Shown here: positions 1 to 63,575 of the stretch, one piece after another
Layout: each line of letters opens with the position of its first letter
Numbering within the stretch: the stretch's first letter is position 1
Notes under the pieces: generated by a model
What the model saw: only the letters and a program-made list of their open reading frames with translations
What the model was told of the DNA's origin: nothing
Database searches by the model: none
Source of the DNA: Acidobacteriota bacterium
GTDB taxonomy: Bacteria; Acidobacteriota; Polarisedimenticolia; J045
NCBI GenBank assembly: GCA_027021395.1
Contig: JALUUK010000112.1
Location: forward strand, 1-63,575
Direction of reading: 5' to 3'
DNA length: 63,575 bases
Position numbers and translations under genes: made by a program

Positions 1-103
1 GTCCGCTGCCGGGGCGCCAGCATAAAGCTTTCTCCCGGCTTAGTTTTTGGCGCATTCCGCGAGCGGCTGGGCTGGCAAGCATGCCCACCGTTGATCGCGC
101 TCC
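1..103. repeat. Terminal overlap (1..103 = 63473..63575): circular or terminally redundant genome, unique length 63472 bp
   Basis: The first 103 nt (gtccgctgccggggcgccagcataaagc...gatcgcgctcc) recur exactly as the last 103 nt. The break point falls inside the last unit (R7) of the repeat array. Confidence 0.95.
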
Positions 104-129
104 GCCTAGCGGTGGCGGAATTGTGTGGT

Positions 130-1431
130 TCATTGGTTGTCCTCCTCTGCGAGCGGTTCCGAGGTTTTCTGCGCCTCGTCAACGCTCGCACCGACGAGGC
201 GTACCGAGATCCCCTTGGGCTCGGCTGCGTTGATGATCGCCTGACGCAGCTGGTCCCAGGGGAATGAATTGACGAACCGCCGGTCCCTGTCATCGTAGGC
301 GATTTCGGCGAACCGCCGGCGGTCCGCATAGCCGACCACGTGTGCCGCAATCTCTGAGATCCAGCTGCGCATCCGCCTGTGTTGCTTGCCGACCATCGCG
401 ATGCGCCGGCTGGCGAATCTCGGCACTGGTCGTTGCTCGGCTTTGGTGTCATCGGAGAATCGGTTCAGTCGCCGCGTGTGGTGCAGGATGGCGCCTCGGA
501 TTCTGCGGATGTGGTCCGCGTGCTCGATCCAGAGGCGTTCGTCCTTCTCGTTCAATGCGACCAACAGACTATCACTATCTGTCTTTACAAACAACGTCCC
601 ATGCCGTTTTTGTTCATCTCGCCGCGGTAGCCACGCGACGATCTTCACGACCACCTCCCAGAGCGCCCGCTGTCCGCCTGCATCGCGTTCGGTGATCTGT
701 CGGCTGGACTGTTGCCCATTGCGTCCAGACCGATCCGGTCCGCCGGCACGTCGTCGGTAGATGGATAGCTCGGCGGGTATCGCATCACCGCGGGCGATTG
801 CCTCGAGCGATCGACGCTGGCGTTTGTACCGCGGACCTGCGACGAGGCGCAGGCGCCACCGTTGCCCTGCCAGGGGGACTGACACGATCAGGTCTCGCCG
901 ATCGTCGTCCGTGATTTCGAGTGACCAGTTGGCAGCCGGTATCGGAACGGGCGCCGGATATTTTGCCCGCGGCAGGTGCTCATCGGAAAGCCATAACACC
1001 TTGTAGCGTCTGGCTTTCCATTTCAGCTTTGCTTGCTGTTCGGTCGCTGCCACGGTGACAGACGAGATTGCCGGGAACCGCTCGCGTGCTTCGGGGTACA
1101 GGTAGATCGTCGGCATTGGCGGCAGTTTTTCCATGCCGGGCTCACGCCGCACATCGCGAGCGTACAGCTCATCCACCAGCCAGTTCCAGAGCCGCGTTTG
1201 ATCCGACCAAGCGTCACGCAGCGCCGCGCGGAACTCCGCCCAGGTCGCGTCGAGAGGTTTTGCCACACGCATCGTGATCGCGCGTAGCACGTAGCGAGCC
1301 TGCCAGCACTGGCGGCACAGCACGGCGTCCCCGTGCCGTTTCCACCCGCGAGGCAGTCTCAGTCCGCGCTTGGTCGGCGTCGTCTTGTGCTCGTCCCAGC
1401 ATGACGAGCATCTGATGATATGATCGGTCAT
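130..1431 (-). CDS. TnpB/Cas12-like protein, C-terminally truncated (no Zn finger or RuvC-III), with extra N-terminal zinc ribbon; candidate RNA-guided DNA-binding protein
   Basis: 433 aa from ATG 1431, with GGAGG about 11 nt upstream. The track ORF reaches 1539 but would overlap the upstream gene by 100 nt. By-eye match to the TnpB order: [19 protein letters not shown] (N-term strand plus helix), [26 protein letters not shown] (WED/REC), [14 protein letters not shown] (RuvC-I-like), [25 protein letters not shown] (lid helix), [35 protein letters not shown] (RuvC-II region). The protein ends about 20 aa later. N-terminus carries CSSC-x27-CRQC. Confidence 0.6.
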   Translation of the reverse strand: [433 protein letters not shown]

Positions 1432-1438
1432 TTTCGGT

Positions 1439-1903
1439 TCATCCTCCGGTTTTGTCGTCCACGCCATCGACAAGCGCATGCAGTGCTGGATCTGCCACGA
1501 GATCAGCGGTGATCCGTTCGCAGCGGCTTTGGTAATCATTCGCGATTGCCACCACCTTATTCGCCCATGCCTCCGTTTCGATTGTCAGCGAGAGCAGATC
1601 AATCGGCGCGAGCTTTGTAAACCACCATGGGTTTGTGCCGATTACGTCTCCTTGGAATAGTCGGCCGACCATTCCAACCTGGCGATCGACCAGTGTGATA
1701 CAGGCGCCGGATGGTTCCCCTTCGATTCTCATTGTCGGTGGCTCCGGTATCTCTGGTTGTTCCGGCGGATCTGGGCATTTTTCAGCTGCGAGCCGCACTT
1801 GTTCCATCGCTTTCGCCGCGATGTCTGCCGCGCGTCGCAGTTTCGCCGTTGCCTTTTCCGGCGATATTCCAGCCGCTTCGTAGACTTTTACGTAATTCAC
1901 CAT
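1439..1903 (-). CDS. hypothetical protein
   Basis: 154 aa from ATG 1903 (GGAGGA at 1911-1916). Its stop is 8 nt before the TnpB-like start. Contains a Pro/Glu linker PDPPEQPEIPEPP. No family recognised. Confidence 0.6.
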   Translation of the reverse strand: MVNYVKVYEAAGISPEKATAKLRRAADIAAKAMEQVRLAAEKCPDPPEQPEIPEPPTMRIEGEPSGACITLVDRQVGMVGRLFQGDVIGTNPWWFTKLAPIDLLSLTIETEAWANKVVAIANDYQSRCERITADLVADPALHALVDGVDDKTGG

Positions 1904-1908
1904 GGTAT

Positions 1909-1980
1909 CATCCTCCGTATGGTATGAGTCTGGCGGCACACGTGCCCCCGCGTAGCCCGCCGCCCAGGCTGCGCGGTGTC
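1909..1980 (-). repeat. Intergenic GC-hairpin repeat, copy A
   Basis: SD, then ggcggcac, then stem ccgcgtagcc (1948-1957) / ggctgcgcgg (1967-1976) with 1 mismatch. Lies between the stop of 1994..2800 and the start of 1439..1903. Confidence 0.8.
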
Positions 1981-1993
1981 AGTGTCGCATCAT

Positions 1994-2800
1994 TCACGCG
2001 CATGCAGCACTTGGTAGCCGGTTGCGTCCTGCAATCTGGTTGAATTTGTCAAGCAGGTCCTTGCGTTTGAACTCCAGATGCAGGTTTCCGTTTTTGCAAC
2101 ATCGGAACCGGAAATACTCCGTTTCCCCGCGCCCGTCCTTTGATGTTTCGATCTCGTCTGCAAGCGGTCCGCTGTATCCCTTGACCATCCCTTTTCCGTC
2201 AAGCAGGTGGAAGATGTTGTCCAGGGCGATGATGTGCTGCCTTCTCATGTAATTGATCCTGAATCCGCCGGAATACCCAGGTTCTACCATGCTTGGCCTG
2301 ATGATTCTGGGTTGCAGCTGGAACTCGCTGTTTCTTTTGTAGTTTGTGCTAGGCTTCCAGAAGTCGTACTCTTCATGGATCGCCTCTTGCATGAATGTTT
2401 CCGCTGAGTCAATCATACCTTCGAGCACGTCGAGTATTGCATCCTCCGTGATCTCCGGCAGTTGTTCGTCCGATTTTCCTTGCAGCGCATCGTCAAGCTG
2501 TTGCACTCGTGCTGACGACATCAGATTGCGGATTCCCAGTTTTTCGATGATGGCACTCCATGCGTCACATCGCATGGATTTTTCCGCTCTTTCCGTTGCT
2601 TCGTCTGAGTACCATTGTCTCCCGTCGAAATACACCCTGATTGAGAACCGATAGGATGAATCGAACGCCTTTTGCAGTCGTTCGGTTTCCTCGTAGATTG
2701 TTCTGATTGCGTCCACGATTTTCGGCGCAGCCGATTCGTAGACGGACGCCAGCATTGTTGCTGTTTTGTACTCTACCATGTCGCTGTCTCTGGAAAACAT
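1994..2800 (-). CDS. hypothetical protein, DUF4942-like C-terminus
   Basis: 268 aa from ATG 2800 (GGAGGA 7 nt upstream). The C-terminal YFRFRCCKNGNLHLEFKRKDLLDKFN resembles the conserved end of DUF4942 proteins from prophages and ICEs. This is recalled similarity, not computed. Confidence 0.5.
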   Translation of the reverse strand: MFSRDSDMVEYKTATMLASVYESAAPKIVDAIRTIYEETERLQKAFDSSYRFSIRVYFDGRQWYSDEATERAEKSMRCDAWSAIIEKLGIRNLMSSARVQQLDDALQGKSDEQLPEITEDAILDVLEGMIDSAETFMQEAIHEEYDFWKPSTNYKRNSEFQLQPRIIRPSMVEPGYSGGFRINYMRRQHIIALDNIFHLLDGKGMVKGYSGPLADEIETSKDGRGETEYFRFRCCKNGNLHLEFKRKDLLDKFNQIAGRNRLPSAACA

Positions 2801-2805
2801 CGTCT

Positions 2806-2877
2806 CATCCTCCCTATGTACCGGCGGCACATGCACCCCCGCGCAACCGCCGCCTAGGCTGCGCGGAAAACTCGGAC
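2806..2877 (-). repeat. Intergenic GC-hairpin repeat, copy B
   Basis: Sequence catcctccc..ccggcggcac..; stem ccgcgcaacc (2839-2848) / ggctgcgcgg (2857-2866); then aaaactcggac. Confidence 0.85.
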
Positions 2878-2932
2878 GACAGCAGTCAGCTAGTCTGACT
2901 GCGCTTGCCTGTCATCTATCGGTTTCGTCATC

Positions 2933-3154
2933 TCATCCTCCCGCTGGCGGCACGGTGACCGTGCCGCGTGAGATCAGCGAGCCAGCCTGCAACATGCAGT
3001 ATTCCGCGCTGACCTCAGCGCCGGTCAGCTCGAACTGTTCGAGCGCAAGCCGCTCGCGCAGTTCCTGGCGTGCCACCTGCTCGGCGTCATCCTCCGAGCC
3101 TCGCACCAGTATCATCGTCTCGAAATCTGGCAGCCACACATGGTATTGTGCCAT
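2933..3154 (-). CDS. hypothetical protein (73 aa)
   Basis: ATG 3154 with GGAGGA at 3162-3167. Its 3' end contains a partial extra copy of the SD/ggcggcac part of the intergenic repeat. Confidence 0.55.
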   Translation of the reverse strand: MAQYHVWLPDFETMILVRGSEDDAEQVARQELRERLALEQFELTGAEVSAEYCMLQAGSLISRGTVTVPPAGG

Positions 3155-3159
3155 GGTCT

Positions 3160-3224
3160 CATCCTCCCGGCGGCATGTATTCACCCCGCGCAGCCGCCGC
3201 CAGAGCTGCGCGGGAAACTCGGAC
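3160..3224 (-). repeat. Intergenic GC-hairpin repeat, copy C
   Basis: Perfect 10-bp stem cccgcgcagc (3185-3194) / gctgcgcggg (3205-3214), flanked by catcctcccggcggca and gaaactcggac. Confidence 0.85.
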
Positions 3225-3226
3225 GA

Positions 3227-3445
3227 TCACACGACGACAGGCAGGCGCATGCGCTCGCCTATCTCCTGCGCCTGCCGGATCGCAGGCAGCAGGGCGTTGG
3301 TCGGTCGTGTTGGCAATACCCGGACCACCCACCAGTCGGGCGGGTGGTAGTCCGTCCTCTCGCATGCGCAGTCGCATGCGTCCCCGTCACAGATTGCAGG
3401 GCTATATTGCCCTGTGCTATCTGCTATGATCCGTATGTGCGTCAT
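3227..3445 (-). CDS. hypothetical Cys-rich protein (72 aa)
   Basis: ATG 3445 with an SD at 3453-3457. Contains the motif CDGDACDCAC. Confidence 0.55.
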   Translation of the reverse strand: MTHIRIIADSTGQYSPAICDGDACDCACERTDYHPPDWWVVRVLPTRPTNALLPAIRQAQEIGERMRLPVVV

Positions 3446-3450
3446 GATCT

Positions 3451-3513
3451 CACCTCCCGGCGGCACGTATTCACCCGCGCAGCCGCCGCCTAGGCTGCGC
3501 GGAAAACTCGGAC
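3451..3513 (-). repeat. Intergenic GC-hairpin repeat, copy D
   Basis: Perfect 10-bp stem ccgcgcagcc (3475-3484) / ggctgcgcgg (3493-3502), flanked by cacctcccggcggcac and aaaactcggac. Confidence 0.85.
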
Positions 3514-3550
3514 CGCGCACACTGTATGCGCGGTCAATCGTCAATCATTG

Positions 3551-4360
3551 TCAGAGGTCAGGCATGACAGTCGCCAACCGAATATCAGGGCAATGGTCTG
3601 CCGCAGCCGCAATAACAATCTCTACTGGGATACTAGTTCTTGTGATCCCAGCGGAGCAGGGGGACCGCCATGGCCATGTGCCGAGCCACCACCGCGCCGG
3701 CTCGTCAGGCGGGGCGTGCTGCCAGCCATAGGTCTCAGTGTGATAGTAGAAATCGCCGCGACCCAATCGCGGAACGTCGCCCTGATAGTGTGGCCAGTCC
3801 AGTTGGCTCAGCGGGCACGCTTCGCGCGTCTCGCCGATGCGCGCCAGCATGGCCAGTACTTGCCCGATCGACGACGCGGGCAAGAACTGTCGTGCGGGCA
3901 ATCCGTACCCTGGTGATCCAGGCTGATGGTGGTCGATCACCACTGTGGAGAATGCCGGCAGTGGCGACGCGAACGCGCACTCCACGAGTATCACGGTGTC
4001 GCCGGCGCAGAGAGTGTCACCAGTGATGCTATCCGCCTGATACGCATTAGATTGGTATACGCGGTGGCTTCCCGATTGGGCGAACGCGAACCGTTCTCCA
4101 GTTTCGCGGAGGATCTGTCTTATCTGGGACATTTCGCTGTCGGGTGCTCCGAGCACCCAGAGCCTGTGCGATGACATCCTTCTGTCTCCTCGCCGATTAC
4201 TGGGCTCGGCGCTGCCCATCTCATCGAAATAGAGGCTGCCGGTTGTGTCTCCGGCAAACTCGCACCTCGCCACACACTGTCCGTAGACGCAGCGCCTGTC
4301 TACCTCTTGGCCTCGCGGGCCGTCGGGCGCCAGCAGGCGCCCTCGGGTCCGAGCCGTCAC
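3551..4360 (-). CDS. hypothetical protein with DHH-like motif
   Basis: GTG 4360 overlaps the upstream stop (GTGA coupling), and the 5' extension has high GC3. Alternative start ATG 4177 (MSSHRLWVLG). Contains VVIDHHQPGSPGYG; the other DHH-family motifs are not clear. Confidence 0.5.
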   Translation of the reverse strand: MTARTRGRLLAPDGPRGQEVDRRCVYGQCVARCEFAGDTTGSLYFDEMGSAEPSNRRGDRRMSSHRLWVLGAPDSEMSQIRQILRETGERFAFAQSGSHRVYQSNAYQADSITGDTLCAGDTVILVECAFASPLPAFSTVVIDHHQPGSPGYGLPARQFLPASSIGQVLAMLARIGETREACPLSQLDWPHYQGDVPRLGRGDFYYHTETYGWQHAPPDEPARWWLGTWPWRSPCSAGITRTSIPVEIVIAAAADHCPDIRLATVMPDL

Positions 4361-4767
4361 GCCATGGCAGCCGCCTGCCGCTCCACCTCCTCCGCGATTG
4401 CCCCGTATACCGGGGCATCGCCATATTCGCGCTCGATGGCCGCGGCCCTGGAGAGATAGCGGCTGGCGTCGTCCCAGTTTCCACGGCGGATAGCCGTGAT
4501 GGCGTCAGCCGCGTATCCAGCGGCTAGTTCGGCCGCGGCTGCCACCTCGTCGTCATACTCTCGCGCCAGCGCCAGCGCATCTGCGTGGTGCTGGCAGACA
4601 GGCTCGTCGTCCACGTCGCATGGCTCCACCACTATCTGGCTGCCGCACCGCGACAGCCGGCGGCATCCAGGGCAGCCTGGCGAAGCCGCCCCGAACGAGT
4701 GCGTCCACGACCATCCGAGCCATGCTGACCTGGCAGCCTCGATCCTGCTGATGATGTAGTCTGTCAT
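4357..4767 (-). CDS. hypothetical protein (136 aa)
   Basis: ATG 4767 with GGAGGA at 4775-4780. Cys cluster CPGC..C..C..C. Preceded by two GC hairpins (4790-4811 and 4844-4869). Confidence 0.55.
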   Translation of the reverse strand: MTDYIISRIEAARSAWLGWSWTHSFGAASPGCPGCRRLSRCGSQIVVEPCDVDDEPVCQHHADALALAREYDDEVAAAAELAAGYAADAITAIRRGNWDDASRYLSRAAAIEREYGDAPVYGAIAEEVERQAAAMA

Positions 4768-4880
4768 GATCTCATCCTCCCATCCTACCGCGGCAGACAC
4801 CGGGCTGCCGCATCCCGCCGCGCTCCGAGTGAGCGGGTTGTCGGGGCCGCGGCGCATCCACCGCGGCCCATCGAAGCCGA

Positions 4881-5342
4881 TCACGCGGTGGCGAAGGCAC
4901 TCTCGCACGCAGCCGCGTGCGCCTCACAGTCATTGAGCCCGCGAGCGCGGGCATCCCGATACGCGCGGTGGAATCTGTCCTGATGGCGCCACTCCGCCAC
5001 CAGGTCGCGATGCATCCCCCGAGGCACCCACCGCGGAACCTCATATTCCCCCTCTTGGCGCGCGATGTCCAGGAGGTGGCGGATACCGGATTGCAGCGAG
5101 TCGTCGAAGTCCGCACACGAGGTGCAGAAGTTCACCCGTCCATCGCTGTCCGGATGGGCGATGGTGTACGATCCTCCGTACGGGGTCGCCCATACTGCCA
5201 GCACGTGCCCGCGGTATGCGTACACCACGGGCTGCTGGCGGATCACGCGTTCCGCCCGGCGCGCCGCATCCTGGCGCGCCTGGGCGACAGTCCGCCCAGA
5301 TCCCTCGATGCCCAGGTACTCGACTTTGATCGTTCTTGGCAT
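4881..5342 (-). CDS. hypothetical protein (153 aa)
   Basis: ATG 5342 with GGAGGA at 5350-5355. First gene downstream of the promoter at 5424-5451. Confidence 0.55.
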   Translation of the reverse strand: MPRTIKVEYLGIEGSGRTVAQARQDAARRAERVIRQQPVVYAYRGHVLAVWATPYGGSYTIAHPDSDGRVNFCTSCADFDDSLQSGIRHLLDIARQEGEYEVPRWVPRGMHRDLVAEWRHQDRFHRAYRDARARGLNDCEAHAAACESAFATA

Positions 5343-5423
5343 GATCACATCCTCCCACCTCCCGGATCCCGCCGGGCCGGTGCCGCGTGATGCCGCGGCC
5401 ATCGAGTGTATCTCATATCAGTG

Positions 5424-5451
5424 AATATACAGTCCATCGGATACGCGTCAA
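5424..5451 (-). promoter_or_regulatory. sigma70-like promoter for the leftward operon (5342 -> TnpB-like gene -> array)
   Basis: Minus strand reads TTGACG-16 nt-TATATT (+ coordinates 5446-5451 and 5424-5429). A T-rich UP-like tract (tttttttcgtgatttttttgatttt) lies just upstream, in the only AT-rich patch of this region. Confidence 0.55.
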
Positions 5452-5872
5452 GCGGAAAATCAAAAAAATCACGAAAAAAATCCGAAATCATCCCGAGCCG
5501 ATCTGATCGGAGTGCCAGCCGCACCTACGCGTCGCGCCACCTACCGCGGAACCCGCACCTATATATATGTCGGTCGGTGTGATCCGCCGCATCCCAGCAC
5601 CGATCGACGCAGAGTGCCGTATATACCAGGGTTTCCCGCGGTTGCCGCGGCCCGATCAAAGCCCCTTCAATGAAAAGAAATCATCCCTATCTCCATACAT
5701 ACCCGTATGCCCGCGCACACCCACCGGCGCCTCCGCCATACGCATGCACTACCCACCCGCGCATGCCCACCACGCACACCAGCCGACGTTCCCGCGGGGG
5801 GTGCATGGCGGGCGGGCGCAGCAGGGTGAGGCATGGGGTGTGGTCCTGCACTCCGTCCGGTCCGCGAGATGG

Positions 5873-5915
5873 TGTACAGCTGTACAGGTGCCGGGAACTG
5901 GTGTACGCCTGTACA
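5873..5915. promoter_or_regulatory. Two TGTAC(A)-NN-CTGTACA sites (operator-like)
   Basis: tgtacagctgtaca (5873-5886) is a perfect 14-bp palindrome. ggtgtacgcctgtaca (5900-5915) is a direct near-copy 29 bp away. Confidence 0.4.
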
Positions 5916-5971
5916 CTGGTCGTCGCCCGCGGCGGGCTGGTCCAGCAGCCGCCGCCGGCACATCGGCCACC

Positions 5972-6585
5972 GCGGTGATTTACACCCTCGAGGGCATGGG
6001 GGATCAGGCCGCGTCCTATGCGATCCGCTTCCTCGCAACGGCGTTCCCCAAAGCTCGATTTCTCCAGGGGGCGCAAGCTGGCCAGGTCGTGGCGTGGGCC
6101 ACGCCGAAAGATCACCAAGAGATCAAGAGCCTGGTCGATCAGATGATTCAGCAGCCGCCGCCGGAACGGGCGCGCAAGGTGACCGTGTATGGGCTAAAAT
6201 TCATCTCGGCCCGCGATGCCATGGAAGTCCTCAAGACGGCCGTGCCCCAGGCCGAGTTCACGGTCTCGGACGACGATCCCCAGCGCTTGACCGCATGGGC
6301 GTGCCCGGCAGAACACGACACGATCGCCAAGATCATCCAGGAGATCGACCTCGAAGGCGATGCCGAATCGGGCTCCAGGCCGTGGTCTACGCGCTCGAAG
6401 GCATGGACACCCGCAATGCCACCATGCCTTGCGGTTCCTGTCCCAGGCATTTCCTGAAGCACAGTTCACGCAAGGCGCCGAGGCGGACCAGTTGGTGGCG
6501 TGGGCGTCGGCCAAAGACCCTGAACGGATCGAGGTGCCGATCGAGGAATCGCCAGATTCAGCACGAACCGCCAAGGTCTATCACC
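5972..6585 (+). pseudogene. Frameshifted fragment of a secretin-N (GspD N-domain-like) repeat protein
   Basis: Three about 60-aa modules: AVIYTLEGM..RFLATAFPKARF..VVAWATPKDHQEIKSLV; VTVYGLKFISARDAMEVLKTAVPQAEF..LTAWACPAEHDTIAKIIQEID; AVVYALEGM../..LRFLSQAFPEAQF..LVAWASAKDPERIE. The third module needs frame changes near 6375 and 6425. There is no credible start upstream. Confidence 0.4.
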
Positions 6586-6839
6586 CGGCGCCGGCTCGGG
6601 CATACCGGATGCGCCGTCCTGCTGGCCGCGGGCTGCGTTCTCGGTGGGATCCTGGCCGCGACGGTGGATAGCGGTGGCCGATCGGTCCGGCGGTGGATCG
6701 GTCTGGCGGTGGCAGTGCTTGCCGCCGAGGCGGGCGGGGGTGGGGGGGGTAGGCCCCCATCGCGGCTCTCGTGTATTGTATGTGCCCCTCACAGAATTTT
6801 TTCACTCGCCGCGACCGCCCCTCTTTTGGGTCACACGTC

Positions 6840-7300
6840 ATTGGTTTGTGTTGCGTGGCGGTTATTTTGGCGATGCGGGGTTGTCGTGTTTATTGCTTGG
6901 CGTGTTGTGATGGACACATTGAAGCGTGAGTTGCTTGAGTTGTGTGGTTGGGAGTTTGGTGATGTTGCGGATTTTTTGGGGATGTGTGAGTGTGAGCGTT
7001 TGAGCCTTGAGCGGGCGGATTTGCTTGCGTATTTGGGTGGTTGTGAGGAATCGGATTTGGCTGGCGAGTAGCTTCGTGTCGTCGCATTGGCATGTAAGTG
7101 ATTGTGTGGCTGGGAGTTACGACGCTTTTGGGCATTTGCTGGCGTCCTTCCGCGTTCTTTCACGATACTACGAGCGTGTATTGTGTACATTTGTCATTAA
7201 GGAGGCGATTTTGTGTTGTGTGGTGTTTTGTGGCGAGATACGGAAGTTGTTTTGTGGCGTGTGGTTACGTCGATTTTGGCTGGGGTATTTGGGCACTAGC
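6840..7300. other. GT-rich (75-85% G+T on + strand), lower-GC, apparently non-coding stretch with short direct repeats
   Basis: tgtgtggttgggagtt (6941-6956) vs tgtgtggctgggagtt (7103-7118). gttttgtggcg occurs at 7225-7235 and 7249-7259. The only weak ORF is 6910-7071 (53 aa, no SD). Confidence 0.5.
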
Positions 7301-7337
7301 CGTTTTTAGGTGTCACCCATGACACCTAAAATCAGGT
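7299..7337. repeat. 38-bp palindromic element, copy 1 (inverted relative to 62581..62618)
   Basis: ccgTTTTTAGGTGTCAcccaTGACACCTAAAAtcagg, arms at 7304-7315 and 7320-7331. Its reverse complement differs from the second copy at 2 positions. Confidence 0.85.
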
Positions 7338-8099
7338 TATGGGTGCAAGTAAGTTTAGGTGATAAATAGCTTTGGTGGTGAGGATGGCAGGTTTTGTGGG
7401 TGTGTTTGCTTTGATGAGGGTATCTTCGTCTGGCATGAGTCGTTTGTCGAATTCTTGCGGGAATCGGACGTTGAGGATGCGGTATGCTTTTTCGTGGAGG
7501 TAGGCGCTTTTGACGGTTTTGATGGTTGTGATTTTGGGGTGGAGTTTGAGTTCGGCGATTTTGCGGAAGGACATTTTTTGTTGGTCTCGGAGTGTGACGA
7601 CTTGGTGCATAGCGTTTCGGAGTTCGGCATCCCACTTGAGTCCTTTTGCGGTTTTGACGGCGGCGAAGGGGACGGGTTTGACGGATGGGAAGTTGCGGTT
7701 TTTTCCTGCGAGGCCGTCGAGCCATGCTTTGAGCGGATCGGAGGGTTCTCCTCTTGTGATGCTGCACTGGCACCAGCAGAACTGGATGGTGAAGTCGATT
7801 GATTCGAATTGACGTATGTCTTTAGGTGCGTTGATGATAACGCGGGGATGTGTGACGTAGAGCACGTCTTTGGGTTCGAGTCGGTCTACGAGTTTCGAGA
7901 ATATTCTTCTGAGGCGTGCTGGTTTTTTCCAGGCGTTGTCTTGTATTTCGGAGAAGTCGCCTAGCCAGAAGCCTTTGAGCAGTGCGTTCCTTCGGTTGTG
8001 TCGGTGTTGTTCGACGATGGAAGGGAACGCCCTGACGGGGCAGGCGTACGACATTTCGCACGGCATGGCGATGGCTTCGTGCCAGTCGAAGTCATTCAT
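7332..8099 (-). CDS. hypothetical protein (255 aa) with C-terminal HTH-like segment
   Basis: ATG 8099 overlaps the upstream stop by 8 nt. Contains ..QQKMSFRKIAELKLHPKTIK.. as a helix-turn-helix-like stretch. No recombinase motifs. The coding strand is AC-rich and the GC content is lower than the rest of the genome. Confidence 0.55.
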   Translation of the reverse strand: MNDFDWHEAIAMPCEMSYACPVRAFPSIVEQHRHNRRNALLKGFWLGDFSEIQDNAWKKPARLRRIFSKLVDRLEPKDVLYVTHPRVIINAPKDIRQFESIDFTIQFCWCQCSITRGEPSDPLKAWLDGLAGKNRNFPSVKPVPFAAVKTAKGLKWDAELRNAMHQVVTLRDQQKMSFRKIAELKLHPKITTIKTVKSAYLHEKAYRILNVRFPQEFDKRLMPDEDTLIKANTPTKPAILTTKAIYHLNLLAPIT

Positions 8100-8295
8100 T
8101 GAGTTCTCTCTTGAACTGTTCGATGTCTGACTTTGCGATGACGACGTACATGCCTTCTCTCTGTGCTTTGAGTCGGACGGTCTTTCCCGACTTGCTTTTG
8201 ATCCCTTTTGAGATCCACCTTCTGAGCGTATCGGTGGATGGGGTCCAGGTGAACAGGTGCCTTGCCTGCGTGATCAAGAGTTTTTCGTCATCCAT
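8092..8295 (-). CDS. small DNA-binding protein (excisionase / AlpA / DUF1580-like HTH)
   Basis: 67 aa from ATAG-free ATG 8295, with AAGGAG 8 nt upstream. ..TDTLRRWISKGIKSKSGKTVRLKAQREGMYVVIAKSDIEQF fits the winged-helix excisionase-type pattern. Confidence 0.45.
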   Translation of the reverse strand: MDDEKLLITQARHLFTWTPSTDTLRRWISKGIKSKSGKTVRLKAQREGMYVVIAKSDIEQFKRELNE

Positions 8296-8423
8296 GCGGT
8301 ATCTCCTTGTAGTTGACGGCATTTGCACAATCTTACCACACATTGCACGCGCTTGTCTATGCATGAAATCACTTGCATATAGCACAATGCTGGCAGGAAC
8401 CATCTTTTCGAAGGAGACGCATT
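8296..8423. promoter_or_regulatory. Divergent intergenic control region between the two arms
   Basis: 128-bp gap between divergent genes. Inverted repeat tatgca (8358-8363) / tgcata (8374-8379). Weak sigma70-like hexamers: minus strand TAGACA-18-TAAGAT, plus strand TTGTCT-19-TATAGC. Confidence 0.35.
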
Positions 8424-9497
8424 ATGCCCGCAACTGAACAACAGACGGGGCTGGATCAACTGTTTTCTGACTTGGTGAAAGACGAGCCTGCGCAGGGCGA
8501 TGAGTCGGTGAAACCGGAGGATTCTCCCCAGGATCAGGGTCAGCAGGAGGGTCAGGTATCGCAGGAGCAGGTGGACGAGGCGCTTGCGGCTGCAAAGGAT
8601 CTCGGGATCGACACGTCGGCGTTTCAGAGTTCGGCGGAGCTGGTCAAGGCGATGCACGAGCGGCTGAACTCATTGCAGCAGGAGCGCGAGCAGCTTTCTA
8701 GGTATGCCGAGATTGGCAAGCAATTTGCCCCTCACCAGGACAAGCTGCAAGAGCTTCTGGCGAAGCAGGAGCCTGAGAAGGCGAAAGAGGACACGGGCGA
8801 GTGGGACGAGGAGAAGTACTGGGAAGGGGTCTGGAAGGCGCCGAAGTGGGACAGCTCGTGGGATCAGTTGATCCGGGCGGGAATCCTGCAAGAGGGCGAG
8901 GGCGGGCTGGTCAAGGCGGTCGATCCGCGTTTCGAGCCCGAGGCGTCCCAGGTCAACAAGTACCTCATGTCCTTGAGGCAGTTCGAGCAGCAGCGGCTGG
9001 CGTCCAACCCGTACAAGGATACGTGGGAGAAGCTGAGCCCTGTGATCGAACGCACGGTGGAGCAGAAGCTGAACCAGCTTCGCGCGGAGATCGAGAGCCA
9101 GCTTGCGGTCGAGAAGACGTTCGACCGGTACAGGAACGAGCTGGTCGATCATCTGTGGCAGCGCGACCCGGTGACTGGCGAGTACAAGGAATCTGAGTAC
9201 GGGCAGCGGTTCTTCGCGTACATCGACAAGCTGGAGAAGATGGGGATCAATGCGCCGGAGGACGCGATGATCCAGCTTGCGTTGGACGCGGTGGGGCGCC
9301 CGGACAAGCCGGCGGAAGCGACGCCGGAGGAGAAGAGCGAGCAGAAAAAGCAGTCGTTCTTGGACGGGGCGAAGAAGCGGTCGGGGCACACGCCGCAGGT
9401 GAGTGAACCCGCGATCGCAGGAAAGGAGCCATCAAGCGAAGCGGAATTGGCGCACTTCATCGAAACGGACCTCACGGAACGGCTTGGATTGAAATGA
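8424..9497 (+). CDS. scaffolding-like protein (acidic coiled coil)
   Basis: 357 aa from ATG 8424 (GAAGGAG at 8410-8416). Rich in Glu, Gln and Lys and predicted helical. Lies immediately upstream of the capsid gene. Confidence 0.45.
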   Translation: MPATEQQTGLDQLFSDLVKDEPAQGDESVKPEDSPQDQGQQEGQVSQEQVDEALAAAKDLGIDTSAFQSSAELVKAMHERLNSLQQEREQLSRYAEIGKQFAPHQDKLQELLAKQEPEKAKEDTGEWDEEKYWEGVWKAPKWDSSWDQLIRAGILQEGEGGLVKAVDPRFEPEASQVNKYLMSLRQFEQQRLASNPYKDTWEKLSPVIERTVEQKLNQLRAEIESQLAVEKTFDRYRNELVDHLWQRDPVTGEYKESEYGQRFFAYIDKLEKMGINAPEDAMIQLALDAVGRPDKPAEATPEEKSEQKKQSFLDGAKKRSGHTPQVSEPAIAGKEPSSEAELAHFIETDLTERLGLK

Positions 9498-9552
9498 CCA
9501 CGTTATGAAATGCGCGGGCAAACAATGACCGGCGTGAAGTAGGAATCTAGCA

Positions 9553-10695
9553 ATGGCTGACATCCCTCTCCATATCACAGACCTGGCGAAAGAGCTTCAG
9601 GTCACGACGATCCCGAAGTGGTTGAAGAAGGTCGAAGACCAGACCCTGCGTGGAAGCTATTTCTTCAATCGGCTTCTTCAGGGTGGTCGCGTTTTGAAGG
9701 GCGAATCCGGACCGGAGTTGATCTGGCCGCTCAAGGTCAGGAACCCCGAGGTTCGTCCGCTCCAGAACCACATGAATCTCGAATACGCGCCTACCGAGAA
9801 GCACATCCAGATGCGGCTTCCGTGGCGCGGATACGAGGCGACCGAATCCATGTCCATGTTGGACCAGGAGATCAACAAGGGGCCGCAGGCCATCGTGAAG
9901 CTGATCAACAGCAAGGCGAACGACCTGCGCAACGCCATGCAGCAGAACCTGCAAGGCGAATGCTACAAGTCCGGATCGACGGCCAACAGGACCGACCGGT
10001 TCCACGGGCTCGAAACGGGGCTCGCCGAGGGCACGGTCACATCGGCGGACCGCATTGCCGCACCGAACGGATCGTATGCTCAGCAGAGCACGGTCTTGCA
10101 GGCGAACGGCGGGTTCTGGTCGAACGACATGGGCACGCCCAACAACGTCTCGATCAGCACCGACTGGCCGGACGGCAGCGGCGATACCGACTACGACTGC
10201 AATTCGCCCATCCTGATCAACACGTCATCGACGAACTGGGGCACCGGTTCGACGGACCACCGCGTGAACCTGTTCCGCGCCATCTCCCAGGCGCAGATCT
10301 GGCTGAAGCTGCTTGGCAGCCAGAACGCGCCAAAGGGGTTGTGCGTGATCGACGGGTGGAGCTTCCAGGGTTTGCGAGAGAATCAGGAAGCGAAGATGCG
10401 TTTGCAGCAGCCCGCCAGGAGCAGCACGGACATCGGGCTGGTTGGTTCGGACGGTGCCGTCTACCTGGACGGGCTGGAGATCCAACCTGACTTCTGGTGC
10501 CCGCACTCGACGGGATACATCTTCTCGATGGACCGCGTTTCGCTGCACTCACTGTTCTCGGAGGGCGTCTTCCGGAGCAAGGGGCCGGTCGAGTTGGCGA
10601 CGATGGCGTTCAGCACGATCTGGGCGCTGTTCGTATACGGGAACATCCGTTTCCGTGGGATGAAAGGATTCGCGAAGCTCTATCCGTACGCATAA
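9553..10695 (+). CDS. major capsid protein (HK97-fold type)
   Basis: 380 aa, following the scaffold-like gene. Size and pattern (..RLPWRGYEATESMSMLDQEINKG..AIVKLINSKANDLRNAMQQNLQGECYKSG..) fit major capsid families. Recalled, not computed. Confidence 0.55.
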   Translation: MADIPLHITDLAKELQVTTIPKWLKKVEDQTLRGSYFFNRLLQGGRVLKGESGPELIWPLKVRNPEVRPLQNHMNLEYAPTEKHIQMRLPWRGYEATESMSMLDQEINKGPQAIVKLINSKANDLRNAMQQNLQGECYKSGSTANRTDRFHGLETGLAEGTVTSADRIAAPNGSYAQQSTVLQANGGFWSNDMGTPNNVSISTDWPDGSGDTDYDCNSPILINTSSTNWGTGSTDHRVNLFRAISQAQIWLKLLGSQNAPKGLCVIDGWSFQGLRENQEAKMRLQQPARSSTDIGLVGSDGAVYLDGLEIQPDFWCPHSTGYIFSMDRVSLHSLFSEGVFRSKGPVELATMAFSTIWALFVYGNIRFRGMKGFAKLYPYA

Positions 10696-10738
10696 GGGTG
10701 GGCTCATCTGAAAACAATCCCTGAAGGAGAGAAAAACG

Positions 10739-11305
10739 ATGGACGCGATTATGACAATGTTGCGGCAGGGGACGACCTACTTCCAGGGAGATGTCCCGAG
10801 CAGCAGCTACTGGGCAAACAGCACGTTCCTCGAGGGAACGGTGACCAAAGCGGCCGTCTTCGACGAGAAAACGGCTGCGGGTGTGCAGGGTCGCACCCGA
10901 AACTGGCAGCGGATCGTCATGGCGGTCAGAAACTCGGGCGCCACGACCTTGCAAGCCGGCGATGTCGTCAAGTGGACCACGCGGCACGCCCGCGTCACGA
11001 AGAACGACACCGACGACGGCGAGGTTGCTGGCATCGTCATCGACAACCTCAACTCGAACGGGTGCGTCCAGAACGACATCTGCCTGATCGTGCGTGAAGG
11101 ACCATGCTACGCCAACAAGAGCACGTCCGAATCGTTCAGCGCCGGCGATGTCGTGAAGGGCGACAACGGTGGCAAGGTGACGGCGATCGGCGCGCCTGCC
11201 GACGCGACCGCAGCGAGGAACCAGGCGATCAACAACGCCGGCAAGGTTCTTGCGGACGCCGCGGCGAGTGCAAGCCAGGTGCTCATCAACGTACGTGAGC
11301 GGTAA
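10739..11305 (+). CDS. capsid-associated / decoration-like protein (DUF2190-like beta modules)
   Basis: 188 aa directly after the capsid gene. Motifs GDVVKW..GEVAGIVID and AGDVVKGDNGGKVTAIG resemble head-decoration beta-barrel proteins. Confidence 0.3.
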   Translation: MDAIMTMLRQGTTYFQGDVPSSSYWANSTFLEGTVTKAAVFDEKTAAGVQGRTRNWQRIVMAVRNSGATTLQAGDVVKWTTRHARVTKNDTDDGEVAGIVIDNLNSNGCVQNDICLIVREGPCYANKSTSESFSAGDVVKGDNGGKVTAIGAPADATAARNQAINNAGKVLADAAASASQVLINVRER

Positions 11306-11307
11306 AT

Positions 11308-11712
11308 GTGGCGGTTACGGAACGATCACTCAAGGCGTGGTTCGGAGACCACTGGCTGCGCGGCATGCCTCCTCCCGTGCGCGAGTCGGTCGAAGGGTCG
11401 CTTGAGGCGATTCGTACCGCCGCATATGAGATATTGAGGAACACCCCAGCCGGTCCTGAGCAGAGCCGTGCGATCACACGGCTTCGGGACCAGTTGGACC
11501 TTGCGATGCTTGCCGCGTGGGAGCAGTATCTTCCAGCATGGCAGGACGCATGGTTTGGTGACCACTGGCTGCGCGGCTTCAAACCGGAAGATAAGTCGCG
11601 TGCAGAAGTCATCCTCCGTGCCGTGCAGAGGGGCGCCGAGTCGCTTGACGGCGACCGGCGCTCGCTGCGCGGTGCCTGGCTGGCTGCAATGCGTGCGTTG
11701 AGGTGTATCTAA
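11308..11712 (+). CDS. hypothetical protein with internal AWFGDHWLRG duplication
   Basis: 134 aa with a GTG start. The motif AWFGDHWLRG occurs twice (near 11335 and 11550). Confidence 0.45.
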   Translation: MAVTERSLKAWFGDHWLRGMPPPVRESVEGSLEAIRTAAYEILRNTPAGPEQSRAITRLRDQLDLAMLAAWEQYLPAWQDAWFGDHWLRGFKPEDKSRAEVILRAVQRGAESLDGDRRSLRGAWLAAMRALRCI

Positions 11713-12230
11713 TGGTCGATGTCGTCAAGTACGTCAAGCATCCAATCGACGAAACCAAGCTGATCGATTTGCTGAAGAGCCCAGCCGTTGACAGCGTGAC
11801 GGTCTACGTGATCAAGGACGTTCCAGAAGAGGATGAGCCTCCGAAAGCGCCGCCTATCATAGCCCGCAACGTGTCGGGGCATCCCGTGTACTTCCCGCTC
11901 GATGTCGATGTGGACGTGGATGCGATGCGAGAATTCTTCCGCGACGGCGCATTCGGTCGCATCGCCGTGCTCGAGCCTGCGAACGGTTACCTTGCAAAGG
12001 TTGCAGCAATCCTGACAGGCGGGGTCGTCTACGCCGTTACGGACGGGGAACTTGACGAACGCAACATGGAGGAGTTCGACATTCGGCATGTGAATGGCGA
12101 CGCGATGCATGTTGGCGAGATCATGGAACCGCAGGAGTTGGATGCCGTCGTGATCGGACCGAGCGAACGCCAGGACGCGCTGGAGGAGGTATGGCGGAAA
12201 CACACGCAGAAGATACTCAAGATGCAATGA
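11712..12230 (+). CDS. hypothetical protein
   Basis: ATG 11712 overlaps the upstream TAA (TAATG), with GAGG about 9 nt upstream. 172 aa, acidic. Confidence 0.5.
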   Translation: MVDVVKYVKHPIDETKLIDLLKSPAVDSVTVYVIKDVPEEDEPPKAPPIIARNVSGHPVYFPLDVDVDVDAMREFFRDGAFGRIAVLEPANGYLAKVAAILTGGVVYAVTDGELDERNMEEFDIRHVNGDAMHVGEIMEPQELDAVVIGPSERQDALEEVWRKHTQKILKMQ

Positions 12231-12766
12231 CGACGTGCTGCCCGTCGTGCGGCGAGCCGATGCGATACGACGAAGCCGTTGAGGGGCCGATCGGTTATCG
12301 GTGCAAGCTGTGCGATGAACGCGCGACCGAGAGCGACCGGAGAGACAAGGTTATGCGGTACATCCGCGACCTTGTTTCGGCGCAGGTCGATTCGTCGTTG
12401 TACGCACGCGAGACGGTGCCGAGCCTGTCGGACGTTTTGATTTCGGCATACGACGAGTTCGGCGGTCCGACGCAGCTTGGCGTGCAGTGGGCGAGGGTGA
12501 TCAAGACCATGATCGACGAGTGCCTTACGACCGGCGCGAGGGCGGATAAGGCGCACAAGGCGATACTCGACTTCGCCAAGATGGCACACCTGCACGAGGA
12601 GATCGAACATCCGGGCAACTACGAAGACATGACGCCGGAGGAGCTGGAGGAGCAGCGTAAGACCGCGTTATTGCACATGTTCGCCGACATGCTCAAGCGC
12701 GATACATCCGACAAACTGCTTGAAGCAGCGAGAGTACTTGCCGATGCTGAATGTCAACCCGGCTAA
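12191..12766 (+). CDS. terminase small subunit candidate (N-terminal zinc ribbon)
   Basis: 191 aa immediately upstream of, and overlapping, the large terminase gene. Contains CPSCG..x15..CKLC. Assigned by position only. Alternative start at 12227. Confidence 0.35.
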   Translation: MAETHAEDTQDAMTTCCPSCGEPMRYDEAVEGPIGYRCKLCDERATESDRRDKVMRYIRDLVSAQVDSSLYARETVPSLSDVLISAYDEFGGPTQLGVQWARVIKTMIDECLTTGARADKAHKAILDFAKMAHLHEEIEHPGNYEDMTPEELEEQRKTALLHMFADMLKRDTSDKLLEAARVLADAECQPG

Positions 12767-14525
12767 CGCGAAGGTCATCTACGACAAGACGACCCGGATG
12801 CTGTCGGTGGCGCAGCGCGAGTTCCTGCGCGTGTATCGTCCGTTCGGCGAGCAGGAGAAGGTGCATCGGTGCAAGGCGCGTGAAATACTGATCTACGGCG
12901 GAAAGCGTGCCGGCAAGAGCGTCTGCGCAACGGCAGAGTTCACCAGCCGGGTTTTGGGTCTGCCGATCGTGTTGCCGGACGGAAGCAAGATCGAGCCGAA
13001 GTTCCCTGTCTCATCTGTCGAGAACCCCTTGACGTATTGGATCATCGGGCTCGACATGCGCCACATCGGCAAGACGATCTACCGCCTGCTGTTCGCACGC
13101 GGCATGCGCAACAGCATCCGCGTCATCAGGGACAAGGAGACAGGGAAGTGGCGCATCTTCAATGTGAACAACCCGTCCGATGTAGAACGGTTCGATGAAA
13201 GCAGGCTCGCAGGTCCAGCGATCCCGCCGCGGTACATCGAGAAGGACAGCTTTGTGTGGGAGAGCGTCAAGGCTCGCGAGTTCAGATCATTGCGGCTGGT
13301 CAACGGTGCGATGATCTACGCATTCCCGTCCACTGGGGACCACCCTGGGATGGGCGACGCCGTGGACGGCATATGGATCAACGAGGACATCGCCAAGCCG
13401 GACCACCTCGCAGAATGGCAGGATCGCCTCATCGACCGCAACGGATGGCTGATCTGGGACGCCTACCCTCAGATGCACAACCACGCGATCGTGGAGATGC
13501 ACGACCGCGCAGAATCGCAGAAGGACGACCCGGACCCTGACATCGTTTCGTTCCAGCTCATCAGCACGGACAACCCGTTCGCGAGCAAAGAGGGGCGCGA
13601 ACGCGGGATCCGGCGCATGGGCGATGAGGAGGCGGTTGCACGCCGAAGCCGCGGCGACATGCTGCGCGGCAATTACCTCATGTACAGTTTCGTGCCGTCG
13701 ATGCACCTGCTGCGCAAGGGCGCGCAGTATGACGACGAGGACATCAAGAACAGGGTCAGGTACACGCTCGAATCGGTCTACACACAGAACGGTCGCATGC
13801 CAGAAGGCTGGGCGCGATACCTCGTGATCGACCCTAGTCACACGCGCACGGCGGTTTTGTCGGGCGTCATCCCGCCGCTCGAATATAACGGCGTGTCCAT
13901 CGGCAAGCGGTTGATCATCGAATGGGATTTCGTTGCGAAGCGGTTCACGCCGGATATGCTCGCGGAGGCGCTGCTGCCGCTCGTCAGGGGGTTTGAATAC
14001 ACGTCGTTCATCATCGACAAAAACCAGGGCAGGCAGCATACGGTCGGTTCTGACGGTCGTGCGGTGGTGCAGGTGTACGCGGACGCATTCAGCCGGTTTG
14101 GGATCATAAGCCGCCGGACCCGCAGCGGGTTCGAATACGGCACGAACGACACGGCATATCGGCGCAACGTGGTTCGTGAGATGCTTTCGGCGGTAGACGG
14201 CGGTGTCCCGATGCTCCTGTTTTGCGACCAGGCGACATATGAGACGCAACGCGAGTTCAACCGGTACGTGAAGAAGATCCTCAAGGTGAACGGTGTGGAC
14301 GAGGTTATTGACGAGCCATCGAACCCACGAACATGCGACTGCATGCAGGCGTTGGAATACCTTTGCGCACACGTGAAGCCGGAGATCGAGACGGGCGATG
14401 TGTACCGCCATGATTCGGCGCATGAAGCGACGCTTCCGCCTTGGGTGCAGAAGTTTTTGGACGAAACGGACCCGAACAAGCACAAGCGCGGCTCGATCCA
14501 TTTGGGTCCTGGTTTAGCAACGTAA
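12744..14525 (+). CDS. terL: terminase large subunit
   Basis: 593 aa. Walker A ILIYGGKRAGKS, Walker B-like DGIWINED, C-terminal RNaseH-like nuclease acidic motifs (YLVIDPS, FIIDKNQG). Confidence 0.85.
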   Translation: MLNVNPANAKVIYDKTTRMLSVAQREFLRVYRPFGEQEKVHRCKAREILIYGGKRAGKSVCATAEFTSRVLGLPIVLPDGSKIEPKFPVSSVENPLTYWIIGLDMRHIGKTIYRLLFARGMRNSIRVIRDKETGKWRIFNVNNPSDVERFDESRLAGPAIPPRYIEKDSFVWESVKAREFRSLRLVNGAMIYAFPSTGDHPGMGDAVDGIWINEDIAKPDHLAEWQDRLIDRNGWLIWDAYPQMHNHAIVEMHDRAESQKDDPDPDIVSFQLISTDNPFASKEGRERGIRRMGDEEAVARRSRGDMLRGNYLMYSFVPSMHLLRKGAQYDDEDIKNRVRYTLESVYTQNGRMPEGWARYLVIDPSHTRTAVLSGVIPPLEYNGVSIGKRLIIEWDFVAKRFTPDMLAEALLPLVRGFEYTSFIIDKNQGRQHTVGSDGRAVVQVYADAFSRFGIISRRTRSGFEYGTNDTAYRRNVVREMLSAVDGGVPMLLFCDQATYETQREFNRYVKKILKVNGVDEVIDEPSNPRTCDCMQALEYLCAHVKPEIETGDVYRHDSAHEATLPPWVQKFLDETDPNKHKRGSIHLGPGLAT

Positions 14526-14556
14526 CCCCTCAACTGAACATCAGTAGGAGACAGAC

Positions 14557-15027
14557 ATGGCAGAGACCAAAGAATTGTCAGACATTTGTCAGCAAGTGCT
14601 TGCCCGCATTGACAACGAGCGCAAGAACCCGCTGCCCACGCCCCCGAAGGGCACGATCGTCGGCTGGATCGACCGCCCGCAGCGGTACAAGCAGCGCGGC
14701 GGCTTGGTGGGCATCGTCACATCGCGCATCGCGCCTGGGCGCGTCAACGTCGAGATTTTCGGCGAGGGGCAGAAGATGGTCCGCAGCGGCGCCGTGTATA
14801 TCGGGCACCCGGAGTTGATCAACCGTGCGAACACGGTGATGAGCAGCGGCGGGTGCTGGTACTACCTCGAGGTCGAGGACAACCCGAAGTTCAAGCCGCC
14901 GAAGAGCGATTACGAATGGCACCTGCAAATGCTTGACAAGCAGGAGGAGCGTGCGCTCGAGGACGAGAAGCTGCGTCAGCAGCAGGAGGAAGAGCGTAAG
15001 CTGCTCGAATCGCAGCAAAGGGTGTAA
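14557..15027 (+). CDS. hypothetical protein
   Basis: 156 aa between terL and portal. C-terminal charged coiled coil. Confidence 0.5.
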   Translation: MAETKELSDICQQVLARIDNERKNPLPTPPKGTIVGWIDRPQRYKQRGGLVGIVTSRIAPGRVNVEIFGEGQKMVRSGAVYIGHPELINRANTVMSSGGCWYYLEVEDNPKFKPPKSDYEWHLQMLDKQEERALEDEKLRQQQEEERKLLESQQRV

Positions 15028-15030
15028 CCT

Positions 15031-17250
15031 ATGGATTGGACGGATACCGAGTTCCTGAGACCGTTGGTGTCGGCATGGCTCGGCAAGATCGAAACCGCGT
15101 ACAAGAACGAGCACCGGAGGCACTTCGTGGACGTCGCCGAGGAGTGCAAGATGTTCTACGCGCGGTCATGCGCTGCGCTGTGGAACTCGAAGTGGTCGTC
15201 CAAGTTCCTGAACAACGTCATTGAGCGCCCGCGGTTCCCCATCTCCGTCAACAAGGCATTCGAGCTTGTCGCCGTCATCGGACCGAACGTGCTATGGGAC
15301 ATCCCGTACCGCAAGGTCATGCCGAAGCAGCGATTGGCGATCGATGACGATACGCTCGAACAGCTCATGCGCAACCCGGAAATCGCCCAGGAACTCCAGA
15401 TTCGCATGCAGTTCGACCAGTACAACGTGGCGACGGCGAACGTCGTCGCCGATCTGTTGGAGAAGTGGTTGAACTACACGTCCAGGGAGATGCCCGGCGG
15501 CGGGATGACGCAGCATTCGCAGACGATGGCGATCGACGCCATGCTGACCGGACGCGGTGTGCGGTTCGTCAAGACCTATCAGTACCCAGGATCCGACCGG
15601 AGCATCGTCGGATCGTTTCGTGAGGATCCGCTTGATCTGCTGATCGATCCCGATGTCAAGGACATCAACAATGCCAAGTGGATCATGCTCAAGCACCGCG
15701 AACCGTACTGGGAGGTCGAGGAGCGGTTTCAGTTGCCGAGCGGTTCGCTCAAGGACAAGGCGAGTTTGGAATCGACCTGGAGCTATTCCGAGAGCGTATT
15801 CGGCAACAGCGATTCCACCGCCCAGCCGCGGCTTGAGGAAGAGCGCGACATCGTGGTGTGGTGCGAGATCTGGTCCAAGATGGGACCCGGCTCGAAGATG
15901 GTCCGCCACATGGATGCCGGGTTGCGTGATCATCTTGAGCGTGTGGTCGGCGACTACGCCTACATTGCGATTGCAGCGAACGTTCCGTGGCCGTTGAATT
16001 GCCCGTCGGATAAGATGCGGCGCGGCATGACGGACGACGAGGTGCGGCAGTGCTTCTCGTGGCCAACGCCGCTTTGGGCTGATGACCGATGGCCATGCGA
16101 GGTGTGCGACTTCTACCCGAACCCGGATTCTCCGTACCCTGTGGCTCCGCTCGAGCCGGGCATGGGATATTTGAAGTTCCTGAACCTGATGCTCCCGTTC
16201 CTGGCGCAGCGCACATGGTCTGCGAGCCGTGACTTTTGGGCGGTGTTGGGCTCGCACATGGAGCGGTACGAGAAGTACATCAACAACGGCAAGGACCAGT
16301 GCGTCATACCGGTTGATCCGACGAGCGATGATGTTCGCAAGGCGATCACCATTCTACAGCAGCCTCCGGTGAACATCGACGCTTGGAAGATCACGGACGT
16401 TATGGCCGAATGGTTCGAGCGTGCGACGGGCTTGAGTGCGTTTCAGTACGGCATGAAGGCCGGCGATTCGAACGACCGGTCGGCCACCGAGACGCAGGCT
16501 CGTGCGCGTGCTGCCGGCGTTCGGCCGCAATACATGCAGAAGCGCATCGCCGAGACGGAGGGGCGGATAGCAGCGACCGAGGCGTTCCTGAGCAGGTGGT
16601 TCATCGACGGCAGGGATGTCGAGCCACTTGGCGGATCGACGTTCCGGTACCTCTGGGAGAAGTTCGTGATGAGCGCCGAGGTGGAGATGGTGGTACGTCA
16701 GATGTCCTACACCATTTCCGCCAGCAGTTTGCAGCGTCCCGACCGCGAGCGGGACATGATGATTTGGGACCGGATGATCCAGGTGCTTGGTCCGCAATAC
16801 TTCCAGTATGCGTTGGCGACCGGCGAGTTCAAGGGTTGGAATACGCTCGTCGAGGCATGGGCTGAGAACCTGGACGCCGCCCGCGACAGGATCGACGGTC
16901 TGATGCTCGATCGTCCGGAACCGAGCCCTGAGGCGCAACAGGCTCAGCAGCAGCAGGCGCAGCTTGAGCAGCAGAAGATGCAGATGGAGCTTGCCTCCAA
17001 GCAGATGGACTTGCAGGGCAAGCAGCTTGAGGTCCAGGGCAAGCAGGCGGCGATTCAGGGCGAGGTTGCGAAGACGCTGCTGGAGCAGCGGGTTGCTGCG
17101 ACGGAGGCTGCGGCGGAACAGAGGAAGGCGGAAATCGAAATCGCCAAGGCGAGCGCAGCCTTGGATGCGGCATCGCGCAAGCACGCGATTGACTTACTAT
17201 CGAAGCAGGCGTCGGCGAAGATCGACATAGCCAAGAAGCTAGTGGGGTGA
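15031..17250 (+). CDS. portal protein
   Basis: 739 aa, directly after the terminase module. Long C-terminal Q/A/E coiled coil (AQQAQQQQAQLEQQKMQMELASKQ..). Size and position are typical of portals. Confidence 0.7.
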   Translation: MDWTDTEFLRPLVSAWLGKIETAYKNEHRRHFVDVAEECKMFYARSCAALWNSKWSSKFLNNVIERPRFPISVNKAFELVAVIGPNVLWDIPYRKVMPKQRLAIDDDTLEQLMRNPEIAQELQIRMQFDQYNVATANVVADLLEKWLNYTSREMPGGGMTQHSQTMAIDAMLTGRGVRFVKTYQYPGSDRSIVGSFREDPLDLLIDPDVKDINNAKWIMLKHREPYWEVEERFQLPSGSLKDKASLESTWSYSESVFGNSDSTAQPRLEEERDIVVWCEIWSKMGPGSKMVRHMDAGLRDHLERVVGDYAYIAIAANVPWPLNCPSDKMRRGMTDDEVRQCFSWPTPLWADDRWPCEVCDFYPNPDSPYPVAPLEPGMGYLKFLNLMLPFLAQRTWSASRDFWAVLGSHMERYEKYINNGKDQCVIPVDPTSDDVRKAITILQQPPVNIDAWKITDVMAEWFERATGLSAFQYGMKAGDSNDRSATETQARARAAGVRPQYMQKRIAETEGRIAATEAFLSRWFIDGRDVEPLGGSTFRYLWEKFVMSAEVEMVVRQMSYTISASSLQRPDRERDMMIWDRMIQVLGPQYFQYALATGEFKGWNTLVEAWAENLDAARDRIDGLMLDRPEPSPEAQQAQQQQAQLEQQKMQMELASKQMDLQGKQLEVQGKQAAIQGEVAKTLLEQRVAATEAAAEQRKAEIEIAKASAALDAASRKHAIDLLSKQASAKIDIAKKLVG

Positions 17251-17253
17251 GAC

Positions 17254-17472
17254 ATGGACGAGCAGATCCAAGAGGCGATCGCGTTGTACAAGCAGGCGTT
17301 GGAGCAGGGCGACGTGGAGACGGCGCAGAAGATCAAGGCGATGCTTGCGGAGATGGGGATAGACGTGGACGACATCCTTGGCGGCGAGCGTGGTATGGAG
17401 ATGCCGATGCGTGGCGCGATGGGTCCGATGGCGCAGCGAATCCAATCCATGTTGAGTCCGGGAGAGATGTGA
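17254..17472 (+). CDS. hypothetical small protein
   Basis: 72 aa, tightly packed after the portal gene. Confidence 0.45.
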   Translation: MDEQIQEAIALYKQALEQGDVETAQKIKAMLAEMGIDVDDILGGERGMEMPMRGAMGPMAQRIQSMLSPGEM

Positions 17473-17663
17473 TGAAGGACGAACGGTGGATCCAGGAAGC
17501 GACCTCGAAGAACAGGGGTGCGTTCAAGCGTCAGGCGGCGCGTCGTGGCATGACGACAGCCGAGTTCATCCGTGTCGTTTTGCGTCCAGGCAGCAGGTTC
17601 AATGCGAGGACGAAGCGCAGGGCGAGCCTTGCAAGGACTCTGATGAAGCTGCGAAAGAAGTGA
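17472..17663 (+). CDS. hypothetical basic small protein
   Basis: ATG 17472 overlaps the upstream TGA (TGATG). 63 aa, rich in Lys and Arg. Confidence 0.45.
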   Translation: MKDERWIQEATSKNRGAFKRQAARRGMTTAEFIRVVLRPGSRFNARTKRRASLARTLMKLRKK

Positions 17664-17681
17664 TGTGCTGAGGAGAACGGA

Positions 17682-18164
17682 ATGAACCAGGAAATCTACG
17701 ATGCTGCGATCAAGAACGGGTGCACGCCGCGCATGGCGGAGATGCTTGCCGCGCGCAAGGGTCCTGGTTTGAACACGGACACATCCTGGTGGGCGGGGAA
17801 CACGCATTTCTCCGAAGAGCATGGCGACGAGTATGCGGAGCGGACTCGGAAGCTCGTCGAGCGGCATGGCGGGCACATGGGTCCGCATGACGATTACATC
17901 CCGTGGCTTGCGCGGTTCCCTGGAGATCCGAACGCGGTCATCAGCGGCATGGATGCCAAGTCGGGGATTGCGAGAGCCGCGGAGACGCATCAGGCGGAGA
18001 TCGTGCGCAGGAAGACGAAGCCGGCGCCGCCGCTTGCGCCCGACCTCGTTGAAGAGAAGGTATCGCAGGTTGCACCGGACCATGACAAGCTGCCTGCGAA
18101 GGAGAAGCAGAAACTCAAACAGGAGATTATCGAGAAGCACGCCTATAAACCAGAAGGAGAATAG
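17682..18164 (+). CDS. hypothetical protein
   Basis: 160 aa in the morphogenesis operon. Confidence 0.5.
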   Translation: MNQEIYDAAIKNGCTPRMAEMLAARKGPGLNTDTSWWAGNTHFSEEHGDEYAERTRKLVERHGGHMGPHDDYIPWLARFPGDPNAVISGMDAKSGIARAAETHQAEIVRRKTKPAPPLAPDLVEEKVSQVAPDHDKLPAKEKQKLKQEIIEKHAYKPEGE

Positions 18165-18166
18165 AC

Positions 18167-18934
18167 ATGGCGATTTCAGACCGACTCAATCAAGCCCTGA
18201 TCAGCGCCCTGTGCGATCACACGCTTGGCAGCGAGATCAAGGGATACCTGGACAACGTTTCCGTGCTCTCCGGCACGGAGGCGGCTTACATCGACGGCAT
18301 CACCGAGGGCACGGTGACCGCCCAGAAGGCTGTTGTCGTCGATTCGAACAAGGACATCACGGGCTTCCGCAACATCGGGCTGACCGGCGAGGTGAGTTCA
18401 TCGAGCGGGGCGGGCACCGCGGCGGGTACGGGCGTTGCCGCGACGGAGAAGGGCGACGGGATCATTCACAAGACCGTGTTGACCTTCACGAACGTGGCGG
18501 TGCCGCTGACGGACGAGCCGGGTGTTGTGGCTTACGGCGGATTGAAGGTGTACGACTTCCCGGAGGGTGCGATTCGCATCTTCGGCGCCGTGAGCGACGT
18601 TGACCTGACCAAGAGTTCGGCGGGGGTGATCGACACGTGGGACGGCGATATGTCTGTCGGGACGGCGACCGCCGGGAACGATGCGACGCTTTCGGGCACC
18701 GAGGCGGACATCATCCCGAGCACGGCGACCCCGCAGGCGGTTGCCGGCGCGACGACCGCCAACGCTCAGAGCACAGCGAGCGAGGATACGGTGCACGATG
18801 GGACGACCACGGCGAAGGACGTGTACTTCAACCTGTTGGTTGACGACACGGACCATGACGTGACGACCACGCCGTGCAACCTGATCCTGAACGGGACGTT
18901 GACCATTTTGTGGGCAAATCTCGGTGACTACTGA
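18167..18934 (+). CDS. virion structural protein
   Basis: 255 aa. N-terminal ..LSGTEAAYIDGITEGTVTAQKAVVVDSNKDITGFRNIGLTG.. is a motif I recall from phage structural proteins. Rich in Thr, Ala and Gly. Confidence 0.45.
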   Translation: MAISDRLNQALISALCDHTLGSEIKGYLDNVSVLSGTEAAYIDGITEGTVTAQKAVVVDSNKDITGFRNIGLTGEVSSSSGAGTAAGTGVAATEKGDGIIHKTVLTFTNVAVPLTDEPGVVAYGGLKVYDFPEGAIRIFGAVSDVDLTKSSAGVIDTWDGDMSVGTATAGNDATLSGTEADIIPSTATPQAVAGATTANAQSTASEDTVHDGTTTAKDVYFNLLVDDTDHDVTTTPCNLILNGTLTILWANLGDY

Positions 18935-20175
18935 TGACGATCTACACACCGACCTGGCCTGAATATGACAGGCTGACATCCTTTGTGACGTATCAGGATG
19001 CCGTCGAGCGGGTTCTTGTCCAGTTCAGCCGACAGAACACCGGTCGTGACGCGATGCTTGCGAGGCAGGCGGTCGGTGATGCGCTTTTGCGGCTGTCGAG
19101 GCACCCGTGGAAGTTCTACCGCAGCATGTACCAGCTCAAGACGGTTGCGGAGTACACGACGGGCACGATAGCCTACACGCACTCGACAAGGACTGTGACG
19201 TTGACCGGGGGCACGTGGCCGTCTTCGGCTGCGATGGGTACGGTGTTGATCGACAGCGTACCCTACCCCGTCGCGTCACGGGACAGCGACACGCAGCTTA
19301 CGCTGCGCGAGGACATGAACCCTGGCGACGACGTTGCATCCGGCACGTCGTACAAGTGGTATCAGGACTGTTACATCCTCCCTCCGGACTTCGAGAGCAT
19401 GTCCGATCCGCTTGACGCCAAGTACCAGACGGGCGGACCGGACTTGATCCGCGTTGATTCGGAGACGCTTGCATCGCTCGGTCAGATGGTGAGCTACGTC
19501 CCGGTGGCGTACCCGCAATACTACACGATCGAGCGCGATCCGAGGTACGGAAAGGTGATTCGTCTGGCGCCGCCTCCGTCGAGCGAGCGCACGTATCTGT
19601 TCGTGTACCGACGCCGCCCGCGCCGGCTGAGTGTGGTGTGCGAATCGACGGGCACGATCACGGCGAGCACATCAAGCACGACGGTGACCGGCTCCGGAAC
19701 GAGTTGGACGAGCTCCTACGTCGGGTGCGTCCTGCGCGCCGGCACGGATTCATCGTCGGAGCCGACCGGTCCGTACGGTGCGATGATCGGCGTGGATCCC
19801 AGCGACGTGCAGACGAATCCTGCCGTATTCGAGCGGATCATTACGGGAGTGACGGACGCGACGACATTGACGATCGACGTGGCGCCGGACACTTCGGTGT
19901 CTGGCGTGAAGTACACGATCAGCGACCCGATCGACGTGGATTGGACGATTGCCGGCGAGTATTTCAACAGGCTGGTCGAGTACATGATGACGGTTGTGGA
20001 CATGGATATTTCGCCTGAGCTTCGCTCGATGAAGAAGGCGTTGCAGCGTGAGGCGTTCATTTTGGCTGCGGACCGCGACCGGGTTCAGGATTCGATACCG
20101 CGTGCTCCGTACGATTGGGATTGGGCGGATTTCGCTGGCGAGCACAACGTCAGCACGAATGATTATGTGACATGA
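18934..20175 (+). CDS. virion structural protein (head-tail adaptor region)
   Basis: 413 aa with ATGA overlap to the upstream gene. Assigned by position only. Confidence 0.4.
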   Translation: MTIYTPTWPEYDRLTSFVTYQDAVERVLVQFSRQNTGRDAMLARQAVGDALLRLSRHPWKFYRSMYQLKTVAEYTTGTIAYTHSTRTVTLTGGTWPSSAAMGTVLIDSVPYPVASRDSDTQLTLREDMNPGDDVASGTSYKWYQDCYILPPDFESMSDPLDAKYQTGGPDLIRVDSETLASLGQMVSYVPVAYPQYYTIERDPRYGKVIRLAPPPSSERTYLFVYRRRPRRLSVVCESTGTITASTSSTTVTGSGTSWTSSYVGCVLRAGTDSSSEPTGPYGAMIGVDPSDVQTNPAVFERIITGVTDATTLTIDVAPDTSVSGVKYTISDPIDVDWTIAGEYFNRLVEYMMTVVDMDISPELRSMKKALQREAFILAADRDRVQDSIPRAPYDWDWADFAGEHNVSTNDYVT

Positions 20176-20642
20176 GCGTAACGGTAACATCGAACTGGGC
20201 TGCCGCGTTGGACAAGGTGGCGTCGGAGCTGGAATCGCAGGGGATCGACGGCATCGGTCGTGACGTTCGCGTTCAGCGTTCGCCGTTTGACAGCAGGCAG
20301 ATTCGACCGGGGTGTTACGTCACGCCGACGGACAGGAAGTATTCGCGTCCGACGAGTTCGCACAGCACGATCGGCTACGGATGTATGATCACGGTGATCC
20401 AGGGCGTATCGCGCAGGGGCGGGTCATCGCCAGACCGTTTGACTGGCTGGCAGGAGGTTGTATCGCGATTATTCCACGACAAGCGGCTTCATTCGGACGA
20501 CTACAGTTCGGACGTATTGTGTCTGCCCTGCAAGGTGGAGGACGAGACGCCGCTTGAGCCGAGCGTTGTGCTTGAGAAATACCCAGAGGCCGAGGTAACT
20601 TCTTTGGTAGTAAGGGTTTGGCTTAGAGAGGCGCGAACATAA
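20172..20642 (+). CDS. hypothetical structural-module protein
   Basis: 156 aa with a 4-nt overlap to the upstream gene. Confidence 0.45.
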   Translation: MSVTVTSNWAAALDKVASELESQGIDGIGRDVRVQRSPFDSRQIRPGCYVTPTDRKYSRPTSSHSTIGYGCMITVIQGVSRRGGSSPDRLTGWQEVVSRLFHDKRLHSDDYSSDVLCLPCKVEDETPLEPSVVLEKYPEAEVTSLVVRVWLREART

Positions 20643-20653
20643 GGAGACGTGTG

Positions 20654-20977
20654 ATGCCTTTGCGTGAATTTGCGGTCAAGGGCTTGGAGATGAAGGGCGC
20701 GACGGTATCGAGTTCTGTCGTGTCGTTCAGTTCGTTCGGATTTTCGAGTTCGAACGTCACGAACGCGGATCAGGCGGTCATTACAGCGAGGACCGCGGGC
20801 GTCATGGTATCATGGGACGGGACGGACCCGACGGCGACGTTGGGGCATTTGATCGCCCAGAACGAGTCCATGACGGTGATCGGCAACCAGAAGATTCAGG
20901 CGTTGAAGCTCATTCGTGAGGCTGCGGCGGACGCCGATGTCACCATCACGTTGGAGCAGGCGACGTACAGAACATAA
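20654..20977 (+). CDS. hypothetical structural-module protein
   Basis: ATG 20654 with AAGGAG at 20641-20646. 107 aa. Confidence 0.45.
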   Translation: MPLREFAVKGLEMKGATVSSSVVSFSSFGFSSSNVTNADQAVITARTAGVMVSWDGTDPTATLGHLIAQNESMTVIGNQKIQALKLIREAAADADVTITLEQATYRT

Positions 20978-20988
20978 GGAGATAGGCT

Positions 20989-21975
20989 ATGCCTTGCAGC
21001 GGAAGCCCAGCGGTAGGTGTGTATGGCAAGATGCTGATCGAGCCGGGCACGAGCCCGCACACGTTCGACGCATCAAGCGAGCGGTATGTCATCGTGACCA
21101 AGGGGCCTGCCGCGGAGAACATTCAGAAGCATGGTCGGCTGATCGGCGGGCAGGGGATTTCCGGTCTGGTGCGCAAGCTGTCGAGCCGCGTGCGTCAGGG
21201 CGGATACTATTGCTACGGGCAATTCACGATCAACCCATCTCCTGGCGATTTCGATACGCTCCTGGATTACCTTGTCGGCGACGAATCGACGGACGTGTGG
21301 ACGGCGAAGGACTGCCCGAACCCGTTCGGCACCTTGATCTACCGCGACAAGGAGGCGTGGGAGTACAAGGACTGCTACGTTGCCGGCTGGGTTCTTGAGG
21401 GCCGCGCGCCCCAGTATCGCGAGCGCGGCGAGCCGGACATTCTGACGCTGACGGTCCACGTGATCGCCAAGGACGAGAACAAGGGCACATCGTGGCCGAG
21501 CCCGGAGCCGTCGGTGCCGTCGGGCGGAGAATACTACCCATACACATTCCAGGACCTCGACGACGGGGTGTACGGCGGCGTGACGATTGGCGGTGTCACA
21601 CGCGAGATTTACGGGTTCCGACTGACGTATGACAACCACCTGAAGGTGAAATACGCCAACTCGCTCACGGCGCAGGCGATTTTCTCGACAGGTCGGACGA
21701 TCAAGCTGGACGTTTATGCCCCGTGGGACGCGGCGAACGACAACCTCTACGACATGGGGTACACGGGCTCGGCAGCGCAGGTGAAAATGGGCTACCTTGA
21801 ATCCGGCTTGACGAACCCGCATTATACGCAGTTCGACTTGGCGAATCTGAAGGTTCCGCCCGAGTCCCCGTACATCAAGGACGAGGAGGAGGTGGCGTTC
21901 CGGATCAACGGGATCACCTACGGAACGGCATCTGCGGCGGAGTTTACGGTAACGAACGTGGTATCTGTGACATGA
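20989..21975 (+). CDS. virion structural protein (tail tube-like?)
   Basis: 328 aa, beta-rich. Assigned by position in the tail region. Confidence 0.35.
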   Translation: MPCSGSPAVGVYGKMLIEPGTSPHTFDASSERYVIVTKGPAAENIQKHGRLIGGQGISGLVRKLSSRVRQGGYYCYGQFTINPSPGDFDTLLDYLVGDESTDVWTAKDCPNPFGTLIYRDKEAWEYKDCYVAGWVLEGRAPQYRERGEPDILTLTVHVIAKDENKGTSWPSPEPSVPSGGEYYPYTFQDLDDGVYGGVTIGGVTREIYGFRLTYDNHLKVKYANSLTAQAIFSTGRTIKLDVYAPWDAANDNLYDMGYTGSAAQVKMGYLESGLTNPHYTQFDLANLKVPPESPYIKDEEEVAFRINGITYGTASAAEFTVTNVVSVT

Positions 21976-22937
21976 GCAAGGACGAACTTGTACTTCGCAT
22001 TGAATCCTTGGAACTGCAGGTGCAGAAGCTCCTGTTCGCGATGCAATCGTATGTGGGCGAGGAGTTGGATTCCGGGATGCGTGCGGACGAGCCGGACGAG
22101 CGGCATCGCGGCGAGCCTGTGCGCGGCGACTTTCGCCCGCGTTTTGTCCAAGGGCGCCCTCCGATCCTTGAGGAACCGGAAGCCGCGGAGGTTCAACCGC
22201 AACGTGTTCCCACGTGGCAGCCTACAGAGCCGAAGGAGGCGGTAGCGCCTGAGTTCACCGAGCCGACGCCCCAGCCGCCGCGTGATATGACGACGACGTG
22301 GCAGCCGCCGGAGGTCGCGCCGTCCCCTCTCCCGGAGATCAAGGACGAACCGCCCCCTCCGCGGGAGGTTACTACGACATGGCAACCACCGGAAGCCCCT
22401 CCGCCACGTCCTGTTCCTGAGCAGGTCGAGGGGCCTCCGCCGCCCCCTCCGCCCGAGACGCCATTCGCGCCAGATCGCACAGAACGCCCCGTAGAGCCGC
22501 TTGGCGGCGCAGAGGAAACACCCATCCAACCGCCCGAAACAGCGCCAGCGTGGCGTCCTGAAGCGAGAATCGAGCGTCTTGAGCCTGTCGAGCCCGAGGA
22601 ATCGCCGCCCGAGGAGGTTGTGTCGCAGCCGTGGGAGCCGCGGAAACCGAGACCGGAGGACATTCGCGGGTGGGAGATGCAGCCGGACATCGTTGACGTT
22701 GACGACATATTCGGCGATAAATCGCAGGAGGAGACTGAGGAGAAGGACACGAAGCGTGACAAGGGCTACGAGGATACCCTGCTTGACCATGCGCGGGACG
22801 TATCGGACCGATACCGCGACATGCTCGACGAGCTTGGCAAGGTGATTCAGCAGATCGGCGATTCCATGATGGGGCTTCGCGCCCAGATGCAGAACACGTC
22901 GGCGCAGATTGAGACAAGCGAAGAAACGATGGCGTAA
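21972..22937 (+). CDS. Pro/Glu-rich disordered protein
   Basis: 321 aa. Repeat R(D/E)xTTTWQPPE occurs twice, plus poly-Pro runs. Possibly a chaperone or scaffold-type tail protein. Confidence 0.45.
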   Translation: MSKDELVLRIESLELQVQKLLFAMQSYVGEELDSGMRADEPDERHRGEPVRGDFRPRFVQGRPPILEEPEAAEVQPQRVPTWQPTEPKEAVAPEFTEPTPQPPRDMTTTWQPPEVAPSPLPEIKDEPPPPREVTTTWQPPEAPPPRPVPEQVEGPPPPPPPETPFAPDRTERPVEPLGGAEETPIQPPETAPAWRPEARIERLEPVEPEESPPEEVVSQPWEPRKPRPEDIRGWEMQPDIVDVDDIFGDKSQEETEEKDTKRDKGYEDTLLDHARDVSDRYRDMLDELGKVIQQIGDSMMGLRAQMQNTSAQIETSEETMA

Positions 22938-23695
22938 TGTATATCACATACGGCACCTACACATTCGACCTTGGCGAGGCGACGTTCGTTCGGTTCGAGA
23001 CGCGCATGAAGTACTCGCCGCGCGGTTGCCGTGAATTGGCGGTAAAACGGGTGCGCATCGAGGGCGAGCTGTTGGGGTGTGACGAGTACGAGATCAAGAA
23101 CAAGATCGCGCAGATGGAGGACGCATTTGCGTACAATGGTCGCGACCTGGTTTTGTGGCACACGAACAACACGCACACCAAGCATGCGTTATGGTCGAAC
23201 GCGGCGGACACGGTGATTCCGCCGCGTGTGCGGTTTTTGACGTATCCGAGCGGGGCGCCCGAGGAGCACGTGACCAAGCGTGCATTCGTGATCGAGGCGG
23301 AGACGGTGTTGTATGCCCCCGACGGCAAGCTGACTGGAGGGGACAACTTTGCGAACAGCAGTTTTGTGTACTGGCAGGAGGAGATCATACGATACGGGAC
23401 GGGCGATCCGGCGATCGCCGTGCAAGCCACGCAGGATGGCGTTGTATTCCAGACGATCTACCCTGCAACGCCGGTGAAGTTCATCCAGCGAGGGAAGGCT
23501 GTCGGGCTTGAGGGGTACTGGCTCATCTACCCGTGGCAGGCGTTGATTCCATATGCGGAGCTTGACCCGACGCAGACGATTTGGAAGCCGGGTTCTGCCA
23601 AGCGAGTCGGAAAGAACCTGTTCTACTATCCGTTCGAATGGAGTTTCACGTTTTACAAGACGGGATACGCGGAGGTATTCCCGCGTTCTGTATAA
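22937..23695 (+). CDS. virion structural protein
   Basis: 252 aa, overlapping the upstream stop (TAATG). Confidence 0.45.
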   Translation: MYITYGTYTFDLGEATFVRFETRMKYSPRGCRELAVKRVRIEGELLGCDEYEIKNKIAQMEDAFAYNGRDLVLWHTNNTHTKHALWSNAADTVIPPRVRFLTYPSGAPEEHVTKRAFVIEAETVLYAPDGKLTGGDNFANSSFVYWQEEIIRYGTGDPAIAVQATQDGVVFQTIYPATPVKFIQRGKAVGLEGYWLIYPWQALIPYAELDPTQTIWKPGSAKRVGKNLFYYPFEWSFTFYKTGYAEVFPRSV

Positions 23696-23707
23696 GGAGA
23701 GCGAGAC

Positions 23708-24364
23708 ATGGCGACGAACCACACCGATCTAGTGACTTGTTCCGCCGGCTTGACCGTCAGCGGCACCCTGACGCTTCCCACGTCATCGACCGATTTTGCG
23801 AACGACATCCCGCGCGATGCGATCGCGCAGAAGACGTTGGCGAAGGTGCTGCTTCCGCTTCACTTGTGGAAGAAGCACAACGATCCTGCTGCATCGCTTC
23901 CGGCGACATCATCCGGCAGCGATCTTGGACTGTACGGCACGACCTACGGCACGAACACGCCCGAGATCATGACGTACGACGTGAAGGCAGCCGGGGCGCA
24001 ATCGTTGTACGCCCGCTTCCCGAGCCTGATGATCCCGTACGACTACGACGACGGCGAGACGATCCAGATCGTATCGTTTGCCGGGATGGAGGGTGCCGTT
24101 GCGGACACGTCCTGCACGATCGATTTCGAGGCGTACAAGGTCGATGGTCAAGGCGGCGTCACTGGCTCGGACCTGATCACGACGGTTGCGCAGAGCATCA
24201 ATTCCCTGACGTTTGCCGACAAGACGTTCACGCTTGACGCATCGAACGTCGATCCGGGCGACATTCTCGACATCCGCATGACGGTTGCCGTGAACGACGC
24301 GGCAAGCGCGTCGAGCGTTCAGGCGGCGATCGGCAAGGTGTACCTGCAACTGGACATCCGGTAA
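23708..24364 (+). CDS. virion structural protein
   Basis: 218 aa, beta-rich. Confidence 0.45.
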   Translation: MATNHTDLVTCSAGLTVSGTLTLPTSSTDFANDIPRDAIAQKTLAKVLLPLHLWKKHNDPAASLPATSSGSDLGLYGTTYGTNTPEIMTYDVKAAGAQSLYARFPSLMIPYDYDDGETIQIVSFAGMEGAVADTSCTIDFEAYKVDGQGGVTGSDLITTVAQSINSLTFADKTFTLDASNVDPGDILDIRMTVAVNDAASASSVQAAIGKVYLQLDIR

Positions 24365-25890
24365 TGGCGTATCCGCGAGTTGACCTTCAGGGCGTTCCTG
24401 GGGTGGTCGGCGCCGAGATCAACGTACCCAGAGGCGCCCGTGCTGGCGTTTCGCGCATACGTCTTGCCTACGCCAGCGACATCTCGCCGGCGGCGACGCA
24501 GCTTACGGTATCGGACGGGAACGCCAGCATCTCGTTTGATGATGTCATCCCGGACCTTCGCACGGTGAAGCATGAGCGCAACGTCTTCCGGCACGGGAAG
24601 GCGATGCGCAGCGAGCCACAATGGACGCTGCTTGTCCATGATCGCAGGAAGCGTTGGGAGAACGTCGAGGTCTACGCCAACGTGAACGAGCGATGGCGTG
24701 ACTGCACGATCCGCACGGGGTCGAAGAAGGAGCCGGATGTCGTCCTGAAGGACATCATGAACGTTCTGGGCGAGCAGAACGTCACGGTCAGCTCTCCGCC
24801 GACGGGCATTTATCCTCAGTTCAAGTACGAGGCGAAGCCTGGCGTTGATGCCATCAGCGAGGCGTGCAAAGCCTACGCGATGGACATCTGCTACGAGTCC
24901 GGCAGCAAGTTCACCATCCATGCGTTGGGCACCGGATCGCCGCCGCCGGCTGGTCCGTATCGGTATCTCCAGGACAAGACGTGCTCGACCGAGCGCGGAC
25001 CGAAGATCATCTACGTCACATGCGCGCCGACGCTGTTCCAATCGTATCTGTACCTCGAAGCGGTCGGCATGGACACGGACGGCGAGTGGAAGCGCATCGA
25101 CGATCTTTCGTACAAGCCGTCGGACGGATGGGAGATGGAATGGCCGACGCTCATGTCCGGCGTGGACATACGCTACAGGGATCTTGCCCTGCGTACGGTG
25201 TTCCGGTGCTACCGTGTCATGCTCCAATCGATCCCGCTGTACGATGGCGAGATCGGCACGATCTTCCAGATCGAGTTGGACGACGTACTTGTCGAGATGA
25301 GGGGCACGGACGAGGAGAAGTACGAGATTCCGGCATTCATCGAGGGCAGTTTTTGGCCGCATTCCGATCACCCGGTCAACTCAGGCGCCGGATACCGCTA
25401 CAACGGTCCTTTCGAGATCGACAAGGAGAACCGGATGGTGATCTTCGATCATCCGGTATTCAAGCTGTATTCTTCAACGTGCGTCGGGCAGGCGAACATC
25501 ATGCTTGCGACGAGCTACCGGCTGCGCGATTGGCAGAACATGCTGTATGTCCGCAAGCAGTTCTCCATCGAGCGGTCGGACGGGAGCGGCGTTGAGGACA
25601 TTTCCAGGGATGAGTTATGGGAGACGCGGGTCAACCCGTACAGCGACGGCAAGCTCGATCCGAACCAGGTCGTGAGCAACGAGTCTGTCATTCAGCAGGA
25701 GGCGCAGACCTACCTGAACATCCACAAGCAGAAGTGGGACGGCGCCAAGGACCAGAAGGACGTGGTGTACTCGGGGATCAACAGCAGCGTTTCCTGCAAC
25801 GGCGTGATCGAGAAGGTGAGCTATCGCGTGGGGTATGGGCTGACATCGCAGACGCGAGCGAGCATGAATTGCAAGCACTTGCCGGGGTGA
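24364..25890 (+). CDS. large tail/structural protein
   Basis: 508 aa. Assigned by position only. Confidence 0.45.
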   Translation: MAYPRVDLQGVPGVVGAEINVPRGARAGVSRIRLAYASDISPAATQLTVSDGNASISFDDVIPDLRTVKHERNVFRHGKAMRSEPQWTLLVHDRRKRWENVEVYANVNERWRDCTIRTGSKKEPDVVLKDIMNVLGEQNVTVSSPPTGIYPQFKYEAKPGVDAISEACKAYAMDICYESGSKFTIHALGTGSPPPAGPYRYLQDKTCSTERGPKIIYVTCAPTLFQSYLYLEAVGMDTDGEWKRIDDLSYKPSDGWEMEWPTLMSGVDIRYRDLALRTVFRCYRVMLQSIPLYDGEIGTIFQIELDDVLVEMRGTDEEKYEIPAFIEGSFWPHSDHPVNSGAGYRYNGPFEIDKENRMVIFDHPVFKLYSSTCVGQANIMLATSYRLRDWQNMLYVRKQFSIERSDGSGVEDISRDELWETRVNPYSDGKLDPNQVVSNESVIQQEAQTYLNIHKQKWDGAKDQKDVVYSGINSSVSCNGVIEKVSYRVGYGLTSQTRASMNCKHLPG

Positions 25891-25893
25891 CGC

Positions 25894-27408
25894 ATGACGA
25901 TACAGCACGGACCGGACCAATCGCCGCATCGCAGGCAGCGGTGGATTGAGATCGAGAACGTAGGGTCTTCGGACATCCCGCCGCACGGCGTCGTCGAGGT
26001 GGTGGACCACTACCGCCCTGAGAAGGATTCCACCGAGACGCCGGGCGGCGGTCCTACGGTCGTGAAGGTTCAGCGCCCGACCAAGGACGAGCCGTGCCCG
26101 CTGCTGATAAACGGTCCGTGCACGGTCAAGGTCGGCAAGCGTTCGAGGATCGGCACGAACGACTACCCGGCTTTGGCGTTGTTGGGCGAGTCGCCGGACT
26201 GCACCGGTCAGACGTTCGGGGCGAAGAAGGACTCGTATCAGCTGTGGAAGGGCTTGTGCGGGTTCCTTGTCTGGGGCGACTATGACGGCGAGAAGGCGCA
26301 GGTCGTCCGGTGGGACGATTGCGGCGATCTTGTCCCCGTCCGCGCGTTGGACTGCATCCTTCCAGGCACCATTTCGACGGTCCGGCGCATGCGGTACAAG
26401 TCGAATGGGTCTTATGAGGACACGGGCGAGGATGTCCAGGTAATCGACGTTTACTGCTACATCTTCGCGATCAAGGACGAGATATTCTGGGTGAAGCGTC
26501 AGACGTGCGACTGCGACACGTCATCATACTACACGCCGGTCTACCCGTACGGGAACATCCGCGAGGTTCGGGTCTACAACAAGATCGAGGCGGGCGCAAC
26601 GGGGTATGCGACGGTGCTTGGTCCGTCGTCGATTCCGAGTTGCGTATTCGAGCCGACGAGCTGCACGATCCAGATCGTCAATCACACGAAGCGTCCGCTT
26701 GCGTGCGACACATACGAGGACGTGAAGGCGTTCCTCATGCCCGCCATGTGCTGCTGGGAGGTTCCGAGCGCCCCGCGTCCGAACATGGCGATTGCGACGC
26801 TTTCCTCCGATATGTGCACTGGCGGGAGCGCATCGCTTTCCAATGTGCAGTACAAGGACATCACGCAATGGCCCGTGACGCCGACATCGGCGACCAACCC
26901 GTTCAACCTCGTCGCCAAGAAGGGCGACAACGTGCTGATCGGATTCGACGCATCCGCCTGCGAGTGGTACGTGATCCAGGTCCAACACTGCATTGCCGAG
27001 CGCATCATGTCGGACGTTCGCCGAAACGGATGCTCGATCGAGCGGCAGGTGTACGAGAAGGTCGCGATCCAGGCTTGCGACTGCAACCCGACATGGCAAT
27101 CGGCGATCACGCTTTACACGCAGCAGTTCATCTCGGACATCGCGGTAGACTGCGGCACGGGCGGAACTGGCTCGACGTGCGAGGTGAAGGCGCGCAAGAA
27201 GCAATGCTGCATCTTCGACGATACATGCACGGATCTTGGATGGAGCACGATCCTGTCTGGGACGACCGAAACATTCATGACGGACGTGTACCAGCAGGGC
27301 ACGGACGTATGGGGCGACTTCATGGACGTGTGCGTATTGTGCGTATACGGCACATCGAGCAGCATCGTCCTTGAGGGAACGGATTGTGAAACGGGTACTG
27401 GGACTTAA
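25894..27408 (+). CDS. large Cys-rich tail/structural protein
   Basis: 504 aa with many Cys residues. Assigned by position only. Confidence 0.45.
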   Translation: MTIQHGPDQSPHRRQRWIEIENVGSSDIPPHGVVEVVDHYRPEKDSTETPGGGPTVVKVQRPTKDEPCPLLINGPCTVKVGKRSRIGTNDYPALALLGESPDCTGQTFGAKKDSYQLWKGLCGFLVWGDYDGEKAQVVRWDDCGDLVPVRALDCILPGTISTVRRMRYKSNGSYEDTGEDVQVIDVYCYIFAIKDEIFWVKRQTCDCDTSSYYTPVYPYGNIREVRVYNKIEAGATGYATVLGPSSIPSCVFEPTSCTIQIVNHTKRPLACDTYEDVKAFLMPAMCCWEVPSAPRPNMAIATLSSDMCTGGSASLSNVQYKDITQWPVTPTSATNPFNLVAKKGDNVLIGFDASACEWYVIQVQHCIAERIMSDVRRNGCSIERQVYEKVAIQACDCNPTWQSAITLYTQQFISDIAVDCGTGGTGSTCEVKARKKQCCIFDDTCTDLGWSTILSGTTETFMTDVYQQGTDVWGDFMDVCVLCVYGTSSSIVLEGTDCETGTGT

Positions 27409-27410
27409 TC

Positions 27411-28658
27411 ATGCCAAGCGAACGGTGGTTGAAGCGTCGGGCGGAGCGGGCGGCGCAGCAGCGCGTCTACACCCAGCCCGTGCAGTGGCGATCTTCACGC
27501 GAGATTGATTACAAGTGCATCTACCGAAGTTCCACCCCGCTGACGAAAGAGCAGAAGCAGGAGATATTCATGGGCTGCAAGGGATGCGGTCCAGAAATCT
27601 TCTGGTGCTCGAACCCGGAACTCAAGATCGACGGGGAAGACGCACTCTGTTCCGTCTACACACCGTCGAAGTATGAGGAGGTCCACCTGTGCCGGCGGTG
27701 CGAGAAGCGGGACACCGGTGAGCCAAAACCGCCGTTTTCACTCATCCAGAAAACACCGATCGGCAAGAACTACCACATATCAGGATGGCCTTATGCGTAC
27801 GCTTCCTTGAAGCGCCTGTCGAAGCCGGGCGGGATCATTCTGGACGATTTCATCGAGCAGAACTGGTCGTATCGCAAGGATCCGATTGTCTACGACGAGC
27901 CGTGGGTTGGCATATTCCACCATCCGCCGGACCCGCCGGAGTTCAGCCATCCGCGCGAGTGGCTGAAGCTCATATTCGAGAAGGATATATGGCAGGAAGC
28001 GCGGAAGCATCTGCGTCTTGCGATTGCTCTGTCAGACTATTTGGCATCGTGGCTTCGCACGAAACTCCCGTGTCCTGTCGTGAGCATCAAGCATCCGTGC
28101 GAGATCCCGGCAAACGGATGGAGACCGGACAAATGGCGCAGCGGTGACAACCGGATGATCGTTTGCGTCGGGGTGTACCTGCGCAATACGCGGGTTCTGC
28201 ACCAAGCCGACATCGGACCTGACATAGCGAAGTTGCGTTTGCTCCCTCGCAAGCCGCACGTCTTCGAGTGGGACAGCAAGGTTCGCAACTACTGGGAGGC
28301 GAACGGCAGGCATGAGGTGTCGTCGGTTGCGACGATCGGGTACGTTGACAACAGCACGTACGAAGCGCTGTTGTGCGAGAACGTAATCATAACGGAGTTG
28401 TTCGACGCGAGCGCGAACAACGTCGTGATCGATTGCATAGCGAGGAACACGCCGCTTTTGGTGAATCGCCATCCTGCGGTCGTGGACTATCTTGGACCGG
28501 ATTATCCGCTATACTTCAACGAGCCTGGCGAGATCGACGGACTTTTGCGTACGAAGGTGCTCGACGCGCACGAGTATTTGCGTTCGATGGACAAGCGATG
28601 GATGGACGGCGACCGGTTTGCTTTATCGGTTGCCGAGGCGATCAGGAGCCATATCTGA
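27411..28658 (+). CDS. putative glycosyltransferase with N-terminal Cys-rich segment
   Basis: 415 aa. The C-terminal ..ELFDASANNVVIDCIARNTPLLVNRHPAVVDYLGPDYPLYF.. resembles the GT-B C-terminal nucleotide-sugar-binding region. N-terminus carries CKGCG..C..C..CRRC. Confidence 0.4.
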   Translation: MPSERWLKRRAERAAQQRVYTQPVQWRSSREIDYKCIYRSSTPLTKEQKQEIFMGCKGCGPEIFWCSNPELKIDGEDALCSVYTPSKYEEVHLCRRCEKRDTGEPKPPFSLIQKTPIGKNYHISGWPYAYASLKRLSKPGGIILDDFIEQNWSYRKDPIVYDEPWVGIFHHPPDPPEFSHPREWLKLIFEKDIWQEARKHLRLAIALSDYLASWLRTKLPCPVVSIKHPCEIPANGWRPDKWRSGDNRMIVCVGVYLRNTRVLHQADIGPDIAKLRLLPRKPHVFEWDSKVRNYWEANGRHEVSSVATIGYVDNSTYEALLCENVIITELFDASANNVVIDCIARNTPLLVNRHPAVVDYLGPDYPLYFNEPGEIDGLLRTKVLDAHEYLRSMDKRWMDGDRFALSVAEAIRSHI

Positions 28659-29653
28659 TGAACTTTTGCAGGCGGCCGTTTTTCACATTGCAGCTAAACA
28701 ACAAAGGCGATGCCAGGACGTGTTGCGGCGCCTGGATCAGCAGAAAGATCGGCGACTGGCGCAGGCAGACGCTTGACGAGATATGGACGGGCAAGGCTGC
28801 CCAGGAGGTGCGTCAGAGCATCGTGGACGGCAGGTTCACATGGTGCAATCGCGAGTGGTGCGAGGTTCTTCAGAACCCAAACCATGCGTTGCGCAACACC
28901 GATGGATTCGAGGCGAATGTAGTCAATCCTCCGCTGACGCGAATATCGTTGAACATCGAGGGCGCATGCAATCTCGCCTGTCCATTTTGCAGGCATTCAT
29001 TCATGAAGGGGCAGCCGATCCCAGACGATCACCCCATGATGCGTCTGTCGCGCGAGGTGGTTGAGAGGTTCAACACGACAAACGGGGTCACGATTGTGCT
29101 GGTTGGAGCAGGCGAGCCGATGATGCAGAGGACATCGGCTTACATACTGAACAGCATCAAAAGGACGGACGCGAACGGCAACAACAGGATCCACCTCGTT
29201 ACGAACGGTACGCTGCTTGCAAGGAGGTGGCCGAAGTTCGTGAACGCGAGGGAGTTCAGGCGCGTATGCACGATTGCGACAGATGCCGGGACAAAGGAGA
29301 CGTACGAGATCAATCGCCGCGGTGGGAAGTGGCACGATTTGATGCAGGGCATCTCTTTTGCGGTGTCCGAGTTTGATCACGTTTCACTGACGTACATCGT
29401 CCAGGCGAACAATTACAAGGAAGCACCTCGTCTTGTTCGCATCGCCGAGGATTTTGGTTGCGACGCGGTTCAATTTTGCAAGCTGATCAATCGCGGGACA
29501 TTCACGGACCAGGAGTACAGGAAGCGTGCCGTCCATTTCAAGGATCATCCAGAGCACGAAGAGTTCCTTGCAGTGTTTCGGGATCTGAAGTCATACAGCG
29601 TGCGTGTTGACTTGCGCAATCTCACGGGAACAGTAAAGGGGTGTTCAGCATGA
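28658..29653 (+). CDS. radical SAM enzyme with Cys-rich auxiliary (SPASM/twitch-like) segment
   Basis: 331 aa from ATG 28658 (TGATG overlap). Canonical CxxxCxxC motif (EGACNLACPFC). Further motifs GAGEPMM and CCGAW..C..C. Confidence 0.75.
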   Translation: MNFCRRPFFTLQLNNKGDARTCCGAWISRKIGDWRRQTLDEIWTGKAAQEVRQSIVDGRFTWCNREWCEVLQNPNHALRNTDGFEANVVNPPLTRISLNIEGACNLACPFCRHSFMKGQPIPDDHPMMRLSREVVERFNTTNGVTIVLVGAGEPMMQRTSAYILNSIKRTDANGNNRIHLVTNGTLLARRWPKFVNAREFRRVCTIATDAGTKETYEINRRGGKWHDLMQGISFAVSEFDHVSLTYIVQANNYKEAPRLVRIAEDFGCDAVQFCKLINRGTFTDQEYRKRAVHFKDHPEHEEFLAVFRDLKSYSVRVDLRNLTGTVKGCSA

Positions 29654-30279
29654 CCCCGCTATGGATAGCCGGAACACCGCGCACATGCTCGCAGGTCTTG
29701 TGCGACATGCTGAACCAGACAGGCATGTTCGACCCGATATTCAGCGAGTGGTACAACAGCAACGAGTTCGACGAGTTTCCGAAGACGCCACCGAAGTTCT
29801 GCAAGATATTCCCGAACCAGTACAAGGAGCATTTCGGGCACGACAGGTTCGACATCATCGAAGAGCAGCTTCCCGGCATTCGATGGGTCTACCTGACAAG
29901 ACGTGACAAGATCGCGCAGACAGCAAGCGTTGTGATCGCCAACAACTCAGGGGTTTGGAATTGCGGGGATTCCAACGAGAAGCAGAAGGAGAAGTACAAG
30001 GCATTTGCAGGCGAAGTGAGCGACAAGGAGCTGATCGGCAACTACCGATGGCTCGTATCCATGGACGCGACGCTGGACAAGTTCTTCCGCACGCGCAGCC
30101 ACCTTCGACTGGTGTGCGAGGACATCAAGCGCGACCCCGCCAGCGCCGCAAGGACCATTTTGGGCTACATCGGCAGCGACGGCGAGTTCAACATCAAACC
30201 GCGTTTGGCGGTGCTTGAGAACCCGATGCGTGAAGAGCTGATGCGGCGGCTGCGCAAACTGATAAGGAGGATGCGTTAA
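29650..30279 (+). CDS. sulfotransferase (Stf0-like)
   Basis: 209 aa from ATG 29650 (ATGA overlap). 5'-PSB-like IAGTPRTCS and 3'-PB-like RWVYLTRRDKIAQTASVVIA. Confidence 0.6.
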   Translation: MTPLWIAGTPRTCSQVLCDMLNQTGMFDPIFSEWYNSNEFDEFPKTPPKFCKIFPNQYKEHFGHDRFDIIEEQLPGIRWVYLTRRDKIAQTASVVIANNSGVWNCGDSNEKQKEKYKAFAGEVSDKELIGNYRWLVSMDATLDKFFRTRSHLRLVCEDIKRDPASAARTILGYIGSDGEFNIKPRLAVLENPMREELMRRLRKLIRRMR

Positions 30280-30986
30280 TGGACAGGTTCAAGCGATACC
30301 TCGAAGTTGCAGACCAGATGCACGGGTGGTTCGACGTAGGGTGCGTCAAGATGTTCGACGCGATCGACAAGGCGCAGCGGTCGCTCGGTGTGCGCGGCAA
30401 CATCGGCGAGATCGGGATTTACACCGGCAGGAGCTTCATTCCGCTGTGCCTCCTGGCGCAGGATGGCGAGCGGGCGGTCGGGATCGACTGTTTCAGCAGG
30501 CAGGAGCTGAACCTATCCGGCTCCGGTTTCACGCCTGGGATGAACGACCGGAAGATATTCGAGCGGCACGCACGCAGCGTCCTTGACGACATGGATGGCA
30601 TCGTGGTCATCGAGGGCAACGCCTACAAGATGGAATCCAGGGACTACGTGAACGCCGGCGGCGGTCCGTTCCGCATCTGGCACATTGACGGCGGGCACGA
30701 TTGGCTTGAGACGAACCACGATCTGAACGCATGTTTCGGGTGCCTCGTCGGAAAGGGCGTGGTGATCGTAGACGATGTGTTCAACAAGGAGTGGCCGGAG
30801 GTGGCTCGGGCGATGTATGCGTTTGTCGGCGACGGTGCCCGCGTTTCTCCGCTTGCGTACGGGTACGGGAAGGCTGTTCTGTGCTTCCGCAACGACCATG
30901 AGGTTCTTCGCAGCGCTTTGGCACGCGACGGACGGCATTCCGGCTTTGCCAAGTGCTGCGGTGTGAAAGCGCTGTTGTATCAATGA
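30279..30986 (+). CDS. class I SAM-dependent methyltransferase (TylF/CmcI-like)
   Basis: 235 aa. GEIGIYTGRS (SAM-binding Gly loop), AVGIDCF, WHIDGGHDW, VIVDDVF. Confidence 0.65.
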   Translation: MDRFKRYLEVADQMHGWFDVGCVKMFDAIDKAQRSLGVRGNIGEIGIYTGRSFIPLCLLAQDGERAVGIDCFSRQELNLSGSGFTPGMNDRKIFERHARSVLDDMDGIVVIEGNAYKMESRDYVNAGGGPFRIWHIDGGHDWLETNHDLNACFGCLVGKGVVIVDDVFNKEWPEVARAMYAFVGDGARVSPLAYGYGKAVLCFRNDHEVLRSALARDGRHSGFAKCCGVKALLYQ

Positions 30987-31639
30987 GCGTTTATTTTTGG
31001 AACGGGAAGCTGCTGTTTCGGAATGGCAAGCTGGCGAAGGGACCGGCGTGCTGCTGTACAGCCTGCGACCCGTTGGATTACGGTTTGTACCCGACTGGTC
31101 ACGGCTTGACGGTTGTTGGCGACACGGAGCTGCATTGGCAATCCGTATGTGACACATGGTGTTTATGCCCGGCAGGCAGTTGGCAGCCATGCCGCATTTG
31201 GAACGACTGCGGCGTTGCGAAGTGGCTTGCCCCGGACTACAACTGCGACGCTTTGCATCCTGCGCAGGATTTCACGGCGAAGCTGGATTTCACGGTTCCG
31301 GACCCGCCGAGCACGATGTGGACGTTCACGGGCAGGGTTTTGGCGGACAATGCGATCTTGTGGGTGAAGCTGAACGGCACGGATTTGGGCGTGAACTGCG
31401 AGCCGCCGAACACATTGACGGACGCGCAGAAGTGCTTCACGTGCTGGTCGGAGTTCCTGATCGGCCCGTCGAACGCGATGGTTCAGGGTGCGAACACGCT
31501 GGAGATCCAGATGCGCAACTACCCATATCCGGGTACATCGGACCCGAGCCCGATGGGTTACGCCGTATTCTTCGAGTGCGGCGACACTCGCGGGCAATCG
31601 CGATGCGATCTCCCGTCGAGCAGCACATGCGACGCATGA
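30983..31639 (+). CDS. Cys-rich hypothetical protein
   Basis: 218 aa from ATG 30983 (ATGA overlap). Contains CCCTAC and several further Cys residues. The C-terminal part is beta-rich. Confidence 0.45.
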   Translation: MSVYFWNGKLLFRNGKLAKGPACCCTACDPLDYGLYPTGHGLTVVGDTELHWQSVCDTWCLCPAGSWQPCRIWNDCGVAKWLAPDYNCDALHPAQDFTAKLDFTVPDPPSTMWTFTGRVLADNAILWVKLNGTDLGVNCEPPNTLTDAQKCFTCWSEFLIGPSNAMVQGANTLEIQMRNYPYPGTSDPSPMGYAVFFECGDTRGQSRCDLPSSSTCDA

Positions 31640-31669
31640 TTGGCGACATGCGTCATGGCTTGGTAGAAT
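31631..31669 (+). promoter_or_regulatory. Internal sigma70-like promoter overlapped by an 8-bp inverted repeat
   Basis: TTGGCG (31640-31645)-18 nt-TAGAAT (31664-31669), upstream of 31697. Inverted repeat gacgcatg (31631-31638) / catgcgtc (31647-31654) spans the -35 hexamer. Confidence 0.4.
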
Positions 31670-31696
31670 GGAATCATTGGATACAAGGAGCTGATC

Positions 31697-33085
31697 ATGG
31701 CCAAAAAGAAGGATAACAAGTCGATCGTTGCTCGCAGCCGCCGCATCTACGGCGGGCTGTATCCGGGCGGCGTGAGCAGGGTGAGGGCACCTAGCACAGC
31801 GCCGCGCACAAGCGCGGCTGACATGTTCAAGTATTCATGGCAGGAGTTGAAGCGCGGCCTTGGTGGCATCCTGAAAGATTTCATTTCAGCTCCAAAAACT
31901 CCAGTTCCCAAAACTCCAGTGCGTGGAAAAACTGCTAGCGCGATCAGGGCAGGGATGGCGCCGGTATCCGTTGATGGCCAAACGTACTACCGGCAGCGAT
32001 TGCAGCCGACGTACGGCGCGACAACCAGCGCGAACAAGTTTTTCTCACGCCAGACGACGCCTGTCGGTGCAGGCAGGATGTCAAGCGGCATGACGACCGG
32101 CGGCGCGTTCGGTACTCCGCTGATGGTCGGCAGCAACCTGGCTGTCCCGCCTGCGAAGCCGAAGCAGCAGATGTTGCCTGCCACAGAGAGGTATGCCCGC
32201 GCGAAAGATTGGTCGGCGAGGGAGTTCGCTGGCGAGCCGGCTTACGTCAAAGGCCCCGACATCTCGATTGTCCCTGCGACGAGCGGAGAGCTTGTAGGCG
32301 GCGTGGCACCGCAGGACAACCGGAAGGCACTGATCCGCATCGACTGGCGCGGTGTCGAGCCGAAGGCTGGGCATCGAGCGCAGATGGAGGCGTCCAGGCG
32401 TTCTGCGCTTCAGCGTTTGCGCGAGAACCCCAAGTTCGTAGAGCATGAGGCGCGCCAGCAGGAGGCGAGGTCTGCCGAGGCGCGGGCGGCGGCGTTGACC
32501 AGGATGCGTGAGCAGCGAGCCGCGCGTGACGCCGCGAGACGGGCAGCGGCGCAAGAGCAGTGGATGCTCGGCATGGCTTCGAGGAACCCTTCGATTGCCT
32601 CGTTGATCCGGCAGAGGCTTCAAGCGGGCGGTCAGGTTGCCGCCGCGCAGGAGAAAGCCAAGACATTGGAGCGCATCGAGCAGATGAGGCAGGAAGGCGA
32701 GGCGGCAAGGCAGCGGGATCTGTTGGACTTCTACCGCGAGCAGGGGACTACGGATCCGGAGCAGAAGATTGCGATGCAATCCGCGGCGACGAGCATTTAC
32801 GAGCGAGCCATTGCGAGCGGTGCCACTCCGTACCAAGCAAACATGGCAGCGAGAGAGTTTTATCCTGAGTTCGTCGCGCCTGCGAGCCCGGAGGAGCTTG
32901 CGAGAGAGGAGCCAGCCCCATCGCTATTGGATAGGATAAGGAAACCTGAGTTTTGGATTGACGCATCCTACGCCCCGCTCACACCGCTATTTTCTAGGTT
33001 AGAACGATGGCGATCTTCGAGAACTCGCAGGCGTGAGCCGGTGACATCCGGTGCTCCATCCACACCATCAACCATCGGGAGGTGA
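31697..33085 (+). CDS. internal virion / ejection-type protein candidate
   Basis: 462 aa, basic, with Ala/Arg/Gln-rich coiled coils. Precedes the 1413-aa protein. Confidence 0.35.
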   Translation: MAKKKDNKSIVARSRRIYGGLYPGGVSRVRAPSTAPRTSAADMFKYSWQELKRGLGGILKDFISAPKTPVPKTPVRGKTASAIRAGMAPVSVDGQTYYRQRLQPTYGATTSANKFFSRQTTPVGAGRMSSGMTTGGAFGTPLMVGSNLAVPPAKPKQQMLPATERYARAKDWSAREFAGEPAYVKGPDISIVPATSGELVGGVAPQDNRKALIRIDWRGVEPKAGHRAQMEASRRSALQRLRENPKFVEHEARQQEARSAEARAAALTRMREQRAARDAARRAAAQEQWMLGMASRNPSIASLIRQRLQAGGQVAAAQEKAKTLERIEQMRQEGEAARQRDLLDFYREQGTTDPEQKIAMQSAATSIYERAIASGATPYQANMAAREFYPEFVAPASPEELAREEPAPSLLDRIRKPEFWIDASYAPLTPLFSRLERWRSSRTRRREPVTSGAPSTPSTIGR

Positions 33086-33088
33086 TGC

Positions 33089-36000
33089 ATGCCTCTCGCG
33101 CTAGACATATCCCCAAAGCCGCCGCCGCTTGAATCCATCATTCCGACATTGCGCGATCCATTCCAGCTGCGACGCAGGGCTGATGAAACACGCTTCTATC
33201 CCGAGCAGGAGGAATCCGTCCTGCGCACGCTCGGGCGCGGCTCGCTCGGCGCCATTGCAGGGCTTGGCAACCTGCTCGACGTTCCGGGCTCAATGGTGCG
33301 TGACATCGTTTCGACGATCGCAGGCAAGCCGGAGAACCCGTTCGATCAGCTTCTCCCGTGGAACTGGTTCACCGACGAGGGCAGAATATCCGACCGCGAA
33401 TTTGCGAGGCGGCTTGGCATCGTCGGCAGAAACAAGCCCGGTCTTGATGTCGGGGACGTAGGCGCCTTCGTAGTCGGCAGGCTGTTTGACCCGCTCACAT
33501 ACATGACGCTTGGCGGGTCTGCGTTGACAAGCGGCGGGCGTGCTGCACGGGCTGCCGGGCTCTTAGAGGATGTTGGGCGTGTCTCAGGCTTTGGCAAGCG
33601 CCTCGGTCGCATGGTGCTGACGCCGAAGGCGTTGATCGAAGCGCCTGGGCTCAGTGCGGCAGAAAAGGCGACGCGGCTTTCGAAGTTCATGACCGCCGGC
33701 GGGACGGAGGAGATGCTTGGCAAGCCGCTCGGCGGGCTGATCGGCATCGGGCTTCCGTTCAAGGCGCCGGCTTTCGTGGTCGGCAGGGCGGAAAGCCCCG
33801 TGTCCCGTGCCGTTGCATCTGCAATGGACTGGACAGGCGAGGCGATCGCCGGGACTGCGCCGGTGCGGTACGCACGCGCCCTGTTCAGCCCGAAGATGCT
33901 CGGCGGTGTCGTATCTCGCACGGCGCAGAAGCTTGCGCCGAAGCTGACGCGGGGAATCGAGGAGGGCAAGGCGCAAGCCCTGTATGACTTCTCGGCGGTG
34001 ATTGAGGATCCGGACGTTGCCAGGTATTTCGACTTCGGCACGGTTCGGCGCGAGATGTTCCCGACGCTGAAGGGCGATGATGCCATAAAGGCTGTTGGTC
34101 GCGTGCTGAACGAGCGAGGCTTGAAGGCGTTGCGGTACGTCGAGGGCGTTTCTGATGACATACCGTTGCCTGGCGATCCTGCGATTGCGAACAAGGTGCG
34201 CAAAGCGCTCGACATCGGGCGCAAGCTCAACAGGGCAGAGAATCTGCTGGAGCGACAAGTCGGGCTTGACAGCAAATGGCTCGACGACATCTTCGTTGAA
34301 CACTGGTCGCGTCAGCGGTTCCGGTTCCCAGGCGCTCCCAAGGGTCCAGGCGGCCGCGGCGGCCGGCTGTTCCCGATGAGCCACGGGTTTCAGAAGCCGC
34401 GCCTTGACTTCATGCGCAACATCCCAGGCGGGACGGCGACGTTGCAGGAGATGTCCCTGGACCCGCGGATCAGCGGTTATGCATACCGCAAGGCGGCCGG
34501 CATCGACCCGCTGGCAGAGTTGGACGATGCGGCAGAGGCGATCCTGAAGAACCCATCCCGTCTTGGCGCACCGAAGCTGGAGAAGGAGGAGCTGGACGAT
34601 CTTGTGCGGTACGTCAAGGAGCGGTACGGACCGCAACTCCAGAAGGAAGTCGGGATCCGCGGCGAGACGGTCGGGGTGAGCGATGAGAACATCCGCAAGC
34701 TGACGCAGTACATCGCGATGCTGGATCCCAGGCACGCTTTGTACGAGATCCCGATGTTCGAGCGCAACCCGTTCGCCGTGCTCCAGGCGCGTATCAGCTA
34801 CGGTCGGCAGGCGGCTGAGACGTTCAAGGCGGCGCAGCGGCTGATGGCAGAGACGGCGGTGCATAGCGACGAGGCGGCGCCTGGCGCATCGCGGTCCGTG
34901 CTCGAGGGCTTGCAGGAAATGCTCCGCAAGCAGCGTCCGGACGAGATCCCCGAGCAGGCGAAGATCGCCATGATCGAGCGGTTGAAGGAGACGCCGCGCA
35001 CACGGGAGCTTGTCGAGCGCGTGGAGCAGGAGGTTGCGAGGGACATCGAGCCGTTGCGTAGGCGTGCGGCTGTCGAGGCGACCATCAAAGCGGAGGATAT
35101 GGCGTCGAAGTTCGGCGAGAAGGCGGCGAAATACTACGAGGGGATCGACAAGGCGATGCGTCCGCTGCAAGAGCAGCAGGCGTTGCTGAAGGCGTACAGT
35201 GCGCTTGACCAGGTTCGGCAGGCGGCGGGCGACGTTGCTGGAGGCGTTGTCCCTGTCGAGCAGGGCTTGCGCGACATGAAGGCGCTCGCCGAAGTGCTGG
35301 ATCCGCTGCGTGAGATGTTCGCCGAAAGACCGGCGGTTGCAAACATGGTGGAGAGGGTCAAATCGCTGGTGGACAACATCGCGGACAGGGTGACCGACAA
35401 GAGCGGTGCCGTCGATCTAGTGAAGGCGGAAGAAGCGATGGGGCTCTTGCAGAAGGCCATCTCGCGAGTATCAGGCGAGATCCGCAAGACGCTCCGCGCG
35501 ACGAAGCATGACAAGAGCATCTACGCCGCTGTCGAACAGGCGGAGAAGCTGCTGGGAAAGACGGCGGCAGACGCAGTGAAAACGGCGGAACGCGGTGTTT
35601 CGCGGTTCGGCGCAGAGCTGCCGGAGTCGTTCGTTGATGATGTCGTCGCAGATGCGGGGCAGTCGTTGGCTGGGATACGCAGAGCGCTTGGGGAAGCCGA
35701 GCTCGAGAACATCGACCTGGCATCTGTCAGGCAGTCGGTCAAGGACGCCATCGACAAGATCACGGGGCGTGTCGGCGAGACGCTGAAATCATCCGCAGCC
35801 AGCGCGGTTCCAGAGCCGGACATCACCGGCGCGGTGCTGTCCCGCATCTATGTGCCCCAGGACCTCGTTGAAGACGCGACCCGCGTGGTGAACAAGATGA
35901 TCACCCCCGAGGCGATCGAGGGGTTCAGGGGGTTCCTGAAGCGGTTCCTGGCACATTGGAAGTCGTCGGTGACGCTCCCGTGGCCTGCGTTCCACTCGCG

Positions 36001-37330
36001 CAACCTCGTCAGCGCGTTGACCCGCAACTGGATGGCAGATGCGTTTGATCCAGAATCCTTGGCGCAGGCGTGGGCTCTGTACCGCGGCAAGGTTCCAAAG
36101 GGGCTTACCGACATTCCGATGTTCAAGGGCATGACGGACAAGGAAGCCGCCATTGAATTGAAGAAGTTGGCGTTTTCTCACGGTCTTGTGGATCCTGCCC
36201 AGGGCATGCATTTCACGGAGGAGACGACGCGGCGGATCGTCGGGTTGCCGGGCGACATGCCGTTTTTCCAGGGCGCGCCGCCGTGGACAACGCGGCTTGA
36301 ACGCATGAATCCGTTGCGGATTGAAACGTTCGCACCCTACCGGATCGGCGGAGATATTGCGAGAGGCATCGAATCGACAGTCCGGTTGCAGCCGTTCATC
36401 AACCTGCTGAAGAAGGGTTGGAGTCCAGAAGAGGCGGCTCGCAGGGTGAAGATGCTTCAGATCGACTACACTGCTAGGGCATTGGCGGACCCGACGCTTG
36501 AGCTTGTCTACCCGTTCGTCAAGTTCATGCGTGGTGTCGTGCCGTTCGTCGCCGAGGAGCTGACGACGAGACCTGGCGGGAAGATGGCGCAGATGATTCG
36601 TGCCATCGGGCAGGCGCATCAGGCGGAGCCGATCACGCCGCAGTACGTCGCGGAGACATCGAGCATCCCGGTTGCCGGCACGCCGCTTGAGATGCTGATC
36701 GGCAAGCCGCCTGCTGGCACAACGCGGTATCTGGCGGGTGCTGGGTTGATGTTCGAGGATCCGCTGTCGTTCCTGTCTGGTCCGAAGTCGGCAGGGCTTG
36801 AGCTTCTTAGCCGCATGAACCCGCTGATCAAGGCGCCGCTGGAATATCTGACGGGGCAATCGTTCTTCCAGCGCGGCGTTGCCGGCGGGCGACCGCTTGA
36901 GGATCTGGACCCTGTGATTGGCAGGACGATTGCGAACATCCGGGACATTGCCAGCGGCGGGAAGACCATCTACGCCGAGCCGGCGTTTGGTTCGCGCCTG
37001 TTCGAGACGGTCATTTCAAACGCCCCGCTTACGACCCGCTTGGCGACGACCGCGCGCACGCTGAGCGATCCGCGTAAGTCGTTGGCTGCCAAGGCGTTGC
37101 AGCTCCTTACTGGGTTCAGGATGATCGACGTATCCGAGGCAGCCAAGGACGCGATGATCCAGGAGCTTATCAGCGAGGAGCGCAAGCGGCTTGGCGGTCG
37201 CACGTTTACGAAGACGTACATCCCGGAGAGCCTGCTAGGTCGGATGACGCCTCAGCAGATGCTTGAGGCTGAGCGGCTTCGGATGCTTGAGAAGCTGTTG
37301 TATCAGCGGAAGAAGGCGAGGATGCAATAG
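33089..37330 (+). CDS. very large virion protein (internal core/ejection or tape-measure-like)
   Basis: 1413 aa, the last gene of the rightward arm. Long helical regions. Assigned by size and position. Confidence 0.4.
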   Translation: MPLALDISPKPPPLESIIPTLRDPFQLRRRADETRFYPEQEESVLRTLGRGSLGAIAGLGNLLDVPGSMVRDIVSTIAGKPENPFDQLLPWNWFTDEGRISDREFARRLGIVGRNKPGLDVGDVGAFVVGRLFDPLTYMTLGGSALTSGGRAARAAGLLEDVGRVSGFGKRLGRMVLTPKALIEAPGLSAAEKATRLSKFMTAGGTEEMLGKPLGGLIGIGLPFKAPAFVVGRAESPVSRAVASAMDWTGEAIAGTAPVRYARALFSPKMLGGVVSRTAQKLAPKLTRGIEEGKAQALYDFSAVIEDPDVARYFDFGTVRREMFPTLKGDDAIKAVGRVLNERGLKALRYVEGVSDDIPLPGDPAIANKVRKALDIGRKLNRAENLLERQVGLDSKWLDDIFVEHWSRQRFRFPGAPKGPGGRGGRLFPMSHGFQKPRLDFMRNIPGGTATLQEMSLDPRISGYAYRKAAGIDPLAELDDAAEAILKNPSRLGAPKLEKEELDDLVRYVKERYGPQLQKEVGIRGETVGVSDENIRKLTQYIAMLDPRHALYEIPMFERNPFAVLQARISYGRQAAETFKAAQRLMAETAVHSDEAAPGASRSVLEGLQEMLRKQRPDEIPEQAKIAMIERLKETPRTRELVERVEQEVARDIEPLRRRAAVEATIKAEDMASKFGEKAAKYYEGIDKAMRPLQEQQALLKAYSALDQVRQAAGDVAGGVVPVEQGLRDMKALAEVLDPLREMFAERPAVANMVERVKSLVDNIADRVTDKSGAVDLVKAEEAMGLLQKAISRVSGEIRKTLRATKHDKSIYAAVEQAEKLLGKTAADAVKTAERGVSRFGAELPESFVDDVVADAGQSLAGIRRALGEAELENIDLASVRQSVKDAIDKITGRVGETLKSSAASAVPEPDITGAVLSRIYVPQDLVEDATRVVNKMITPEAIEGFRGFLKRFLAHWKSSVTLPWPAFHSRNLVSALTRNWMADAFDPESLAQAWALYRGKVPKGLTDIPMFKGMTDKEAAIELKKLAFSHGLVDPAQGMHFTEETTRRIVGLPGDMPFFQGAPPWTTRLERMNPLRIETFAPYRIGGDIARGIESTVRLQPFINLLKKGWSPEEAARRVKMLQIDYTARALADPTLELVYPFVKFMRGVVPFVAEELTTRPGGKMAQMIRAIGQAHQAEPITPQYVAETSSIPVAGTPLEMLIGKPPAGTTRYLAGAGLMFEDPLSFLSGPKSAGLELLSRMNPLIKAPLEYLTGQSFFQRGVAGGRPLEDLDPVIGRTIANIRDIASGGKTIYAEPAFGSRLFETVISNAPLTTRLATTARTLSDPRKSLAAKALQLLTGFRMIDVSEAAKDAMIQELISEERKRLGGRTFTKTYIPESLLGRMTPQQMLEAERLRMLEKLLYQRKKARMQ

Positions 37331-37340
37331 CAGCCTGCGT

Positions 37341-37691
37341 TCACCGTGCTTCTTTCCTGTTGATCACCACCTTGAATGTCCGCCCGTCGGCTGGGAACGT
37401 GTCGAGCTTGCCGCCGGCGGTCTCGGTGACGAACCACGCGAAATAGGTTCCCGCGGTATCCACATCGGCATCTTGGAATGCGTACTGCACCTTGCCGTTT
37501 GCCGCGTCCGTCACGGTCACATTGCTGCTGGTGAGCGAGATCTTGGTTATCCCGTCTACCGATACCATGCAGAACTTGACGGTCAGCCCGGTCAGATCGA
37601 CGGCGGACAGATCCCCGTTCACATCCTTCTGCTTGAGCTGTGCCGCGAGCGGCGTTCGCGTATCGCCTTGGGTCATCGTGTGCACGGTCAT
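37341..37691 (-). CDS. BppU_N-like Ig-fold tail protein
   Basis: 116 aa. The pattern QGDTRTPL..DLTGLTVKF..VTDAANGKVQYAF..DTAGTYFAWF..FPADG..F matches the BppU N-terminal domain signature. Confidence 0.55.
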   Translation of the reverse strand: MTVHTMTQGDTRTPLAAQLKQKDVNGDLSAVDLTGLTVKFCMVSVDGITKISLTSSNVTVTDAANGKVQYAFQDADVDTAGTYFAWFVTETAGGKLDTFPADGRTFKVVINRKEAR

Positions 37692-38401
37692 TCAAGGCCC
37701 TCCAAGACATAGATTTCGGTGCTGGCACCCTCGATACCGTACAGTTCGGTGCTCGCACCGGCAAGCGAATAGATTTCCTGGCTCTGCCCGACGAGCGAAT
37801 GGTAGACGACGACCTGGAACGTGGAGATGTCCGGTGCCGGGATCGCAGCGGTCACAACCGTGACGTTGGGCACAACGGCGACGACGGCGGTAGCGGAAGG
37901 GAACGACGCTGTAGCGCTGACCGCGGTTACTGGCACGATCAGCCCGCCGCCGATGAGGATGACCGGCTGGACGAGGCTTGCTGTCGCTGCAAGCGTCGCT
38001 GGCAGGACGATGACCTGCGACACCGCACCTGGGATGGATGCCGTCGCATCGACCGTACTTGGCTGCATCGCAAGCGTGAGCCCCGGCGCCTGGATGGACG
38101 CCACGGCAGCTACTACGCTCGGCGCCGGCGTCACGGCGGCGATGGCACCTGGAATCGAAGCGGCGCCAGACAGCACAGAAGCGCCGAACGTGACGGTCGC
38201 CGTCGGGGACGGGATGCCAGCGGCAGCGGCGATGGTCGCAGGTGCGGCGATGACAGATTCGACGGGTGCAGGTTGCGAGGCAACCGCCGTCAACACGCTC
38301 GGCAGAGACACGACAGCAGCGGCCGGCGCAGGGATGGACGCCGCAGCGACCAGATTGCCGCTCGTGTCAATCGTCGTCGTGCTGTCCAGTACGATCGCCA
38401 T
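37688..38401 (-). CDS. fibre-like protein with about 20-aa Ala/Ser/Pro/Val tandem repeats
   Basis: 237 aa with about 9 units of the type A(A/T)ASIPxPxAxVxxxPSVxx. Confidence 0.5.
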   Translation of the reverse strand: MAIVLDSTTTIDTSGNLVAAASIPAPAAAVVSLPSVLTAVASQPAPVESVIAAPATIAAAAGIPSPTATVTFGASVLSGAASIPGAIAAVTPAPSVVAAVASIQAPGLTLAMQPSTVDATASIPGAVSQVIVLPATLAATASLVQPVILIGGGLIVPVTAVSATASFPSATAVVAVVPNVTVVTAAIPAPDISTFQVVVYHSLVGQSQEIYSLAGASTELYGIEGASTEIYVLEGLE

Positions 38402-38404
38402 CGG

Positions 38405-38821
38405 CTACGAGATGTTGATGATTTCGCCACTTGACCATTGGATTGTAAACGTGTTCCCCGTCACGGTCTGCGCGCCTCCGAAGTCGATCGAGATCATCAG
38501 GGCGTCGCTCAGGTGCGTATCGTCGTACAGCACCGTGTGATACGCCGTGAACGTAGCGCTTGTCCAGGACACGTCATTCGCGCCGAACACGCCTTTGTTG
38601 TTCACGTCGTCGATCGTGACCGACTGCCCGGTGAGTGCCTGCCCGCCGGCGGTATAACCGGTTCCAGTGATCTCGTTGGCAGAGACATCCGCCCACACGT
38701 CGTTTGTGGCATCGAATGCGTGCGTGTTGTTCATGAGGGCGCACTTGATCGTATCTGACGCAAGGTTGTACTCGGCGTCGAGGATGTGCGCCTTGAAGTA
38801 GTTGTACATTCCAGAAGCCAT
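38405..38821 (-). CDS. hypothetical tail-module protein
   Basis: 138 aa, beta-rich. Confidence 0.5.
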   Translation of the reverse strand: MASGMYNYFKAHILDAEYNLASDTIKCALMNNTHAFDATNDVWADVSANEITGTGYTAGGQALTGQSVTIDDVNNKGVFGANDVSWTSATFTAYHTVLYDDTHLSDALMISIDFGGAQTVTGNTFTIQWSSGEIINIS

Positions 38822-38822
38822 G

Positions 38823-39017
38823 TCAGCTCTCCTTATCGTTGGGGGCAGTCTTGGCGTTGACGCGCAGGGTCGGGACCTTGATCGTCACGCCGCGTCTGCC
38901 GTCGGGGTATTCCGTGGTTGTGATCGTGAGCTTGATCGGTACGGTGGTGATTTTTCCGCCTCGGTTAACGGTGACCGATCCCATCTGTTGTTTCGTCGTA
39001 ACCTTTGGTTCGTTCAC
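38823..39017 (-). CDS. hypothetical small protein
   Basis: GTG 39017 overlaps the upstream TGA (GTGA). Alternative start ATG 38984. Confidence 0.35.
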   Translation of the reverse strand: MNEPKVTTKQQMGSVTVNRGGKITTVPIKLTITTTEYPDGRRGVTIKVPTLRVNAKTAPNDKES

Positions 39018-39859
39018 AACACGATCTCCAGTGTTCGCTTCTTCTGGACGGGCAGCCCAGGGATGCTTGCAGTTGCAGTCTGTGTGGCTGCGTTGTAAGT
39101 CACGCCCGCCGCTACCGGCCACCATCGCCGGCGGCGGTTGAGAAATTCGTAGCGACCGGATAGGCTGTCCTCGTAAAGCCAGCGGATTTCAGCAGACGCT
39201 AAAGCGCGGTCATACACAATCACATCAGCTAGCCTCCCGGCAAACGGATATTGAGTCCCTGCGCGCGCCCCAAGAATCGTCCCCGCTAGTATATCCCATC
39301 CGGTTCCACCTGTATCTGTCCTCGATATTCCATCAATCCATACCTCGCGCACGCCGTTTGTGCTGTCAAGCACAGCCGCGATATGAGCCCATTCACCATC
39401 CGTCAATATGTTTCCGATGTCAGTGCGCCAATCGGAATTTAATCCAGTGGTTGCGCGAACGACTACCTCGCCATTTCCGCCGGTATGCGTACCGACAGAG
39501 AACCCAACTACGTCTGAGGTAAAGATGATAGAATACGCTTGCCAAGCAATCGGATTGGCCCAAACACTTACGGTAACTGGGTAGGTTGTAGAGATGTGCG
39601 AGTCGTCCACAAGGACATAATCATTCACACCATCAAAATCCAGCGCAATCCCACGATCCGTCTGCACCCAATCCGTCCTTGGGTCCATATTCGTCAGCGT
39701 GCCATGATTCCTTAATAGCGTTAGGTCATACAGCTTCATCCCACCTGAAAGGCTCGGCAGCGGCAGCCAAAACCCAACGAGCCCTCGCGCAAGCTGGTGT
39801 CCATAGTTGATCGGGTTGCCGAGATCAACATCTGCGAGGCTGTCGCTGGTCAGGATCAT
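39014..39859 (-). CDS. LamG / concanavalin A-like lectin domain protein (receptor-binding candidate)
   Basis: 281 aa. LDFDGVNDYVLV..VSVWANP..EWAHIAAV..VWIDGIS..FAGRLADVIVYDRALSASEIRWLY is the classic Laminin_G_3 pattern. Confidence 0.75.
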   Translation of the reverse strand: MILTSDSLADVDLGNPINYGHQLARGLVGFWLPLPSLSGGMKLYDLTLLRNHGTLTNMDPRTDWVQTDRGIALDFDGVNDYVLVDDSHISTTYPVTVSVWANPIAWQAYSIIFTSDVVGFSVGTHTGGNGEVVVRATTGLNSDWRTDIGNILTDGEWAHIAAVLDSTNGVREVWIDGISRTDTGGTGWDILAGTILGARAGTQYPFAGRLADVIVYDRALASAEIRWLYEDSLSGRYEFLNRRRRWWPVAAGVTYNAATQTATASIPGLPVQKKRTLEIVL

Positions 39860-40284
39860 CAGTAGCTCTGCCCGTATCTGAGTGTGTAACGAGTCGTGAC
39901 CGTGATGGAATCCGTGGCGTTGTTGTTCTTGTGCTGGAGCCGGGCGTAGCGGTATTTCGGCGTTCCGCAGGCGGCTGGCTGTGAGCGAGTCAGGTCCGCC
40001 CCTGCCGTTGTGTCGGCGTAGGCAAAGACGGGATCACCTTCGCCGCTGTCAGGCCAGTTCGTGTTGTCGGGCGAGTATTGGATGATCGCCTCGTAATCCT
40101 GCCCGTCGGTCGTGCCAGCGTTGGTCAGCGCGAAGTCCACGATCAGCTCGCCAAGCAGGCTGCTTGTGGCGTCTTGCAGGTCTACGCTCGAGCCGTTGAC
40201 CCAAGATCCGCCGTTGGCGACTGATAACGCATTGTCGAGCGTCGTGAGTGTAGCAGGCGATTTGATGCCATAGTCCGTAGCCAT
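39859..40284 (-). CDS. hypothetical tail-module protein
   Basis: 141 aa, coupled to the neighbouring genes. Confidence 0.5.
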   Translation of the reverse strand: MATDYGIKSPATLTTLDNALSVANGGSWVNGSSVDLQDATSSLLGELIVDFALTNAGTTDGQDYEAIIQYSPDNTNWPDSGEGDPVFAYADTTAGADLTRSQPAACGTPKYRYARLQHKNNNATDSITVTTRYTLRYGQSY

Positions 40285-40751
40285 CAGATGAATCTCCTAA
40301 CATGCTGGACCTGCCAGACCTGGACGACGCCGAGCCCGAGTTCCTGAGCGCGGCTGACCGATTCTGTACCTAGCGAGTACAGATCATCCTTCTCGGTTGA
40401 CGTGATGACGCCGCCGGACACGAGCGCGTCCACCATTTGCTGCCGGTCAGGCAGGTTCAGATCAAGTTGCGTTCCATCCCGCTCAATCAGTCGCAGCGCC
40501 GCCTTGGCGACGCCGCGTACTGCCGGGCTTGCGTGGTTAGCCGCCGCATCCTCGATACGTTCGTATCGTGACGGTGTTGCGGATGCGTCATCTGCGCCGC
40601 CGCCCGCCCAAGCAAGCAGTTCCGCCGACGAGATCGGAACGATGCGAGTGCGATAGACCGTGTTCAGGTCCGCCGCCACTTCCGCATCGCTCATTGAGGC
40701 GTAACCGCGTCCAAGCGGGTCATTTTTCAGTTCGTCCTGCAATGCTTTCAT
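40284..40751 (-). CDS. hypothetical protein
   Basis: 155 aa from ATG 40751 (AAGGAG 7 nt upstream). Confidence 0.5.
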   Translation of the reverse strand: MKALQDELKNDPLGRGYASMSDAEVAADLNTVYRTRIVPISSAELLAWAGGGADDASATPSRYERIEDAAANHASPAVRGVAKAALRLIERDGTQLDLNLPDRQQMVDALVSGGVITSTEKDDLYSLGTESVSRAQELGLGVVQVWQVQHVRRFI

Positions 40752-40978
40752 CGCCCGCTCCTTACAATATCGTTGACAGCCCACCCAGTGAGCCCGAGCA
40801 CTTCGATCACCTCGTTTTTCGTGACGCGCTGTTCCTTGCCGAGCTCGATCGCCCATTCGATCAGCTCGTCAGGTGCGATGCCGCCTGCATGCGCACCGGC
40901 GATGACGGCGTTCGAGACGACCCGATAAACGTCGGCGATGCGTTTTGGTCGCGAAAGCGGAGACACGTCAGACTCCAT
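40748..40978 (-). CDS. hypothetical small protein
   Basis: 76 aa from ATG 40978, overlapping the upstream gene end by 11 nt. Confidence 0.4.
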   Translation of the reverse strand: MESDVSPLSRPKRIADVYRVVSNAVIAGAHAGGIAPDELIEWAIELGKEQRVTKNEVIEVLGLTGWAVNDIVRSGR

Positions 40979-41228
40979 CCTGTGGCGCGGCTCCCTGGCA
41001 CACATGACATCTGGCGATGTCGAGTTCGACCTTGCGCACGCGGTCGAACAGCTCGTTGTGCACGCGGGTGGAATCATCCTTCCGTTTGGCGTTCGCACTC
41101 AGGAGCGTTTCAATCCGCGTCAGCCGATCGCTTGCATTGAGCATCCACCGCCCGCTCGGTATGATGATGGCGGTGATGATGACTTGCATGATCGACAGCA
41201 GCACGAGCAGGATGTTTGTCAGGTCCAT
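40968..41228 (-). CDS. membrane-anchored coiled-coil protein (holin/spanin-like)
   Basis: 86 aa. N-terminal TM segment ILLVLLSIMQVIITAIIIP followed by a helical tail. Confidence 0.4.
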   Translation of the reverse strand: MDLTNILLVLLSIMQVIITAIIIPSGRWMLNASDRLTRIETLLSANAKRKDDSTRVHNELFDRVRKVELDIARCHVCQGAAPQDGV

Positions 41229-41237
41229 AGCAACGTC

Positions 41238-41645
41238 CTATCGCTTCTGGTATGACAACCAACCGAACAACCGGACGGCTGCCCACATGATCCATCGTTT
41301 GATTCGCCCGACACCAAGCTGCTTCATCCCGACGCGGAATACGGCATCTGCCAGCACGCGGGGGCAGTTGGCAGCCTTGCGGTAGAGGTAGTCGTGCAGC
41401 ACGGCGACCGGCGCATACTTGCCTGCCGGCGGGAAGAAGCGGTGCAGGAACCACGGGGTGGATGCGAAGTCTGTATCAAACCCGTTCGGCACGACGATCT
41501 TCATCTTCCAAGGATTTTCGTCGTATAAGTCTTCCCATATGATGCCTACGACGAACGGCTTGTTCAGGACGAAGAACGGTCTGCCGCCGCTTGTGCGTCC
41601 TTTCGCAGGCGAAACCGATATTTCCCCGAACTCGATTTTCATCAC
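41238..41645 (-). CDS. DUF1353 domain protein
   Basis: 135 aa. VPNGFDTDFASTPWF.. and ..VAVLHDYLY..ADAVF are the hallmark DUF1353 motifs. Confidence 0.7.
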   Translation of the reverse strand: MMKIEFGEISVSPAKGRTSGGRPFFVLNKPFVVGIIWEDLYDENPWKMKIVVPNGFDTDFASTPWFLHRFFPPAGKYAPVAVLHDYLYRKAANCPRVLADAVFRVGMKQLGVGRIKRWIMWAAVRLFGWLSYQKR

Positions 41646-42004
41646 CTCGTCCTCAGCCCGCGTCTGAGACCCGGTTCGAACCGATCCCGATCATCGAGTT
41701 CCGGGTCGTTCGGGGTCCAAGTTTCGATGACGGCATTTGCGGTGATCCTGATGACGCCATCTTCGTTGCGCACGAGCACCCACAGCTTCCCAGGCAGCAG
41801 CTTGTCTTGTTCTCGGTAATGCCGCCATGCGACGCACACGTACCGCCGCTTTGAGGGCCACCAGTCCCAGAAGATCCACTGTTCGAACGAGATATGCCCG
41901 TCGTCGGTGTCGTACACATGGTTGAGTTCGATCAGGTCAACGTGGGTTTGCGGTGCTTCTCCTCGCGGTGCTATCGCCAGCAGGATGATTGCGTAGATAG
42001 CCAT
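41642..42004 (-). CDS. hypothetical protein with N-terminal signal/anchor
   Basis: 120 aa. N-terminus is MAIYAIILLAIAP. Confidence 0.45.
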   Translation of the reverse strand: MAIYAIILLAIAPRGEAPQTHVDLIELNHVYDTDDGHISFEQWIFWDWWPSKRRYVCVAWRHYREQDKLLPGKLWVLVRNEDGVIRITANAVIETWTPNDPELDDRDRFEPGLRRGLRTR

Positions 42005-42022
42005 GCGACTCCATCCAGTCTT

Positions 42023-42592
42023 TCAGTCGTTCCGTCTTTCCGTTCCTCCTGATCCACAGGACGCCGAGTATTCGTCCGTACTTATCGCGTTGCCGTTCGG
42101 TGACAGAAATAAGGAGCTGCCCCTCCTTGAGCAGCTCCACCAGGGCAGCCCGCGCATCCTTTCCGCGGCGGATTTCATCGTCCGTGACAACGACGCTCCG
42201 TCGCCGTTCGGATTCCCATAATCCAAGATGTTGGCATGTTTGTCATCTGCGACCTCTACGAACAGGCGGATGCCGGACCGCTCGCATACAGCGGTAGCCC
42301 GGAGCAGGAACCGCAGGTCCGCGCGCCGGTCCCTGGTCAACAGCAGGACCGCCGGCCGTTTGTGCGTGAGAATCGAGTACCACAACGCCTGCCCGACCGC
42401 CTCAGGCCATTTCCTGGCCCAGTCAACCTCAATGGCATACTCATCGTTGAGAAGATCCACCCGGCTGCCATCAAACAGGGTGACCTCGCACTCTGCATTG
42501 TAGCGAGGGGCCAAGCGCATGCATTCTGAGCGCTCGTCAGCATATACTGACGCCGCCAACAGAAATACAATGGCTGTCAATGCGGGCTTCAT
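42023..42592 (-). CDS. secreted protein; 3' third may be out of frame relative to an SNase-like reading frame
   Basis: Signal peptide MKPALTAIVFLLAASVYA. After about residue 117 the sequence looks non-protein-like, while another frame (42242 -> 41937) reads ..DDEIRRGKDARAALVELLKEGQLLISVTERQRDKYGRILGVLWI.., which is thermonuclease-like. Confidence 0.4.
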   Translation of the reverse strand: MKPALTAIVFLLAASVYADERSECMRLAPRYNAECEVTLFDGSRVDLLNDEYAIEVDWARKWPEAVGQALWYSILTHKRPAVLLLTRDRRADLRFLLRATAVCERSGIRLFVEVADDKHANILDYGNPNGDGASLSRTMKSAAERMRGLPWWSCSRRGSSLFLSPNGNAISTDEYSASCGSGGTERRND

Positions 42593-42598
42593 GGTGTG

Positions 42599-43024
42599 TC
42601 ACTGGTCAGCAGGCACAGAGATAGGAGCATCGCCTAGCTGGGCGTCATCGACAAGCCTCAGCTCGTATTTGGTGTCGGTGTCCGTGAGCGCCGGGAGCTT
42701 CGACGCGAAATATGCCGCGCCGCCCCCAGCGCCTGCAAGCCCGGCGGCTATCAGAGCCCACTTGGCGAGAGTTCCTGCCTTGCCGCCAGGCTTCTGGTCG
42801 TTGTAGACGGTGATGTTGTTGTCGCCGACCTGGATCATGTCGTCGTCGATGGGGTCATCTGTGCGCCGCCCGAGTGTACCGTCTTGCGTTTTGCGAACGA
42901 GGCGACGCACAAGAGCATTTTGGCGCATGATGCGCTGGAAATCAGCCACCCTCTCCGCCTGCCGGATCCCGATCGACCGCTTCACTATCTGCGCTGCTTG
43001 TTCTGGCGTCATCCCCAGCTCCAT
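42599..43024 (-). CDS. membrane protein
   Basis: 141 aa. Alternative start ATG 43012 has GGAG 7 nt upstream. TM segment LAKWALIAAGLAGAGGGAAYF. Confidence 0.5.
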   Translation of the reverse strand: MELGMTPEQAAQIVKRSIGIRQAERVADFQRIMRQNALVRRLVRKTQDGTLGRRTDDPIDDDMIQVGDNNITVYNDQKPGGKAGTLAKWALIAAGLAGAGGGAAYFASKLPALTDTDTKYELRLVDDAQLGDAPISVPADQ

Positions 43025-43127
43025 TCTGCTGCGCTATCCACTCCGAGACAGATCCATTGTGGAACGCATCATCCAGCGCAGCGATGTCACGGATGAACCT
43101 GCGCTGGATGTCTGCGATTCCACTCAT
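42942..43127 (-). CDS. possible small ORF (61 aa)
   Basis: ATG 43127 lies 4 nt after the upstream stop. It begins MSGIADIQRRFIRDIAALDDAFHNG.., but its 3' half overlaps the next gene. Confidence 0.25.
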   Translation of the reverse strand: MSGIADIQRRFIRDIAALDDAFHNGSVSEWIAQQNGAGDDARTSSADSEAVDRDPAGGEGG

Positions 43128-43131
43128 TGGA

Positions 43132-43413
43132 TCAGTTCGACTTCGACGATGCAGGTGAAGGACCTGCGGGGGTTTGCTTCGACGCGACCTCGCGGACGCC
43201 GACTGCCTCCTCAAGGCTCACGAGTCGCTTGCCCTCGAGGTAGTCGTAGTCCTGCGCCTTGCCGGTGGTGATGAAGTTGTTCTGCGCGATCACGCCGGAC
43301 TGCGCAAGGGCGCCCATGTTCTGCTCCATGAGCTGATCGTACTTCGAGCTTCCGTCTGGAACCGCCATCTCATCTTCTCCTTTCGGTACAGGGATTTGAA
43401 TGGGATCGTCCAT
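43132..43413 (-). CDS. hypothetical protein
   Basis: 93 aa. Its start is adjacent to the protease stop. Confidence 0.5.
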   Translation of the reverse strand: MDDPIQIPVPKGEDEMAVPDGSSKYDQLMEQNMGALAQSGVIAQNNFITTGKAQDYDYLEGKRLVSLEEAVGVREVASKQTPAGPSPASSKSN

Positions 43414-43414
43414 A

Positions 43415-44572
43415 TCAGTTTACCGGAACGAATTGAAACCGGATAGGTTCGCCCAAGGGCTTACGCTGCTCTTGGGTCACATTCCCATCTTTGTCGAGCA
43501 TCTGCACGTAGACGGGCGGCAGACGCCCCAAAATGGATCTGGTGATCAGATCCATGTCAATCGCTGCATCGCGTCCTGGAGGCCCCTGGGGGCCTTGCCG
43601 CGGCTGAAATCGAGGGTCGGACGCCATCATGTCCAACAGCTTATGGTAGTCGATGATCGGTGTCTTGCCTGGCGGGCCCGGGTCGCCCTTCGGGCCTTGC
43701 TTCGGCTGGAACCGATCATCCTTCGCCATCATGTCAAGCAGCTTGCTGTAGTCAACCGCAGGCTGTTCAGGCGGCTTCTGTCGAGGTGAGATAGGGGGGT
43801 ACGCCCAGTCATCCCGTTGGACAGGAGGGCTCCGCGGGGTTGGACACTGACCGTCAGGACATGGCCTGTCGATGCTGCGCCAACCACCGACGCCAACGCC
43901 GAGCCCCCATCTGCGTTCTACTCGCTGGCAAAATTCAATCACCGCGGATGGCCGCGGGCCGTACGCTTTCCGGAATGCCTTTGCGTTTTCGACGCGACCG
44001 ATTTCTCCTTGGCCGGCAGTCATCACGCCAACAACCTCTCCCTTGGAGTTCAAGACTGGTCCGCCGCTGTCGCCCTGGAGGATCGCGCAGTTGTAGGCAA
44101 CCATTCCAACCAGATTATCCGTCCCGACCTTTCCGTACCAATGCCTGAGCCTGCCCTGCATACCGCCCCACCCGGCGAACTCCAGAATGTCGTCTGGGCC
44201 AGGAGGGATCGATGCCACAGGCAGCGGGCGGAGGTTCTTTTTCTCGGCGATCACGAATCCGATGTCATGCCCGTATTTGTCCTGCGTTGCATTCTCATGC
44301 GTCACCTTGGTTGTCGTTCCGTCCGGCCATGTGATCGTGGTTGGCAAATCGGAAAGGACGTGTTTTGCCGTCAGGACGCCCTTGACTTTTCCGAGCGTGA
44401 CATAGACGCCTGATCCTCCGTCGATCCTGACGACGGCTTTGTGCCAATCGGCGTCAGGCGACCACTTCCAGACGCCAACGGGCACAAGGTCAGATGCACA
44501 CGCGGGGGTGCCTGCAACAAACGCGACTGCGACAACAGCGGCGACAAGGTACTTGCGAATGAATCGGCGCAT
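43415..44572 (-). CDS. secreted trypsin-like (S1) serine protease with C-terminal collagen-like tandem repeat
   Basis: 385 aa from ATG 44572. Signal peptide MRRFIRKYLVAAVVAVAFVAGTPACA. Catalytic triad contexts TAKHV, HDIGFV, QGDSGGPV. A C-terminal about 35-aa unit DYxKLLDMMAxDxRFQPxQGPxGxPG occurs twice. Confidence 0.8.
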   Translation of the reverse strand: MRRFIRKYLVAAVVAVAFVAGTPACASDLVPVGVWKWSPDADWHKAVVRIDGGSGVYVTLGKVKGVLTAKHVLSDLPTTITWPDGTTTKVTHENATQDKYGHDIGFVIAEKKNLRPLPVASIPPGPDDILEFAGWGGMQGRLRHWYGKVGTDNLVGMVAYNCAILQGDSGGPVLNSKGEVVGVMTAGQGEIGRVENAKAFRKAYGPRPSAVIEFCQRVERRWGLGVGVGGWRSIDRPCPDGQCPTPRSPPVQRDDWAYPPISPRQKPPEQPAVDYSKLLDMMAKDDRFQPKQGPKGDPGPPGKTPIIDYHKLLDMMASDPRFQPRQGPQGPPGRDAAIDMDLITRSILGRLPPVYVQMLDKDGNVTQEQRKPLGEPIRFQFVPVN

Positions 44573-44601
44573 GTTTGTGTACTCCTGATGGAATCCCATT
44601 C

Positions 44602-44630
44602 ATGCTACCAAGTGTATTGACTTCTGCCAA
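44602..44630 (-). promoter_or_regulatory. sigma70-like promoter upstream of the protease gene
   Basis: Minus strand reads TTGGCA-17 nt-TAGCAT (+ coordinates 44625-44630 and 44602-44607). Confidence 0.45.
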
Positions 44631-44658
44631 TATGCCGTGCTGTACATGGCTCCCCGAT

Positions 44659-45111
44659 TTACGTAGGCGACAGCTCCTTGATGTAGACGTGCGTCGAGTA
44701 GAAATCGCCGTAGTCCTTGGCGATGTCATGCCGCACGATCTGGGCGTCATCGCGGAAGACGACGCCAGAAAGGGCATCCTCGATCGCACGGCACAGCTTC
44801 AGCCCGTCCGGTTTCTTCGTCGGGTACACAGGGGCGCTCTTCCTCAGCTTGCCGGCATTTCTGCCTGTGCCAAAGTGACCCTTCGGGCGGGGGAGAATGA
44901 ACTGCACCGCCATGAACAGCGGACCGGTGAGCAGCGGACCGTCGTATGCCTGTCTTGCGGCGTCGGCGACGGTGTACCGCCATTCCTTGAGCCTTGGATC
45001 AGCCGACACCATGCGTGTCCCGATCCCACCGTCTTTTCGCTTGAACGTGAAGGCGCGTTTTGATCCTTGTGTGATTTGCTTCCCGTGCACGGTGAACTCG
45101 ATGGATGTCAT
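44659..45111 (-). CDS. rusA: RusA-family Holliday junction resolvase
   Basis: 150 aa. ..LPRPKGHF..PTKKPDGLKLCRAIEDALSGVVFRDDAQIV matches the RusA KPDxDN..DAL..DD signature. Confidence 0.8.
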   Translation of the reverse strand: MTSIEFTVHGKQITQGSKRAFTFKRKDGGIGTRMVSADPRLKEWRYTVADAARQAYDGPLLTGPLFMAVQFILPRPKGHFGTGRNAGKLRKSAPVYPTKKPDGLKLCRAIEDALSGVVFRDDAQIVRHDIAKDYGDFYSTHVYIKELSPT

Positions 45112-45128
45112 GCTGTCACCATTTTCGC

Positions 45129-45353
45129 TCAGTCGTCACCATCATCCACAAATTTGCGCCAGCTTCGTCGCATCGCCATGCGCAACGCCGGCGGCGCAGT
45201 CTCGAACGCCATGTAATCGCCGTGCACGTCCTTCATCTCCTCGGAGGTCGGGATGCGCAGCCTACGACCACAGTACGGGCATTTCCGTGCGCCGTCGCGG
45301 AAACGCAGCAGGCACGAGTCGCAGACCATGGGGATGTTGCCTCGATGTGTCAT
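45129..45353 (-). CDS. small zinc-ribbon protein
   Basis: 74 aa. Contains CDSC..x12..CPYCG. Confidence 0.5.
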   Translation of the reverse strand: MTHRGNIPMVCDSCLLRFRDGARKCPYCGRRLRIPTSEEMKDVHGDYMAFETAPPALRMAMRRSWRKFVDDGDD

Positions 45354-45850
45354 GATTCCACCTCGCGTTTCTCAAGCACGACGCGCCTCGTGCACACGAA
45401 TTCCTCATAATCAAACAAAACGAAGCCAGAGCACGCCACTCGGAACACATCGCCTTTGCGGTGCCTGGTCTCATCCTCCAGCTCAGGTGATGCGCGCAAT
45501 CCTCGATACCCCAGTTTTATCGGTGCGTCGTAGGTGTGGATGTCGCCGGGTTTCGGTGGAATGCATCTTCCGTCGCGGCAGCAGGATTCCTCGCCGAACA
45601 CCCAGTAAGCCAGTACTGGCGTTGAGTGGTCGATGTAGTGCAAGCCGCTGTCGCAGTCGCAATCGTCACTGCAAATGTAATTAAAACCATCACCATCACC
45701 ATCGCCGTGGCCATCGTCGCTGTAGCGATCGCCGTAGCCATCACCGTCGCCGCAGCCGCATCCACCGCCGTCGCCGCAACTGATGACATCAACGCGCCCG
45801 TCACCACGCGACACGCATTCACGCCAGTACTCAAGGTCAATGACATCCAT
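45350..45850 (-). CDS. Gly/Asp/Cys-rich low-complexity protein, paralog 1
   Basis: 166 aa from ATG 45850 (MDVIDLEY). It shares with its neighbour the N-terminal box DLEYxxECVSRGDG and the C-terminal domain LHYIDHSTPVLAYWVFGEES..PKPGDIHxYDAPIK..FRVACSGF..FVCTRRVVLEK. Confidence 0.6.
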   Translation of the reverse strand: MDVIDLEYWRECVSRGDGRVDVISCGDGGGCGCGDGDGYGDRYSDDGHGDGDGDGFNYICSDDCDCDSGLHYIDHSTPVLAYWVFGEESCCRDGRCIPPKPGDIHTYDAPIKLGYRGLRASPELEDETRHRKGDVFRVACSGFVLFDYEEFVCTRRVVLEKREVES

Positions 45851-46400
45851 TTTGCTGCCCAGCCTTCTCAAGTACTACGCGCCTCGTGCACACGAATTTG
45901 TCATCGCCGATCACAATGAACCCAGAGCACGCGACGCGGAACGCAACGCCAGATCGGTATCCGAATGCATCCTCCAGCTCAAGTGATGCGTGCAGCCCGC
46001 GGTGACACCGTTTTATCGGCGCGTCGTAGACGTGGATATCGCCAGGTTTCGGTGAAAGGCTCATGCCGAGGTGGCTGTAGGATTCCTCGCCAAACACCCA
46101 ATACGCCAGTACTGGCGTGGAGTGGTCGATGTAGTGCAAGCTGACACCGCCACCGCGACCATCTCTTTCGCCGTAACAGTCACCACGACCGCGGCCACAT
46201 CCGAAGCCGTCACTGTATCCGTAGCCATCACCGTAACCATCACCGTCGCCGTAACCAAAATCACCGCCGTAACCATCACCGGCGCCATAGCCGAATCCAC
46301 CGCCGTCGCCGTCACATCCACCGCCGCGATTATATCCGCTGCCATAGCCGTCACCACGCGACACGCATTCACACCCGTACTCCAGGTCTAGGACTTCCAC
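45837..46400 (-). CDS. Gly/Asp/Tyr-rich low-complexity protein, paralog 2
   Basis: GTG 46400 with GGAGGAGG just upstream (the track ATG is at 46415). The central part is about 90 aa of GYG/GDG repeats. The C-terminal domain is as in 45350..45850. Confidence 0.6.
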   Translation of the reverse strand: MEVLDLEYGCECVSRGDGYGSGYNRGGGCDGDGGGFGYGAGDGYGGDFGYGDGDGYGDGYGYSDGFGCGRGRGDCYGERDGRGGGVSLHYIDHSTPVLAYWVFGEESYSHLGMSLSPKPGDIHVYDAPIKRCHRGLHASLELEDAFGYRSGVAFRVACSGFIVIGDDKFVCTRRVVLEKAGQQNGCH

Positions 46401-46696
46401 TTTGCCTCCTCCCATGCCTTGACGGCATCATCGGTGCATTGGATGATCTTCGACACGTCGAACACGATCATGTCCACGCGCGGTCCGACCCTGGATCGAC
46501 CGATCGGCCCGACGACGGCGAGCGAGTAGTTGCCCTCGCAATCCGGCATTCCGGTTGCCGCCCGCATGAAGCAGTGCCGCGCCCGCGACAGCCTGATGAT
46601 CTTCCTGTCGATGTCGATTTCCTCGACGTATCCGAAGTACATGCCACGGTTCGAGTCGAAGACCACAACTGGCGTTCCTTTTTCTGGTACGTTCAT
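46388..46696 (-). CDS. hypothetical protein
   Basis: 102 aa from ATG 46696 with GGAGGA 6 nt upstream. Confidence 0.55.
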   Translation of the reverse strand: MNVPEKGTPVVVFDSNRGMYFGYVEEIDIDRKIIRLSRARHCFMRAATGMPDCEGNYSLAVVGPIGRSRVGPRVDMIVFDVSKIIQCTDDAVKAWEEAKWKS

Positions 46697-46727
46697 CGTT
46701 CATCCTCCTTTTTCAGAAACGTGATTG

Positions 46728-46988
46728 TCATTCCTCGTCCATATCTCCGGCAAGCCGCAGCATATCAACACCATCGGCAAGGCGCTGCCCGAACGGGACC
46801 GCGCGCTCGATGGGCTCCTGCAACCGCGTATTCGCAGCCTTCTTCGCACCCTCGACCGACTTTGGGCATTTGTGACACACCAATCGGTCCAGGGTGTGCT
46901 CAAGCGGGCGATCGCAAGCCACGCACCGGAGCACGCGGCCTTTGTCGTCGTGCCAGAACAGGTAGTCGCCGGATCGTTTGTACGGCAT
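46728..46988 (-). CDS. small zinc-binding protein
   Basis: 86 aa. Contains CVAC..x12..CHKC. Confidence 0.45.
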   Translation of the reverse strand: MPYKRSGDYLFWHDDKGRVLRCVACDRPLEHTLDRLVCHKCPKSVEGAKKAANTRLQEPIERAVPFGQRLADGVDMLRLAGDMDEE

Positions 46989-47024
46989 TCTTATTGCGTC
47001 CGTTTGATGATCTCGCCAAGCGAA

Positions 47025-47303
47025 TTACCCATTTTTTCTGGCTCCATTGATTTCGCAAATGATTGCATCCAATGCATCTGCTATTGAGGCATATTTTCCG
47101 GTGAGGGAAGCCAGCCTTCGAATTGCCGCGGTTTCAACATCCCCGGTTTCACCAGAAGAAAACGAAACGTCGTCTGATATACGAAATCCACCTTGTATTT
47201 CGACGCCAGCAGCTTCTTGCAACTGCAACAAACGGCTGATTGCAATAGCAGCCGATGATTCAAGACATTCGATGCACTTCCATAATTTGTGATCACTAGC
47301 CAT
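47025..47303 (-). CDS. hypothetical protein
   Basis: 92 aa from ATG 47303 with GGAGGA 9 nt upstream. Confidence 0.5.
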   Translation of the reverse strand: MASDHKLWKCIECLESSAAIAISRLLQLQEAAGVEIQGGFRISDDVSFSSGETGDVETAAIRRLASLTGKYASIADALDAIICEINGARKNG

Positions 47304-47502
47304 TTTTCTCGTCCTCCTTCAACTTCAAGACATTCACGTCCAAAACCGTGACAATCCCAACCTCGTCTCCGATCTCGTTCGAATGCAAGATCAGACCGCC
47401 ATCACCGAGCAGGATGTCGTTGCACAGCCAGTCAACTTCATCCTGGTCAGTGCCGTACACCTTTTCGTCAACGTCAAGCTCTAAAATCAACAAAAACTTC
47501 AT
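47296..47502 (-). CDS. hypothetical acidic protein
   Basis: 68 aa from ATG 47502, overlapping the upstream TGA (ATGA). Confidence 0.5.
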   Translation of the reverse strand: MKFLLILELDVDEKVYGTDQDEVDWLCNDILLGDGGLILHSNEIGDEVGIVTVLDVNVLKLKEDEKNG

Positions 47503-47792
47503 CGTAACCACCCTATCTTGTGCAAGATTTGTTCCGCCTCATCAATCTCGTCAAAGGAAAACCTGCCTTCTTCCGTGCTGAGGACATTGAGTATCCATTC
47601 GATCATATCCGGGGCAGCAGCCATCAGCAGGCCGTCTGTGTCATCAATGATTACCTCTAGGCAATCGTCTTCAACTGTTTCTGACGGATCGGTAGGAGTC
47701 ACGATTCTGGCGCCGTAAGCATCAAGCAGTTCGCAGCTGCTTGTATCAAACCTCCACGGAGATGCTGATACTTTCCTGTATTTTTCTCCCAT
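47499..47792 (-). CDS. hypothetical acidic protein
   Basis: 97 aa from ATG 47792 (AGGGGA upstream), 5 nt after the upstream stop. The longer track ORF is Arg/Ser/Thr-rich and was rejected. Confidence 0.5.
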   Translation of the reverse strand: MGEKYRKVSASPWRFDTSSCELLDAYGARIVTPTDPSETVEDDCLEVIIDDTDGLLMAAAPDMIEWILNVLSTEEGRFSFDEIDEAEQILHKIGWLR

Positions 47793-47796
47793 AACA

Positions 47797-48267
47797 TCAT
47801 CCCCTTTTGGCAGGAAGACCTCTGGCACAAAACCCGCACATGCTCTGCACATCACGAAGCACAACCCCGCACCCAGGGCATGCCTTCTCGCCTTCGATCG
47901 CGTGGCACGGGAGGAGGTTGTGGATGTCGCGTGGCGTGAGACCGTACTGGGCGAACTCATACGGCAGGGCACGCCAGCCCTGATCGCGAGGCAACCACAT
48001 CTCGGCCACTTTTTGGATCGGCATTAGACTTTCATCCGAAGCGGAAACCGATTTCAGGTGCAGCACGAGTGTCATGCTCTCGTTCAAGTAGGCGCGGAAT
48101 TCATAGCACGGATTTTCGCCAGTATCCACGATGATCCCAGCGCTCGGCGTCCACACTGGCGGGACGCACGCAACCTTGATCCCGTGAATCTCACGACGCC
48201 CTAACAGCGCATCCTGATCGTATTTGTAGATCATTCGGTAGATCAGGATTTCGTAGAAGTCTTTCAT
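47797..48267 (-). CDS. hypothetical protein with C-terminal zinc ribbon
   Basis: 156 aa from ATG 48267 (GGAGGA at 48274-48279). C-terminus carries CPGCG..x9..CGFC. Confidence 0.55.
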   Translation of the reverse strand: MKDFYEILIYRMIYKYDQDALLGRREIHGIKVACVPPVWTPSAGIIVDTGENPCYEFRAYLNESMTLVLHLKSVSASDESLMPIQKVAEMWLPRDQGWRALPYEFAQYGLTPRDIHNLLPCHAIEGEKACPGCGVVLRDVQSMCGFCARGLPAKRG

Positions 48268-48284
48268 GTTCCATCCTCCGTTAC

Positions 48285-48437
48285 TCACTTGTGCGTATCA
48301 GTTACCATGACGATGAATGCGTCCAGCGCTGCAACCAGCAGAAAAAGCAGGACATATTCCCAAAACTGGAGCCCTGGAAACAAGCCCCTCAGAAAGACGT
48401 AAAAAGCGATGATCGCAAAAAAAGTGCTGATGCGCAT
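48285..48437 (-). CDS. small two-TM membrane protein (50 aa, below the track cutoff)
   Basis: Translated by hand: MRISTFFAIIAFYVFLRGLFPGLQFWEYVLLFLLVAALDAFIVMVTDTHK. It fills the gap between flanking genes and its stop lies just before the next SD. Confidence 0.4.
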   Translation of the reverse strand: MRISTFFAIIAFYVFLRGLFPGLQFWEYVLLFLLVAALDAFIVMVTDTHK

Positions 48438-48464
48438 GGCACCATCCTGCTGATTCCTAGGCAT

Positions 48465-49322
48465 TCACCTGTGCGCTACTGGAATGTAGAACGGCAGGGT
48501 ATCGCGCGTGAACCCAGCGGCGCCTTTGTGCCCGCCGCCGCCGTACCACTTGGCGATCTCCGAAACGTCGATTTTGTCTGAGAACATCGTGACCTTCCAC
48601 TTCTTGCCGTTCCAGCAGAACGCAAGGCAGCCGTCGTAGTCCTTGGGTACCTCGCCGAAGAACTTGCTGTTCACGCCAGAGCGGTTGATCGCGAGCCATC
48701 TGTGTCCAGCGAACTCCAAGGTGAATCCGATACCTCGAATTACCTCGGCAGCATCTTTTTCAAGGTATTCAATGATCGCTCTTCCACTAGCAACCAGCTC
48801 TTCAACCAGCTCCTCGCTCTTCATGAGGTAGATGATACTATCAATCCCTGTTCCAACCAATGCAGATCGTACACCGTATTGCATCTCCAGCACGTTTGGC
48901 CGCTTGATGTCCCAGACATCATATCTCCCTAGCAGGTAGACAATGTGTGGCATTGGGCGATTGTGGAAATAGTGTTTCCACGCAAGCTCGCACGCGGAAT
49001 ATTCTGTCCCAAGCACAGCGTTAACATTGTCGGGCAATCCATGCTTTTTGTAGTCCTCAATAGCCGTCTTGTGGTGATCAATCCACGTAACGGTTCTTGC
49101 GATTTTTGCGATCCTTTGCATGTTTTCCCACGGTTGCAACGAGAAGTCCAGCAATGCCACATCGGCGCATGCAAGATCATTCCACGTCAATCCGTTGCAC
49201 GGCAAAGGATCTCCGTAGTCGGCGCCGACAAGCCGGTAGTCGAAGTCCGTCTGGGCCATCTTCCAGATCGCTGCCGAGCACTTGCCGTCCAAGTCCGCAC
49301 GGTGGTAGATGCAGATTCTCAT
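48465..49322 (-). CDS. DHH/DHHA1-family phosphoesterase (NrnA/GdpP-type catalytic core)
   Basis: 285 aa. Motif I HRADLDG, motif III WIDHHKT, DHHA1 motif GGGGHKGAAGF. Confidence 0.8.
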   Translation of the reverse strand: MRICIYHRADLDGKCSAAIWKMAQTDFDYRLVGADYGDPLPCNGLTWNDLACADVALLDFSLQPWENMQRIAKIARTVTWIDHHKTAIEDYKKHGLPDNVNAVLGTEYSACELAWKHYFHNRPMPHIVYLLGRYDVWDIKRPNVLEMQYGVRSALVGTGIDSIIYLMKSEELVEELVASGRAIIEYLEKDAAEVIRGIGFTLEFAGHRWLAINRSGVNSKFFGEVPKDYDGCLAFCWNGKKWKVTMFSDKIDVSEIAKWYGGGGHKGAAGFTRDTLPFYIPVAHR

Positions 49323-49522
49323 ATCAGCTCCCTTACCCGATCAATCAAGCGGCATAAGTCGTCATACTTAATTCTCATGCGTCCTGCCTTCGTATTGCTG
49401 CTGGCCTTGCACTGGGTGCGATGCGACCACTCGCCGCGCAATTCGAGCAGAAATTCGAATGCTTCTACCAGCAGTTCTTCAGGCGAATCCTTCTGCCCTG
49501 TTTGATTCGCTTCGTCACTCAT
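49319..49522 (-). CDS. hypothetical small protein
   Basis: 67 aa from ATG 49522 (GGAGGA at 49527-49532). Confidence 0.45.
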   Translation of the reverse strand: MSDEANQTGQKDSPEELLVEAFEFLLELRGEWSHRTQCKASSNTKAGRMRIKYDDLCRLIDRVRELI

Positions 49523-49533
49523 AACATCCTCCG

Positions 49534-49917
49534 TTACTTCGTTGATACCAACAACATCAACCATTCCAACCATTTCGCTATTGGCGGAATGACAACAAAC
49601 AGAATCATGGCCGCCACCCGATACGGGCTTCGGCACCACCAGCGCCAAAAGGCATGGATGCGCGGCGAACCTCTTGAAGTGCGATGCACGCCCTGCGCGC
49701 TACTGAACTGCCTCCGCAAATCCTCCAAAAGATCGGGCGAGATGTTGGCCAGGTGAGGATTATTTGCCAGCGTTTTCCGGATGATGTCGAGGCGTTCCTG
49801 CGTCCACTCAGCCTTCGCGTATCCAATCGGCACCTGTCTCATCAAGAGGTATTCGGCTGCTGTCAGTGGTCCGAGCGTTGGGTGGCACACAAACACCTGC
49901 TTCGTTTCGTCGCTCAC
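49534..49917 (-). CDS. hypothetical protein with C-terminal TM segment
   Basis: 127 aa from GTG 49917 (AGGAG 7 nt upstream). Only the 3' 40% of the 317-aa track ORF looks protein-like (..AEYLLMRQVPIGYAKAEWTQERLDIIRK..). Confidence 0.45.
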   Translation of the reverse strand: MSDETKQVFVCHPTLGPLTAAEYLLMRQVPIGYAKAEWTQERLDIIRKTLANNPHLANISPDLLEDLRRQFSSAQGVHRTSRGSPRIHAFWRWWCRSPYRVAAMILFVVIPPIAKWLEWLMLLVSTK

Positions 49918-49940
49918 GACAATTCTCCTGCCTCGGTCAT

Positions 49941-50333
49941 CTAGGACTCTTCTCCGCCAACCACAAGAACCGCGGGGTTCAGCACGCCGCCATCGCGATT
50001 CGCTTTCTCGCACTCGTACTTGATCTGGCATTGCATGGCGTGCCATCGACGCAATGCTTCGCCATGCTCCCAAACGTGCCGCAGAATTTGTACCGCGCCC
50101 ATATACTGGTATCCACGCAACCCATGTTTCCCCATGACGCCGCAAGCCAGCTCCTTCGCCTTTTCGGCGCAGCCTTCGACAGTTTCGCCGTTTGCGATGA
50201 ATGCCTCCATGAGGTTTGCCCACGTCTCGGCGAACCAGTAGGCAGCGCCGCAGTATTCCGTGATGCGCCCATGATCGTTGTTCTCCAGTCCCTCGTTCCA
50301 CACATGCTTGGCTTCGTCGTCTTTGAACTGCAT
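49941..50333 (-). CDS. hypothetical protein
   Basis: 130 aa from ATG 50333 (GGAGAC upstream). Confidence 0.5.
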   Translation of the reverse strand: MQFKDDEAKHVWNEGLENNDHGRITEYCGAAYWFAETWANLMEAFIANGETVEGCAEKAKELACGVMGKHGLRGYQYMGAVQILRHVWEHGEALRRWHAMQCQIKYECEKANRDGGVLNPAVLVVGGEES

Positions 50334-50363
50334 GGTTGTCTCCAACACAAAAACCACTTGGGG

Positions 50364-51344
50364 TCAGAACAACATCGGCTTGGAAGCGCTTGGCGATATC
50401 CATACCGATTCCGTCCTGGGTGCGTGATCTGTAATTGAACCGGAACCTTGCAATTTTGTTCCACGCACACGACCGGCAGCATGGCATGCCGTCTCAATAT
50501 CTCGGCGTTGCCATCCGGCGTCATCAAGCTGTGCGTATATCGGATGGTTGTAGCCGCTGACAACCGCCTTGCCCTCAAGGTTCAGCAGCACCTCGACCAA
50601 CTCGGCGTGTGCATCATCTGACATTTCATGTTCGTACACGTTGCGTGATCCAGAAGCGCGGGTATCGGAGACGTAGGGTGGATCCACATAGAACACCGTT
50701 TCCTTGGAATCCCAATACCGGATGACTTCGATCGCGTCCCGGCAGTCGATCTGCACGCGGGACAAACGCTCGTGCCATGAGTCAAGTAAACGCAAGCGAC
50801 CTCGCCATGAGTTGACTACCTGAGCCATACCGCGCGTTGATGTAAATACCCGTCCCCAATCGCATTCTGCATTGCACTTGCCGCCGAATCCTTGATTCTG
50901 CCCAACAAACATTGCCCACGCCCGATCTACATCGTCCGCCGATTCATCGCCCATTATCTCAAGCGCCTTGCGAAACTCGGCGCGAGAATACATTGTCCAC
51001 GTGAGCTTGTGTGCGAGCAATTCGAACTTCTCGGGATCTTGGAGCACCCGGAACAGCCCGATGGTGCGTTCATCCAGGTCGTTCAGCACCTCGACGGGGA
51101 ACGGCTTGATATGCCAAAACACAGACGCAGCGCCGCAGTACGGCTCTACGTACACTTTGCCTTTCGGGATCAGCGGCACAATCCGGCGTGCAATCTGTCC
51201 CTTTCCTCCGTACCACCTGACAGGCGCCATGATTCTGTTCGGCATCGGCAGCGCCTCACGGACATCTCTGCTTACGCGGAATGCGTCTGACGGCATCCCC
51301 TGCCTTTGGCTACTCATCACGCACATCCTCGGCTGCATCGCCAT
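50364..51344 (-). CDS. dam: DNA N6-adenine methyltransferase (D12 / Dam class)
   Basis: N-terminal PVRWYGGKGQIARRIVPLIP and EPYCGAASVF (SAM site), catalytic FYVDPPY. The start is uncertain, with several in-frame ATGs between 51344 and 51230. Confidence 0.85.
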   Translation of the reverse strand: MAMQPRMCVMSSQRQGMPSDAFRVSRDVREALPMPNRIMAPVRWYGGKGQIARRIVPLIPKGKVYVEPYCGAASVFWHIKPFPVEVLNDLDERTIGLFRVLQDPEKFELLAHKLTWTMYSRAEFRKALEIMGDESADDVDRAWAMFVGQNQGFGGKCNAECDWGRVFTSTRGMAQVVNSWRGRLRLLDSWHERLSRVQIDCRDAIEVIRYWDSKETVFYVDPPYVSDTRASGSRNVYEHEMSDDAHAELVEVLLNLEGKAVVSGYNHPIYAQLDDAGWQRRDIETACHAAGRVRGTKLQGSGSITDHAPRTESVWISPSASKPMLF

Positions 51345-51353
51345 TGGTCGGAT

Positions 51354-51584
51354 CTACGCCCCATGCTTCTTGCACCACAGGACGCCATCCACATCAAGGT
51401 AGAAACGAGAACCATCGTATAGAGGTGCACCGCATACTTCGCACCACCCGATGACATAACGACCATTTATGCGCTCGATATGGATGCCTGGATGTTTTCG
51501 GCGACATTCGTCGATTGCCTCGGCAACGGTTGTTCGAAAATGCTCTTTCACAGGCACCTTGCCGTCGATCACTACGGTTTTCAT
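51354..51584 (-). CDS. small zinc-binding protein
   Basis: 76 aa from ATG 51584. Contains CEVCG..x20..C. Confidence 0.45.
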   Translation of the reverse strand: MKTVVIDGKVPVKEHFRTTVAEAIDECRRKHPGIHIERINGRYVIGWCEVCGAPLYDGSRFYLDVDGVLWCKKHGA

Positions 51585-51601
51585 CGTACATCCCCCATGC
51601 T

Positions 51602-51934
51602 TCATCGAACCCAGCATTCCACGTAGATCGGTCCTCTGTGGTCACGCAATGTAGTCTCCTTGAGGTAGTCGCGCGTTTCGAGATCCAGAACGCAGACATC
51701 AACCCCTTCGGAGCTCACGATGTCCACACAGCATTCGTCAAGATCCAGATATACTTCGTAACGCCACTTACCAGGTCTTCTGTAGGCGACGAGCTTGACC
51801 TGGCGTGCATTCCCGATGTCGAAATACTCAGACAGACCTTCTGCACAGAAATAGTAATTGTTGCGCACAAAACAATAGCCACTGCCAATCCGGCAGAGCC
51901 TCATCCACGGCGTCTTTGCGATCTCGGTTGTCAT
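51602..51934 (-). CDS. hypothetical protein, paralog of 53742..54128
   Basis: 110 aa. Shared blocks: A(K/E)TPW, YFD(I/V)xxA(R/K)QVKLVA(Y/H)RxPGxxRYEV, GPIYVECWV. Confidence 0.55.
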   Translation of the reverse strand: MTTEIAKTPWMRLCRIGSGYCFVRNNYYFCAEGLSEYFDIGNARQVKLVAYRRPGKWRYEVYLDLDECCVDIVSSEGVDVCVLDLETRDYLKETTLRDHRGPIYVECWVR

Positions 51935-51992
51935 TTTCGTTTCTCCGTGCTATCTTTGTTTTACGGCCTGTCAGAAGAATCGCTTCGCATTC

Positions 51993-52307
51993 TCAATCGT
52001 TATCTGCCGCCAGTCTTTCATCTTGGCATCGTGGGCACTCTACACGTTCAGTACCCAACGGCACCATCACCCATAGCGACACATCTGGATCGATCTCGCC
52101 GCCGCATCTCTCGCAGCGCTCCACTTTACGACCTGGACTGCACGACGCGATGTCGTTCTCGCATGCTGCCACCTCGTCCAGCAAGCACGCGCACTCGAAA
52201 TCGGTATCCACAAGGCCATCGGCGCCCAAGCCAACGAGCCACTTGAACAGGGCCTCGCCAGCCGTGCCTGGCTGGACCCATCCCGGCGTTACCTTTTTGT
52301 CATTCAT
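51993..52307 (-). CDS. Cys-rich hypothetical protein
   Basis: 104 aa. Contains CERCGG..x18..CPRC. Confidence 0.5.
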   Translation of the reverse strand: MNDKKVTPGWVQPGTAGEALFKWLVGLGADGLVDTDFECACLLDEVAACENDIASCSPGRKVERCERCGGEIDPDVSLWVMVPLGTERVECPRCQDERLAADND

Positions 52308-52779
52308 GGTCCGCCTCCTCGTGGCTCTCCACCGTGATCTTGCCGAGCACTTCGCACAGATCCAGAAGCTCGCGAGTCGTGTTGCGCTGCTGCATGATCA
52401 CGTCGCACAAGTTCCACTCCCGATCCTTACCGCCACATGAAATCTGCAACGTTCCAGCATCTCGCACGGCTTCGATCAGGTAGATTTCGTCTGACCCGAG
52501 CACGGTTTCAAAATTTCCTGGTGTACGGTAAATCTGGAATACGATCTCACCGTGGTATGGCTTCCGCCCATACTCGTTATCCGCACGCTGATCACCGAAT
52601 GCGGCGTACTGCTTCACGCCGATGTAATGATCCTTGAGTGCCGCTTCGCCGTCTGCTTGGATTTCTGTAATCGCGTCCTCGATTGCCGTGAGTCGCACCG
52701 GAGAATCAGGGACGCCGGAAACATGCAGATTCTCCATCGCGCGTTTGCATCTTTCAATGTCTAGCGGTTTCGCTGCCAT
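52300..52779 (-). CDS. hypothetical protein
   Basis: 159 aa from ATG 52779 (AAGGAG 7 nt upstream). The upstream part of the 214-aa track ORF overlaps a hand-found zinc-finger ORF. Confidence 0.5.
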   Translation of the reverse strand: MAAKPLDIERCKRAMENLHVSGVPDSPVRLTAIEDAITEIQADGEAALKDHYIGVKQYAAFGDQRADNEYGRKPYHGEIVFQIYRTPGNFETVLGSDEIYLIEAVRDAGTLQISCGGKDREWNLCDVIMQQRNTTRELLDLCEVLGKITVESHEEADHE

Positions 52780-52813
52780 CGCGTCTCTCCTTTTGGTTGG
52801 AGCTTGATCGTTG

Positions 52814-52978
52814 TCAGGCATCCTCGTCGTCCCCTTCGCAGTTATGCGCATGGGCGCATGTCGGACAGAGCCACAAATCACATACTGGACAAATCCACAC
52901 ATCGTCATACGGGAAGCTGCGACCGCAGTAGTCGCAGTCTTCAATTAGCGGCGGATAGTAGTCGTCGTTCAAGATCAT
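52814..52978 (-). CDS. small zinc-finger protein (54 aa, below the track cutoff)
   Basis: Translated by hand: MILNDDYYPPLIEDCDYCGRSFPYDDVWICPVCDLWLCPTCAHAHNCEGDDEDA. GGAGGA lies 10 nt upstream of ATG 52978. Confidence 0.45.
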   Translation of the reverse strand: MILNDDYYPPLIEDCDYCGRSFPYDDVWICPVCDLWLCPTCAHAHNCEGDDEDA

Positions 52979-53093
52979 TCGTCACCCATCCTCCTTGTCA
53001 CTCTGGCCTCTGCCCATCATCGCCAGCTTCAACAATCCGCTTGATGACTTTGCGCATTTGCTGCATTGAGTACACAAGCGACTCTACATTCTT

Positions 53094-53339
53094 TCAGACA
53101 TCACCACCGCGCTCAATCGAAGCCGTCAGCAGAGATTCGTTAGCAAACATGAAAAAATGCTCGCGTGTATTGAGAAGAGCGCCCCTCACTTTGTCCTCGC
53201 ACTTGACGCACAGCCACGTAGCCGCCCCGCAAGTCCACTCCTGCCAACGGCGCGGCATATCCGTACATCCGCATCGCTGGCATGGATACATAATTTTCGC
53301 TTTGACAAAGACATTTTGTCGTTCTTCGCTCGTCATCAT
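53094..53339 (-). CDS. small zinc-ribbon protein
   Basis: 81 aa. Contains CQRCGC..x15..CVKC. Confidence 0.5.
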   Translation of the reverse strand: MMTSEERQNVFVKAKIMYPCQRCGCTDMPRRWQEWTCGAATWLCVKCEDKVRGALLNTREHFFMFANESLLTASIERGGDV

Positions 53340-53554
53340 GGAAGCTCCCTGGAAATGATGTCACGCGCGATTGTTAGCACACCAATAAGCGCGCAACAAT
53401 CCATTGCGAGAGATGTGTTGCTTATGCTGTACGATGCTTCTCGAAGCAAATTGATTGCGTTGTCTATCTCTTCGCATGCAACCGTCAACGATTTCTCAGC
53501 GTCAGGAATCCTGACATTCTTCAGTATTGTTGTATACGATCCACACATAGCCAT
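53336..53554 (-). CDS. hypothetical small protein
   Basis: 72 aa from ATG 53554 (GGAGA upstream). Confidence 0.45.
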   Translation of the reverse strand: MAMCGSYTTILKNVRIPDAEKSLTVACEEIDNAINLLREASYSISNTSLAMDCCALIGVLTIARDIISRELP

Positions 53555-53587
53555 TGGTCTCCATTCTGATTTCGATTTACCATGCCT

Positions 53588-53776
53588 TCATCGCTTATCC
53601 TCGCCCTGCCGTTCAAGCAGCCGCAACGCTGCGTCCAGCCACTTGCCGGTCGGCGTGTTGGCAATGGCCAGCTCGCACCGAGAACGGCAGACCGCGATGA
53701 ACCGTTGCACGGCAATGTCCGTCAAGCCGTGCCTGATCGCCTCATCTGCGGCTTTTTCTGGTGTTTGCTTGCTCAT
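53588..53776 (-). CDS. hypothetical small protein
   Basis: 62 aa from ATG 53776 (GGAG 6 nt upstream). Confidence 0.4.
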   Translation of the reverse strand: MSKQTPEKAADEAIRHGLTDIAVQRFIAVCRSRCELAIANTPTGKWLDAALRLLERQGEDKR

Positions 53777-54128
53777 GCCTGGCTCCACGCTTCACCCAGC
53801 ATTCAACGTAGATCGGGCCGTCAATGTCGCTGAGCCCAAACCTTTTGAGGTAGCGTCGAAGCCAAGTTGTCAACATCTCTGCATCTTCCCCGTCTTCAGT
53901 TAGAACCTTAGCGGTTACGTCATCCGCCGGCAGCCACACCTCATACCTCCCATCGCCCGGCTCGCGATGAGCAACGAGCTTGACTTGCTTCGCCCCCTCA
54001 ACGTCAAAGTACTTCGACAGAAGATCCCTACAGACAAACCGCACAGCATAGCCAAACACGCTGCCATCACACCAAAAGCCAGCCGGGCCGTCCAACAGCC
54101 ACGGCGTTTCAGCTATCCGCGTGCTCAT
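53742..54128 (-). CDS. hypothetical protein, paralog of 51602..51934
   Basis: 128 aa. Same conserved blocks as the paralog (AETPW, YFDVEGAKQVKLVAHREPGDGRYEV, GPIYVECWV). Confidence 0.55.
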   Translation of the reverse strand: MSTRIAETPWLLDGPAGFWCDGSVFGYAVRFVCRDLLSKYFDVEGAKQVKLVAHREPGDGRYEVWLPADDVTAKVLTEDGEDAEMLTTWLRRYLKRFGLSDIDGPIYVECWVKRGARHEQANTRKSRR

Positions 54129-54163
54129 AGCTCAATACTCCACCCTAGCTCCACAGTACTGCG

Positions 54164-54478
54164 TCACTTCACCTTAGGCATATCAGGACAAATGCACGAG
54201 TCGTCATCACAGTATGCCTCGTGGATATCGTCCCACATCAATCCGTAGTACCATCCGTCAACAAACAGGCTGGAACGTATGCGCCGGCAGGTCTCGCATG
54301 TCCTAAACCTTCCCATGCGCCCGTCCCACTTGCCATTCGTAAGCTCGTACTGCTCTCCAGGGAGAATGTCGCACCCGCATTCGCAGCATTTGTGACGCTT
54401 CCTTGCCGTCACAATGCGATCCACTACGAAGTCTGGGCCGTCATCTACGTACAACGCGATGCAATGGCTGAACATCAT
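54164..54478 (-). CDS. Cys-rich zinc-binding protein
   Basis: 104 aa from ATG 54478. Contains CCECGC..x20..CETC. Confidence 0.5.
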   Translation of the reverse strand: MMFSHCIALYVDDGPDFVVDRIVTARKRHKCCECGCDILPGEQYELTNGKWDGRMGRFRTCETCRRIRSSLFVDGWYYGLMWDDIHEAYCDDDSCICPDMPKVK

Positions 54479-54568
54479 GGCCTCGCTTACGTTCGTTCGT
54501 CCAGTTTCAGCATGCAATCACCCGCGCCCGGATTCGATGGTAAAGAGCCCCAGGCGGGAGACCACCTG

Positions 54569-54862
54569 TCACTCATCCAGTGGCTCATAGGTAGCTTCGA
54601 AAACGTCCGGCTTACATGGATAAAGCTCGCCCTTTACACCGCGGATAATCCAATCCCCGAGCTGCGCCGTCATCGTGCCTTCAAGGGTCTCGATCGTAGC
54701 CGTCTTTGTGCTCTGGTCGTACACGACCCCTGGTATGTGCTCTTGGTTAGGATGTGGTAGATTAAACGTTTCCTCAGTAATTTGAATGGCTCTGATGACC
54801 ACTGGTTTCTTTCGATATGGTCGCATACTTCTGCTCCGACAGTCGGGTTTCGGTGGATACAT
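54569..54862 (-). CDS. hypothetical protein
   Basis: 97 aa from ATG 54862 (GGAGGT 5 nt upstream). Confidence 0.5.
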   Translation of the reverse strand: MYPPKPDCRSRSMRPYRKKPVVIRAIQITEETFNLPHPNQEHIPGVVYDQSTKTATIETLEGTMTAQLGDWIIRGVKGELYPCKPDVFEATYEPLDE

Positions 54863-55025
54863 GATTACCTCCATTTGTTTATTCCGCGTTATCCAAAATA
54901 TCATCCAGCACAAACTGTCGCCACTGTTCCTCAAGCCGCCTCCAGCAGCCACCACGGAATTATACCACTATCATCCATCGCGTAAACATCATGCATGTCG
55001 GATAAGACATTTTTCGGATTTTTTT

Positions 55026-55274
55026 CTACGGGCGACGGATCGGCTCGGGCATCAGAACATCGGATGCGCAGATGAGGCGGATGTTGCGGCAGCGGTGCAT
55101 GTAGAATTGCCGCGGCTCCTCACGGCAGAGGCACAGGGCGAGGAACCGGTCGTCAGATAGGAATCGGATGGGGCTGGCGATGCGGATCGTGCGTTCGCCG
55201 TGGCGGTCGGTGTACTCGAACTCCAGGACGTATTCGTCGGGGTTGCGCAATGCCTGGATCAGTGCGCTAATCAT
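55026..55274 (-). CDS. small WYL-like domain protein
   Basis: 82 aa. ..RTIRIASPIRFLSDDRFLALCLCREEPRQFYMHRCRNIRL fits the WYL-domain pattern (R.i.P..l...wyl.a.c....R.F...RI). Recalled, not computed. Confidence 0.35.
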   Translation of the reverse strand: MISALIQALRNPDEYVLEFEYTDRHGERTIRIASPIRFLSDDRFLALCLCREEPRQFYMHRCRNIRLICASDVLMPEPIRRP

Positions 55275-55482
55275 CGTTTTCGTCCTCGATCGACTTGATT
55301 GCGAACCGAAGCGTTTCGATCCCGATGACAGGCGGGGTCCACGGTGTGCGCGGGCATTGCATGCGCTTCTGCCGAACGCGGTCGCTCCATCGGCTTTGTA
55401 TGCGCTCGCATTGCTCGCGGATCTCTTCTTGAGAAGGGATCGGCGCCGTCCGTGGCGCCGCCCTTCGCTGCTTCCGTGCCAT
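55267..55482 (-). CDS. hypothetical basic small protein
   Basis: 71 aa from ATG 55482 (AAGGAGA 6-7 nt upstream). Confidence 0.45.
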   Translation of the reverse strand: MARKQRRAAPRTAPIPSQEEIREQCERIQSRWSDRVRQKRMQCPRTPWTPPVIGIETLRFAIKSIEDENDD

Positions 55483-55493
55483 CGCGCGTCTCC

Positions 55494-55790
55494 TTACCGG
55501 TGTTTGTTTGCGAGCCGTTCGCTCGGTCGGCACAGCCCACGCGGCTGCGCCCCGCTTTCGTACCACTGCTGACGGATCAGCTTCTTTTCCCTTGAGATGT
55601 AGGCGTCAAGCACCGCTTGCGCCTCTTGATCCGAGTCTGCACGCAGGAACATTTCCCTGATCTGGTCGTCAGTGAGATTGCCGTCATTGCACCGTTCTCC
55701 GCATTCACCACACACAGTTCCAAGCTCCTCCAAGGTCTTTGGTACCAACGGTTTGCGCACACACATCGCCATGCGCACAGTACGCCCCAA
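55494..55790 (-). CDS. hypothetical protein with CxxC motif
   Basis: 98 aa (start ambiguous, 55790/55772/55766). Contains CGECGERC. Confidence 0.45.
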   Translation of the reverse strand: MGRTVRMAMCVRKPLVPKTLEELGTVCGECGERCNDGNLTDDQIREMFLRADSDQEAQAVLDAYISREKKLIRQQWYESGAQPRGLCRPSERLANKHR

Positions 55791-56105
55791 CAGCGCAGAA
55801 GTCCTATAGGGCGGTCATCCTTGATTACCCCAAGGCCTGGCGTCGGTGTCCGATTGCCCAATGCGATCCCCAACCCACCCTACCTCCAAGCGGCCTGTTG
55901 CGAGCAAACCGCCATCGCTCGAAACACCTGGAGCCTACAGCATCACGCTGCGACCTCTGTACGCTTTGGTCCTGTCCACAGGGCGGTGGCACTAGCGGGA
56001 CTACTTGCGCCGAGGAGGCTTGCCGGCTGCCAGCCGGCGCCGGTTTTAAGGCCCGGTACGCCCAACGGTTCGCTGCCACCAGTGGCTATAAGTCGCCGAC
56101 CGTTC

Positions 56106-56390
56106 TTACGACTGCGGCGCATCGTCAGCGTCGTGCTGCGGTGCGTCTGTTTTCGGGTTGCCTCCGGAGTGCAATGCGGCGTCGATCTGTTCGAACCGCT
56201 CTTTGAGGCGTGAGATGAGATTTGTGATTCGATCGTTCTGTAGTTCAACGGCGTCGTGCAGGTCGTCGATTTTCTTTGCGAGCATTTTGATGGCATGCTC
56301 GTTGAACGTCGAGCGCCGCTCGTTGTTCCCGACCCGATCCATCGTGGAATGGAGCTGGTGCTTGACGTACTCGCTGAGGATACGACCCAC
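56106..56390 (-). CDS. coiled-coil hypothetical protein
   Basis: 94 aa from GTG 56390 (AAGGGG 6 nt upstream), just after the helicase stop. The heptad-like segment is AIKMLAKKIDDLHDAVELQNDRITNLISRLKERFEQID. Confidence 0.4.
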   Translation of the reverse strand: MGRILSEYVKHQLHSTMDRVGNNERRSTFNEHAIKMLAKKIDDLHDAVELQNDRITNLISRLKERFEQIDAALHSGGNPKTDAPQHDADDAPQS

Positions 56391-56404
56391 GGCAGACCCC
56401 TTGT

Positions 56405-58087
56405 TCAGTAGAGAGCGTCCTTCGGCACATTCGCGATCTTCCGGTGCCAATCGCTTGCCCTCTTGGGCATGAGCGGCAGGTTCCTGGGCGGATGGTGTGC
56501 CTTCCACGGTGCGAACTCGTACCGCGTACCTTGTGCGGCTTCGCGTGCGACGGACATGAAAAACTGCTGATACAGTTGGTTGAACGTCAGTTCACCGCCG
56601 TGCTTCTTCATTGCGTTCCAGTAGAGCCCACGCCATCTGCCTTCGTTTGAAGGGGCGTCCTTGATCTTCCACTGATCGATGGGTTTCCCGGAAACGAGCT
56701 TGAGTTTCCCATCCTCGTGGATGATGTTGCGGCACGGCTTGTTGATGTCGAATTTCGCCCCGCACTGCTCGCAGTAGAGCAGCCGTTTTTTCATGGAGTT
56801 GTGCAGGGCGCCGCAATGCGGGCACGCAACCCCTTCCAGTTTCCCGGTTTCCCTGATTCTGGATATTCGGTTTTTTGCCAGGACGTTTGCGTCGTCGGTT
56901 GCGAACGCTTCGTCCCAGTCTTGGTTTGCATTTGGAGACCCCCACCGCCACCAGTTCCCTCCGTGATCGGTGACGGTGACGGTCTCCGGGGTCAGCTCCG
57001 ACCTGCGTAGAGCACGACCAACCATTTGCAGGTAACTCCTATGGCTTCCTACCGGAGTTGCGAGGATGAGGTTCTTGATGAGGGGTTCATCGATCCCTTC
57101 TCGCAGGACGAACCTGTTCCAGATGATGTTGATTTCCCCATCCCGCCACTGCTGCATGAGTTCTTCGAACAGGCTGTTTTCGGTCCTCCGATCGTGCATT
57201 TCGCCGTCGCACCAGAAGTCGGTCCCATCGACATGCAGTGCTCGGTAGCCCATGGATGTGAACCATCTGGCAGCCCAGAGCGATTCCTGTACTCCCGGCG
57301 CGAACGCGATGGTGTGAGTCCTGGTTTCGTTGAGGCTCTGCCAGCTCTTGAGGATGTTCCCGATGATGGAAGCCCGCTTCTTCCCTTTCTCGGTCCCCCA
57401 CGTTTTCCGTGCCTGCGCCTCGGACATTGACAGGTCCACCTTCCAGGATGTGAGTTTCCTGGTGTCGAGTTCTGACGGCGCGAACACGATCGCTCTTGCG
57501 AGCACCCGTTCCTTGATGAGATCCCACGTTCCTGCTGCGCAGACTAGCTTATCGTATGCGAGCCCGAGCCCGAGCGGCGTTGCGGTTACGCCGATTATTT
57601 TCGCCCCGCGTGCCAGATACCCGCTGAGAAGCCCCAGATTGCCGCCTGTGGCCATTTTGTGTGCTTCATCGACGATTACCACGTCTGCGTCCACCCATTC
57701 GTCAGAATCCTTCTGGATGCGTGATTTGACGGTTTGGATGGTGCAGATTTGGACGGGCTCGGTTCTGTAGTCGAGGTATTCCATTTGTGCCGACCGGACG
57801 CCGAACGGGATGCCTGCTTCGGAGTAGACCCGGATGGTTTGCTGCGTGAGCAGGATGCGGTCCATGAACAAGGCGACCCGTTTTCCTTGGTTGAGAGCCC
57901 ACCGGATGAGTGCCATCTGCATTTCGGTTTTCCCGGACCCTGTTGGGGATGTGAGGCAGACGGCGCGTTCGCCGTTGGAGATGGCGTTGATCGTCTGTTC
58001 TACGCCGTAGACTTGGTGTTTCCACGGGGCGTCTACGGAGAAGATCGACGCTTCGGTAATCATCTCGTCAGCCTCTGCTGTCATCAT
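56405..58087 (-). CDS. SF2 DEAD/DEAH-box helicase (ResIII-type) with C-terminal zinc ribbon
   Basis: 560 aa. Motif I TSPTGSGKT, motif II VIVDEAHK, motif III VTATP, motif VI QMVGRALRR. Also CPHCG..x12..CEQCG. Confidence 0.85.
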   Translation of the reverse strand: MMTAEADEMITEASIFSVDAPWKHQVYGVEQTINAISNGERAVCLTSPTGSGKTEMQMALIRWALNQGKRVALFMDRILLTQQTIRVYSEAGIPFGVRSAQMEYLDYRTEPVQICTIQTVKSRIQKDSDEWVDADVVIVDEAHKMATGGNLGLLSGYLARGAKIIGVTATPLGLGLAYDKLVCAAGTWDLIKERVLARAIVFAPSELDTRKLTSWKVDLSMSEAQARKTWGTEKGKKRASIIGNILKSWQSLNETRTHTIAFAPGVQESLWAARWFTSMGYRALHVDGTDFWCDGEMHDRRTENSLFEELMQQWRDGEINIIWNRFVLREGIDEPLIKNLILATPVGSHRSYLQMVGRALRRSELTPETVTVTDHGGNWWRWGSPNANQDWDEAFATDDANVLAKNRISRIRETGKLEGVACPHCGALHNSMKKRLLYCEQCGAKFDINKPCRNIIHEDGKLKLVSGKPIDQWKIKDAPSNEGRWRGLYWNAMKKHGGELTFNQLYQQFFMSVAREAAQGTRYEFAPWKAHHPPRNLPLMPKRASDWHRKIANVPKDALY

Positions 58088-58965
58088 GATTCTTCTGGCA
58101 CCCCAAGGAACTCCCGCGTGTACTCCATCGCATTGTCGATGGCGTCCATGATGATCGATCGCGTCCCATCGTTTGGCAGATTGAGCGCATCCGCCGCCTT
58201 GTCGATGAGGCGGATCACCTCGCCGAATTTGGCGTCGATCTGGTTCCAGTAGACGTGCGGATCGAGCTTCGGCTGAGGCTTCTTCTTTTTGCGTTTCGGC
58301 AGCGCCTTGATGAGATCGCCGATTTTCGCTGCCTGCCCGACCCTGACCTTGCGCACGATGACGATTTGCTCTTCTTCCGGCAGTTCCGCGAGCGCTTGCA
58401 GCTCCTCTTCGGTTGCGACGACCGAACCGCTTTCAATCGCCCTTCTCGCCGGCGTGCACAGCTTCTCTACGAGGTCGTGGAAATCCACCGCCCGTCTGAC
58501 GGTAGCCCTGGAGAGCCCGAGTTCATTCGAGACGCTTCGCGACTTCGGAGATAAGTCTTTCTCCTTGCGTTGCTTGGGTTTATGCTCGTCCGCTGGTTTT
58601 TCTTCGCTGATTTTCTTTGCGATCGTTTTCGCACGGCATGCGATCCCGATTTTCCTGATCTGGAGCCGTGCTTGCAGGCTGAGGTTCCGCCTGTCGGTTG
58701 CCCTACTGATCGCGATGGCCTTGATTTCGTTCCGCGATCGCCCTACGCCGATTTCTTTCGCCGGACATTGGATGCCGAGTTCCTGCGCGATTTTGAAGCG
58801 GTGCACGCCATCGACGATGATGTTCTTGCTTCCGTCGAACCAGTAGAGTACGGGGTCTGTGATTTCCCCTTCCCACTCAATGGCCGATTTGAGTGCTTGG
58901 TAGTCGTCTGGTTCGAGCGCCGGAATCTCTGCGTGCAGGTCGTCATCAATGAAGAGTTCAGGCAT
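58084..58965 (-). CDS. ParB-like nuclease domain protein with C-terminal HTH
   Basis: 293 aa from ATG 58965 (GGAGA upstream). ..PVLYWFDGSKNIIVDGVHRFKIAQELG is the ParB/Srx N-domain motif. ..LGLSRATVRRAV is HTH-like. Confidence 0.7.
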   Translation of the reverse strand: MPELFIDDDLHAEIPALEPDDYQALKSAIEWEGEITDPVLYWFDGSKNIIVDGVHRFKIAQELGIQCPAKEIGVGRSRNEIKAIAISRATDRRNLSLQARLQIRKIGIACRAKTIAKKISEEKPADEHKPKQRKEKDLSPKSRSVSNELGLSRATVRRAVDFHDLVEKLCTPARRAIESGSVVATEEELQALAELPEEEQIVIVRKVRVGQAAKIGDLIKALPKRKKKKPQPKLDPHVYWNQIDAKFGEVIRLIDKAADALNLPNDGTRSIIMDAIDNAMEYTREFLGVPEES

Positions 58966-59011
58966 TTTCGTCTCCACCACCGATCCAGTTTTTTCGATCC
59001 AGCCGTTTCCG

Positions 59012-59407
59012 TCAACGCTGTTTCGCCCATTTCCCGCGAGACGGGCGCTTTGCTCTTGGCAATCTTCCACCCAACCACAAGCCAGCCAAGTACTTGCGAT
59101 CGTAGAATTTTCCGTCGAATTTTTTCTTGAGCCAGAGCAATTCTGCCAACGTGATCTTTGGCATTGCCGCGCCGTCGATGACGCACCGCAGCCCGTGTGC
59201 GAGTTTGTGGCACAGCGAGCAGAGCATGACGACTTCCCGCCGGTCGTCGTGCCTTCTGCCGATTCCAGGGATGATGTGATGCGCTTCGATAATCATCGGG
59301 AAATGCCACGGATCGCCGTATCTCCAGCCGCAGTACCAGCATTCAGCGTTTTCGATTCTTAGGCTTTCGATGGTACTCGGGCTGCGCTGTGTCCGGGTAT
59401 TGTTCAT
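59012..59407 (-). CDS. HNH endonuclease
   Basis: About 131 aa (ATG 59407 or 59425). CWYCGW..EAHHIIPG..LCSLCHKLAHG is the HNH beta-beta-alpha-metal motif. Overlaps both neighbouring genes. Confidence 0.75.
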   Translation of the reverse strand: MNNTRTQRSPSTIESLRIENAECWYCGWRYGDPWHFPMIIEAHHIIPGIGRRHDDRREVVMLCSLCHKLAHGLRCVIDGAAMPKITLAELLWLKKKFDGKFYDRKYLAGLWLGGRLPRAKRPSRGKWAKQR

Positions 59408-59708
59408 CGACGCTCTTCCATCCATCGTATCCGTCGCCGAGGTATCGATCGAAGTTTTTGACGAAAGCAGAGCTGTCGAGTGCGATTTCCTCGAACACAG
59501 CGACGAGCACAGGCTTTTCGCCCCGGTTCCAGTACAGCTTGTCCGGGTGCATGTATTCCCCCTCGACATCGACTTTGGTTTCCGACGAGAGGAATGGCAG
59601 TTTACACCATTTCGCAAGGGTTGCGATCCCTTGCATCTTCGGTGGTTCGTTATTTTCCTGCGAAACGATTTCAACGCTTCGCACGAGCAGAATTGGCATG
59701 ACTTGCAT
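59343..59708 (-). CDS. hypothetical protein
   Basis: 121 aa, coupled to its neighbours. Confidence 0.5.
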   Translation of the reverse strand: MQVMPILLVRSVEIVSQENNEPPKMQGIATLAKWCKLPFLSSETKVDVEGEYMHPDKLYWNRGEKPVLVAVFEEIALDSSAFVKNFDRYLGDGYDGWKSVDEQYPDTAQPEYHRKPKNRKR

Positions 59709-59965
59709 CAGGATTCCTCCACATTCTCGTCGTCCTTCTCGGCAGCCGTGCTGTCGGTTTCTTCGAAACCTTTGCCCTCAGCCTTTGCGACGGCCTCAAG
59801 CACCGCTTGAGCGGCTTCGCCGCATTCTTTGCACTGTTCGCCGCCCACAGCCGCGATGGCGTTGAGGATGGCGACAGCCTTTGTGATCGTCCGCATCGCC
59901 TGTGCGGCGACTTCGACGCCGATGTTGCCGTCTTGATCAACCTTGCATCTCACTATCGTCCCCAT
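59708..59965 (-). CDS. hypothetical small protein
   Basis: 85 aa from ATG 59965 (GGAGGA at 59971-59976). Confidence 0.45.
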   Translation of the reverse strand: MGTIVRCKVDQDGNIGVEVAAQAMRTITKAVAILNAIAAVGGEQCKECGEAAQAVLEAVAKAEGKGFEETDSTAAEKDDENVEES

Positions 59966-60626
59966 CGTGTTCCTCCAGTTCTTTTTCGCAGAGTTCAAGT
60001 TCTTCGGCTGTCCACTGCCGGAAATCGATTGCGTCGAAGTCACGTCCAACGACGCTGCACACCCATTCGCGGAAGCATTCCGCGAGTTTTTCCCTTGGCG
60101 TGTCTTGTGGCAGCTTCCGACCGATCTTCTCGTGCCACTTTCGTTTGATGGCGATCATGTCGGGCTGCGTGATTTTCCCGGCCATCTTCCGGAAGAACTC
60201 CGGGGTGTGCTTTTCGGGGTCCTCTGCCGCGTACGGCAGGTTGAGCAGTTGGCAGATGGCGTATTTGTGCGCCGCGGTGAGTGCCTTGCTTGAGGCTTTG
60301 TCTCCGCCGTCCATGCCTTCACCGACGACGGTTGCGGTTATGCACGAACCATCCTCCGCGTAGAACGAGTATTCCACAGTGAGCATGGAGTATATGATGG
60401 TTCCTCCGTTCCGTGTGGTTCCCATTTCCCGTTTTTGGTCAATCACCTTGGGAACTGAGAATATGCCGTGCTTTGCGAACAGCGGCTGCACGCGGTTGTA
60501 GACCTGTTCTGCTGAGCGGTAGGGGTATTTCTGCTGTTCGTTCATGGCGTCCTTGCCGATTGCCCCGACCTCACGCATGACCGCGATAATAGCCTGTCGT
60601 ATTCCAGCCCCCTCAGAATGGCTCAT
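59937..60626 (-). CDS. erf: Erf-family single-strand annealing protein
   Basis: 229 aa from ATG 60626. QKYPYRSAEQVYNRVQPLF and GMDGGDKASSKALTAAHKYAICQLLNLP parallel P22 Erf (KYKYRSCEDILEGVKPLL; GMDAAQVTGATSSYARKYCLNGLFGI). Confidence 0.8.
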   Translation of the reverse strand: MSHSEGAGIRQAIIAVMREVGAIGKDAMNEQQKYPYRSAEQVYNRVQPLFAKHGIFSVPKVIDQKREMGTTRNGGTIIYSMLTVEYSFYAEDGSCITATVVGEGMDGGDKASSKALTAAHKYAICQLLNLPYAAEDPEKHTPEFFRKMAGKITQPDMIAIKRKWHEKIGRKLPQDTPREKLAECFREWVCSVVGRDFDAIDFRQWTAEELELCEKELEEHDGDDSEMQG

Positions 60627-61287
60627 TGACGATCTCCCTGTATTTTTCCCTGAGTTTGTCACGGAACCGGATGACCGCAGGCGCGAGGATTTCGTTGATG
60701 TAGCCGTCATCCCGTTCGACCTTCTTGATGAACAGCGGGTTGACGCCACTTGCCTCGAGGCGTGGGTCGAACGAGCAGAAGCAGTAGAATTTCTTCTTGG
60801 CAATCCACAGCGAGCCCTGCACCTGTTCGATGTGTTTCTCCGGCATTTCGCCATCCAGCATGGTCCTGATGTGGACCGCCGGGTTTGCCGGGCATTTTAT
60901 TTCCAGCAGCCCATCCTCGCCGATGATTCCATCTGGCGAGCATCCGATTCCTGGCTCTGTCGGATGCTGGATGTAGGCGAACTCGCCCTCTGGCAGGGTT
61001 GGCGGCGTTCCGAACCGTTTTTCGATTGCCTCAACCGCGGCGTCGAATGCGTGGCTTTCCCACTCGGATCCCCACCGCATTGCGGCGTTCTGCCATCTGT
61101 CGATCGGCATTCCCGTGAGGAGTTCCGCGAGCAGTTCCTCCATGTACCGCATGGCGGTTTCGGACATTTCGCCGGCATCCCTGGCGGCTTTTGTCCTGGG
61201 TTTGGTGAGCACATCTTTGAATCTGGACGCTGTGACATCGCCCAGGCGTGCCATCCTCCATTCAGTCGTCCGTTGTTTCATGGTCAT
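60613..61287 (-). CDS. YqaJ-like / lambda-exonuclease-type recombination exonuclease (PD-(D/E)xK)
   Basis: 224 aa. RLGDVTASRF (YqaJ N-terminal motif) and GCSPDGIIGEDGLLEIKCP (D..ExK core). Confidence 0.8.
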   Translation of the reverse strand: MTMKQRTTEWRMARLGDVTASRFKDVLTKPRTKAARDAGEMSETAMRYMEELLAELLTGMPIDRWQNAAMRWGSEWESHAFDAAVEAIEKRFGTPPTLPEGEFAYIQHPTEPGIGCSPDGIIGEDGLLEIKCPANPAVHIRTMLDGEMPEKHIEQVQGSLWIAKKKFYCFCSFDPRLEASGVNPLFIKKVERDDGYINEILAPAVIRFRDKLREKYREIVNEPF

Positions 61288-61378
61288 CCCCCGCGATGTA
61301 TTCGACGAGCACAGCCACTAGGAGAGGCACGCATATGAGTGCGCACGATATGACGGCGATCACGATGGGGTCACTCAT
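61262..61378 (-). CDS. possible 38-aa TM peptide (below the track cutoff)
   Basis: Translated by hand: MSDPIVIAVISCALICVPLLVAVLVEYIAGDDHETTDD. ATG 61378 overlaps the upstream TGA (ATGA). Confidence 0.3.
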   Translation of the reverse strand: MSDPIVIAVISCALICVPLLVAVLVEYIAGDDHETTDD

Positions 61379-61752
61379 TTGCATGGATCAGCGCTGATGA
61401 TGTTTCGATACATGGACAGGAACGGAATACGCCATCCGTACACGTTGAACCGGTATGTTGCGCCGGGCTGGATTTCCCCGTATATGTCCGACGAGTTGAA
61501 CTTCAGGTACATCAAACTATCCTTGTTGCACAAGGTTTCCTTGTCCGTGAAGACGAGATAGATGCGCTTTGTGGAACTGCCCGACCCTGTGACCACTGCT
61601 TCGGTTTTCTTTACAGTTGCGGTGACTGAATCGCGTGTCCCGTAAGTAAATGCACACGGAATGGTCACAATGAGGCATACGCCGATGGTGGTCAATGCGA
61701 TGCCCTTGTATCGCCTGATGACTCTGCCGAATTTTCCTTTCATGTCATCCAT
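61375..61752 (-). CDS. membrane-anchored protein (DUF1523-like)
   Basis: 125 aa from ATG 61752. N-terminal TM segment IALTTIGVCLIVTIPCAF. ..YLKFNSSDIYGEIQPGATYRFNVYGWRIPFLSMYRNI resembles DUF1523. Recalled, not computed. Confidence 0.4.
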   Translation of the reverse strand: MDDMKGKFGRVIRRYKGIALTTIGVCLIVTIPCAFTYGTRDSVTATVKKTEAVVTGSGSSTKRIYLVFTDKETLCNKDSLMYLKFNSSDIYGEIQPGATYRFNVYGWRIPFLSMYRNIISADPCK

Positions 61753-62020
61753 CGTACAGCTCCCGGTGTCTGTTTTTGAACTCGATTGCGAACCGCTTCG
61801 GTGGCATGAGGGTATGCCACAGCTCCATGTCGATGGCCCGTGCGAACCGTTCCGCCGTTTGCAGTCGCACCGCCCGCTTGCCGTTGACGACATCTGACAC
61901 GAACGACTGGTGGCATCGCATCTTCTTTGCGATCCTGGTTTGCGTGAGCCGATGTTTCTGCATGGCGTATCGGATGTTCTGCGCAAACCGTTCGACGATA
62001 GCAGGAGTGTCCATTCTCAT
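61745..62020 (-). CDS. XRE-family (Cro/CI-type) HTH transcriptional regulator
   Basis: 91 aa. ..IRYAMQKHRLTQTRIAKKMRCHQSFVSDVVNGKR is a typical HTH_3 pattern. Confidence 0.75.
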   Translation of the reverse strand: MRMDTPAIVERFAQNIRYAMQKHRLTQTRIAKKMRCHQSFVSDVVNGKRAVRLQTAERFARAIDMELWHTLMPPKRFAIEFKNRHRELYDG

Positions 62021-62331
62021 CCCCTTTGGTTAATGTCGATGCTGTATGTTGCGATCCTTCGCTCAAGCTTTTCCAGGTATGCGATCCAGTCACACCAGCA
62101 CGATGGCAGGTCGCAGATCCCGATGACGACGACCGGCAACCAGTCGCAATCTGAGACATCAAGCGACACGTTGGCAGTTTGAAGGTCTGGCTCGTGCCAT
62201 ACCTTTTTTCCCATCGGCGTGTCAGCCTCGCATCGTTTTTCGACGATGCAGAGTTCTTTTGCGATGGCTTCCTCGAACGGCTCCAGGAAGTCGTCGCTGA
62301 TCGGGTCGCCCAAGTCGATGACCTTTTGCAT
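62017..62331 (-). CDS. hypothetical acidic protein
   Basis: 104 aa. First gene after the 62332-62713 gap. Confidence 0.5.
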   Translation of the reverse strand: MQKVIDLGDPISDDFLEPFEEAIAKELCIVEKRCEADTPMGKKVWHEPDLQTANVSLDVSDCDWLPVVVIGICDLPSCWCDWIAYLEKLERRIATYSIDINQRG

Positions 62332-62580
62332 ATGCTGGACTCCTCAGCCAACTACGCGAAGAACCGCGTTGGAAGGGCTAAAAGAAATCATAGCCATTCC
62401 CATATACATGAATAGCCCCTCGTTTGGTTTTTTTCTGGTTGCAACCGATTTTTGCTTGGATCATCGCATTCCATCGGTCGTCTTTCCGAGATTGCGTCGC
62501 ACCGCGTTGCCAGGCACTTTTCTCTATCCGCTTCGCCCATGCTGCCCATGTTAATTACCATTATTCGGTACAGATGGGCA

Positions 62581-62618
62581 CCTGTTTTTAGGTGTCATGG
62601 GTGACACCTAAAAACAGG
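62581..62618. repeat. 38-bp palindromic element, copy 2
   Basis: CCTGTTTTTAGGTGTCAtgggTGACACCTAAAAACAGG, a 17-bp perfect inverted repeat around a 4-nt centre. It is the reverse complement of 7299..7337 apart from 2 mismatches. Confidence 0.85.
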
Positions 62619-62713
62619 CGGGGTTGTCCGGTCCTGGGGGGTTGTACAAAACTCGTGGTGTGTGGCGGTACTTATTGAGTGCCACCATTGCGAGTGCTTT
62701 CGCATGACATTCA

Positions 62714-62794
62714 TTATTTGCTCATGAGGGCACACATTCCGACGGCGAACGCCGCGATCACACACACGAGCAGAATCGTTTCGAGTACGGGCAT
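62714..62794 (-). CDS. possible 26-aa TM peptide
   Basis: MPVLETILLVCVIAAFAVGMCALMSK, with AAGGAGGA 9 nt upstream of ATG 62794. Overlaps the 3' end of 62758..62970 in another frame. Confidence 0.3.
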   Translation of the reverse strand: MPVLETILLVCVIAAFAVGMCALMSK

Positions 62795-62970
62795 TGTCTT
62801 GCATCCTCCTTGACGAGGTTCAGGTGCCATCCTCTGGCGTCGTAGATGATCCCTTGTGGCCAGACACCGAACATCCGTTTCCAGGTAGCGATTGCTCGGT
62901 GGTACCGTTCGAACGGCAGTGTATTGAGCCACCGCCAGTGTCTCCAGTGTTTTGTAGATTCGTTTGACAT
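62758..62970 (-). CDS. hypothetical Trp/Arg/His-rich protein directly downstream of the repeat array
   Basis: 70 aa from ATG 62970 (GGAGGA at 62975-62980). Begins MSNESTKHWRHWRWLNTLPFERYHRAIATWKRMF... Confidence 0.5.
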   Translation of the reverse strand: MSNESTKHWRHWRWLNTLPFERYHRAIATWKRMFGVWPQGIIYDARGWHLNLVKEDARQCPYSKRFCSCV

Positions 62971-63015
62971 ATCATCCTCCGCAGTTTTTGGGTGTTCTAT
63001 CCCATCATTTTGCTC

Positions 63016-63484
63016 CGCATCGTCCAAACGTTTGTCTGTCCGCTGTCGTGCTGTACATTTTCACCCGCATGTGGCGAATGGGCTACGACCGCAGCGACTA
63101 AACGTTCGTTCATCTGCTGCCTGTAGCCGCAGTCGATTGAGCAAATCTGGTCCGATATCCCGCAACGCCCAAACGCCCGTTTGTCCGCTGCCGGGTGTTG
63201 TGCATCCTTGGAATGGGAGTGAACGGCAATCCCGCGTCGTCCAAACGTTTGTCTGTCTGCTGCCGGCTTTTCGACTGCTATGAGGCGGCAGACGAACGGT
63301 GCCCCCGCAGCGTTCAAACGCCCGTTTGTCCGCTGTTGCCACTCGCGACTTCGACTCGCTGAAGCTTGGGAGCGTACATGCAGTTGATAAACATTCGTTT
63401 ATCCGCTGCCGTACTGGCTAATGTGGAATGACCGCTAGGGCCTGCTCTCCCGCAGCATCTAAACGCTCGTTTGTCCGCTGCCGG
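63016..63484 (-). CRISPR. CRISPR-like array: 7 degenerate ~34-bp hairpin repeats, 71-74-bp period, unique 37-40-bp spacers; co-oriented with and ~117 nt downstream of the TnpB-like gene
   Basis: Repeat starts (+ strand): 63016, 63090, 63161, 63233, 63306, 63379, 63451. Consensus cgcagcgNNcaaacgNNcgtttgtccgctgccgg. On the minus strand the outer stem is GCAGCG/CGCTGC and the inner stem AAACG/CGTTT. The spacers show no similarity to each other. A possible decayed eighth unit lies near 62944. No cas1, cas2 or cas4 is present anywhere in the genome. Confidence 0.45.
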
Positions 63485-63575
63485 GGCGCCAGCATAAAGC
63501 TTTCTCCCGGCTTAGTTTTTGGCGCATTCCGCGAGCGGCTGGGCTGGCAAGCATGCCCACCGTTGATCGCGCTCC

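Follow-up and report, generated by a model that had tools for sequence, protein, structure and literature searches.

A probable RNA-guided DNA binder: a truncated, Cas12f-like phage protein encoded next to a CRISPR-like array and a structured RNA

The DNA analysed here (the window, a contig of 63,575 nt) carries a gene which a first-pass annotation, made from the letters alone, had read as a phage-encoded TnpB/Cas12-like protein ending after RuvC-II and neighbouring a multi-spacer array. The question which this locus raises is what a protein of this kind may do on a phage, and whether the repeats belong to it. The contig is a complete phage genome, the ends of which are identical. Since positions 1-103 recur at 63473-63575, the array (seven repeats and six spacers) lies directly 3' of the gene, across the contig junction, and its neighbourhood with the gene is thereby upheld. 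The features of the protein gene, and the overlap which closes the circle, are as follows.

130..1431, minus strand: gene for the 433-aa Cas12f-like protein (ORF, AF2 model, Foldseek, profile against the PDB); stop codon at 130-132
1306..1410, minus strand: N-terminal zinc ribbon, aa 8-42, C8-x2-C11-x27-C39-x2-C42, enclosing the basic RLPRGWKR (alignment, AF2)
571..594, minus strand: RuvC-I-equivalent strand LFVKTDSD, aa 280-287 (profile alignment with LGVDMGE of OsCas12f)
283..303, minus strand: RuvC-II-equivalent strand IAYDDRD, aa 377-383 (profile alignment with TIQMEDL)
133..192, minus strand: disordered acidic C-terminal tail, aa 414-433, with a conserved PLA motif (alignment; pLDDT 46-70)
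63473..63575, no strand: terminal overlap, 100% identical to 1-103 (repeat family D4)

A ribosome-binding site (GGAGGA) is located 9 nt 5' of the ATG of the 433-aa ORF, and this start agrees in the alignment with the N-termini of 40 homologs, whereas that of a longer, 469-aa ORF does not. The same 40 homologs are the source of all conservation counts given below. The family is large (at least 352 homologs; 919 clusters at 50% identity) and occurs in phages and prophages as well as on some bacterial chromosomes; most members measure about 380-460 aa, as judged from the 40 aligned sequences and the best 150 listed. No homolog of the protein was found in 50,697 isolated phage genomes (INPHARED).

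When the single protein was compared with curated libraries, nothing significant was obtained from Pfam (zf_Tbcl, E=0.18), PHROGs or NCBIfam, and neither Pfam nor PHROGs holds a model for this family. The NCBIfam model NF040570 (guided_TnpB, cut-off 100 bits) scored no more than 15 bits (E=0.011), its match being confined to aa 353-414, the Pfam TnpB domains OrfB_IS605 and OrfB_Zn_ribbon were not detected in the 433-aa protein, and six of the 40 homologs gave weak matches to TnpB profiles (best E=2e-5). Homology is evident only from the family profile and from the structural model. The AF2 model (pLDDT 89.9) retrieved AsCas12f (E=4e-18), SpCas12f1 (5e-14) and the natural dCas12f 9n9c (2e-13) in Foldseek, and the top 18 PDB matches, with E-values from 4e-18 to 3.5e-11, were all Cas12f or dCas12f. 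Cas12k (2e-8), Cas12m (7e-7) and TnpB (2e-6 to 3e-10, and 3e-6 for ISDra2 TnpB) were retrieved as well, and viral TnpB-like hits were also among the matches. The family profile, searched against the PDB, aligned with OsCas12f 9nzq (E=3e-6 over profile positions 108-386), with AsCas12f (about 1e-4) and with dCas12f 9n9c (E=2e-3, 14% identity). As modelled, the 433-aa protein therefore has a Cas12f fold, with a WED-REC-RuvC order closest to that of Cas12f structures. The TnpB/Cas12 ancestry proposed in the first-pass annotation is borne out by both approaches, and the lack of fold similarity which it had named as grounds for abandoning the idea is not what Foldseek found. The block-by-block likeness to TnpB drawn there is real as a similarity; ISDra2 TnpB is not, however, the closest relative (3e-6, compared with 4e-18 for AsCas12f).

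The protein ends early. Its last strand, SVRLV (aa 409-413), corresponds to the fifth RuvC strand (beta-5), and the polypeptide stops 20 aa beyond it; all 40 aligned homologs share this end point, about 20 aa past the equivalent strand. The C-terminal CxxC..CxxC finger, the ZnF/TNB domain and the RuvC-III motif are all absent from the 433-aa protein. The profile alignment covers residues 15-362 of the 365 in the 9n9c chain, which indicates that the published dCas12f stops at the same structural point. Within the part of RuvC that is retained, K283 occupies the position of the catalytic Asp of RuvC-I (Arg in 31 and Lys in three of the 40 homologs, Asp in none), and D380 that of the RuvC-II Glu, followed by D381, which is conserved in 39 of 40. 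The truncation after RuvC-II, the missing finger and RuvC-III, the Asp-Asp at the Glu position and the loss of catalytic residues had all been noted in the first reading, and each of them withstood comparison with the family. Because both the RuvC-I Asp and the entire ZnF/RuvC-III segment are missing, we propose that the protein binds without cutting.

Alternatively, it might still be an enzyme, in which a rearranged acidic site cleaves DNA or RNA, or processes pre-crRNA. Four acidic residues (D306, D328, E332 and D381) are invariant or nearly so in the 40 homologs, and this conservation leaves room for an active site which they may form; catalytic-site rearrangements that preserve activity have been documented in TnpB/Cas12 clades (PMC10691335), and some processing activity would be needed, since the array lies inside an operon. 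Set against this are the replacement of the RuvC-I Asp by Arg or Lys, the loss of the whole RuvC-III helix, and the finding that the published dCas12f, which shares this truncation, has no DNA cleavage activity (PMC13472631). We consider retained catalysis clearly improbable.

At its other end, the protein carries an extra element. The CxxC-x27-CxxC ribbon recognised at the N-terminus in the first reading is genuine: its four cysteines are kept in 37-40 of the 40 homologs, it is modelled as beta-hairpins at pLDDT 92-97, and it precedes the WED domain, the alignments with AsCas12f and dCas12f beginning only after profile position 51. This bears on the possibility that the protein is an RNA-guided recruiter, not a simple roadblock, which would bring to its target a factor of host or phage origin (RNA polymerase, a sigma factor, a protein of the replisome or of recombination, or a nuclease acting in trans), as dCas12f does with sigma-E. 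Such a role would suit the ribbon, which contains the invariant RLPRGWKR and is lacking from AsCas12f and dCas12f, and the short conserved acidic (E/T)PLA(E) at the C-terminus, which is carried on a disordered linker and resembles a docking peptide; moreover, dCas12f, the closest published truncated relative, acts by recruiting sigma-E (PMC13472631). The gene neighbourhoods speak against it. Across 31 loci there is no conserved partner protein gene (the best neighbour cluster occurs in four), no rpoE-like or sigma-factor gene is present among the annotated neighbours, and no conserved HTH partner was seen in the neighbourhoods of family loci; the partner would need to be a host protein. We regard recruitment as unlikely. 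Since no partner gene is conserved, the module appears to consist of the effector and its RNA. There was also no transposase neighbour at the annotated loci, the 433-aa gene sitting in phage operons, and cas1 and cas2 were absent within 6 kb on either side in three Pfam-annotated loci.

The first-pass annotation had found no continuation of the protein downstream of the stop codon. This is correct: the 116 nt past the stop codon contain no conserved reading frame, and what is conserved there instead is a structured RNA. The elements 3' of the gene, all on the gene strand, are listed here.

13..129, minus strand: leader with a structured scaffold RNA of about 118 nt, a candidate tracrRNA, with helices H1, H2 (outer and inner), H3 and H4 (covariance model, covariation)
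63014..63484, minus strand (gene strand): CRISPR-like array of seven repeats and six spacers, S1-S6
63484-63449, 63412-63377, 63339-63304 and 63266-63231, minus strand: array repeats 1-4
63194-63159, 63123-63088 and 63049-63014, minus strand: array repeats 5-7

A covariance model seeded with 18 loci matched the window at 3-120 on the minus strand with 115 bits. Each of the 36 homolog loci searched, 18 of them outside the seed alignment, contains the RNA downstream of the gene, without exception on the strand of the gene and in most cases immediately 3' of it. Compensatory changes were observed in 26 of the 28 scaffold pairs. In the scaffold alignment 81% of the paired cells can pair, compared with 60% after shuffling and 32-45% with the partners slid; the unfitted alignment gave 75% against 61%. 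Rfam contains no known RNA family matching the leader or the array. In two homolog loci (L001 and L002) an ORF of 45-47 aa directly follows the gene; we rejected it as a protein, since the window and L001 do not have it in the same frame, whereas conservation is seen in the nucleotides and the base pairs. The apparently empty 116-nt stretch 3' of such genes deserves annotation as an RNA gene.

The scaffold passes directly into the array. Its 3' end pairs into repeat 1 (P5, 6-8 bp) in 18 of 18 loci, and it terminates in an anti-handle, identical to the 5' end of repeat 1 and complementary to the 3' ends of the repeats, which on sequence grounds is a candidate tracrRNA anti-repeat. The 3' half of the repeat ends in ...GCUGCGGG(A), abutting the spacer. 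In the window array, repeats of 36 nt alternate with unique spacers of 35-38 nt at a period of 71-74 nt, so that the defining pattern of at least three constant-length repeats with unique spacers of constant length is present. The window repeats are only 61-81% identical to the reference copy (five copies, compared over 47 nt, at 62-81%), which is unusual for an active CRISPR array; near-identical repeats occur in homolog loci (10 of 10 identical in L002, nine of nine in L016 and six of six in L026). What the window repeats share is structure: all seven fold as hairpins, the energies of which sum to -94.9 kcal/mol when read on the gene strand and to -68.3 kcal/mol when read antisense, and in the repeat helix, compared over the loci, G-U pairs are more frequent than A-C pairs. 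No promoters or terminators were found in the scan of the array region.

The linkage of gene, scaffold and repeats is family-wide. Repeat arrays with a period of about 72 nt are present in 17 of the 31 homolog loci for which the gene and usable downstream sequence were available; they lie on the gene strand, start 73-205 nt beyond the point where the protein match ends, immediately behind the scaffold RNA, and, together with the scaffold in all 36 loci, they set aside the objection, anticipated in the first reading, that homologs might consistently occur without adjacent repeats. Spacers in the homolog loci measure 34-41 nt in 104 of 106 cases, with a mode of 36. In three loci (L010, L013 and L027) the arrays are built of mini-units, which retain only the 3' 12 nt of the repeat, as a short motif at irregular spacing. 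The mini-units occur exclusively on the gene strand (15:0 and 31:0), and their handles pair with the scaffold-adjacent anti-handle at -18 to -21 kcal/mol, compared with about -10 for shuffled handles. The handle and anti-handle pairs covary locus by locus, and some chromosomal members carry a single guide.

The irregular spacing of the short motif in these three loci resembles that of binding-site clusters, and the window array sits in the early/replication region, near genes for ERF and a helicase. One might therefore suppose that the protein binds the repeats directly as DNA, these being iterons or a partition or origin cluster, and that they are not guide RNAs. We give this the least credence, and hold it to be extremely improbable: the repeats preserve pairing, through compensatory and G-U changes, and not sequence; every motif is on the gene strand; unique spacers in a 36/36-nt architecture are the mark of a CRISPR array; and the fold of the protein belongs to an RNA-guided effector.

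The spacers gave no indication of their targets. Those of the window have no protospacer elsewhere in its own 63-kb genome, which offers no support for self-targeting or autoregulation, and the last 20 nt of the leader, which adjoin repeat 1 on its 5' side, likewise had no match elsewhere in that genome. Comparison of 106 spacers with 38 loci yielded only chance-level matches, and no protospacers were present in the 50,697 isolated phages of INPHARED. Exact scans of IMG/VR returned nothing, or only the arrays themselves, and a scan of JGI metagenomes gave five 20-mer matches, of which none extends and the number of which equals chance expectation. The single guides of loci L030-L032 had no match in the adjacent RND efflux operon within the 6 kb compared. 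The GC content of the spacers (0.58, compared with 0.60 for the genomes) is not clearly AT-shifted, and composition therefore lends no support to promoter targeting. An absence of targets in the databases searched would agree with the view that the dead effector and its array are a counter-defence decoy, which does not target DNA and instead soaks up the crRNAs or tracrRNAs of host type V systems or otherwise hinders host CRISPR; inactivated Cas proteins encoded by phages have been proposed as anti-CRISPRs, e.g. the II-C2 Cas9 (PMC12669027). A decoy would require neither diverse unique spacers nor their tight length distribution, and the family possesses its own co-evolving scaffold and repeats, with handle and anti-handle covarying in each locus, as well as chromosomal single-guide members. 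This explanation is, in our opinion, very improbable.

The last third of the DNA-cutting site is missing and the gene is followed by a structured RNA and a CRISPR-like array; the product is therefore probably an RNA-guided DNA binder. The explanation which we favour, and consider probable, is a phage-borne, nuclease-dead type V-F (Cas12f-like) effector with its own guide RNAs, which binds DNA without cutting it. From the features described above we infer RNA binding, DNA targeting, the absence of cleavage and a biological outcome along the following lines. A single minus-strand operon transcript would carry first the protein gene, next the scaffold (about 118 nt) and last the seven repeat-spacer units. 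The 5' half of each repeat would act as a built-in anti-repeat for its own 3' half, leaving a crRNA with the handle at the 5' side and the guide at the 3' side, in Cas12-like orientation. The scaffold would most likely serve as a tracrRNA-like guide body, acting in cis on the first unit and in trans on the rest. The effector, probably dimeric like Cas12f, would bind the guide RNA and be directed to spacer-complementary DNA, where its binding would block transcription or replication; the targets would most likely be competing mobile elements or host genes. As no target was found, a repressor function is something that we can only infer.

A more far-reaching interpretation, which we put forward tentatively and regard as doubtful, is that the family represents an unnamed and very large phage branch of type V, with a scaffold acting in trans, crRNAs that can shrink, gain of spacers without Cas1-Cas2, and recruitment of a host factor. 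The crRNA units would then be reducible to a handle of 6-12 nt plus a short guide, the mini-unit loci representing the reduced form, and the zinc ribbon and acidic PLA tail would recruit the host factor. If this were true, temperate phages would possess a programmable regulator of host or rival-element genes which goes beyond a roadblock.

If the favoured explanation of a nuclease-dead, guide-directed DNA binder is correct, soil and freshwater phages and prophages harbour a very abundant, unnamed family of natural RNA-guided DNA binders of about 400 aa, and the list of natural "CRISPRi"-type systems (Cas12m, Cas12c, TldR, dCas12f) extends to phages with multi-spacer arrays. The graded series seen within one lineage, from full hairpin repeats through single guides to minimal handle-plus-guide units, bears on the interconversion of omega RNAs, tracrRNAs and CRISPR repeats. 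The protein might also be of use as a compact programmable DNA-binding scaffold.

How does this module compare with known systems? The protein lacks the D-E-D triad and the zinc finger between RuvC-II and RuvC-III by which TnpB is recognised; it also differs from TnpB in that there is no IS element or TnpA context, and a scaffold and array take the place of the one omega RNA that overlaps a tnpB gene at its 3' end. TldR proteins, to which the first-pass annotation had pointed, are likewise miniature, nuclease-dead and truncated members of the TnpB lineage found on temperate phages, some of them prophage-encoded, where they act as RNA-guided transcriptional repressors, by the logic which we also propose here (PMC10705468, PMC13418256). 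However, TldR derives from TnpB, not from Cas12f. It has a linked cargo gene and a single omega-RNA-like guide, the host target of which is fixed (the promoter of fliC or oppA); here we find a diverse array of six spacers, no target and no linked cargo, and hence not the single guide against a host promoter that characterises TldR. The nearest relatives are instead Cas12f and natural dCas12f.

Cas12m (type V-M) and Cas12c, which are borne on plasmids and prophages, resemble the module, as we interpret it, in array-guided DNA binding without cleavage in conflicts between mobile elements, and are most likely its functional analogues. They differ in being larger (about 600 aa or more) and in having a RuvC which, although mutated, is structurally complete and used for crRNA processing; the structural match to Cas12m is also weaker (E about 7e-7). 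The Cas12f nucleases (AsCas12f 8j12/7wju, OsCas12f 9nzq and Un1Cas12f 7l48) provide the best structural and profile matches, with the same WED-REC-RuvC order, and share an adjacent CRISPR array, 36-nt repeats and an array-adjacent structured RNA of tracrRNA size. In contrast to them, the catalytic triad is not intact here, the TNB/zinc-finger domain and RuvC-III are missing, the repeats are self-complementary hairpins and no adaptation genes were seen nearby.

The remaining comparison is with the natural dCas12f of Flagellimonas taeanensis (PDB 9n9c; Hoffmann, Wiegand et al., Nature 2026, PMC13472631). In sequence the two are only remotely related (profile E=2e-3, 14% identity). The present protein has the additional N-terminal zinc ribbon and acidic PLA tail, it lacks both a conserved HTH partner and the rpoE partner which shares an operon with dCas12f and encodes a sigma-E with a CTD extension, its guides are drawn from a multi-spacer array and not from single gRNAs, and it occurs in phages and prophages of Planctomycetota and Acidobacteriota-type hosts, as opposed to Bacteroidota chromosomes. 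What they have in common is the Cas12f fold at miniature size (365 aa, and 433 aa here), the C-terminal truncation at the same structural point, without ZnF/TNB and RuvC-III, and a structured guide scaffold encoded beside the gene. Since truncated dCas12f beside arrays (PMC13472631) and phage-encoded TldR (PMC10705468) have both been published, the claim that a phage-borne protein of this type next to an array would be a new configuration is weakened. The study of dCas12f also mentions a separate cluster of such proteins that neighbour CRISPR arrays, and for which covariance placed gRNAs upstream of the arrays (PMC13472631); the arrangement of gene, scaffold and array in our phage matches what is described for this cluster.

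Positions 1-103 of the window are identical to 63473-63575, as revealed by a comparison of repeats within it. The unit is therefore a circularly closed molecule of 63,472 bp, and the window is a complete phage genome, which encodes a large terminase, a portal protein, a DNA helicase, an ERF recombinase and a DHH phosphoesterase. The Cas12f-like gene starts 7 nt past the stop codon of the preceding gene and has its own ribosome-binding motif, which places it in a long minus-strand early operon. Since the contig is circular, the repeat array proposed in the first-pass annotation could be located directly 3' of this gene, across the junction.

130-1431, minus strand: Cas12f-like gene (433 aa), GGAGGA upstream
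129 to 1, then from 63472, minus strand (gene strand): region 3' of the gene with a CRISPR-like array of seven 36-nt repeats (consensus CCGGCAGCGGACAAACGnnCGUUUGnnCGCUGCGGG) and six unique spacers of 35-38 nt
1930-1985, 2821-2877, 3168-3224 and 3457-3513, minus strand: four intergenic elements of ~57 nt
7302-7336 and 62584-62618: a perfect hairpin, GUUUUUAGGUGUCA...UGACACCUAAAA, present twice
45369-46415, minus strand: pair of paralogous genes in tandem

Each ~57-nt element contains a 9-10-bp GC-rich hairpin (CCGCGCAGC...GCUGCGCGG) with no U tract, and lies just 5' of the RBS of a small gene in the operon whose last gene is the Cas12f-like one; these elements may be processing, stability or antitermination sites. 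The perfect hairpin resembles a bidirectional terminator; on the gene strand, its copy at 62584-62618 comes ~400 nt after the array. The paralogous genes share a 300-nt repeat at 77% identity and hold periodic repeat runs of 6, 12, 18 and 36 nt.

As a single sequence, the 433-aa protein had no significant match in Pfam, PHROGs or NCBIfam, the sole lead being guided_TnpB (15 bits against a cut-off of 100). The family is nevertheless large: at least 352 homologs were matched at 90% clustering, none of them bearing a functional name or Pfam domain, and an exhaustive scan yielded 919 family clusters at 50% identity, 727 of them at E<=1e-10. Most homologs (the 40 aligned and the best 150 listed) are ~380-460 aa long. 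A family profile and an AlphaFold2 model built from the alignment of 40 homologs (confident, with mean pLDDT 89.9 and pTM 0.75) were compared with the PDB, where Foldseek returned type V effectors only.

Matches of the family profile and of the AlphaFold2 model in the PDB
Profile, 9nzq (OsCas12f): E=3e-6, almost whole protein aligned
Profile, 8j12, 8j3r, 7wju and 8dzj (AsCas12f): E ~1e-4, two stretches, N-terminal WED-REC and RuvC-II
Profile, 9n9c (natural dCas12f): E=2e-3, chain 15-362 of 365
Foldseek, AsCas12f: 4e-18
Foldseek, SpCas12f1: 5e-14
Foldseek, dCas12f 9n9c: 2e-13
Foldseek, Un1Cas12f: 8e-12
Foldseek, ISFba1 TnpB: 3e-10
Foldseek, Cas12k: 2e-8
Foldseek, Cas12m: 7e-7
Foldseek, ISDra2 TnpB: 3e-6

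Among viral models, the structural matches were TnpB-like "transposases". Taken together, these comparisons show that the likeness to ISDra2 TnpB, pointed out in the first-pass annotation, is real, yet the nearest relatives of the protein are Cas12f and dCas12f.

The catalytic site is incomplete. In the profile alignment LGVDMGE of OsCas12f (RuvC-I) faces LFVKTDSD, with K283 at the Asp position, a column that holds Arg in 31 of the 40 homologs, Lys in three and Asp in none. At RuvC-II, TIQMEDL aligns with EIAYDDR, which confirms the Asp-Asp noticed earlier at the Glu position (D380, followed by the near-invariant D381). All five strands of the RNase H sheet are retained in the model (279-283, 290-293, 299-303, 376-380 and 409-413), after which the chain ends with a 20-residue acidic tail of low confidence. 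The stop after RuvC-II is no peculiarity of this phage: all 40 aligned homologs lack both the TNB/zinc-finger domain and the RuvC-III helix, and a short acidic tail closes every one at the same point. According to the profile alignment, the C-terminal truncation of the published dCas12f (PMC13472631) falls there too.

The other end of the protein carries the N-terminal CxxC..CxxC ribbon described previously, which opens every member of the alignment. The first 45 residues are modelled as a zinc ribbon (C8, C11, C39 and C42; pLDDT 92-97), with an invariant motif, RLPRGWKR, between the Cys pairs. AsCas12f and dCas12f, which align only from the first WED strand onwards, have no equivalent of it. 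D306, D328, K330, E332 and R371 are also invariant in the family. The ribbon and the acidic tail suggest that the protein makes extra contacts, to the scaffold RNA or to a protein partner. The disordered tail (window 133-192, aa 414-433) holds a conserved short linear motif, (E/T)PLA(E/x), that resembles a docking peptide for some partner. About 40% of the aligned homologs share an insertion of ~28 residues, modelled with low confidence (window 640-760, aa 225-264), which the others lack.

Between the stop codon and repeat 1 lie 116 nt of non-coding sequence with conserved pairing, in agreement with the initial observation that the protein does not continue there. A 45-47-aa ORF called after the gene in two homolog loci was rejected, since its frame differs in the window. 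The region is 111-128 nt long in 14 of 18 loci, and its 118-nt core measures 116-122 nt in all 18. In a MAFFT alignment of these loci, analyzed with a manually derived structure (H1, outer and inner H2, H3 and H4), 75% of cells were paired, compared with 61% after shuffling and 33-42% when the partners were slid, and 21 of the 28 pairs showed compensatory changes. A covariance model built from this alignment found one copy in the window (3-120, minus strand, 115 bits). Each of the 36 homolog loci searched, 18 of them outside the seed alignment, has one or more copies 3' of the gene and on its strand; some loci have two or three, and L027, L013 and L033 carry two to four. In the model-fitted alignment of 41 distinct sequences, which itself leans towards the structure, 81% of cells are paired and 26 of 28 pairs covary. 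A sixth helix, P5, is formed by a leader element ending in GGG, which pairs with the junction CCC and the first bases of repeat 1 (6-8 bp in 18/18 loci; the off-diagonal mean is 4.6 bp); together with H4 it gives a predicted pseudoknot. No Rfam match was obtained for the region 3' of the gene.

The repeats of the window are unusually divergent (five grouped copies share 62-81% identity with the reference over 47 nt), and all seven fold into the same hairpin. Folding is better or equal on the gene strand in 7/7 repeats (summed MFE -94.9 vs -68.3 kcal/mol for the antisense), and across loci G-U pairs far outnumber A-C pairs in the repeat helix. This strand bias and G-U excess point to an array read as a gene-strand transcript whose pairing is under selection.

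Arrays of homolog loci share this layout, starting directly past the scaffold with a period of 71-75 nt (10 identical repeats in L002, nine in L016, 17 units in L011) and spacers tightly confined to 34-41 nt (mode 36). The repeat sequence varies by locus; nearly all repeats end in ...(C/U)UGCGGG or ...UUCGGG. Some spacers of the same array are variants of each other, 87-100% identical over 24-36 nt (1 and 4 in L019, 7 and 8 in L011, 2 and 4 in L008), as if two alleles of one target were covered or units had been duplicated. Three loci carry reduced, mini-unit arrays with irregular 8-60-nt spacers.

L010:5180-5520, gene strand: 15 mini-units
L013:5330-6500, gene strand: 31 mini-units
L027:3290-4250, gene strand: many minimal ...YUGCGG units, amid which lie three scaffold copies

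Mini-units of L010 and L013 consist of the 3' 12 nt of the repeat plus 8-60 nt, and occur exclusively on the gene strand (15:0 and 31:0). The parts of the repeat kept in the three loci are its 3' 6-12 nt (GGAAGCUGCGGG, GGUCACYUCGGG and YUGCGG). In L010 and L013 the sequence just past the scaffold is complementary to the handle, i.e. the 3' part of the repeat that abuts the guide (-18 to -21 kcal/mol, vs ~-10 for shuffled handles).

None of the spacers tested yielded a target in the phage's own genome, in the other fetched loci or, by exact-match scans that would miss diverged protospacers, in isolated phages and IMG/VR; a similar scan of one JGI metagenome gave five 20-mer matches, none of which extends, a count equal to chance expectation. 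It is therefore unlikely that the array spacers repress the genome of this phage itself, which leaves rival elements or host genes as candidates. Neither cas1 nor cas2 was present near the gene in annotated loci. Three chromosomal loci from Bryobacteraceae and Solibacteraceae MAGs have another arrangement, in which the gene directly follows an HlyD-AcrB RND efflux operon and precedes the scaffold, a single repeat hairpin and a single putative guide.

L030:1678-7347, efflux-linked chromosomal locus
L031:1656-7540, efflux-linked chromosomal locus
L032:1628-7335, efflux-linked chromosomal locus

These guides begin with UCG(C/G)AAUCA(G/A)G, and in L031 a putative tRNA gene comes next; no guide matched the adjacent efflux operon within the 6 kb compared.

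The proposed module would thus comprise an effector gene, a tracr-like scaffold ending in an anti-handle (a stretch complementary to the handle), and handle-guide units. Each window repeat carries both parts, an anti-handle as its 5' half and a handle as its 3' half, and so resembles an engineered sgRNA, where a loop connects anti-repeat and repeat; the guide lies 3' of the handle, as in Cas12 crRNAs. The protein would bind the scaffold and repeat RNAs, be directed to complementary DNA and bind it without cutting, because neither the RuvC-I Asp nor RuvC-III is present and dCas12f, truncated at the same point, is cleavage-dead. The likely outcome would be silencing of the target's transcription or replication, of which Cas12m, Cas12c and TldR are established examples. 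The gene has no conserved protein partner nearby, and in L003 portal and terminase genes flank a solitary gene-plus-array cassette of opposite orientation; the module thus behaves like an autonomous accessory cassette.

Several precedents exist for such a system. The dCas12f proteins described by Hoffmann, Wiegand et al. (PMC13472631) have lost part of the RuvC site through C-terminal truncation. Most pair with sigma-E to drive RNA-guided transcription; a distinct cluster lies near CRISPR arrays, and its gRNAs, detected by covariance, map upstream of these arrays. The gRNAs of this cluster sometimes target promoters of efflux cassettes (PMC13472631), which is echoed by the efflux linkage of L030-L032. 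Altae-Tran et al. (PMC10691335) list V-U groups near Cas12f that are inactivated and have omega-RNA-like arrays, and phage-encoded TldR repressors are known (PMC10705468, PMC13418256). A phage-borne family combining this zinc ribbon, scaffold and array is not described in the literature compared. The module is best regarded as a variant of a published kind: truncated dCas12f proteins, a cluster of them near CRISPR arrays, have already been reported, and the phage-borne form with zinc ribbon, scaffold and array may be new.

What the first reader, a model, noticed from the sequence alone, without database searches (positions are those of the whole stretch)
62581..62618. Two inverted copies of a 38-bp palindromic element bracket the ~8.2-kb accessory segment that holds the TnpB-like/array locus
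- CCTGTTTTTAGGTGTCAtgggTGACACCTAAAAACAGG (62581-62618) recurs as its reverse complement at 7299-7337 with 2 mismatches.
- Going through the circular junction, the two copies delimit about 8.2 kb.
- That segment contains the array, the TnpB-like gene, the small-gene operon with hairpin repeats, the secretin-like pseudogene and the GT-rich stretch.
- T-runs precede and A-runs follow the stem on both strands, so these are not intrinsic terminators.
- A third half-site (TTTAGGTG) lies at about 7354-7361.
- Possible roles: operators for a dimeric HTH protein (the XRE gene at 61745 and the small HTH gene at 8092 are the nearest candidates), recombination sites, or ends of an inserted or invertible module.
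Basis: seen in the sequence. Interest (0 to 1): 0.6.

Follow-up and report, generated by a model that had tools for sequence, protein, structure and literature searches.

The report
Paired palindromic protein-binding sites in phage
Two copies of a 38-bp palindrome really do flank the variable accessory region of this circular phage genome, but comparison with related phages suggests they are conserved binding sites for a phage DNA-binding protein, most likely a decayed serine-recombinase relative encoded next to one of them, and not the ends of an inserted or invertible element.

Summary
Site A (62581-62618) is a perfect 17+4+17 palindrome. Site B (7299-7336) is a near copy. These are the only two copies in the 4.4-Mb assembly, and the contig closes into a 63,472-bp circle, so they lie about 8.2 kb apart.

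The interpretation needs revision.
- **Conserved sites.** Two related phages carry an orthologous 7-4-7 palindrome at the same positions: just after the 255-aa gene, and ahead of the early operon.
- **Co-variation.** The half-site differs between genomes (GGTGTCA here, GGTTTCA in relatives) but matches within a genome.
- **Composite, direct repeats.** Four of five sites are followed, after 18 nt, by CCAAATACC on the leftward-gene strand (site A has a degraded version). Judged by this flank, A and B are direct repeats. Only the 4-bp centre and one indel read as "inverted".
- **Independent of dCas12f.** One relative keeps site B but has no dCas12f.
- **Candidate binder.** The 255-aa gene beside site B encodes a decayed serine-recombinase homologue. 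Its nucleophile motif and E-helix are missing, but its helix-turn-helix (HTH) is intact.
- **Excluded.** No Tyr/Ser recombinase, ParA or Y1 transposase was detected. The sites have no U-tract.

Best reading: paired operator or insulator sites bound by a phage HTH protein. The binder and its effect are inferred, not shown.

The parts
62581..62618 (.). Site A: perfect 38-bp palindrome (17-bp arms, 4-bp centre). It lies in the gap between the last small accessory ORF (stop at 62714) and the early leftward operon.
7299..7336 (.). Site B: near copy of site A. The inner 12-bp arms pair perfectly. It overlaps the TGA stop codon (7332-7334) of the 255-aa gene.
7284..7292 (-). CCAAATACC box, 18 nt downstream of site B on the minus strand. 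The same box sits at the same distance at three of the four other sites in this phage group (L012 B, L032 B', L032 A').
62567..62580 (-). Degraded counterpart of the box next to site A (TGCCCAtctgTACC), in direct orientation relative to site B's flank.
7332..8099 (-). 255-aa protein: a decayed serine-recombinase homologue with a confident C-terminal three-helix HTH (residues 156-215). Favoured binder of the palindromes.
8092..8295 (-). 67-aa Xis/excisionase-like winged-helix protein (my reading of the sequence; no family hit). Translationally overlapped with the 255-aa gene and about 85-87% identical in relatives. Possible binder of the invariant CCAAATACC box.
61745..62020 (-). XRE-family HTH protein (91 aa) in the early operon downstream of site A. 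Alternative binder.
58084..59070 (-). ParB/Srx-like N-terminal domain plus HTH protein. The real start is probably Met36, about 58965. Alternative binder.

Best explanation
Sites A and B are two copies of a composite cis-element that belongs to the conserved backbone of this phage group. Each consists of an 18-bp core palindrome (GGTKTCA-N4-TGAMACC, extended to 28-38 bp in this phage). In four of the five sites examined an exact CCAAATACC box follows at a fixed 18 nt; site A here carries a degraded version.

The palindrome is most likely bound by a dimer of a phage-encoded HTH protein. The best candidate is the 255-aa protein encoded immediately next to site B. This protein is a serine-recombinase homologue that has lost its catalytic motifs but kept its DNA-binding domain. 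The nearly invariant 67-aa Xis-like protein encoded just upstream may bind the invariant box.

Each site sits at the tail of one leftward transcription unit, about 170-290 nt ahead of the next leftward gene. The bound complexes probably act as operators, roadblocks or insulators. They would separate the regulator operon, the variable accessory module (dCas12f, array and morons) and the early operon. They may possibly also pair with each other.

Shown: the sites, their conservation, the co-variation, and the nature of the neighbouring gene.
Inferred: which protein binds, and what binding does.
For: 1. **Orthologous sites in relatives.** L012 carries GGTTTCAcgcaTGAAACC 17 nt after the stop of its 249-aa homologue. 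L024/L032 carries GGTTTCAtcggTGGATCC after its 255-aa homologue. It also carries a perfect GGTTTCAtgcaTGAAACC between the array-side genes and the early operon (148-aa gene, XRE, YqaJ).
2. **Dyad symmetry is maintained across the five sites.** 85.5% of cells are paired, against 30-45% when the pairing partner is slid. One pair changes on both sides (T:A in 3 sites, G:C in 2). Both sites within a genome share the same variant.
3. **Hairpin too weak in relatives.** In relatives the arms are only 7 bp and A/T-rich, too weak for a structural hairpin. The half-site centres are 11 bp apart, about one helical turn, as in classical dimeric HTH operators (read).
4. **Fixed spacing to the box.** An exact CCAAATACC follows after 18 nt in 4 of 5 sites, and the intervening sequence varies.
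5. **The 255-aa protein is recombinase-derived.**
   - Its only remote homologues among 1.84 billion representatives are two Resolvase-domain proteins.
   - hhalign gives 96.8% and 95.9% probability.
   - The homologue P0008 occupies the same position, next to the first late gene, in a syntenic relative.
   - The YxRxS nucleophile motif and the E-helix segment are absent, and Pfam Resolvase gives no hit even at E<=10.
   - AlphaFold2 is confident only for a three-helix HTH at residues 156-215.
6. **Protein and site vary together.** The first residues of the 255-aa recognition helix differ between this phage (TIKTVKS) and both GGTTTCA phages (CHKSAKY, CHKLAKR). The 67-aa protein is about 86% identical across them, like the invariant box.
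7. **Presence and absence agree.** Three genomes have both the protein and the palindrome. The 95%-complete distant relative G023 has neither.
Against: - No binding data exist, and only three closely related genomes carry the system. The co-variation and co-occurrence arguments therefore rest on very few independent events.
- The ParB-like protein's HTH also differs between this phage and its homologues from the sample that yielded L012 and L024. Helix co-variation does not single out the 255-aa protein.
- Site B in L024 is imperfect (5 of 7 standard pairs), so perfect symmetry is not strictly required.
- Site A in this phage lacks an exact CCAAATACC.
- No promoter could be placed at or next to the sites in this phage. 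In L032 the clear early promoter lies about 200 nt downstream of its site. The regulatory logic is therefore unknown.
- The N-terminal 155 residues of the 255-aa protein are conserved but unmodelled, so residual catalysis is not formally excluded.
Confidence: 0.45

Rival explanations
1. The palindromes are binding sites for a different phage DNA-binding protein. One candidate is the ParB/Srx-like HTH protein (58084-59070), with the sites acting as parS- or KorB-operator-like loading sites. The other is the XRE/Cro-like repressor (61745-62020) of the early operon.
For: - **ParB-like protein.** It has a ParB-type layout (GxxR-like box, HTH, LPxExQ segment) that aligns end to end with ParB_N proteins. 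It gives weak hits to a ParB-like PHROG (E=0.0036) and to SbnI (E=0.006).
- **parS resemblance.** The relatives' core GGTTTCA..TGAAACC contains both hexamers of canonical parS (TGTTTCAC-GTGAAACA; recalled knowledge).
- **ParB-like HTH changes.** Its HTH differs between this phage and its homologues from the L012/L024 sample.
- **Clostridial parallel.** The exact window motif is multi-copy next to ParA, ParB_N and RHH genes in clostridial mobile elements.
- **XRE.** It lies in the operon downstream of site A.
Against: - No ParA is encoded on the contig.
- Pfam ParB_N does not reach E<=0.1 on this contig.
- The centre is 4 bp, not the 2 bp of parS, and no canonical parS is present.
- The ParB-like gene is 3.5 kb from A and over 11 kb from B, whereas site B abuts the 255-aa gene in all three genomes.
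- The XRE recognition helix is nearly unchanged (CHQSFVSDVVNGKR versus CHQSYVSDIVNGKR) although the half-site differs.
- The window's GGTGTCA is probably the derived state in this phage group, so the clostridial match is probably convergent.
Confidence: 0.2
2. The elements act as nucleic-acid hairpins in leftward transcripts. Possible roles are U-tract-less terminators, RNase III processing sites, or 3'-end stabilisers marking the ends of transcription units.
For: - Both sites lie 0-95 nt after the last ORF of a leftward unit, in this phage and in its relatives.
- The window hairpins are very stable, about -27 to -35 kcal/mol with z-scores of -4 to -8.
- C/A-rich, G-poor RNA follows site B, which is rut-like.
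- The L024 site B keeps partial pairing through a G-U wobble on the sense strand.
Against: - No U-tract follows on either strand.
- In relatives the stem is only 7 A/U-rich pairs in genomes of 57-60% G+C, which is too weak.
- A generic hairpin gives no reason for the two sites of one genome to share a sequence that differs between genomes, nor for the box at fixed distance.
- On the sense transcript the A loop (CCCA) and the B loop (UGGG) differ.
Confidence: 0.12
3. The sites are still recombination sites. Recombination between the inverted cores would invert the 8.2-kb accessory module, or the module would be excised, in a Gin/Cin/Hin-like manner. The catalyst would be the 255-aa protein or a host enzyme.
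For: - The layout resembles invertible segments: two sites bracket a segment and a recombinase-family gene sits just outside one site.
- In this phage the central GG/CC dinucleotides match only in the inverted alignment.
- The region between the sites is hypervariable among relatives.
- The A/B pair shows signs of past sequence exchange in the inverted register.
Against: - The nucleophile motif and E-helix are missing, and there is no Resolvase or Phage_integrase hit on the contig.
- The half-site centres are 11 bp apart. Resolvase and invertase crossover sites have 12-13-bp arms around a 2-bp core (recalled knowledge).
- The L032 centres, GC and CG, are incompatible in either orientation.
- All three genomes have the accessory genes in the same leftward orientation.
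- The flanking box makes the composite sites direct repeats.
Confidence: 0.08
4. The extended perfect palindromes are mutational products (quasi-palindrome correction and gene conversion) at module boundaries. They have no present function beyond serving as short homology patches for mosaic exchange between phages.
For: - The long 17-bp arms are specific to this phage; relatives have 7-bp arms.
- One relative's site is decayed.
- Content between the sites is mosaic.
Against: The core and its distance to CCAAATACC are conserved at two separate loci across genomes whose flanking DNA is only about 70-77% identical.
Confidence: 0.05

Closest known systems
Dimeric HTH operator palindromes of phage regulators (lambda/434/P22 operators; dyad sites of the Mu Mor and C activators)
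   Same: - A short dyad-symmetric site with half-sites about one helical turn apart.
- A centre that is free to vary.
- Several copies per genome at operon boundaries.
- Site and protein specificity that differ between related phages.
   Different: - No promoter overlaps the sites here.
- There is one site per locus, not tandem operators.
- A second conserved box lies at a fixed 18 nt.
- The favoured binder is recombinase-derived, not a CI/Cro-type protein.
Small serine recombinase systems (Tn3/gamma-delta resolvase-res; Hin/Gin/Cin invertases with hix/gix/cix)
   Same: - A recombinase-family gene sits directly beside one of two related palindromic sites that bracket a DNA segment.
- Resolvase bound at res also acts as a transcriptional repressor (recalled knowledge).
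   Different: - The protein lacks the YxRxS nucleophile motif and the E-helix.
- The sites are 7-4-7, not 12-2-12.
- The central dinucleotides do not match in a relative.
- No variation in orientation is seen among genomes.
ParB-parS, KorB-OB and dispersed N15 SopB centromere sites
   Same: Few dispersed palindromes in a phage or plasmid genome that also encodes a ParB-like HTH protein. The relatives' half-site hexamers equal those of parS.
   Different: - No ParA is present.
- The centre is 4 bp.
- Membership of the ParB-like protein in the family is weak.
- Site B is tied to a different gene.
HTH autoregulators of rpoE-dcas12f loci, which bind 7-9-bp inverted repeats near their own gene (PMC13472631)
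   Same: An HTH protein with an inverted-repeat site accompanies a nuclease-dead Cas12f module.
   Different: - In those loci the repeat lies within 50 bp of the hth start, and a sigma-E gene is present.
- Here the sites flank the whole module, no sigma factor is encoded, and relative L012 keeps site B without any dCas12f.

Membership tests
Intrinsic (Rho-independent) terminator | G+C-rich stem-loop followed directly by a U-tract | tested here: not met
   The stems are followed by an A-run on both strands. The terminator scan does not call them. Relatives have 7-bp A/T-rich stems without a T-run on the sense strand.
REP/MITE-like dispersed repeat | Many copies scattered through the host or element genome | tested here: not met
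   There are only two sites in the 4.38-Mb assembly. No match was found in viral contigs.
Serine-recombinase crossover site (res site I, hix/gix) | A cognate recombinase with the catalytic Ser (YxRxS) motif and E-helix | tested here: not met
   The 255-aa protein is homologous to Resolvase-domain proteins but lacks both segments. It gives no Pfam Resolvase hit at E<=10. PF00239 gives no hit on the contig.
Serine-recombinase crossover site (res site I, hix/gix) | About 12-bp arms around a 2-bp core that is identical in the partner sites | tested here: not met
   The conserved arms are 7 bp around a 4-bp centre. The centres are GG/CC in the window (compatible only when inverted) and GC versus CG in L032.
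Tyrosine-recombinase site (lox/FRT/dif/attP) | A 6-8-bp asymmetric spacer and a tyrosine recombinase | tested here: not met
   The spacer is 4 bp. PF00589 hits occur only on other contigs.
IS200/IS605 (TnpB-associated) end hairpins | Subterminal hairpins at both ends of an element that carries TnpA(Y1) and/or TnpB | tested here: not met
   No Y1 transposase family appears in the 77-ORF Pfam sweep. L012 has site B but no dCas12f/TnpB homologue. The sites are backbone features.
ParB-parS / KorB-OB | A ParB_N plus HTH protein (usually with ParA) and a cognate palindrome | tested here: inconclusive
   The ParB-like layout aligns with ParB_N proteins, with weak PHROG and SbnI hits. Pfam ParB_N is not reached, ParA is absent, and there is no canonical parS.
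Dimeric HTH operator | Dyad symmetry kept across relatives, including symmetric substitutions, with half-sites about 10-11 bp apart | tested here: met
   85.5% of cells are paired against 30-45% in slid controls. There is one double-sided change, T:A to G:C. The 7-4-7 geometry is seen.
Dimeric HTH operator | Demonstrated specific binding by a cognate protein | not testable with these tools
   This needs EMSA, footprinting or ChIP.

The most novel reading that the evidence does not exclude
A serine recombinase has been exapted into a non-catalytic DNA-architecture protein. Together with its Xis-like partner it would bind the two composite sites and synapse them. This would loop out the 8-11-kb accessory module (dCas12f, guide array and morons) as an insulated, co-regulated domain between the regulator operon and the early operon.
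Probability: 0.12. Interest if true: 0.75.

Novelty: new variant of a known kind. Interest (0 to 1): 0.45.

Why it matters
If confirmed, this would be an example of a site-specific recombinase that lost catalysis but kept its DNA sites and was reused as a regulator or insulator. It would sit at the borders of the hypervariable accessory region of a phage that carries a nuclease-dead Cas12f system.

In practical terms, it defines the cis-elements and candidate trans-factors that probably control when the dCas12f module and the early operon are expressed. It also corrects the impression that the dCas12f locus sits on a mobile or invertible cassette.

If the sites are simply operators of an ordinary repressor, the finding is routine phage regulation.

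Tried and rejected
- **Near-identical relatives.** Megablast against GenBank phages found none. The host's order (23 genomes) has no related DNA.
- **Guide-array spacers.** They do not match the palindromes or their flanks; only chance-level 10-13-mers were found. A dCas12f-targeting link is rejected.
- **Rfam.** Nothing relevant at the sites or at the clostridial look-alikes.
- **Promoter readings.**
  - No sigma-70-like -10 lies at a proper distance from the TGACA in the arms.
  - I considered an ECF-like -35 TGAAAC-N17-CCAAA reading with the 255-aa protein as a sigma factor. I dropped it because Sigma70_r4 reaches only E~0.1-0.2, the exhaustive search points to recombinases instead, and no sigma family appears in the phage.
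  - The resemblance of TTTAGGTG to the SP6 promoter was dismissed; the Pfam sweep found no RNA-polymerase family.
- **Clostridial motif link.** The exact TTTAGGTGTCA-N4-TGACACCTAAA motif occurs in clostridial mobile elements. No protein homology to the window was found (ParB comparisons at E of 0.3 or higher). Relatives suggest the window's half-site is a derived state, so I treat the match as convergent.
- **More site-A equivalents.** YqaJ, helicase, the 104-aa protein and the ParB-like protein gave only distant or short contigs. The L012-type palindrome has no second copy in IMG/VR.
- **Structure.** The AlphaFold2 model of the 255-aa protein was too poor (pLDDT 44) for a fold search of its N-terminal domain.

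Full report
**1. Observation**

Site A (62581-62618) reads CCTGTTTTTAGGTGTCA-tggg-TGACACCTAAAAACAGG. It is a perfect 17+4+17 palindrome. Site B (7299-7336) reads GCCGTTTTTAGGTGTCA-ccca-TGACACCTAAAATCAGG. The arm sequence gives four matches at up to 3 mismatches, against 0.04 expected by chance.

These are the only occurrences in the whole 4.38-Mb assembly. They are also the longest perfect hairpins on the contig. The contig ends overlap by an exact 103 bp. The genome is therefore a 63,472-bp circle, or has a short terminal repeat, and the A-to-B arc through the junction is about 8.2 kb.

Aligned as a reverse complement, B differs from A by one substitution and one 1-nt indel over 40 bp. The similarity stops 1 nt beyond the palindrome. 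Neither stem is followed by a T-run, and the terminator scan ignores both.

**2. Genome context**

| Region | Strand | Content |
|---|---|---|
| about 8.4-38.5 kb | + | Late operon: major head protein 9553-10695, large terminase 12720-14525, portal 15031-17250 |
| 62.3 kb down to 39 kb | - | Early operon: 104-aa gene, XRE regulator 61745-62020, YqaJ, Erf, HNH, ParB-like protein, SF2 helicase |
| 8295-7332 | - | 67-aa gene overlapping a 255-aa gene, divergent from the late operon |
| between the two sites | mostly - | Accessory genes, including the nuclease-dead Cas12f-like gene and its array described in earlier notes |

Site B overlaps the stop codon of the 255-aa gene. Site A lies 95 nt after a small ORF (62794-62714) and about 250 nt before the first well-supported early gene (62331). 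The intervening 57-aa ORF has no ribosome-binding site.

**3. Relatives**

Three contigs from one metagenome belong to close relatives.

- **L012** is collinear with window 7386-18668 at 77% identity. It also matches 62858-62970, but has a different 5.2-kb insert between these blocks.
- **L024/L032** are two views of one 15.6-kb contig. It runs from the late-operon edge through the 67-aa and 255-aa genes and an 11-kb accessory region. That region includes a 72%-identical dCas12f with its array. The contig ends in the early operon: a 148-aa gene, XRE and YqaJ.

The orthologous palindromes are as follows.

| Site | Position | Core sequence (sense strand) |
|---|---|---|
| window A | before the early operon | GGTGTCA-ccca-TGACACC |
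| window B | overlaps the stop of the 255-aa gene | GGTGTCA-tggg-TGACACC |
| L012 B | 17 nt after the stop of the 249-aa homologue | GGTTTCA-tgcg-TGAAACC |
| L032 B' | after the 255-aa homologue | GGTTTCA-tcgg-TGGATCC |
| L032 A' | between the array-side genes and the early operon | GGTTTCA-tgca-TGAAACC |

The two-site layout is therefore conserved. The half-site differs between genomes (GGTGTCA here, GGTTTCA there) but agrees within a genome.

Across the five sites, 85.5% of arm positions remain complementary, against 30-45% when the pairing partner is slid. One position shows the symmetric change T:A to G:C.

On the strand of the leftward genes, four of the five sites are followed by exactly 18 variable nucleotides and then CCAAATACC. 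Window site A has TGCCCAtctgTACC at that place. Exact CCAAATACC occurs nowhere else in these sequences. Judged by this flank, A and B are direct repeats of a composite element. Only the 4-bp centre and one indel suggest inversion.

L012 keeps site B although it has no dCas12f homologue. A more distant, 95%-complete relative (the record behind L027) has a Cas12-like gene and an array directly upstream of its early operon. It has neither the palindrome nor a 255-aa homologue.

**4. What the sites are not**

- **Terminators.** There is no U-tract, and the stems in relatives are only seven A/T-rich pairs.
- **REP/MITE repeats.** There are only two copies.
- **IS200/IS605 ends.** No Y1 transposase is present, and the sites are independent of dCas12f.
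- **Guide-RNA targets.** Spacers match nothing near them.
- **Active recombination sites.**
  - Phage_integrase and Resolvase models hit only other contigs.
  - A Pfam sweep of 77 ORFs shows no recombinase, ParA or sigma factor.
  - The 7-4-7 geometry does not fit serine or tyrosine recombinase core sites.
  - The centres of the two L032 sites (GC, CG) could not be religated to each other.
  - All three genomes keep the accessory genes in the same orientation.

**5. The neighbouring gene**

The 255-aa protein has no family hit. Its homologues reach Sigma70_r4 only at E of about 0.1-0.2.

An exhaustive profile search of 1.84 billion representatives found just two remote relatives. Both carry a Pfam Resolvase domain. 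Profile alignment gives 96.8% and 95.9% probability. It covers the middle of the catalytic domain (..KKP..R...KL...L..GD.L.V..) and the C-terminal DNA-binding region.

One of these recombinases, P0008 on locus L034, sits at the same place in a syntenic relative, next to the first late gene.

In the 255-aa family the YxRxS nucleophile segment and the E-helix segment are missing. AlphaFold2 is confident only for a three-helix HTH at residues 156-215.

The gene is intact and about 52% identical among the three phages. It therefore appears to be maintained by selection, presumably for DNA binding and not for catalysis.

The first residues of its recognition helix are TIKTVKS in this phage. In the two GGTTTCA phages they are CHKSAKY and CHKLAKR. 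The upstream 67-aa protein is about 86% identical in all three, which parallels the invariant CCAAATACC box. I read this protein as Xis/excisionase-like from its sequence; that is an inference, since it has no family hit.

**6. Best explanation and rivals**

The most economical reading is that A and B are paired composite protein-binding sites of the phage backbone. They would be bound by the recombinase-derived 255-aa protein, and perhaps by the 67-aa protein at the box. They would act as operators, roadblocks or insulators at the joints between three units: the regulator operon, the variable accessory module and the early operon. My confidence is about 0.45. The binder and the effect are inferred.

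Other binders remain possible, at about 0.2 in total.
- **ParB/Srx-like HTH protein.** Its layout aligns with ParB_N proteins, with weak hits. Its HTH also differs from its homologues. The relatives' half-site shares both hexamers with parS. However, no ParA is present, Pfam ParB_N is not reached, and the centre is 4 bp.
- **XRE protein.** Its recognition helix is almost unchanged despite the half-site change.

The remaining rivals are RNA or DNA hairpin roles (0.12), residual recombination or inversion (0.08) and non-functional boundary palindromes (0.05).

**7. Side result on the exact motif**

TTTAGGTGTCA-N4-TGACACCTAAA also occurs in low-G+C clostridial contigs: Dorea hominis NSJ-36, RUG300 and OLSM01000194. 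There it is multi-copy, with variable centres. One locus carries a ten-unit 37-bp tandem array upstream of a MobL relaxase, next to ParA, a ParB_N protein and an RHH protein.

That looks like a centromere or global-operator system of a conjugative element. No protein of the window is detectably related to the proteins of those loci. GGTGTCA is probably the derived variant in this phage group, so I regard the identity as convergent.

**8. Limits**

- Only three related genomes carry the system, so the co-variation and co-occurrence arguments rest on few events.
- No promoter could be assigned near the sites in this phage.
- The N-terminal domain of the 255-aa protein is unmodelled.

**9. Verdict**

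The feature is real, non-random and conserved. It is better described as a pair of regulatory protein-binding sites tied to a decayed recombinase gene than as the ends of a mobile or invertible cassette. It is a new variant of a known kind (phage operator or insulator sites) and of moderate interest.

Noticed in passing
L010:1029-2545 and 7627-7683; L011; L009:6609-7853; L007:5046-6896: Clostridial mobile elements carry many copies of TAGGTGTCA-N4-TGACACCTA with variable centres. One locus has a ten-unit 37-bp tandem array just upstream of a MobL relaxase. Paired sites precede most small genes, and ParA, a ParB_N protein (333/349 aa, 37% identical between two elements) and an RHH protein lie nearby. 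This looks like a sopC/KorB-OB-type centromere and global operator system.
   Followed up: partly
window 7332-8099 (-); L034:1814-2878: The 255-aa protein is a decayed serine-recombinase homologue with no nucleophile motif and no E-helix. In the syntenic relative L034 a 354-aa protein with an intact Resolvase domain sits at the same position, followed by an RHH gene and a Sigma70_r4 gene.
   Followed up: yes
L027:3779-6440: A distant relative (64.8-kb IMG/VR record; helicase 52% identical) carries a 530-aa ORF at the position of the dCas12f gene. It shows no detectable similarity to the window dCas12f and I read it as Cas12-like from position only. An array of at least 14 units of a roughly 36-bp repeat (GTGAAAACGTCTGGGGAGACGGAGAGGAATTGCAGG) follows, directly upstream of its early operon. 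The 'guide array in front of the early operon' layout therefore appears to extend beyond the close relatives.
   Followed up: no
window 6727-7292 (-); L012:4830-5200; L024:3005-3400: The non-coding, C/A-rich (sense strand) stretch after site B contains blocks conserved among the three phages: CCAAATACC, CCACAAAACAACTT, and a 75-nt block at 6727-6801 that is 80% identical in L024, L025 and L026. It could hold a promoter, a rut site or an origin. It is unexplained.
   Followed up: partly
window 62714-62794 (-) and 62595-62804 (-): A 26-aa hydrophobic ORF (MPVLETILLVCVIAAFAVGMCALMSK) has a good GGAGG ribosome-binding site. The overlapping 69-aa ORF that reads into palindrome A has none and is probably spurious. 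The 57-aa ORF at 62388-62561 also lacks a ribosome-binding site.
   Followed up: partly
L032:12958-12986: A textbook promoter, TTGACA-17-TACAAT, lies about 20 nt before the ribosome-binding site of the first early gene in the relative. No equivalent is recognisable at the corresponding place in the window (62332-62560).
   Followed up: partly
L012:1931-1961 and 2944-2974: Two identical 13-bp-stem G+C-rich hairpins (CCCTCGCACCCAG-ccgcc-CTGGGTGCGAGGG) lie in the relative's accessory region. They recall the intergenic hairpin repeats noted earlier in the window's small-gene operon.
   Followed up: no
window, ORFs not located individually: The Pfam sweep of 77 ORFs shows a Tad4 (Thoeris inhibitor) domain at E=4.6e-19 and a weak WYL domain at E=2e-4, besides RusA, a Dam-type methylase, DHH/DHHA1, radical SAM/SPASM and a sulfotransferase. 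I did not map the Tad4 and WYL hits to coordinates.
   Followed up: no

What the first reader, a model, noticed from the sequence alone, without database searches (positions are those of the whole stretch)
62944..63575. Seven-unit degenerate repeat-spacer array downstream of the TnpB-like gene, with no adaptation genes
- Seven units have starts at 63016, 63090, 63161, 63233, 63306, 63379 and 63451. Each has a ~34-bp repeat and a unique 37-40-bp spacer.
- The array continues across the circular junction: nt 1-12 are the end of R7. It ends 117 nt from the stop of 130..1431, on the same strand.
- The conserved positions are cgca, caaacg and tgtccgctg. On the minus strand each repeat can fold as GCAGCG-3nt-AAACG-NN-CGTTT-3nt-CGCTGC.
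- Some differences between units keep the pairing. For example, R3 has a G-U in the outer stem, and R7 shortens the stem to GCAGC/GCTGC.
- Repeat identity is only about 70-90%. R1 and R4 form a sub-type (cgtccaaacgtttgtctgtc). A decayed unit may lie near 62944, overlapping the start of the next gene.
- This looks like a fixed, non-acquiring guide array, in line with TnpB-to-type-V intermediates, rather than a canonical CRISPR.
- Alternative: the 72-73-bp period is close to 7 helical turns, which would place palindromic sites (CAAACGnnCGTTTG) on one face of the DNA. That arrangement suits a protein-binding iteron, centromere or pac-type array.
Basis: partly seen in the sequence, partly recalled or inferred. 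Interest (0 to 1): 0.9.

Follow-up and report, generated by a model that had tools for sequence, protein, structure and literature searches.

The report
Phage mini-Cas12f-like guide RNA array
The seven degenerate repeats are the guide-RNA array of a small, probably non-cutting Cas12f-like protein carried by a soil phage, part of a large unannotated family that could supply very compact programmable DNA binders.

Summary
Seven 36-nt hairpin repeats with a 71-74 nt period and six unique 35-38 nt spacers lie at 63014-63484. The repeat motif occurs nowhere else in the window.

The neighbouring 433-aa gene (130-1431, minus strand) folds like Cas12f (Foldseek E 6e-18). It ends where the zinc finger and third RuvC motif would begin, as in published nuclease-dead dCas12f.

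The 117-nt gap between gene and array is a 108-nt structured RNA. It has strong covariation and abuts the first repeat.

The cassette of gene, scaffold RNA and array recurs in about 40 loci from Acidobacteriota phages, prophages and chromosomes. Most relatives have identical 36-nt repeats and unique spacers, so they look like ordinary CRISPR arrays. Excess G·U pairs on the gene strand favour RNA over a DNA binding site.

The closest relative shares the scaffold (90%) but no spacers.

No spacer target, Cas1 or Cas2 was found. Cleavage-free silencing is therefore inferred, not shown.

Verdict: a new, phage-borne variant of nuclease-dead type V-F-like systems. The window's array is unusually degenerate. 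The iteron or centromere alternative is not supported.

The parts
130..1431 (-). Gene for a 433-aa Cas12f-like protein. It has an N-terminal CxxC...CxxC zinc ribbon and WED/REC/RuvC-I/II-like regions. It has no TNB zinc finger and no RuvC-III segment.
   Evidence: - The AlphaFold2 model built with an 83-sequence alignment has pLDDT 92.4.
- Foldseek against PDB gives AsCas12f at E 6e-18 and dCas12f 9n9c at E 1.7e-13, followed by TnpB and Cas12k/m/g.
- The profile against PDB sequences gives AsCas12f at E 2e-5 and dCas12f at E 3e-3, aligned to residue 362 of 365.
- PADLOC gives Cas12f at E 4e-7.
- Only 34-57 residues follow the RuvC-II-like YDD motif across the family.
13..120 (-). 108-nt structured scaffold RNA, like a tracrRNA or omega-RNA. 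It has five helices (P1-P5). Its 3' end abuts the first repeat.
   Evidence: - Covariance model R1 scores 129 bits, E 1.6e-25, here. It hits the same position and strand in nearly every related locus.
- 89.8% of cells are paired, against 32-38% for slid controls.
- 27 of 28 pairs carry compensatory changes.
- There are 59 G·U against 27 A·C cells, p = 7e-4.
- The element is 90% identical to the closest relative, against 68% for the coding DNA.
63449..63484 (-). Repeat 1 (proximal to the scaffold), CCGGCAGCGGACAAACGAGCGUUUAGAUGCUGCGGG.
   Evidence: -14.6 kcal/mol, z -2.84.
63413..63448 (-). Spacer 1 (36 nt).
   Evidence: No match in the window, the loci, phages, plasmids or viral contigs.
63377..63412 (-). 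Repeat 2. Its inner stem has been remodelled to GAUAAAC/GUUUAUC.
   Evidence: -14.4 kcal/mol, z -5.49.
63340..63376 (-). Spacer 2 (37 nt).
   Evidence: No match.
63304..63339 (-). Repeat 3.
   Evidence: z -3.27.
63267..63303 (-). Spacer 3 (37 nt).
   Evidence: No match.
63231..63266 (-). Repeat 4 (sub-type GACAGACAAACGUUUGGACGA).
   Evidence: z -1.74, the weakest hairpin.
63195..63230 (-). Spacer 4 (36 nt).
   Evidence: No match.
63159..63194 (-). Repeat 5.
   Evidence: -18.6 kcal/mol, z -3.37.
63124..63158 (-). Spacer 5 (35 nt).
   Evidence: No match.
63088..63123 (-). Repeat 6.
   Evidence: z -2.28.
63050..63087 (-). Spacer 6 (38 nt).
   Evidence: No match. It was not scanned in viral contigs.
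63014..63049 (-). Repeat 7 (distal, same sub-type as repeat 4).
   Evidence: z -4.50.
63473..63575 (.). Terminal redundancy. It is an exact copy of nt 1-103, from circular assembly overlap or a direct terminal repeat. It is not extra array.

Best explanation
**What it is.** The seven units are the guide-RNA (CRISPR-like) array of a phage-borne type V-F-like system with no adaptation genes.

**Shown.**
- The cassette reads on the minus strand as gene (1431->130), then a 108-nt structured scaffold RNA (120->13), then seven 36-nt hairpin repeats alternating with six unique 35-38-nt spacers (63484->63014).
- The protein has a Cas12f fold but stops just after the RuvC-II-like strand. It has no zinc-finger (TNB) domain and no third RuvC motif, like the experimentally characterised nuclease-dead dCas12f.

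**Inferred.**
- The cassette is transcribed as one RNA together with the leftward early operon.
- The RNA is processed into units of a repeat-derived 5' handle plus a spacer-derived 3' guide. The scaffold is either fused to the first unit or acts in trans on the others.
- The ribonucleoprotein binds complementary DNA next to an unknown adjacent motif. It blocks transcription or replication without cutting, so the phage can silence host genes or genes of rival elements.

**This window.** The window's array is an old or relaxed version. The repeats have diverged to 58-86% identity, yet all keep the hairpin.
For: **Protein.**
- The model has pLDDT 92.4.
- Foldseek top hits are AsCas12f at E 6e-18 and dCas12f 9n9c at E 1.7e-13.
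- hmmsearch gives AsCas12f at E 2e-5. It aligns to dCas12f up to residue 362 of 365.
- PADLOC Cas12f and Cas12u3 profiles are matched only to position about 340 of 399.

**Scaffold RNA.**
- It is found on the gene strand in every locus that had sequence downstream of the gene.
- 27 of 28 pairs covary, and 89.8% of cells are paired against about 35% for slid controls.
- G·U 59 against A·C 27.
- Its 3' end abuts the first repeat within 1 nt in 19 of 21 array loci.

**Arrays.**
- More than 20 relatives at 35-72% protein identity carry 2-14 identical 36-nt repeats. The period is 70-77 nt and the spacers are unique.
- Repeat sequences differ between loci but keep the hairpin. 11 of 14 pairs are compensatory, and 75% of cells are paired against 28-46% for slid controls.
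- The gene strand folds better than its complement in 17 of 20 loci, p = 0.001.
- G·U 28 against A·C 12, p = 0.017.

**Guide polarity.**
- Single-guide loci carry scaffold, one hairpin, then a conserved sequence.
- Half-repeat arrays keep only the 3' half of the repeat.

**Spacers and context.**
- Spacers of the window and of the closest relative are unrelated (0.56 identity against 0.55 for shuffled), while the scaffold is 90% identical.
- The cassette sits in different contexts.
- The region has no promoter-like or terminator-like site.
Against: - No target was found for any spacer. The searches covered 104 spacers against 422 kb of related DNA, 89 against INPHARED phages, 39 against PLSDB plasmids, and 22-nt seeds of five window spacers against IMG/VR.
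- No expression data are available.
- The window's repeats are far more degenerate than a working CRISPR array usually tolerates. Under a simple symmetric pairing model the window's own repeats show no G·U excess (6 against 7).
- No co-varying anti-repeat links scaffold and repeat. How units 2-7 would join the scaffold is therefore unknown.
- Acidic residues persist at D287 (92% acidic), D380/D381, D306, D328 and E332. A rearranged active site, and so some nuclease activity, cannot be excluded.
Confidence: 0.75

Rival explanations
1. Decaying relic. The cassette once worked, but in this phage units 2-7 are drifting and are no longer used. At most the scaffold-fused first unit still makes a guide.
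For: - Repeat identity is only 58-86%.
- The first repeat is closest to the lineage consensus, with 2 mismatches against 3-11 for the others.
- Chromosomal relatives work with a scaffold plus a single hairpin and guide.
- No targets were found.
Against: - All seven units keep a stable hairpin. Repeat 2 remodels both arms to GAUAAAC/GUUUAUC.
- The period stays at 71-74 nt with no indel decay.
- The gene keeps every family-invariant residue.
- The closest relative shows the same tolerance of variant repeats.
Confidence: 0.15
2. Double-stranded-DNA protein-binding array. The palindromic sites, spaced about 7 helical turns apart, would be bound by a phage protein (ParB-like, XRE or Rep) as iterons, a centromere or a pac site.
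For: - Each unit is a near-palindrome and the period is 72-73 bp.
- In this window the array sits at the head of the recombination and replication block, which holds XRE, YqaJ, ERF, a ParB-like protein and a helicase.
Against: - Pairing shows a strand bias. G·U exceeds A·C, and the gene strand folds better in 17 of 20 loci.
- The array always travels with the Cas12f-like gene and scaffold RNA, not with replication or partition genes. Contexts include between portal and terminase, near an integrase and in a chromosome.
- The motif occurs nowhere else in the genome.
- The sequences between sites are unique and kept to a constant length, as spacers are.
Confidence: 0.04
3. An orphan phage CRISPR array that borrows the host's Cas machinery (for example type I) rather than the adjacent protein.
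For: - Phage mini-arrays that use host Cas proteins are known (established knowledge).
- One relative has type I-E genes 6 kb downstream.
- No cas1 or cas2 is present in the cassette.
Against: - Repeat sequence changes with the adjacent protein across loci.
- The scaffold RNA abuts the first repeat in 19 of 21 loci.
- The 36-nt whole-length hairpin repeats match no Rfam CRISPR-DR family.
- Most loci have no other cas gene within 10 kb.
Confidence: 0.04
4. Active miniature nuclease. The protein keeps catalysis through a rearranged RuvC site, and the cassette is a cutting anti-MGE CRISPR system.
For: - D306, D328 and E332 are invariant. D287 and D380/D381 are well conserved as acidic residues.
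- Rearranged TnpB/Cas12 catalytic sites are documented (PMC10691335).
Against: - The whole RuvC-III/TNB segment is missing.
- The family ends at the same point as the experimentally nuclease-dead dCas12f.
Confidence: 0.1

Closest known systems
Nuclease-dead Cas12f homologues (dCas12f; Nature 2026, PMC13472631), including the briefly mentioned cluster of dCas12f next to CRISPR arrays
   Same: - Cas12f fold.
- A C-terminal truncation removes part of the RuvC site.
- The profile aligns to dCas12f 9n9c up to its last residues.
- A structured guide-RNA scaffold lies in the intergenic region upstream of the array.
- The expected outcome is RNA-guided DNA binding without cutting.
   Different: - No sigma-E partner lies next to the gene.
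- The hosts are Acidobacteriota and their phages, not Bacteroidota.
- Sequence similarity is marginal (E 3e-3).
- Arrays are multi-spacer, with up to 14 units and whole-length hairpin repeats.
- The scaffold is fused directly to the first repeat.
- The published CRISPR-linked cluster was described only bioinformatically. Whether it includes this family could not be checked.
Cas12f / type V-F CRISPR-Cas (AsCas12f, Un1Cas12f; PADLOC Cas12f and Cas12u3 profiles)
   Same: - Best structural and profile matches.
- Similar size of about 400 aa.
- 36-nt repeats.
- A non-coding scaffold lies between the gene and the array.
   Different: - It lacks the TNB zinc finger and RuvC-III.
- No cas1, cas2 or cas4 is present.
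- No detectable anti-repeat:repeat duplex. Each repeat is a self-contained hairpin.
- It has an extra N-terminal zinc ribbon.
TldR (TnpB-like nuclease-dead repressors encoded by prophages; PMC10705468)
   Same: - Phage or prophage-borne.
- TnpB-family protein with a disabled RuvC.
- The guide RNA is encoded directly 3' of the gene.
- The presumed role is programmable repression.
- Chromosomal relatives of this family carry a single conserved guide.
   Different: - TldR uses one omega-RNA with one short guide. This cassette carries a repeat-spacer array.
- The protein's nearest relatives are Cas12f rather than IS-borne TnpB.
- No fliC or opp association was seen.
Binding-only type V effectors Cas12k, Cas12m and Cas12c
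   Same: RNA-guided DNA binding without target cleavage. They also appear among the Foldseek hits.
   Different: - Those proteins are larger (about 600-1200 aa).
- They keep a complete RuvC fold.
- Cas12k works with Tn7-like transposition genes, which are absent here.

Membership tests
Type V-F CRISPR-Cas (Cas12f) | Single effector with the TnpB/Cas12f fold | tested here: met
   - Foldseek gives AsCas12f at E 6e-18, probability 1.0, about 390-405 aligned columns.
- hmmsearch gives E 2e-5.
- PADLOC Cas12f gives E 4e-7.
Type V-F CRISPR-Cas (Cas12f) | Complete RuvC (motifs I, II, III) with the TNB zinc finger between II and III | tested here: not met
   - The protein ends 34-57 residues after the RuvC-II-like YDD motif.
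- Profile matches stop at about 340 of 399.
- The position aligned to the catalytic Glu of AsCas12f is Asp in 77% of members and Asn, Arg, Ser, Thr or Lys in the others.
Type V-F CRISPR-Cas (Cas12f) | Adjacent repeat-spacer array on the effector's strand | tested here: met
   - The window has 7 repeats and 6 spacers.
- Relatives have identical repeats.
- The strand is supported by the G·U bias.
Type V-F CRISPR-Cas (Cas12f) | tracrRNA with an anti-repeat that pairs with the repeat | tested here: inconclusive
   - A covarying 108-nt scaffold RNA is present.
- Cognate scaffold-repeat duplexes are no stronger than non-cognate ones, -28.5 against -27.2 kcal/mol.
Type V-F CRISPR-Cas (Cas12f) | Adaptation module (cas1, cas2, cas4) | tested here: not met
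   - No such Pfam or PADLOC hit appeared among about 35 window proteins.
- None appeared within 10 kb in the window or in relatives.
- Not every small ORF of the window was scanned.
Canonical CRISPR array | Near-identical direct repeats | tested here: not met
   Window repeats are 58-86% identical pairwise. This feature is met in most relatives.
Canonical CRISPR array | Unique spacers of near-constant length that differ between related genomes | tested here: met
   - Spacers are 35-38 nt.
- Spacers of the window and L027 are at random-level identity while the scaffold is 90% identical.
Canonical CRISPR array | Spacers match mobile elements (protospacers) | tested here: inconclusive
   No match was found. 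The databases searched hold few Acidobacteriota phages, and the viral-contig scans needed exact 22-nt seeds.
dCas12f (nuclease-dead Cas12f homologues) | Cas12f-like fold with a C-terminal truncation that removes part of the RuvC site | tested here: met
   The definition is taken from PMC13472631.
dCas12f (nuclease-dead Cas12f homologues) | Operonic association with an ECF sigma factor (rpoE) | tested here: not met
   - No sigma factor lies next to the gene in the window or in phage loci.
- One chromosomal relative has ECF sigma genes 3-6 kb away on the other strand.
dCas12f (nuclease-dead Cas12f homologues) | Absence of DNA cleavage, with RNA-guided binding | not testable with these tools
   This needs biochemical or in vivo interference assays.
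TldR (TnpB-like nuclease-dead repressors) | A single omega-RNA-like guide at the 3' end of the gene, targeting a host promoter | tested here: not met
   The window has a multi-unit array and no target was found. Single-guide architecture does occur in chromosomal relatives.
Iteron / centromere / pac protein-binding repeat arrays | Repeats act as double-stranded DNA sites. They have no strand bias and are linked to Rep, Par or terminase genes. | tested here: not met
   - Strand-biased wobble pairing.
- Linkage is to the Cas12f-like gene across varied contexts.
- Direct binding could not be tested.
TIGR-Tas | Nop-domain Tas protein next to the array | tested here: not met
   The adjacent protein is Cas12f-like. 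No Nop-domain protein was seen among the scanned neighbours.

The most novel reading that the evidence does not exclude
This may be an undescribed, very large family of roughly 400-aa Cas12f-like proteins, with at least 1,263 clusters at 50% identity, carried by Acidobacteriota phages.
- Its guide architecture would bridge omega-RNA and CRISPR. An omega-RNA-like scaffold is fused to the first unit of an array, and each repeat is a self-paired anti-repeat/repeat hairpin.
- Sister loci have collapsed this to single guides or to 12-nt half-repeat arrays.
- The phages would use it for multiplexed, cleavage-free silencing of host genes or rival elements.
- They would renew spacers without their own Cas1-Cas2.
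Probability: 0.35. Interest if true: 0.85.

Novelty: new variant of a known kind. Interest (0 to 1): 0.72.

Why it matters
- **Programmable silencing by phages.** If the cassette works as inferred, soil phages carry programmable multi-guide gene silencers built on a 400-aa protein. That size is among the smallest RNA-guided DNA binders and is attractive for compact CRISPRi or epigenome tools.
- **Evolution of guide RNAs.** One family shows single scaffold-guide RNAs, half-repeat arrays and full hairpin-repeat arrays side by side. This makes the transition between transposon omega-RNAs and tracrRNA/CRISPR arrays directly comparable.
- **Spacer origin.** Phage arrays of unique spacers exist here without Cas1-Cas2. 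How they arise is an open question.
- **Annotation.** The family has no Pfam or PHROG model and is labelled 'hypothetical protein' in the sources. The 108-nt RNA has no Rfam family.

Tried and rejected
**Searches and models that gave nothing.**
- Pfam and PHROGs found nothing for the protein. NCBIfam gave only a weak TnpB hit, E 0.013.
- Single-sequence phmmer against PDB gave nothing for the window protein or for P0085.
- Single-sequence AlphaFold2 was useless at pLDDT 36. The alignment-based model was needed.
- TRF did not detect the array.
- Rfam found nothing at gathering thresholds. At relaxed thresholds it gave only one chance hit, E 0.4.

**RNA analysis.**
- RNAalifold on a plain MAFFT alignment recovered only helix P1. 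A hand-built structure from three sequences and a covariance model were needed.
- The scaffold's thermodynamic z-score is not significant at -0.49. The evidence for it is covariation, not energy.
- A regular-expression hunt for the scaffold failed.
- The duplex test for an anti-repeat was negative.

**Target and relative searches.**
- Spacer searches were all negative.
- The metagenome scan with the conserved scaffold stretch returned only the contig already known. Spacer turnover could therefore be judged against one close relative only.

**Ideas rejected.**
- An eighth decayed unit near 62944.
- The 89-aa ORF overlapping the last repeat. Its likely start is at 62970.
- TIGR-Tas.
- Terminator hairpins, because there are no T-runs.
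Full report
**1. The observation**

The window is a circularly assembled phage genome of 63,472 bp. Nt 1-103 exactly repeat 63473-63575.

The repeat finder returns a single family of seven copies of a 33-nt near-palindrome. The copies start at 63015, 63089, 63160, 63232, 63305, 63378 and 63450, with spacings of 71-74 nt. A degenerate core motif hits all seven units and nothing else in the window, with 0.04 hits expected by chance.

In register with relatives, the units are 36-nt repeats separated by six unique spacers of 35-38 nt. The repeats are at 63014-63049, 63088-63123, 63159-63194, 63231-63266, 63304-63339, 63377-63412 and 63449-63484.

Each repeat folds as a hairpin on the minus strand, with z-scores from -1.7 to -5.5. 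Pairwise repeat identity is 58-86%.

Two points are not:
- Nt 1-12 are a duplicate of a repeat end, not a continuation of the array.
- The 'decayed unit' near 62944 has no support. That region is the start of the next ORF, which probably begins at the ATG at 62970.

**2. The neighbouring protein**

ORF 130-1431 (minus strand, 433 aa) has no Pfam or PHROG hit and only a weak NCBIfam TnpB hit.

It belongs to a large family of full-length proteins of about 400 aa that the sources label only as 'hypothetical protein'. The family has 1,263 cluster representatives at 50% identity with E <= 1e-3, and 709 with E <= 1e-30.

An AlphaFold2 model built from 83 family members has pLDDT 92.4. Its best PDB matches are:
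- AsCas12f at E 6e-18.
- Other Cas12f proteins.
- Nuclease-dead dCas12f (9n9c) at E 1.7e-13.
- TnpB, Cas12k, Cas12m and Cas12g.

The family profile also finds AsCas12f (E 2e-5) and dCas12f (E 3e-3) by sequence. PADLOC's Cas12f and Cas12u3 profiles match as well.

These profile matches stop at about position 340 of 399. In the alignment to AsCas12f, the family's YDD lies on the IQMEDL RuvC-II strand. Only 34-57 residues follow it. The zinc-finger (TNB) domain and the RuvC-III motif are therefore absent.

This is the same truncation that defines published dCas12f (PMC13472631). Several acidic residues remain conserved: D287 (92% acidic), D380/D381, and invariant D306, D328 and E332. I could not map them in 3D. 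'Nuclease-dead' is therefore a strong inference, not a demonstration.

**3. The 117-nt gap is a structured RNA**

In all related loci, the stretch between the stop codon and the first repeat carries conserved motifs. These are AGCGCG, ACGCUUGCCG, CCGCUCGCGGAAYGCG and GGGAUA, flanked by stems that change sequence but stay paired.

A covariance model built from only three sequences finds this element in every related locus that had sequence downstream of the gene. It is always on the gene strand and always just after the gene. In the window it is at 13-120 on the minus strand, at 129 bits and E 1.6e-25.

On the resulting 37-sequence alignment:
- 89.8% of cells are paired, against 32-38% when partners are slid by 1-3 columns.
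- 27 of 28 pairs carry compensatory double changes.
- The covariation score is 0.651, against 0.05-0.07 for the slid controls.

The alignment was fitted to the model. However, helix P1 already showed five of five compensatory pairs on a structure-blind MAFFT alignment.

G·U pairs outnumber A·C mismatches 59 to 27, p = 7e-4. The RNA is therefore read from the gene strand.

The 3' end of the element abuts the first repeat within 1 nt in 19 of 21 array-bearing loci, and in the window. It is 90% identical between the window and its closest relative, where the coding DNA is 68% identical. No Rfam family matches it.

**4. The array in relatives**

Loci encoding proteins 35-72% identical to the window's carry, after the scaffold, arrays of 2-14 repeats of 36 nt. 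The period is 70-77 nt and the spacers are unique. In most of these arrays the repeats are identical.

Repeat sequences differ from locus to locus but keep a whole-length hairpin:
- 75% of cells are paired, against 28-46% for slid controls.
- 11 of 14 pairs have compensatory changes.
- The gene strand folds better than its complement in 17 of 20 loci, Wilcoxon p = 0.001.
- Taking one repeat per locus, G·U exceeds A·C 28 to 12, p = 0.017.

A dimer-binding DNA palindrome would show no such strand bias.

The window's own seven repeats show no G·U excess under the simple symmetric model (6 against 7). By minimum free energy, however, the gene strand folds as well as or better than the complement for all seven.

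The window and its closest relative (L027, 72% protein identity) form a lineage with degenerate repeats. Their spacers are as dissimilar as shuffled sequence, 0.56 against 0.55. The unit numbers also differ, 7 against 5.

**5. Context**

The hosts are Acidobacteriota. The MAG contigs come from Bryobacteraceae and Solibacteraceae.

In the window, the cassette lies near the start of the leftward block. That block continues into the XRE, YqaJ, ERF, ParB-like and helicase genes.

Elsewhere the cassette sits in other contexts:
- Between the portal and terminase genes, on the opposite strand.
- Near an integrase on a 329-kb contig.
- In plain chromosomal surroundings.

The array therefore follows the Cas12f-like gene. 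It does not follow replication, partition or packaging genes.

No cas1, cas2 or cas4 was found among about 35 window proteins, nor within 10 kb in the window or in relatives. The array region has no promoter-like or terminator-like site. This fits read-through from the gene.

**6. Guide polarity and architecture (inferred)**

Three MAG loci carry the scaffold, one hairpin, and then a shared sequence, GATCG(C/G)AAUCA(G/A)GG. Other loci carry many copies of only the 3' half of the repeat, each followed by 8-56 nt of unique sequence, mostly 12-20 nt.

Both patterns place the guide 3' of the repeat, as in type V systems. They also suggest that each full repeat is a self-paired anti-repeat/repeat hairpin.

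I found no co-varying anti-repeat between scaffold and repeat. How units 2-7 associate with the scaffold is unknown.

**7. Targets**

No target was found in any search:

| Query | Searched against |
|---|---|
| 104 spacers of the family | the window and 422 kb of related loci |
| 89 spacers | INPHARED phages |
| 39 spacers | PLSDB plasmids |
| 22-nt seeds of window spacers 1-5 | IMG/VR viral contigs |
| Two control spacers from relatives | IMG/VR viral contigs (each hit only its own contig) |

The window's spacers do not target the window's own genome. The function of the system, meaning what is silenced, remains open.

**8. Explanations**

- **Best (0.75).** A phage-borne, adaptation-less, probably nuclease-dead type V-F-like system. 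This region is its guide array and sits downstream of a fused scaffold RNA.
- **Rival: relic (0.15).** Units 2-7 are decaying.
- **Rival: rearranged active nuclease (0.10).**
- **Rival: double-stranded-DNA iteron, centromere or pac array (0.04).**
- **Rival: orphan array using host Cas proteins (0.04).**

The first two rivals are variants within the same RNA-guided frame.

**9. Comparison and novelty**

The nearest described systems are dCas12f (PMC13472631), TldR (PMC10705468) and the inactivated Cas12f / V-U* branches catalogued in PMC10691335. PMC13472631 also mentions a CRISPR-linked cluster of dCas12f proteins.

This family shares the fold, the truncation and a structured guide scaffold with them. 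It differs in five ways:
- Its hosts are Acidobacteriota and their phages.
- It has no sigma-factor partner.
- It carries multi-spacer arrays of whole-length hairpin repeats.
- The scaffold abuts the array.
- It has an N-terminal zinc ribbon.

I found no paper describing it. I could not test whether it coincides with one of the catalogued branches.

I rate it a new variant of a known kind, with interest 0.72.

Noticed in passing
window 1-103 and 63473-63575: There is an exact 103-bp terminal duplication, so the true circular length is 63,472 bp. The duplication falls inside the scaffold RNA and the end of repeat 1.
   Followed up: yes
L009 5305-6125 (also L006 5169-5899, L020 5689-6630, L024 5880-7184, L031 3800-4210): Some relatives carry dozens of 12-13-nt half repeats instead of 36-nt repeats, for example GGTCACYTCGGG. 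This is the 3' half of the full hairpin repeat. The copies are separated by 8-56 nt of unique sequence, mostly 12-20 nt. The 5' half of the one full hairpin after the scaffold is complementary to them, like a trans anti-repeat.
   Followed up: partly
L028 4329-4380, L029 4323-4375, L030 4317-4370: These MAG loci (Bryobacteraceae and Solibacteraceae) have the scaffold, a single hairpin repeat, and then a shared sequence, GATCG(C/G)AATCA(G/A)GG. They have no array. The pattern looks like a fixed single guide conserved across species. L029 has a tRNA gene about 150 nt further on.
   Followed up: partly
L036 17571-21272: On a 329-kb contig, type I-E genes (Cas6e-like, Cse1, Cse2, Cas7) begin 6 kb downstream of a cassette that has a 7-repeat array. 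An integrase lies 6 kb upstream. I did not resolve whether this is a jumbo phage or a prophage sitting beside a host CRISPR locus.
   Followed up: no
L038 10001-11513: This is a chromosomal family member with a scaffold (11228-11336) but no array. It sits directly after a Ser/Thr kinase gene, and two ECF-type sigma factor genes lie 3-6 kb upstream on the other strand.
   Followed up: no
L031 (3062, 3494, 4261), L022 (4194, 4719), L021 (1091, 1336), L009 (5149, 7244): Several loci carry two or three scaffold copies. In L009 the second copy directly precedes a second array.
   Followed up: partly
L004 5455-5714; L007 4992-5135: Repeat-spacer units are duplicated within arrays, with the same spacer appearing twice at 94-100% identity. 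This points to recombination within the arrays.
   Followed up: no
L039 (ENA ERZ27262676 k141_284599): A second public assembly encodes the identical protein on a 52-kb contig that stops 143 nt after the gene. This is an assembly break at the start of the array.
   Followed up: no
window 59012-59674 and 58084-59070 (minus strand): An HNH-endonuclease-like ORF overlaps the start of the ParB-like ORF. The ERF (59937-60854) and YqaJ (60613-61287) ORFs as listed also overlap by about 240 nt, so some listed start codons are probably too far upstream.
   Followed up: no
window 46199-46325: There is a cluster of 12/18/36-nt tandem repeats (CCGTAACCATCACCG...), with a TRF score up to 110. It is unrelated to the array and is probably a repetitive coding segment.
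   Followed up: no
window 55999-56088: A tRNA-Gly (GCC) gene lies on the plus strand, just outside the helicase gene.
   Followed up: no
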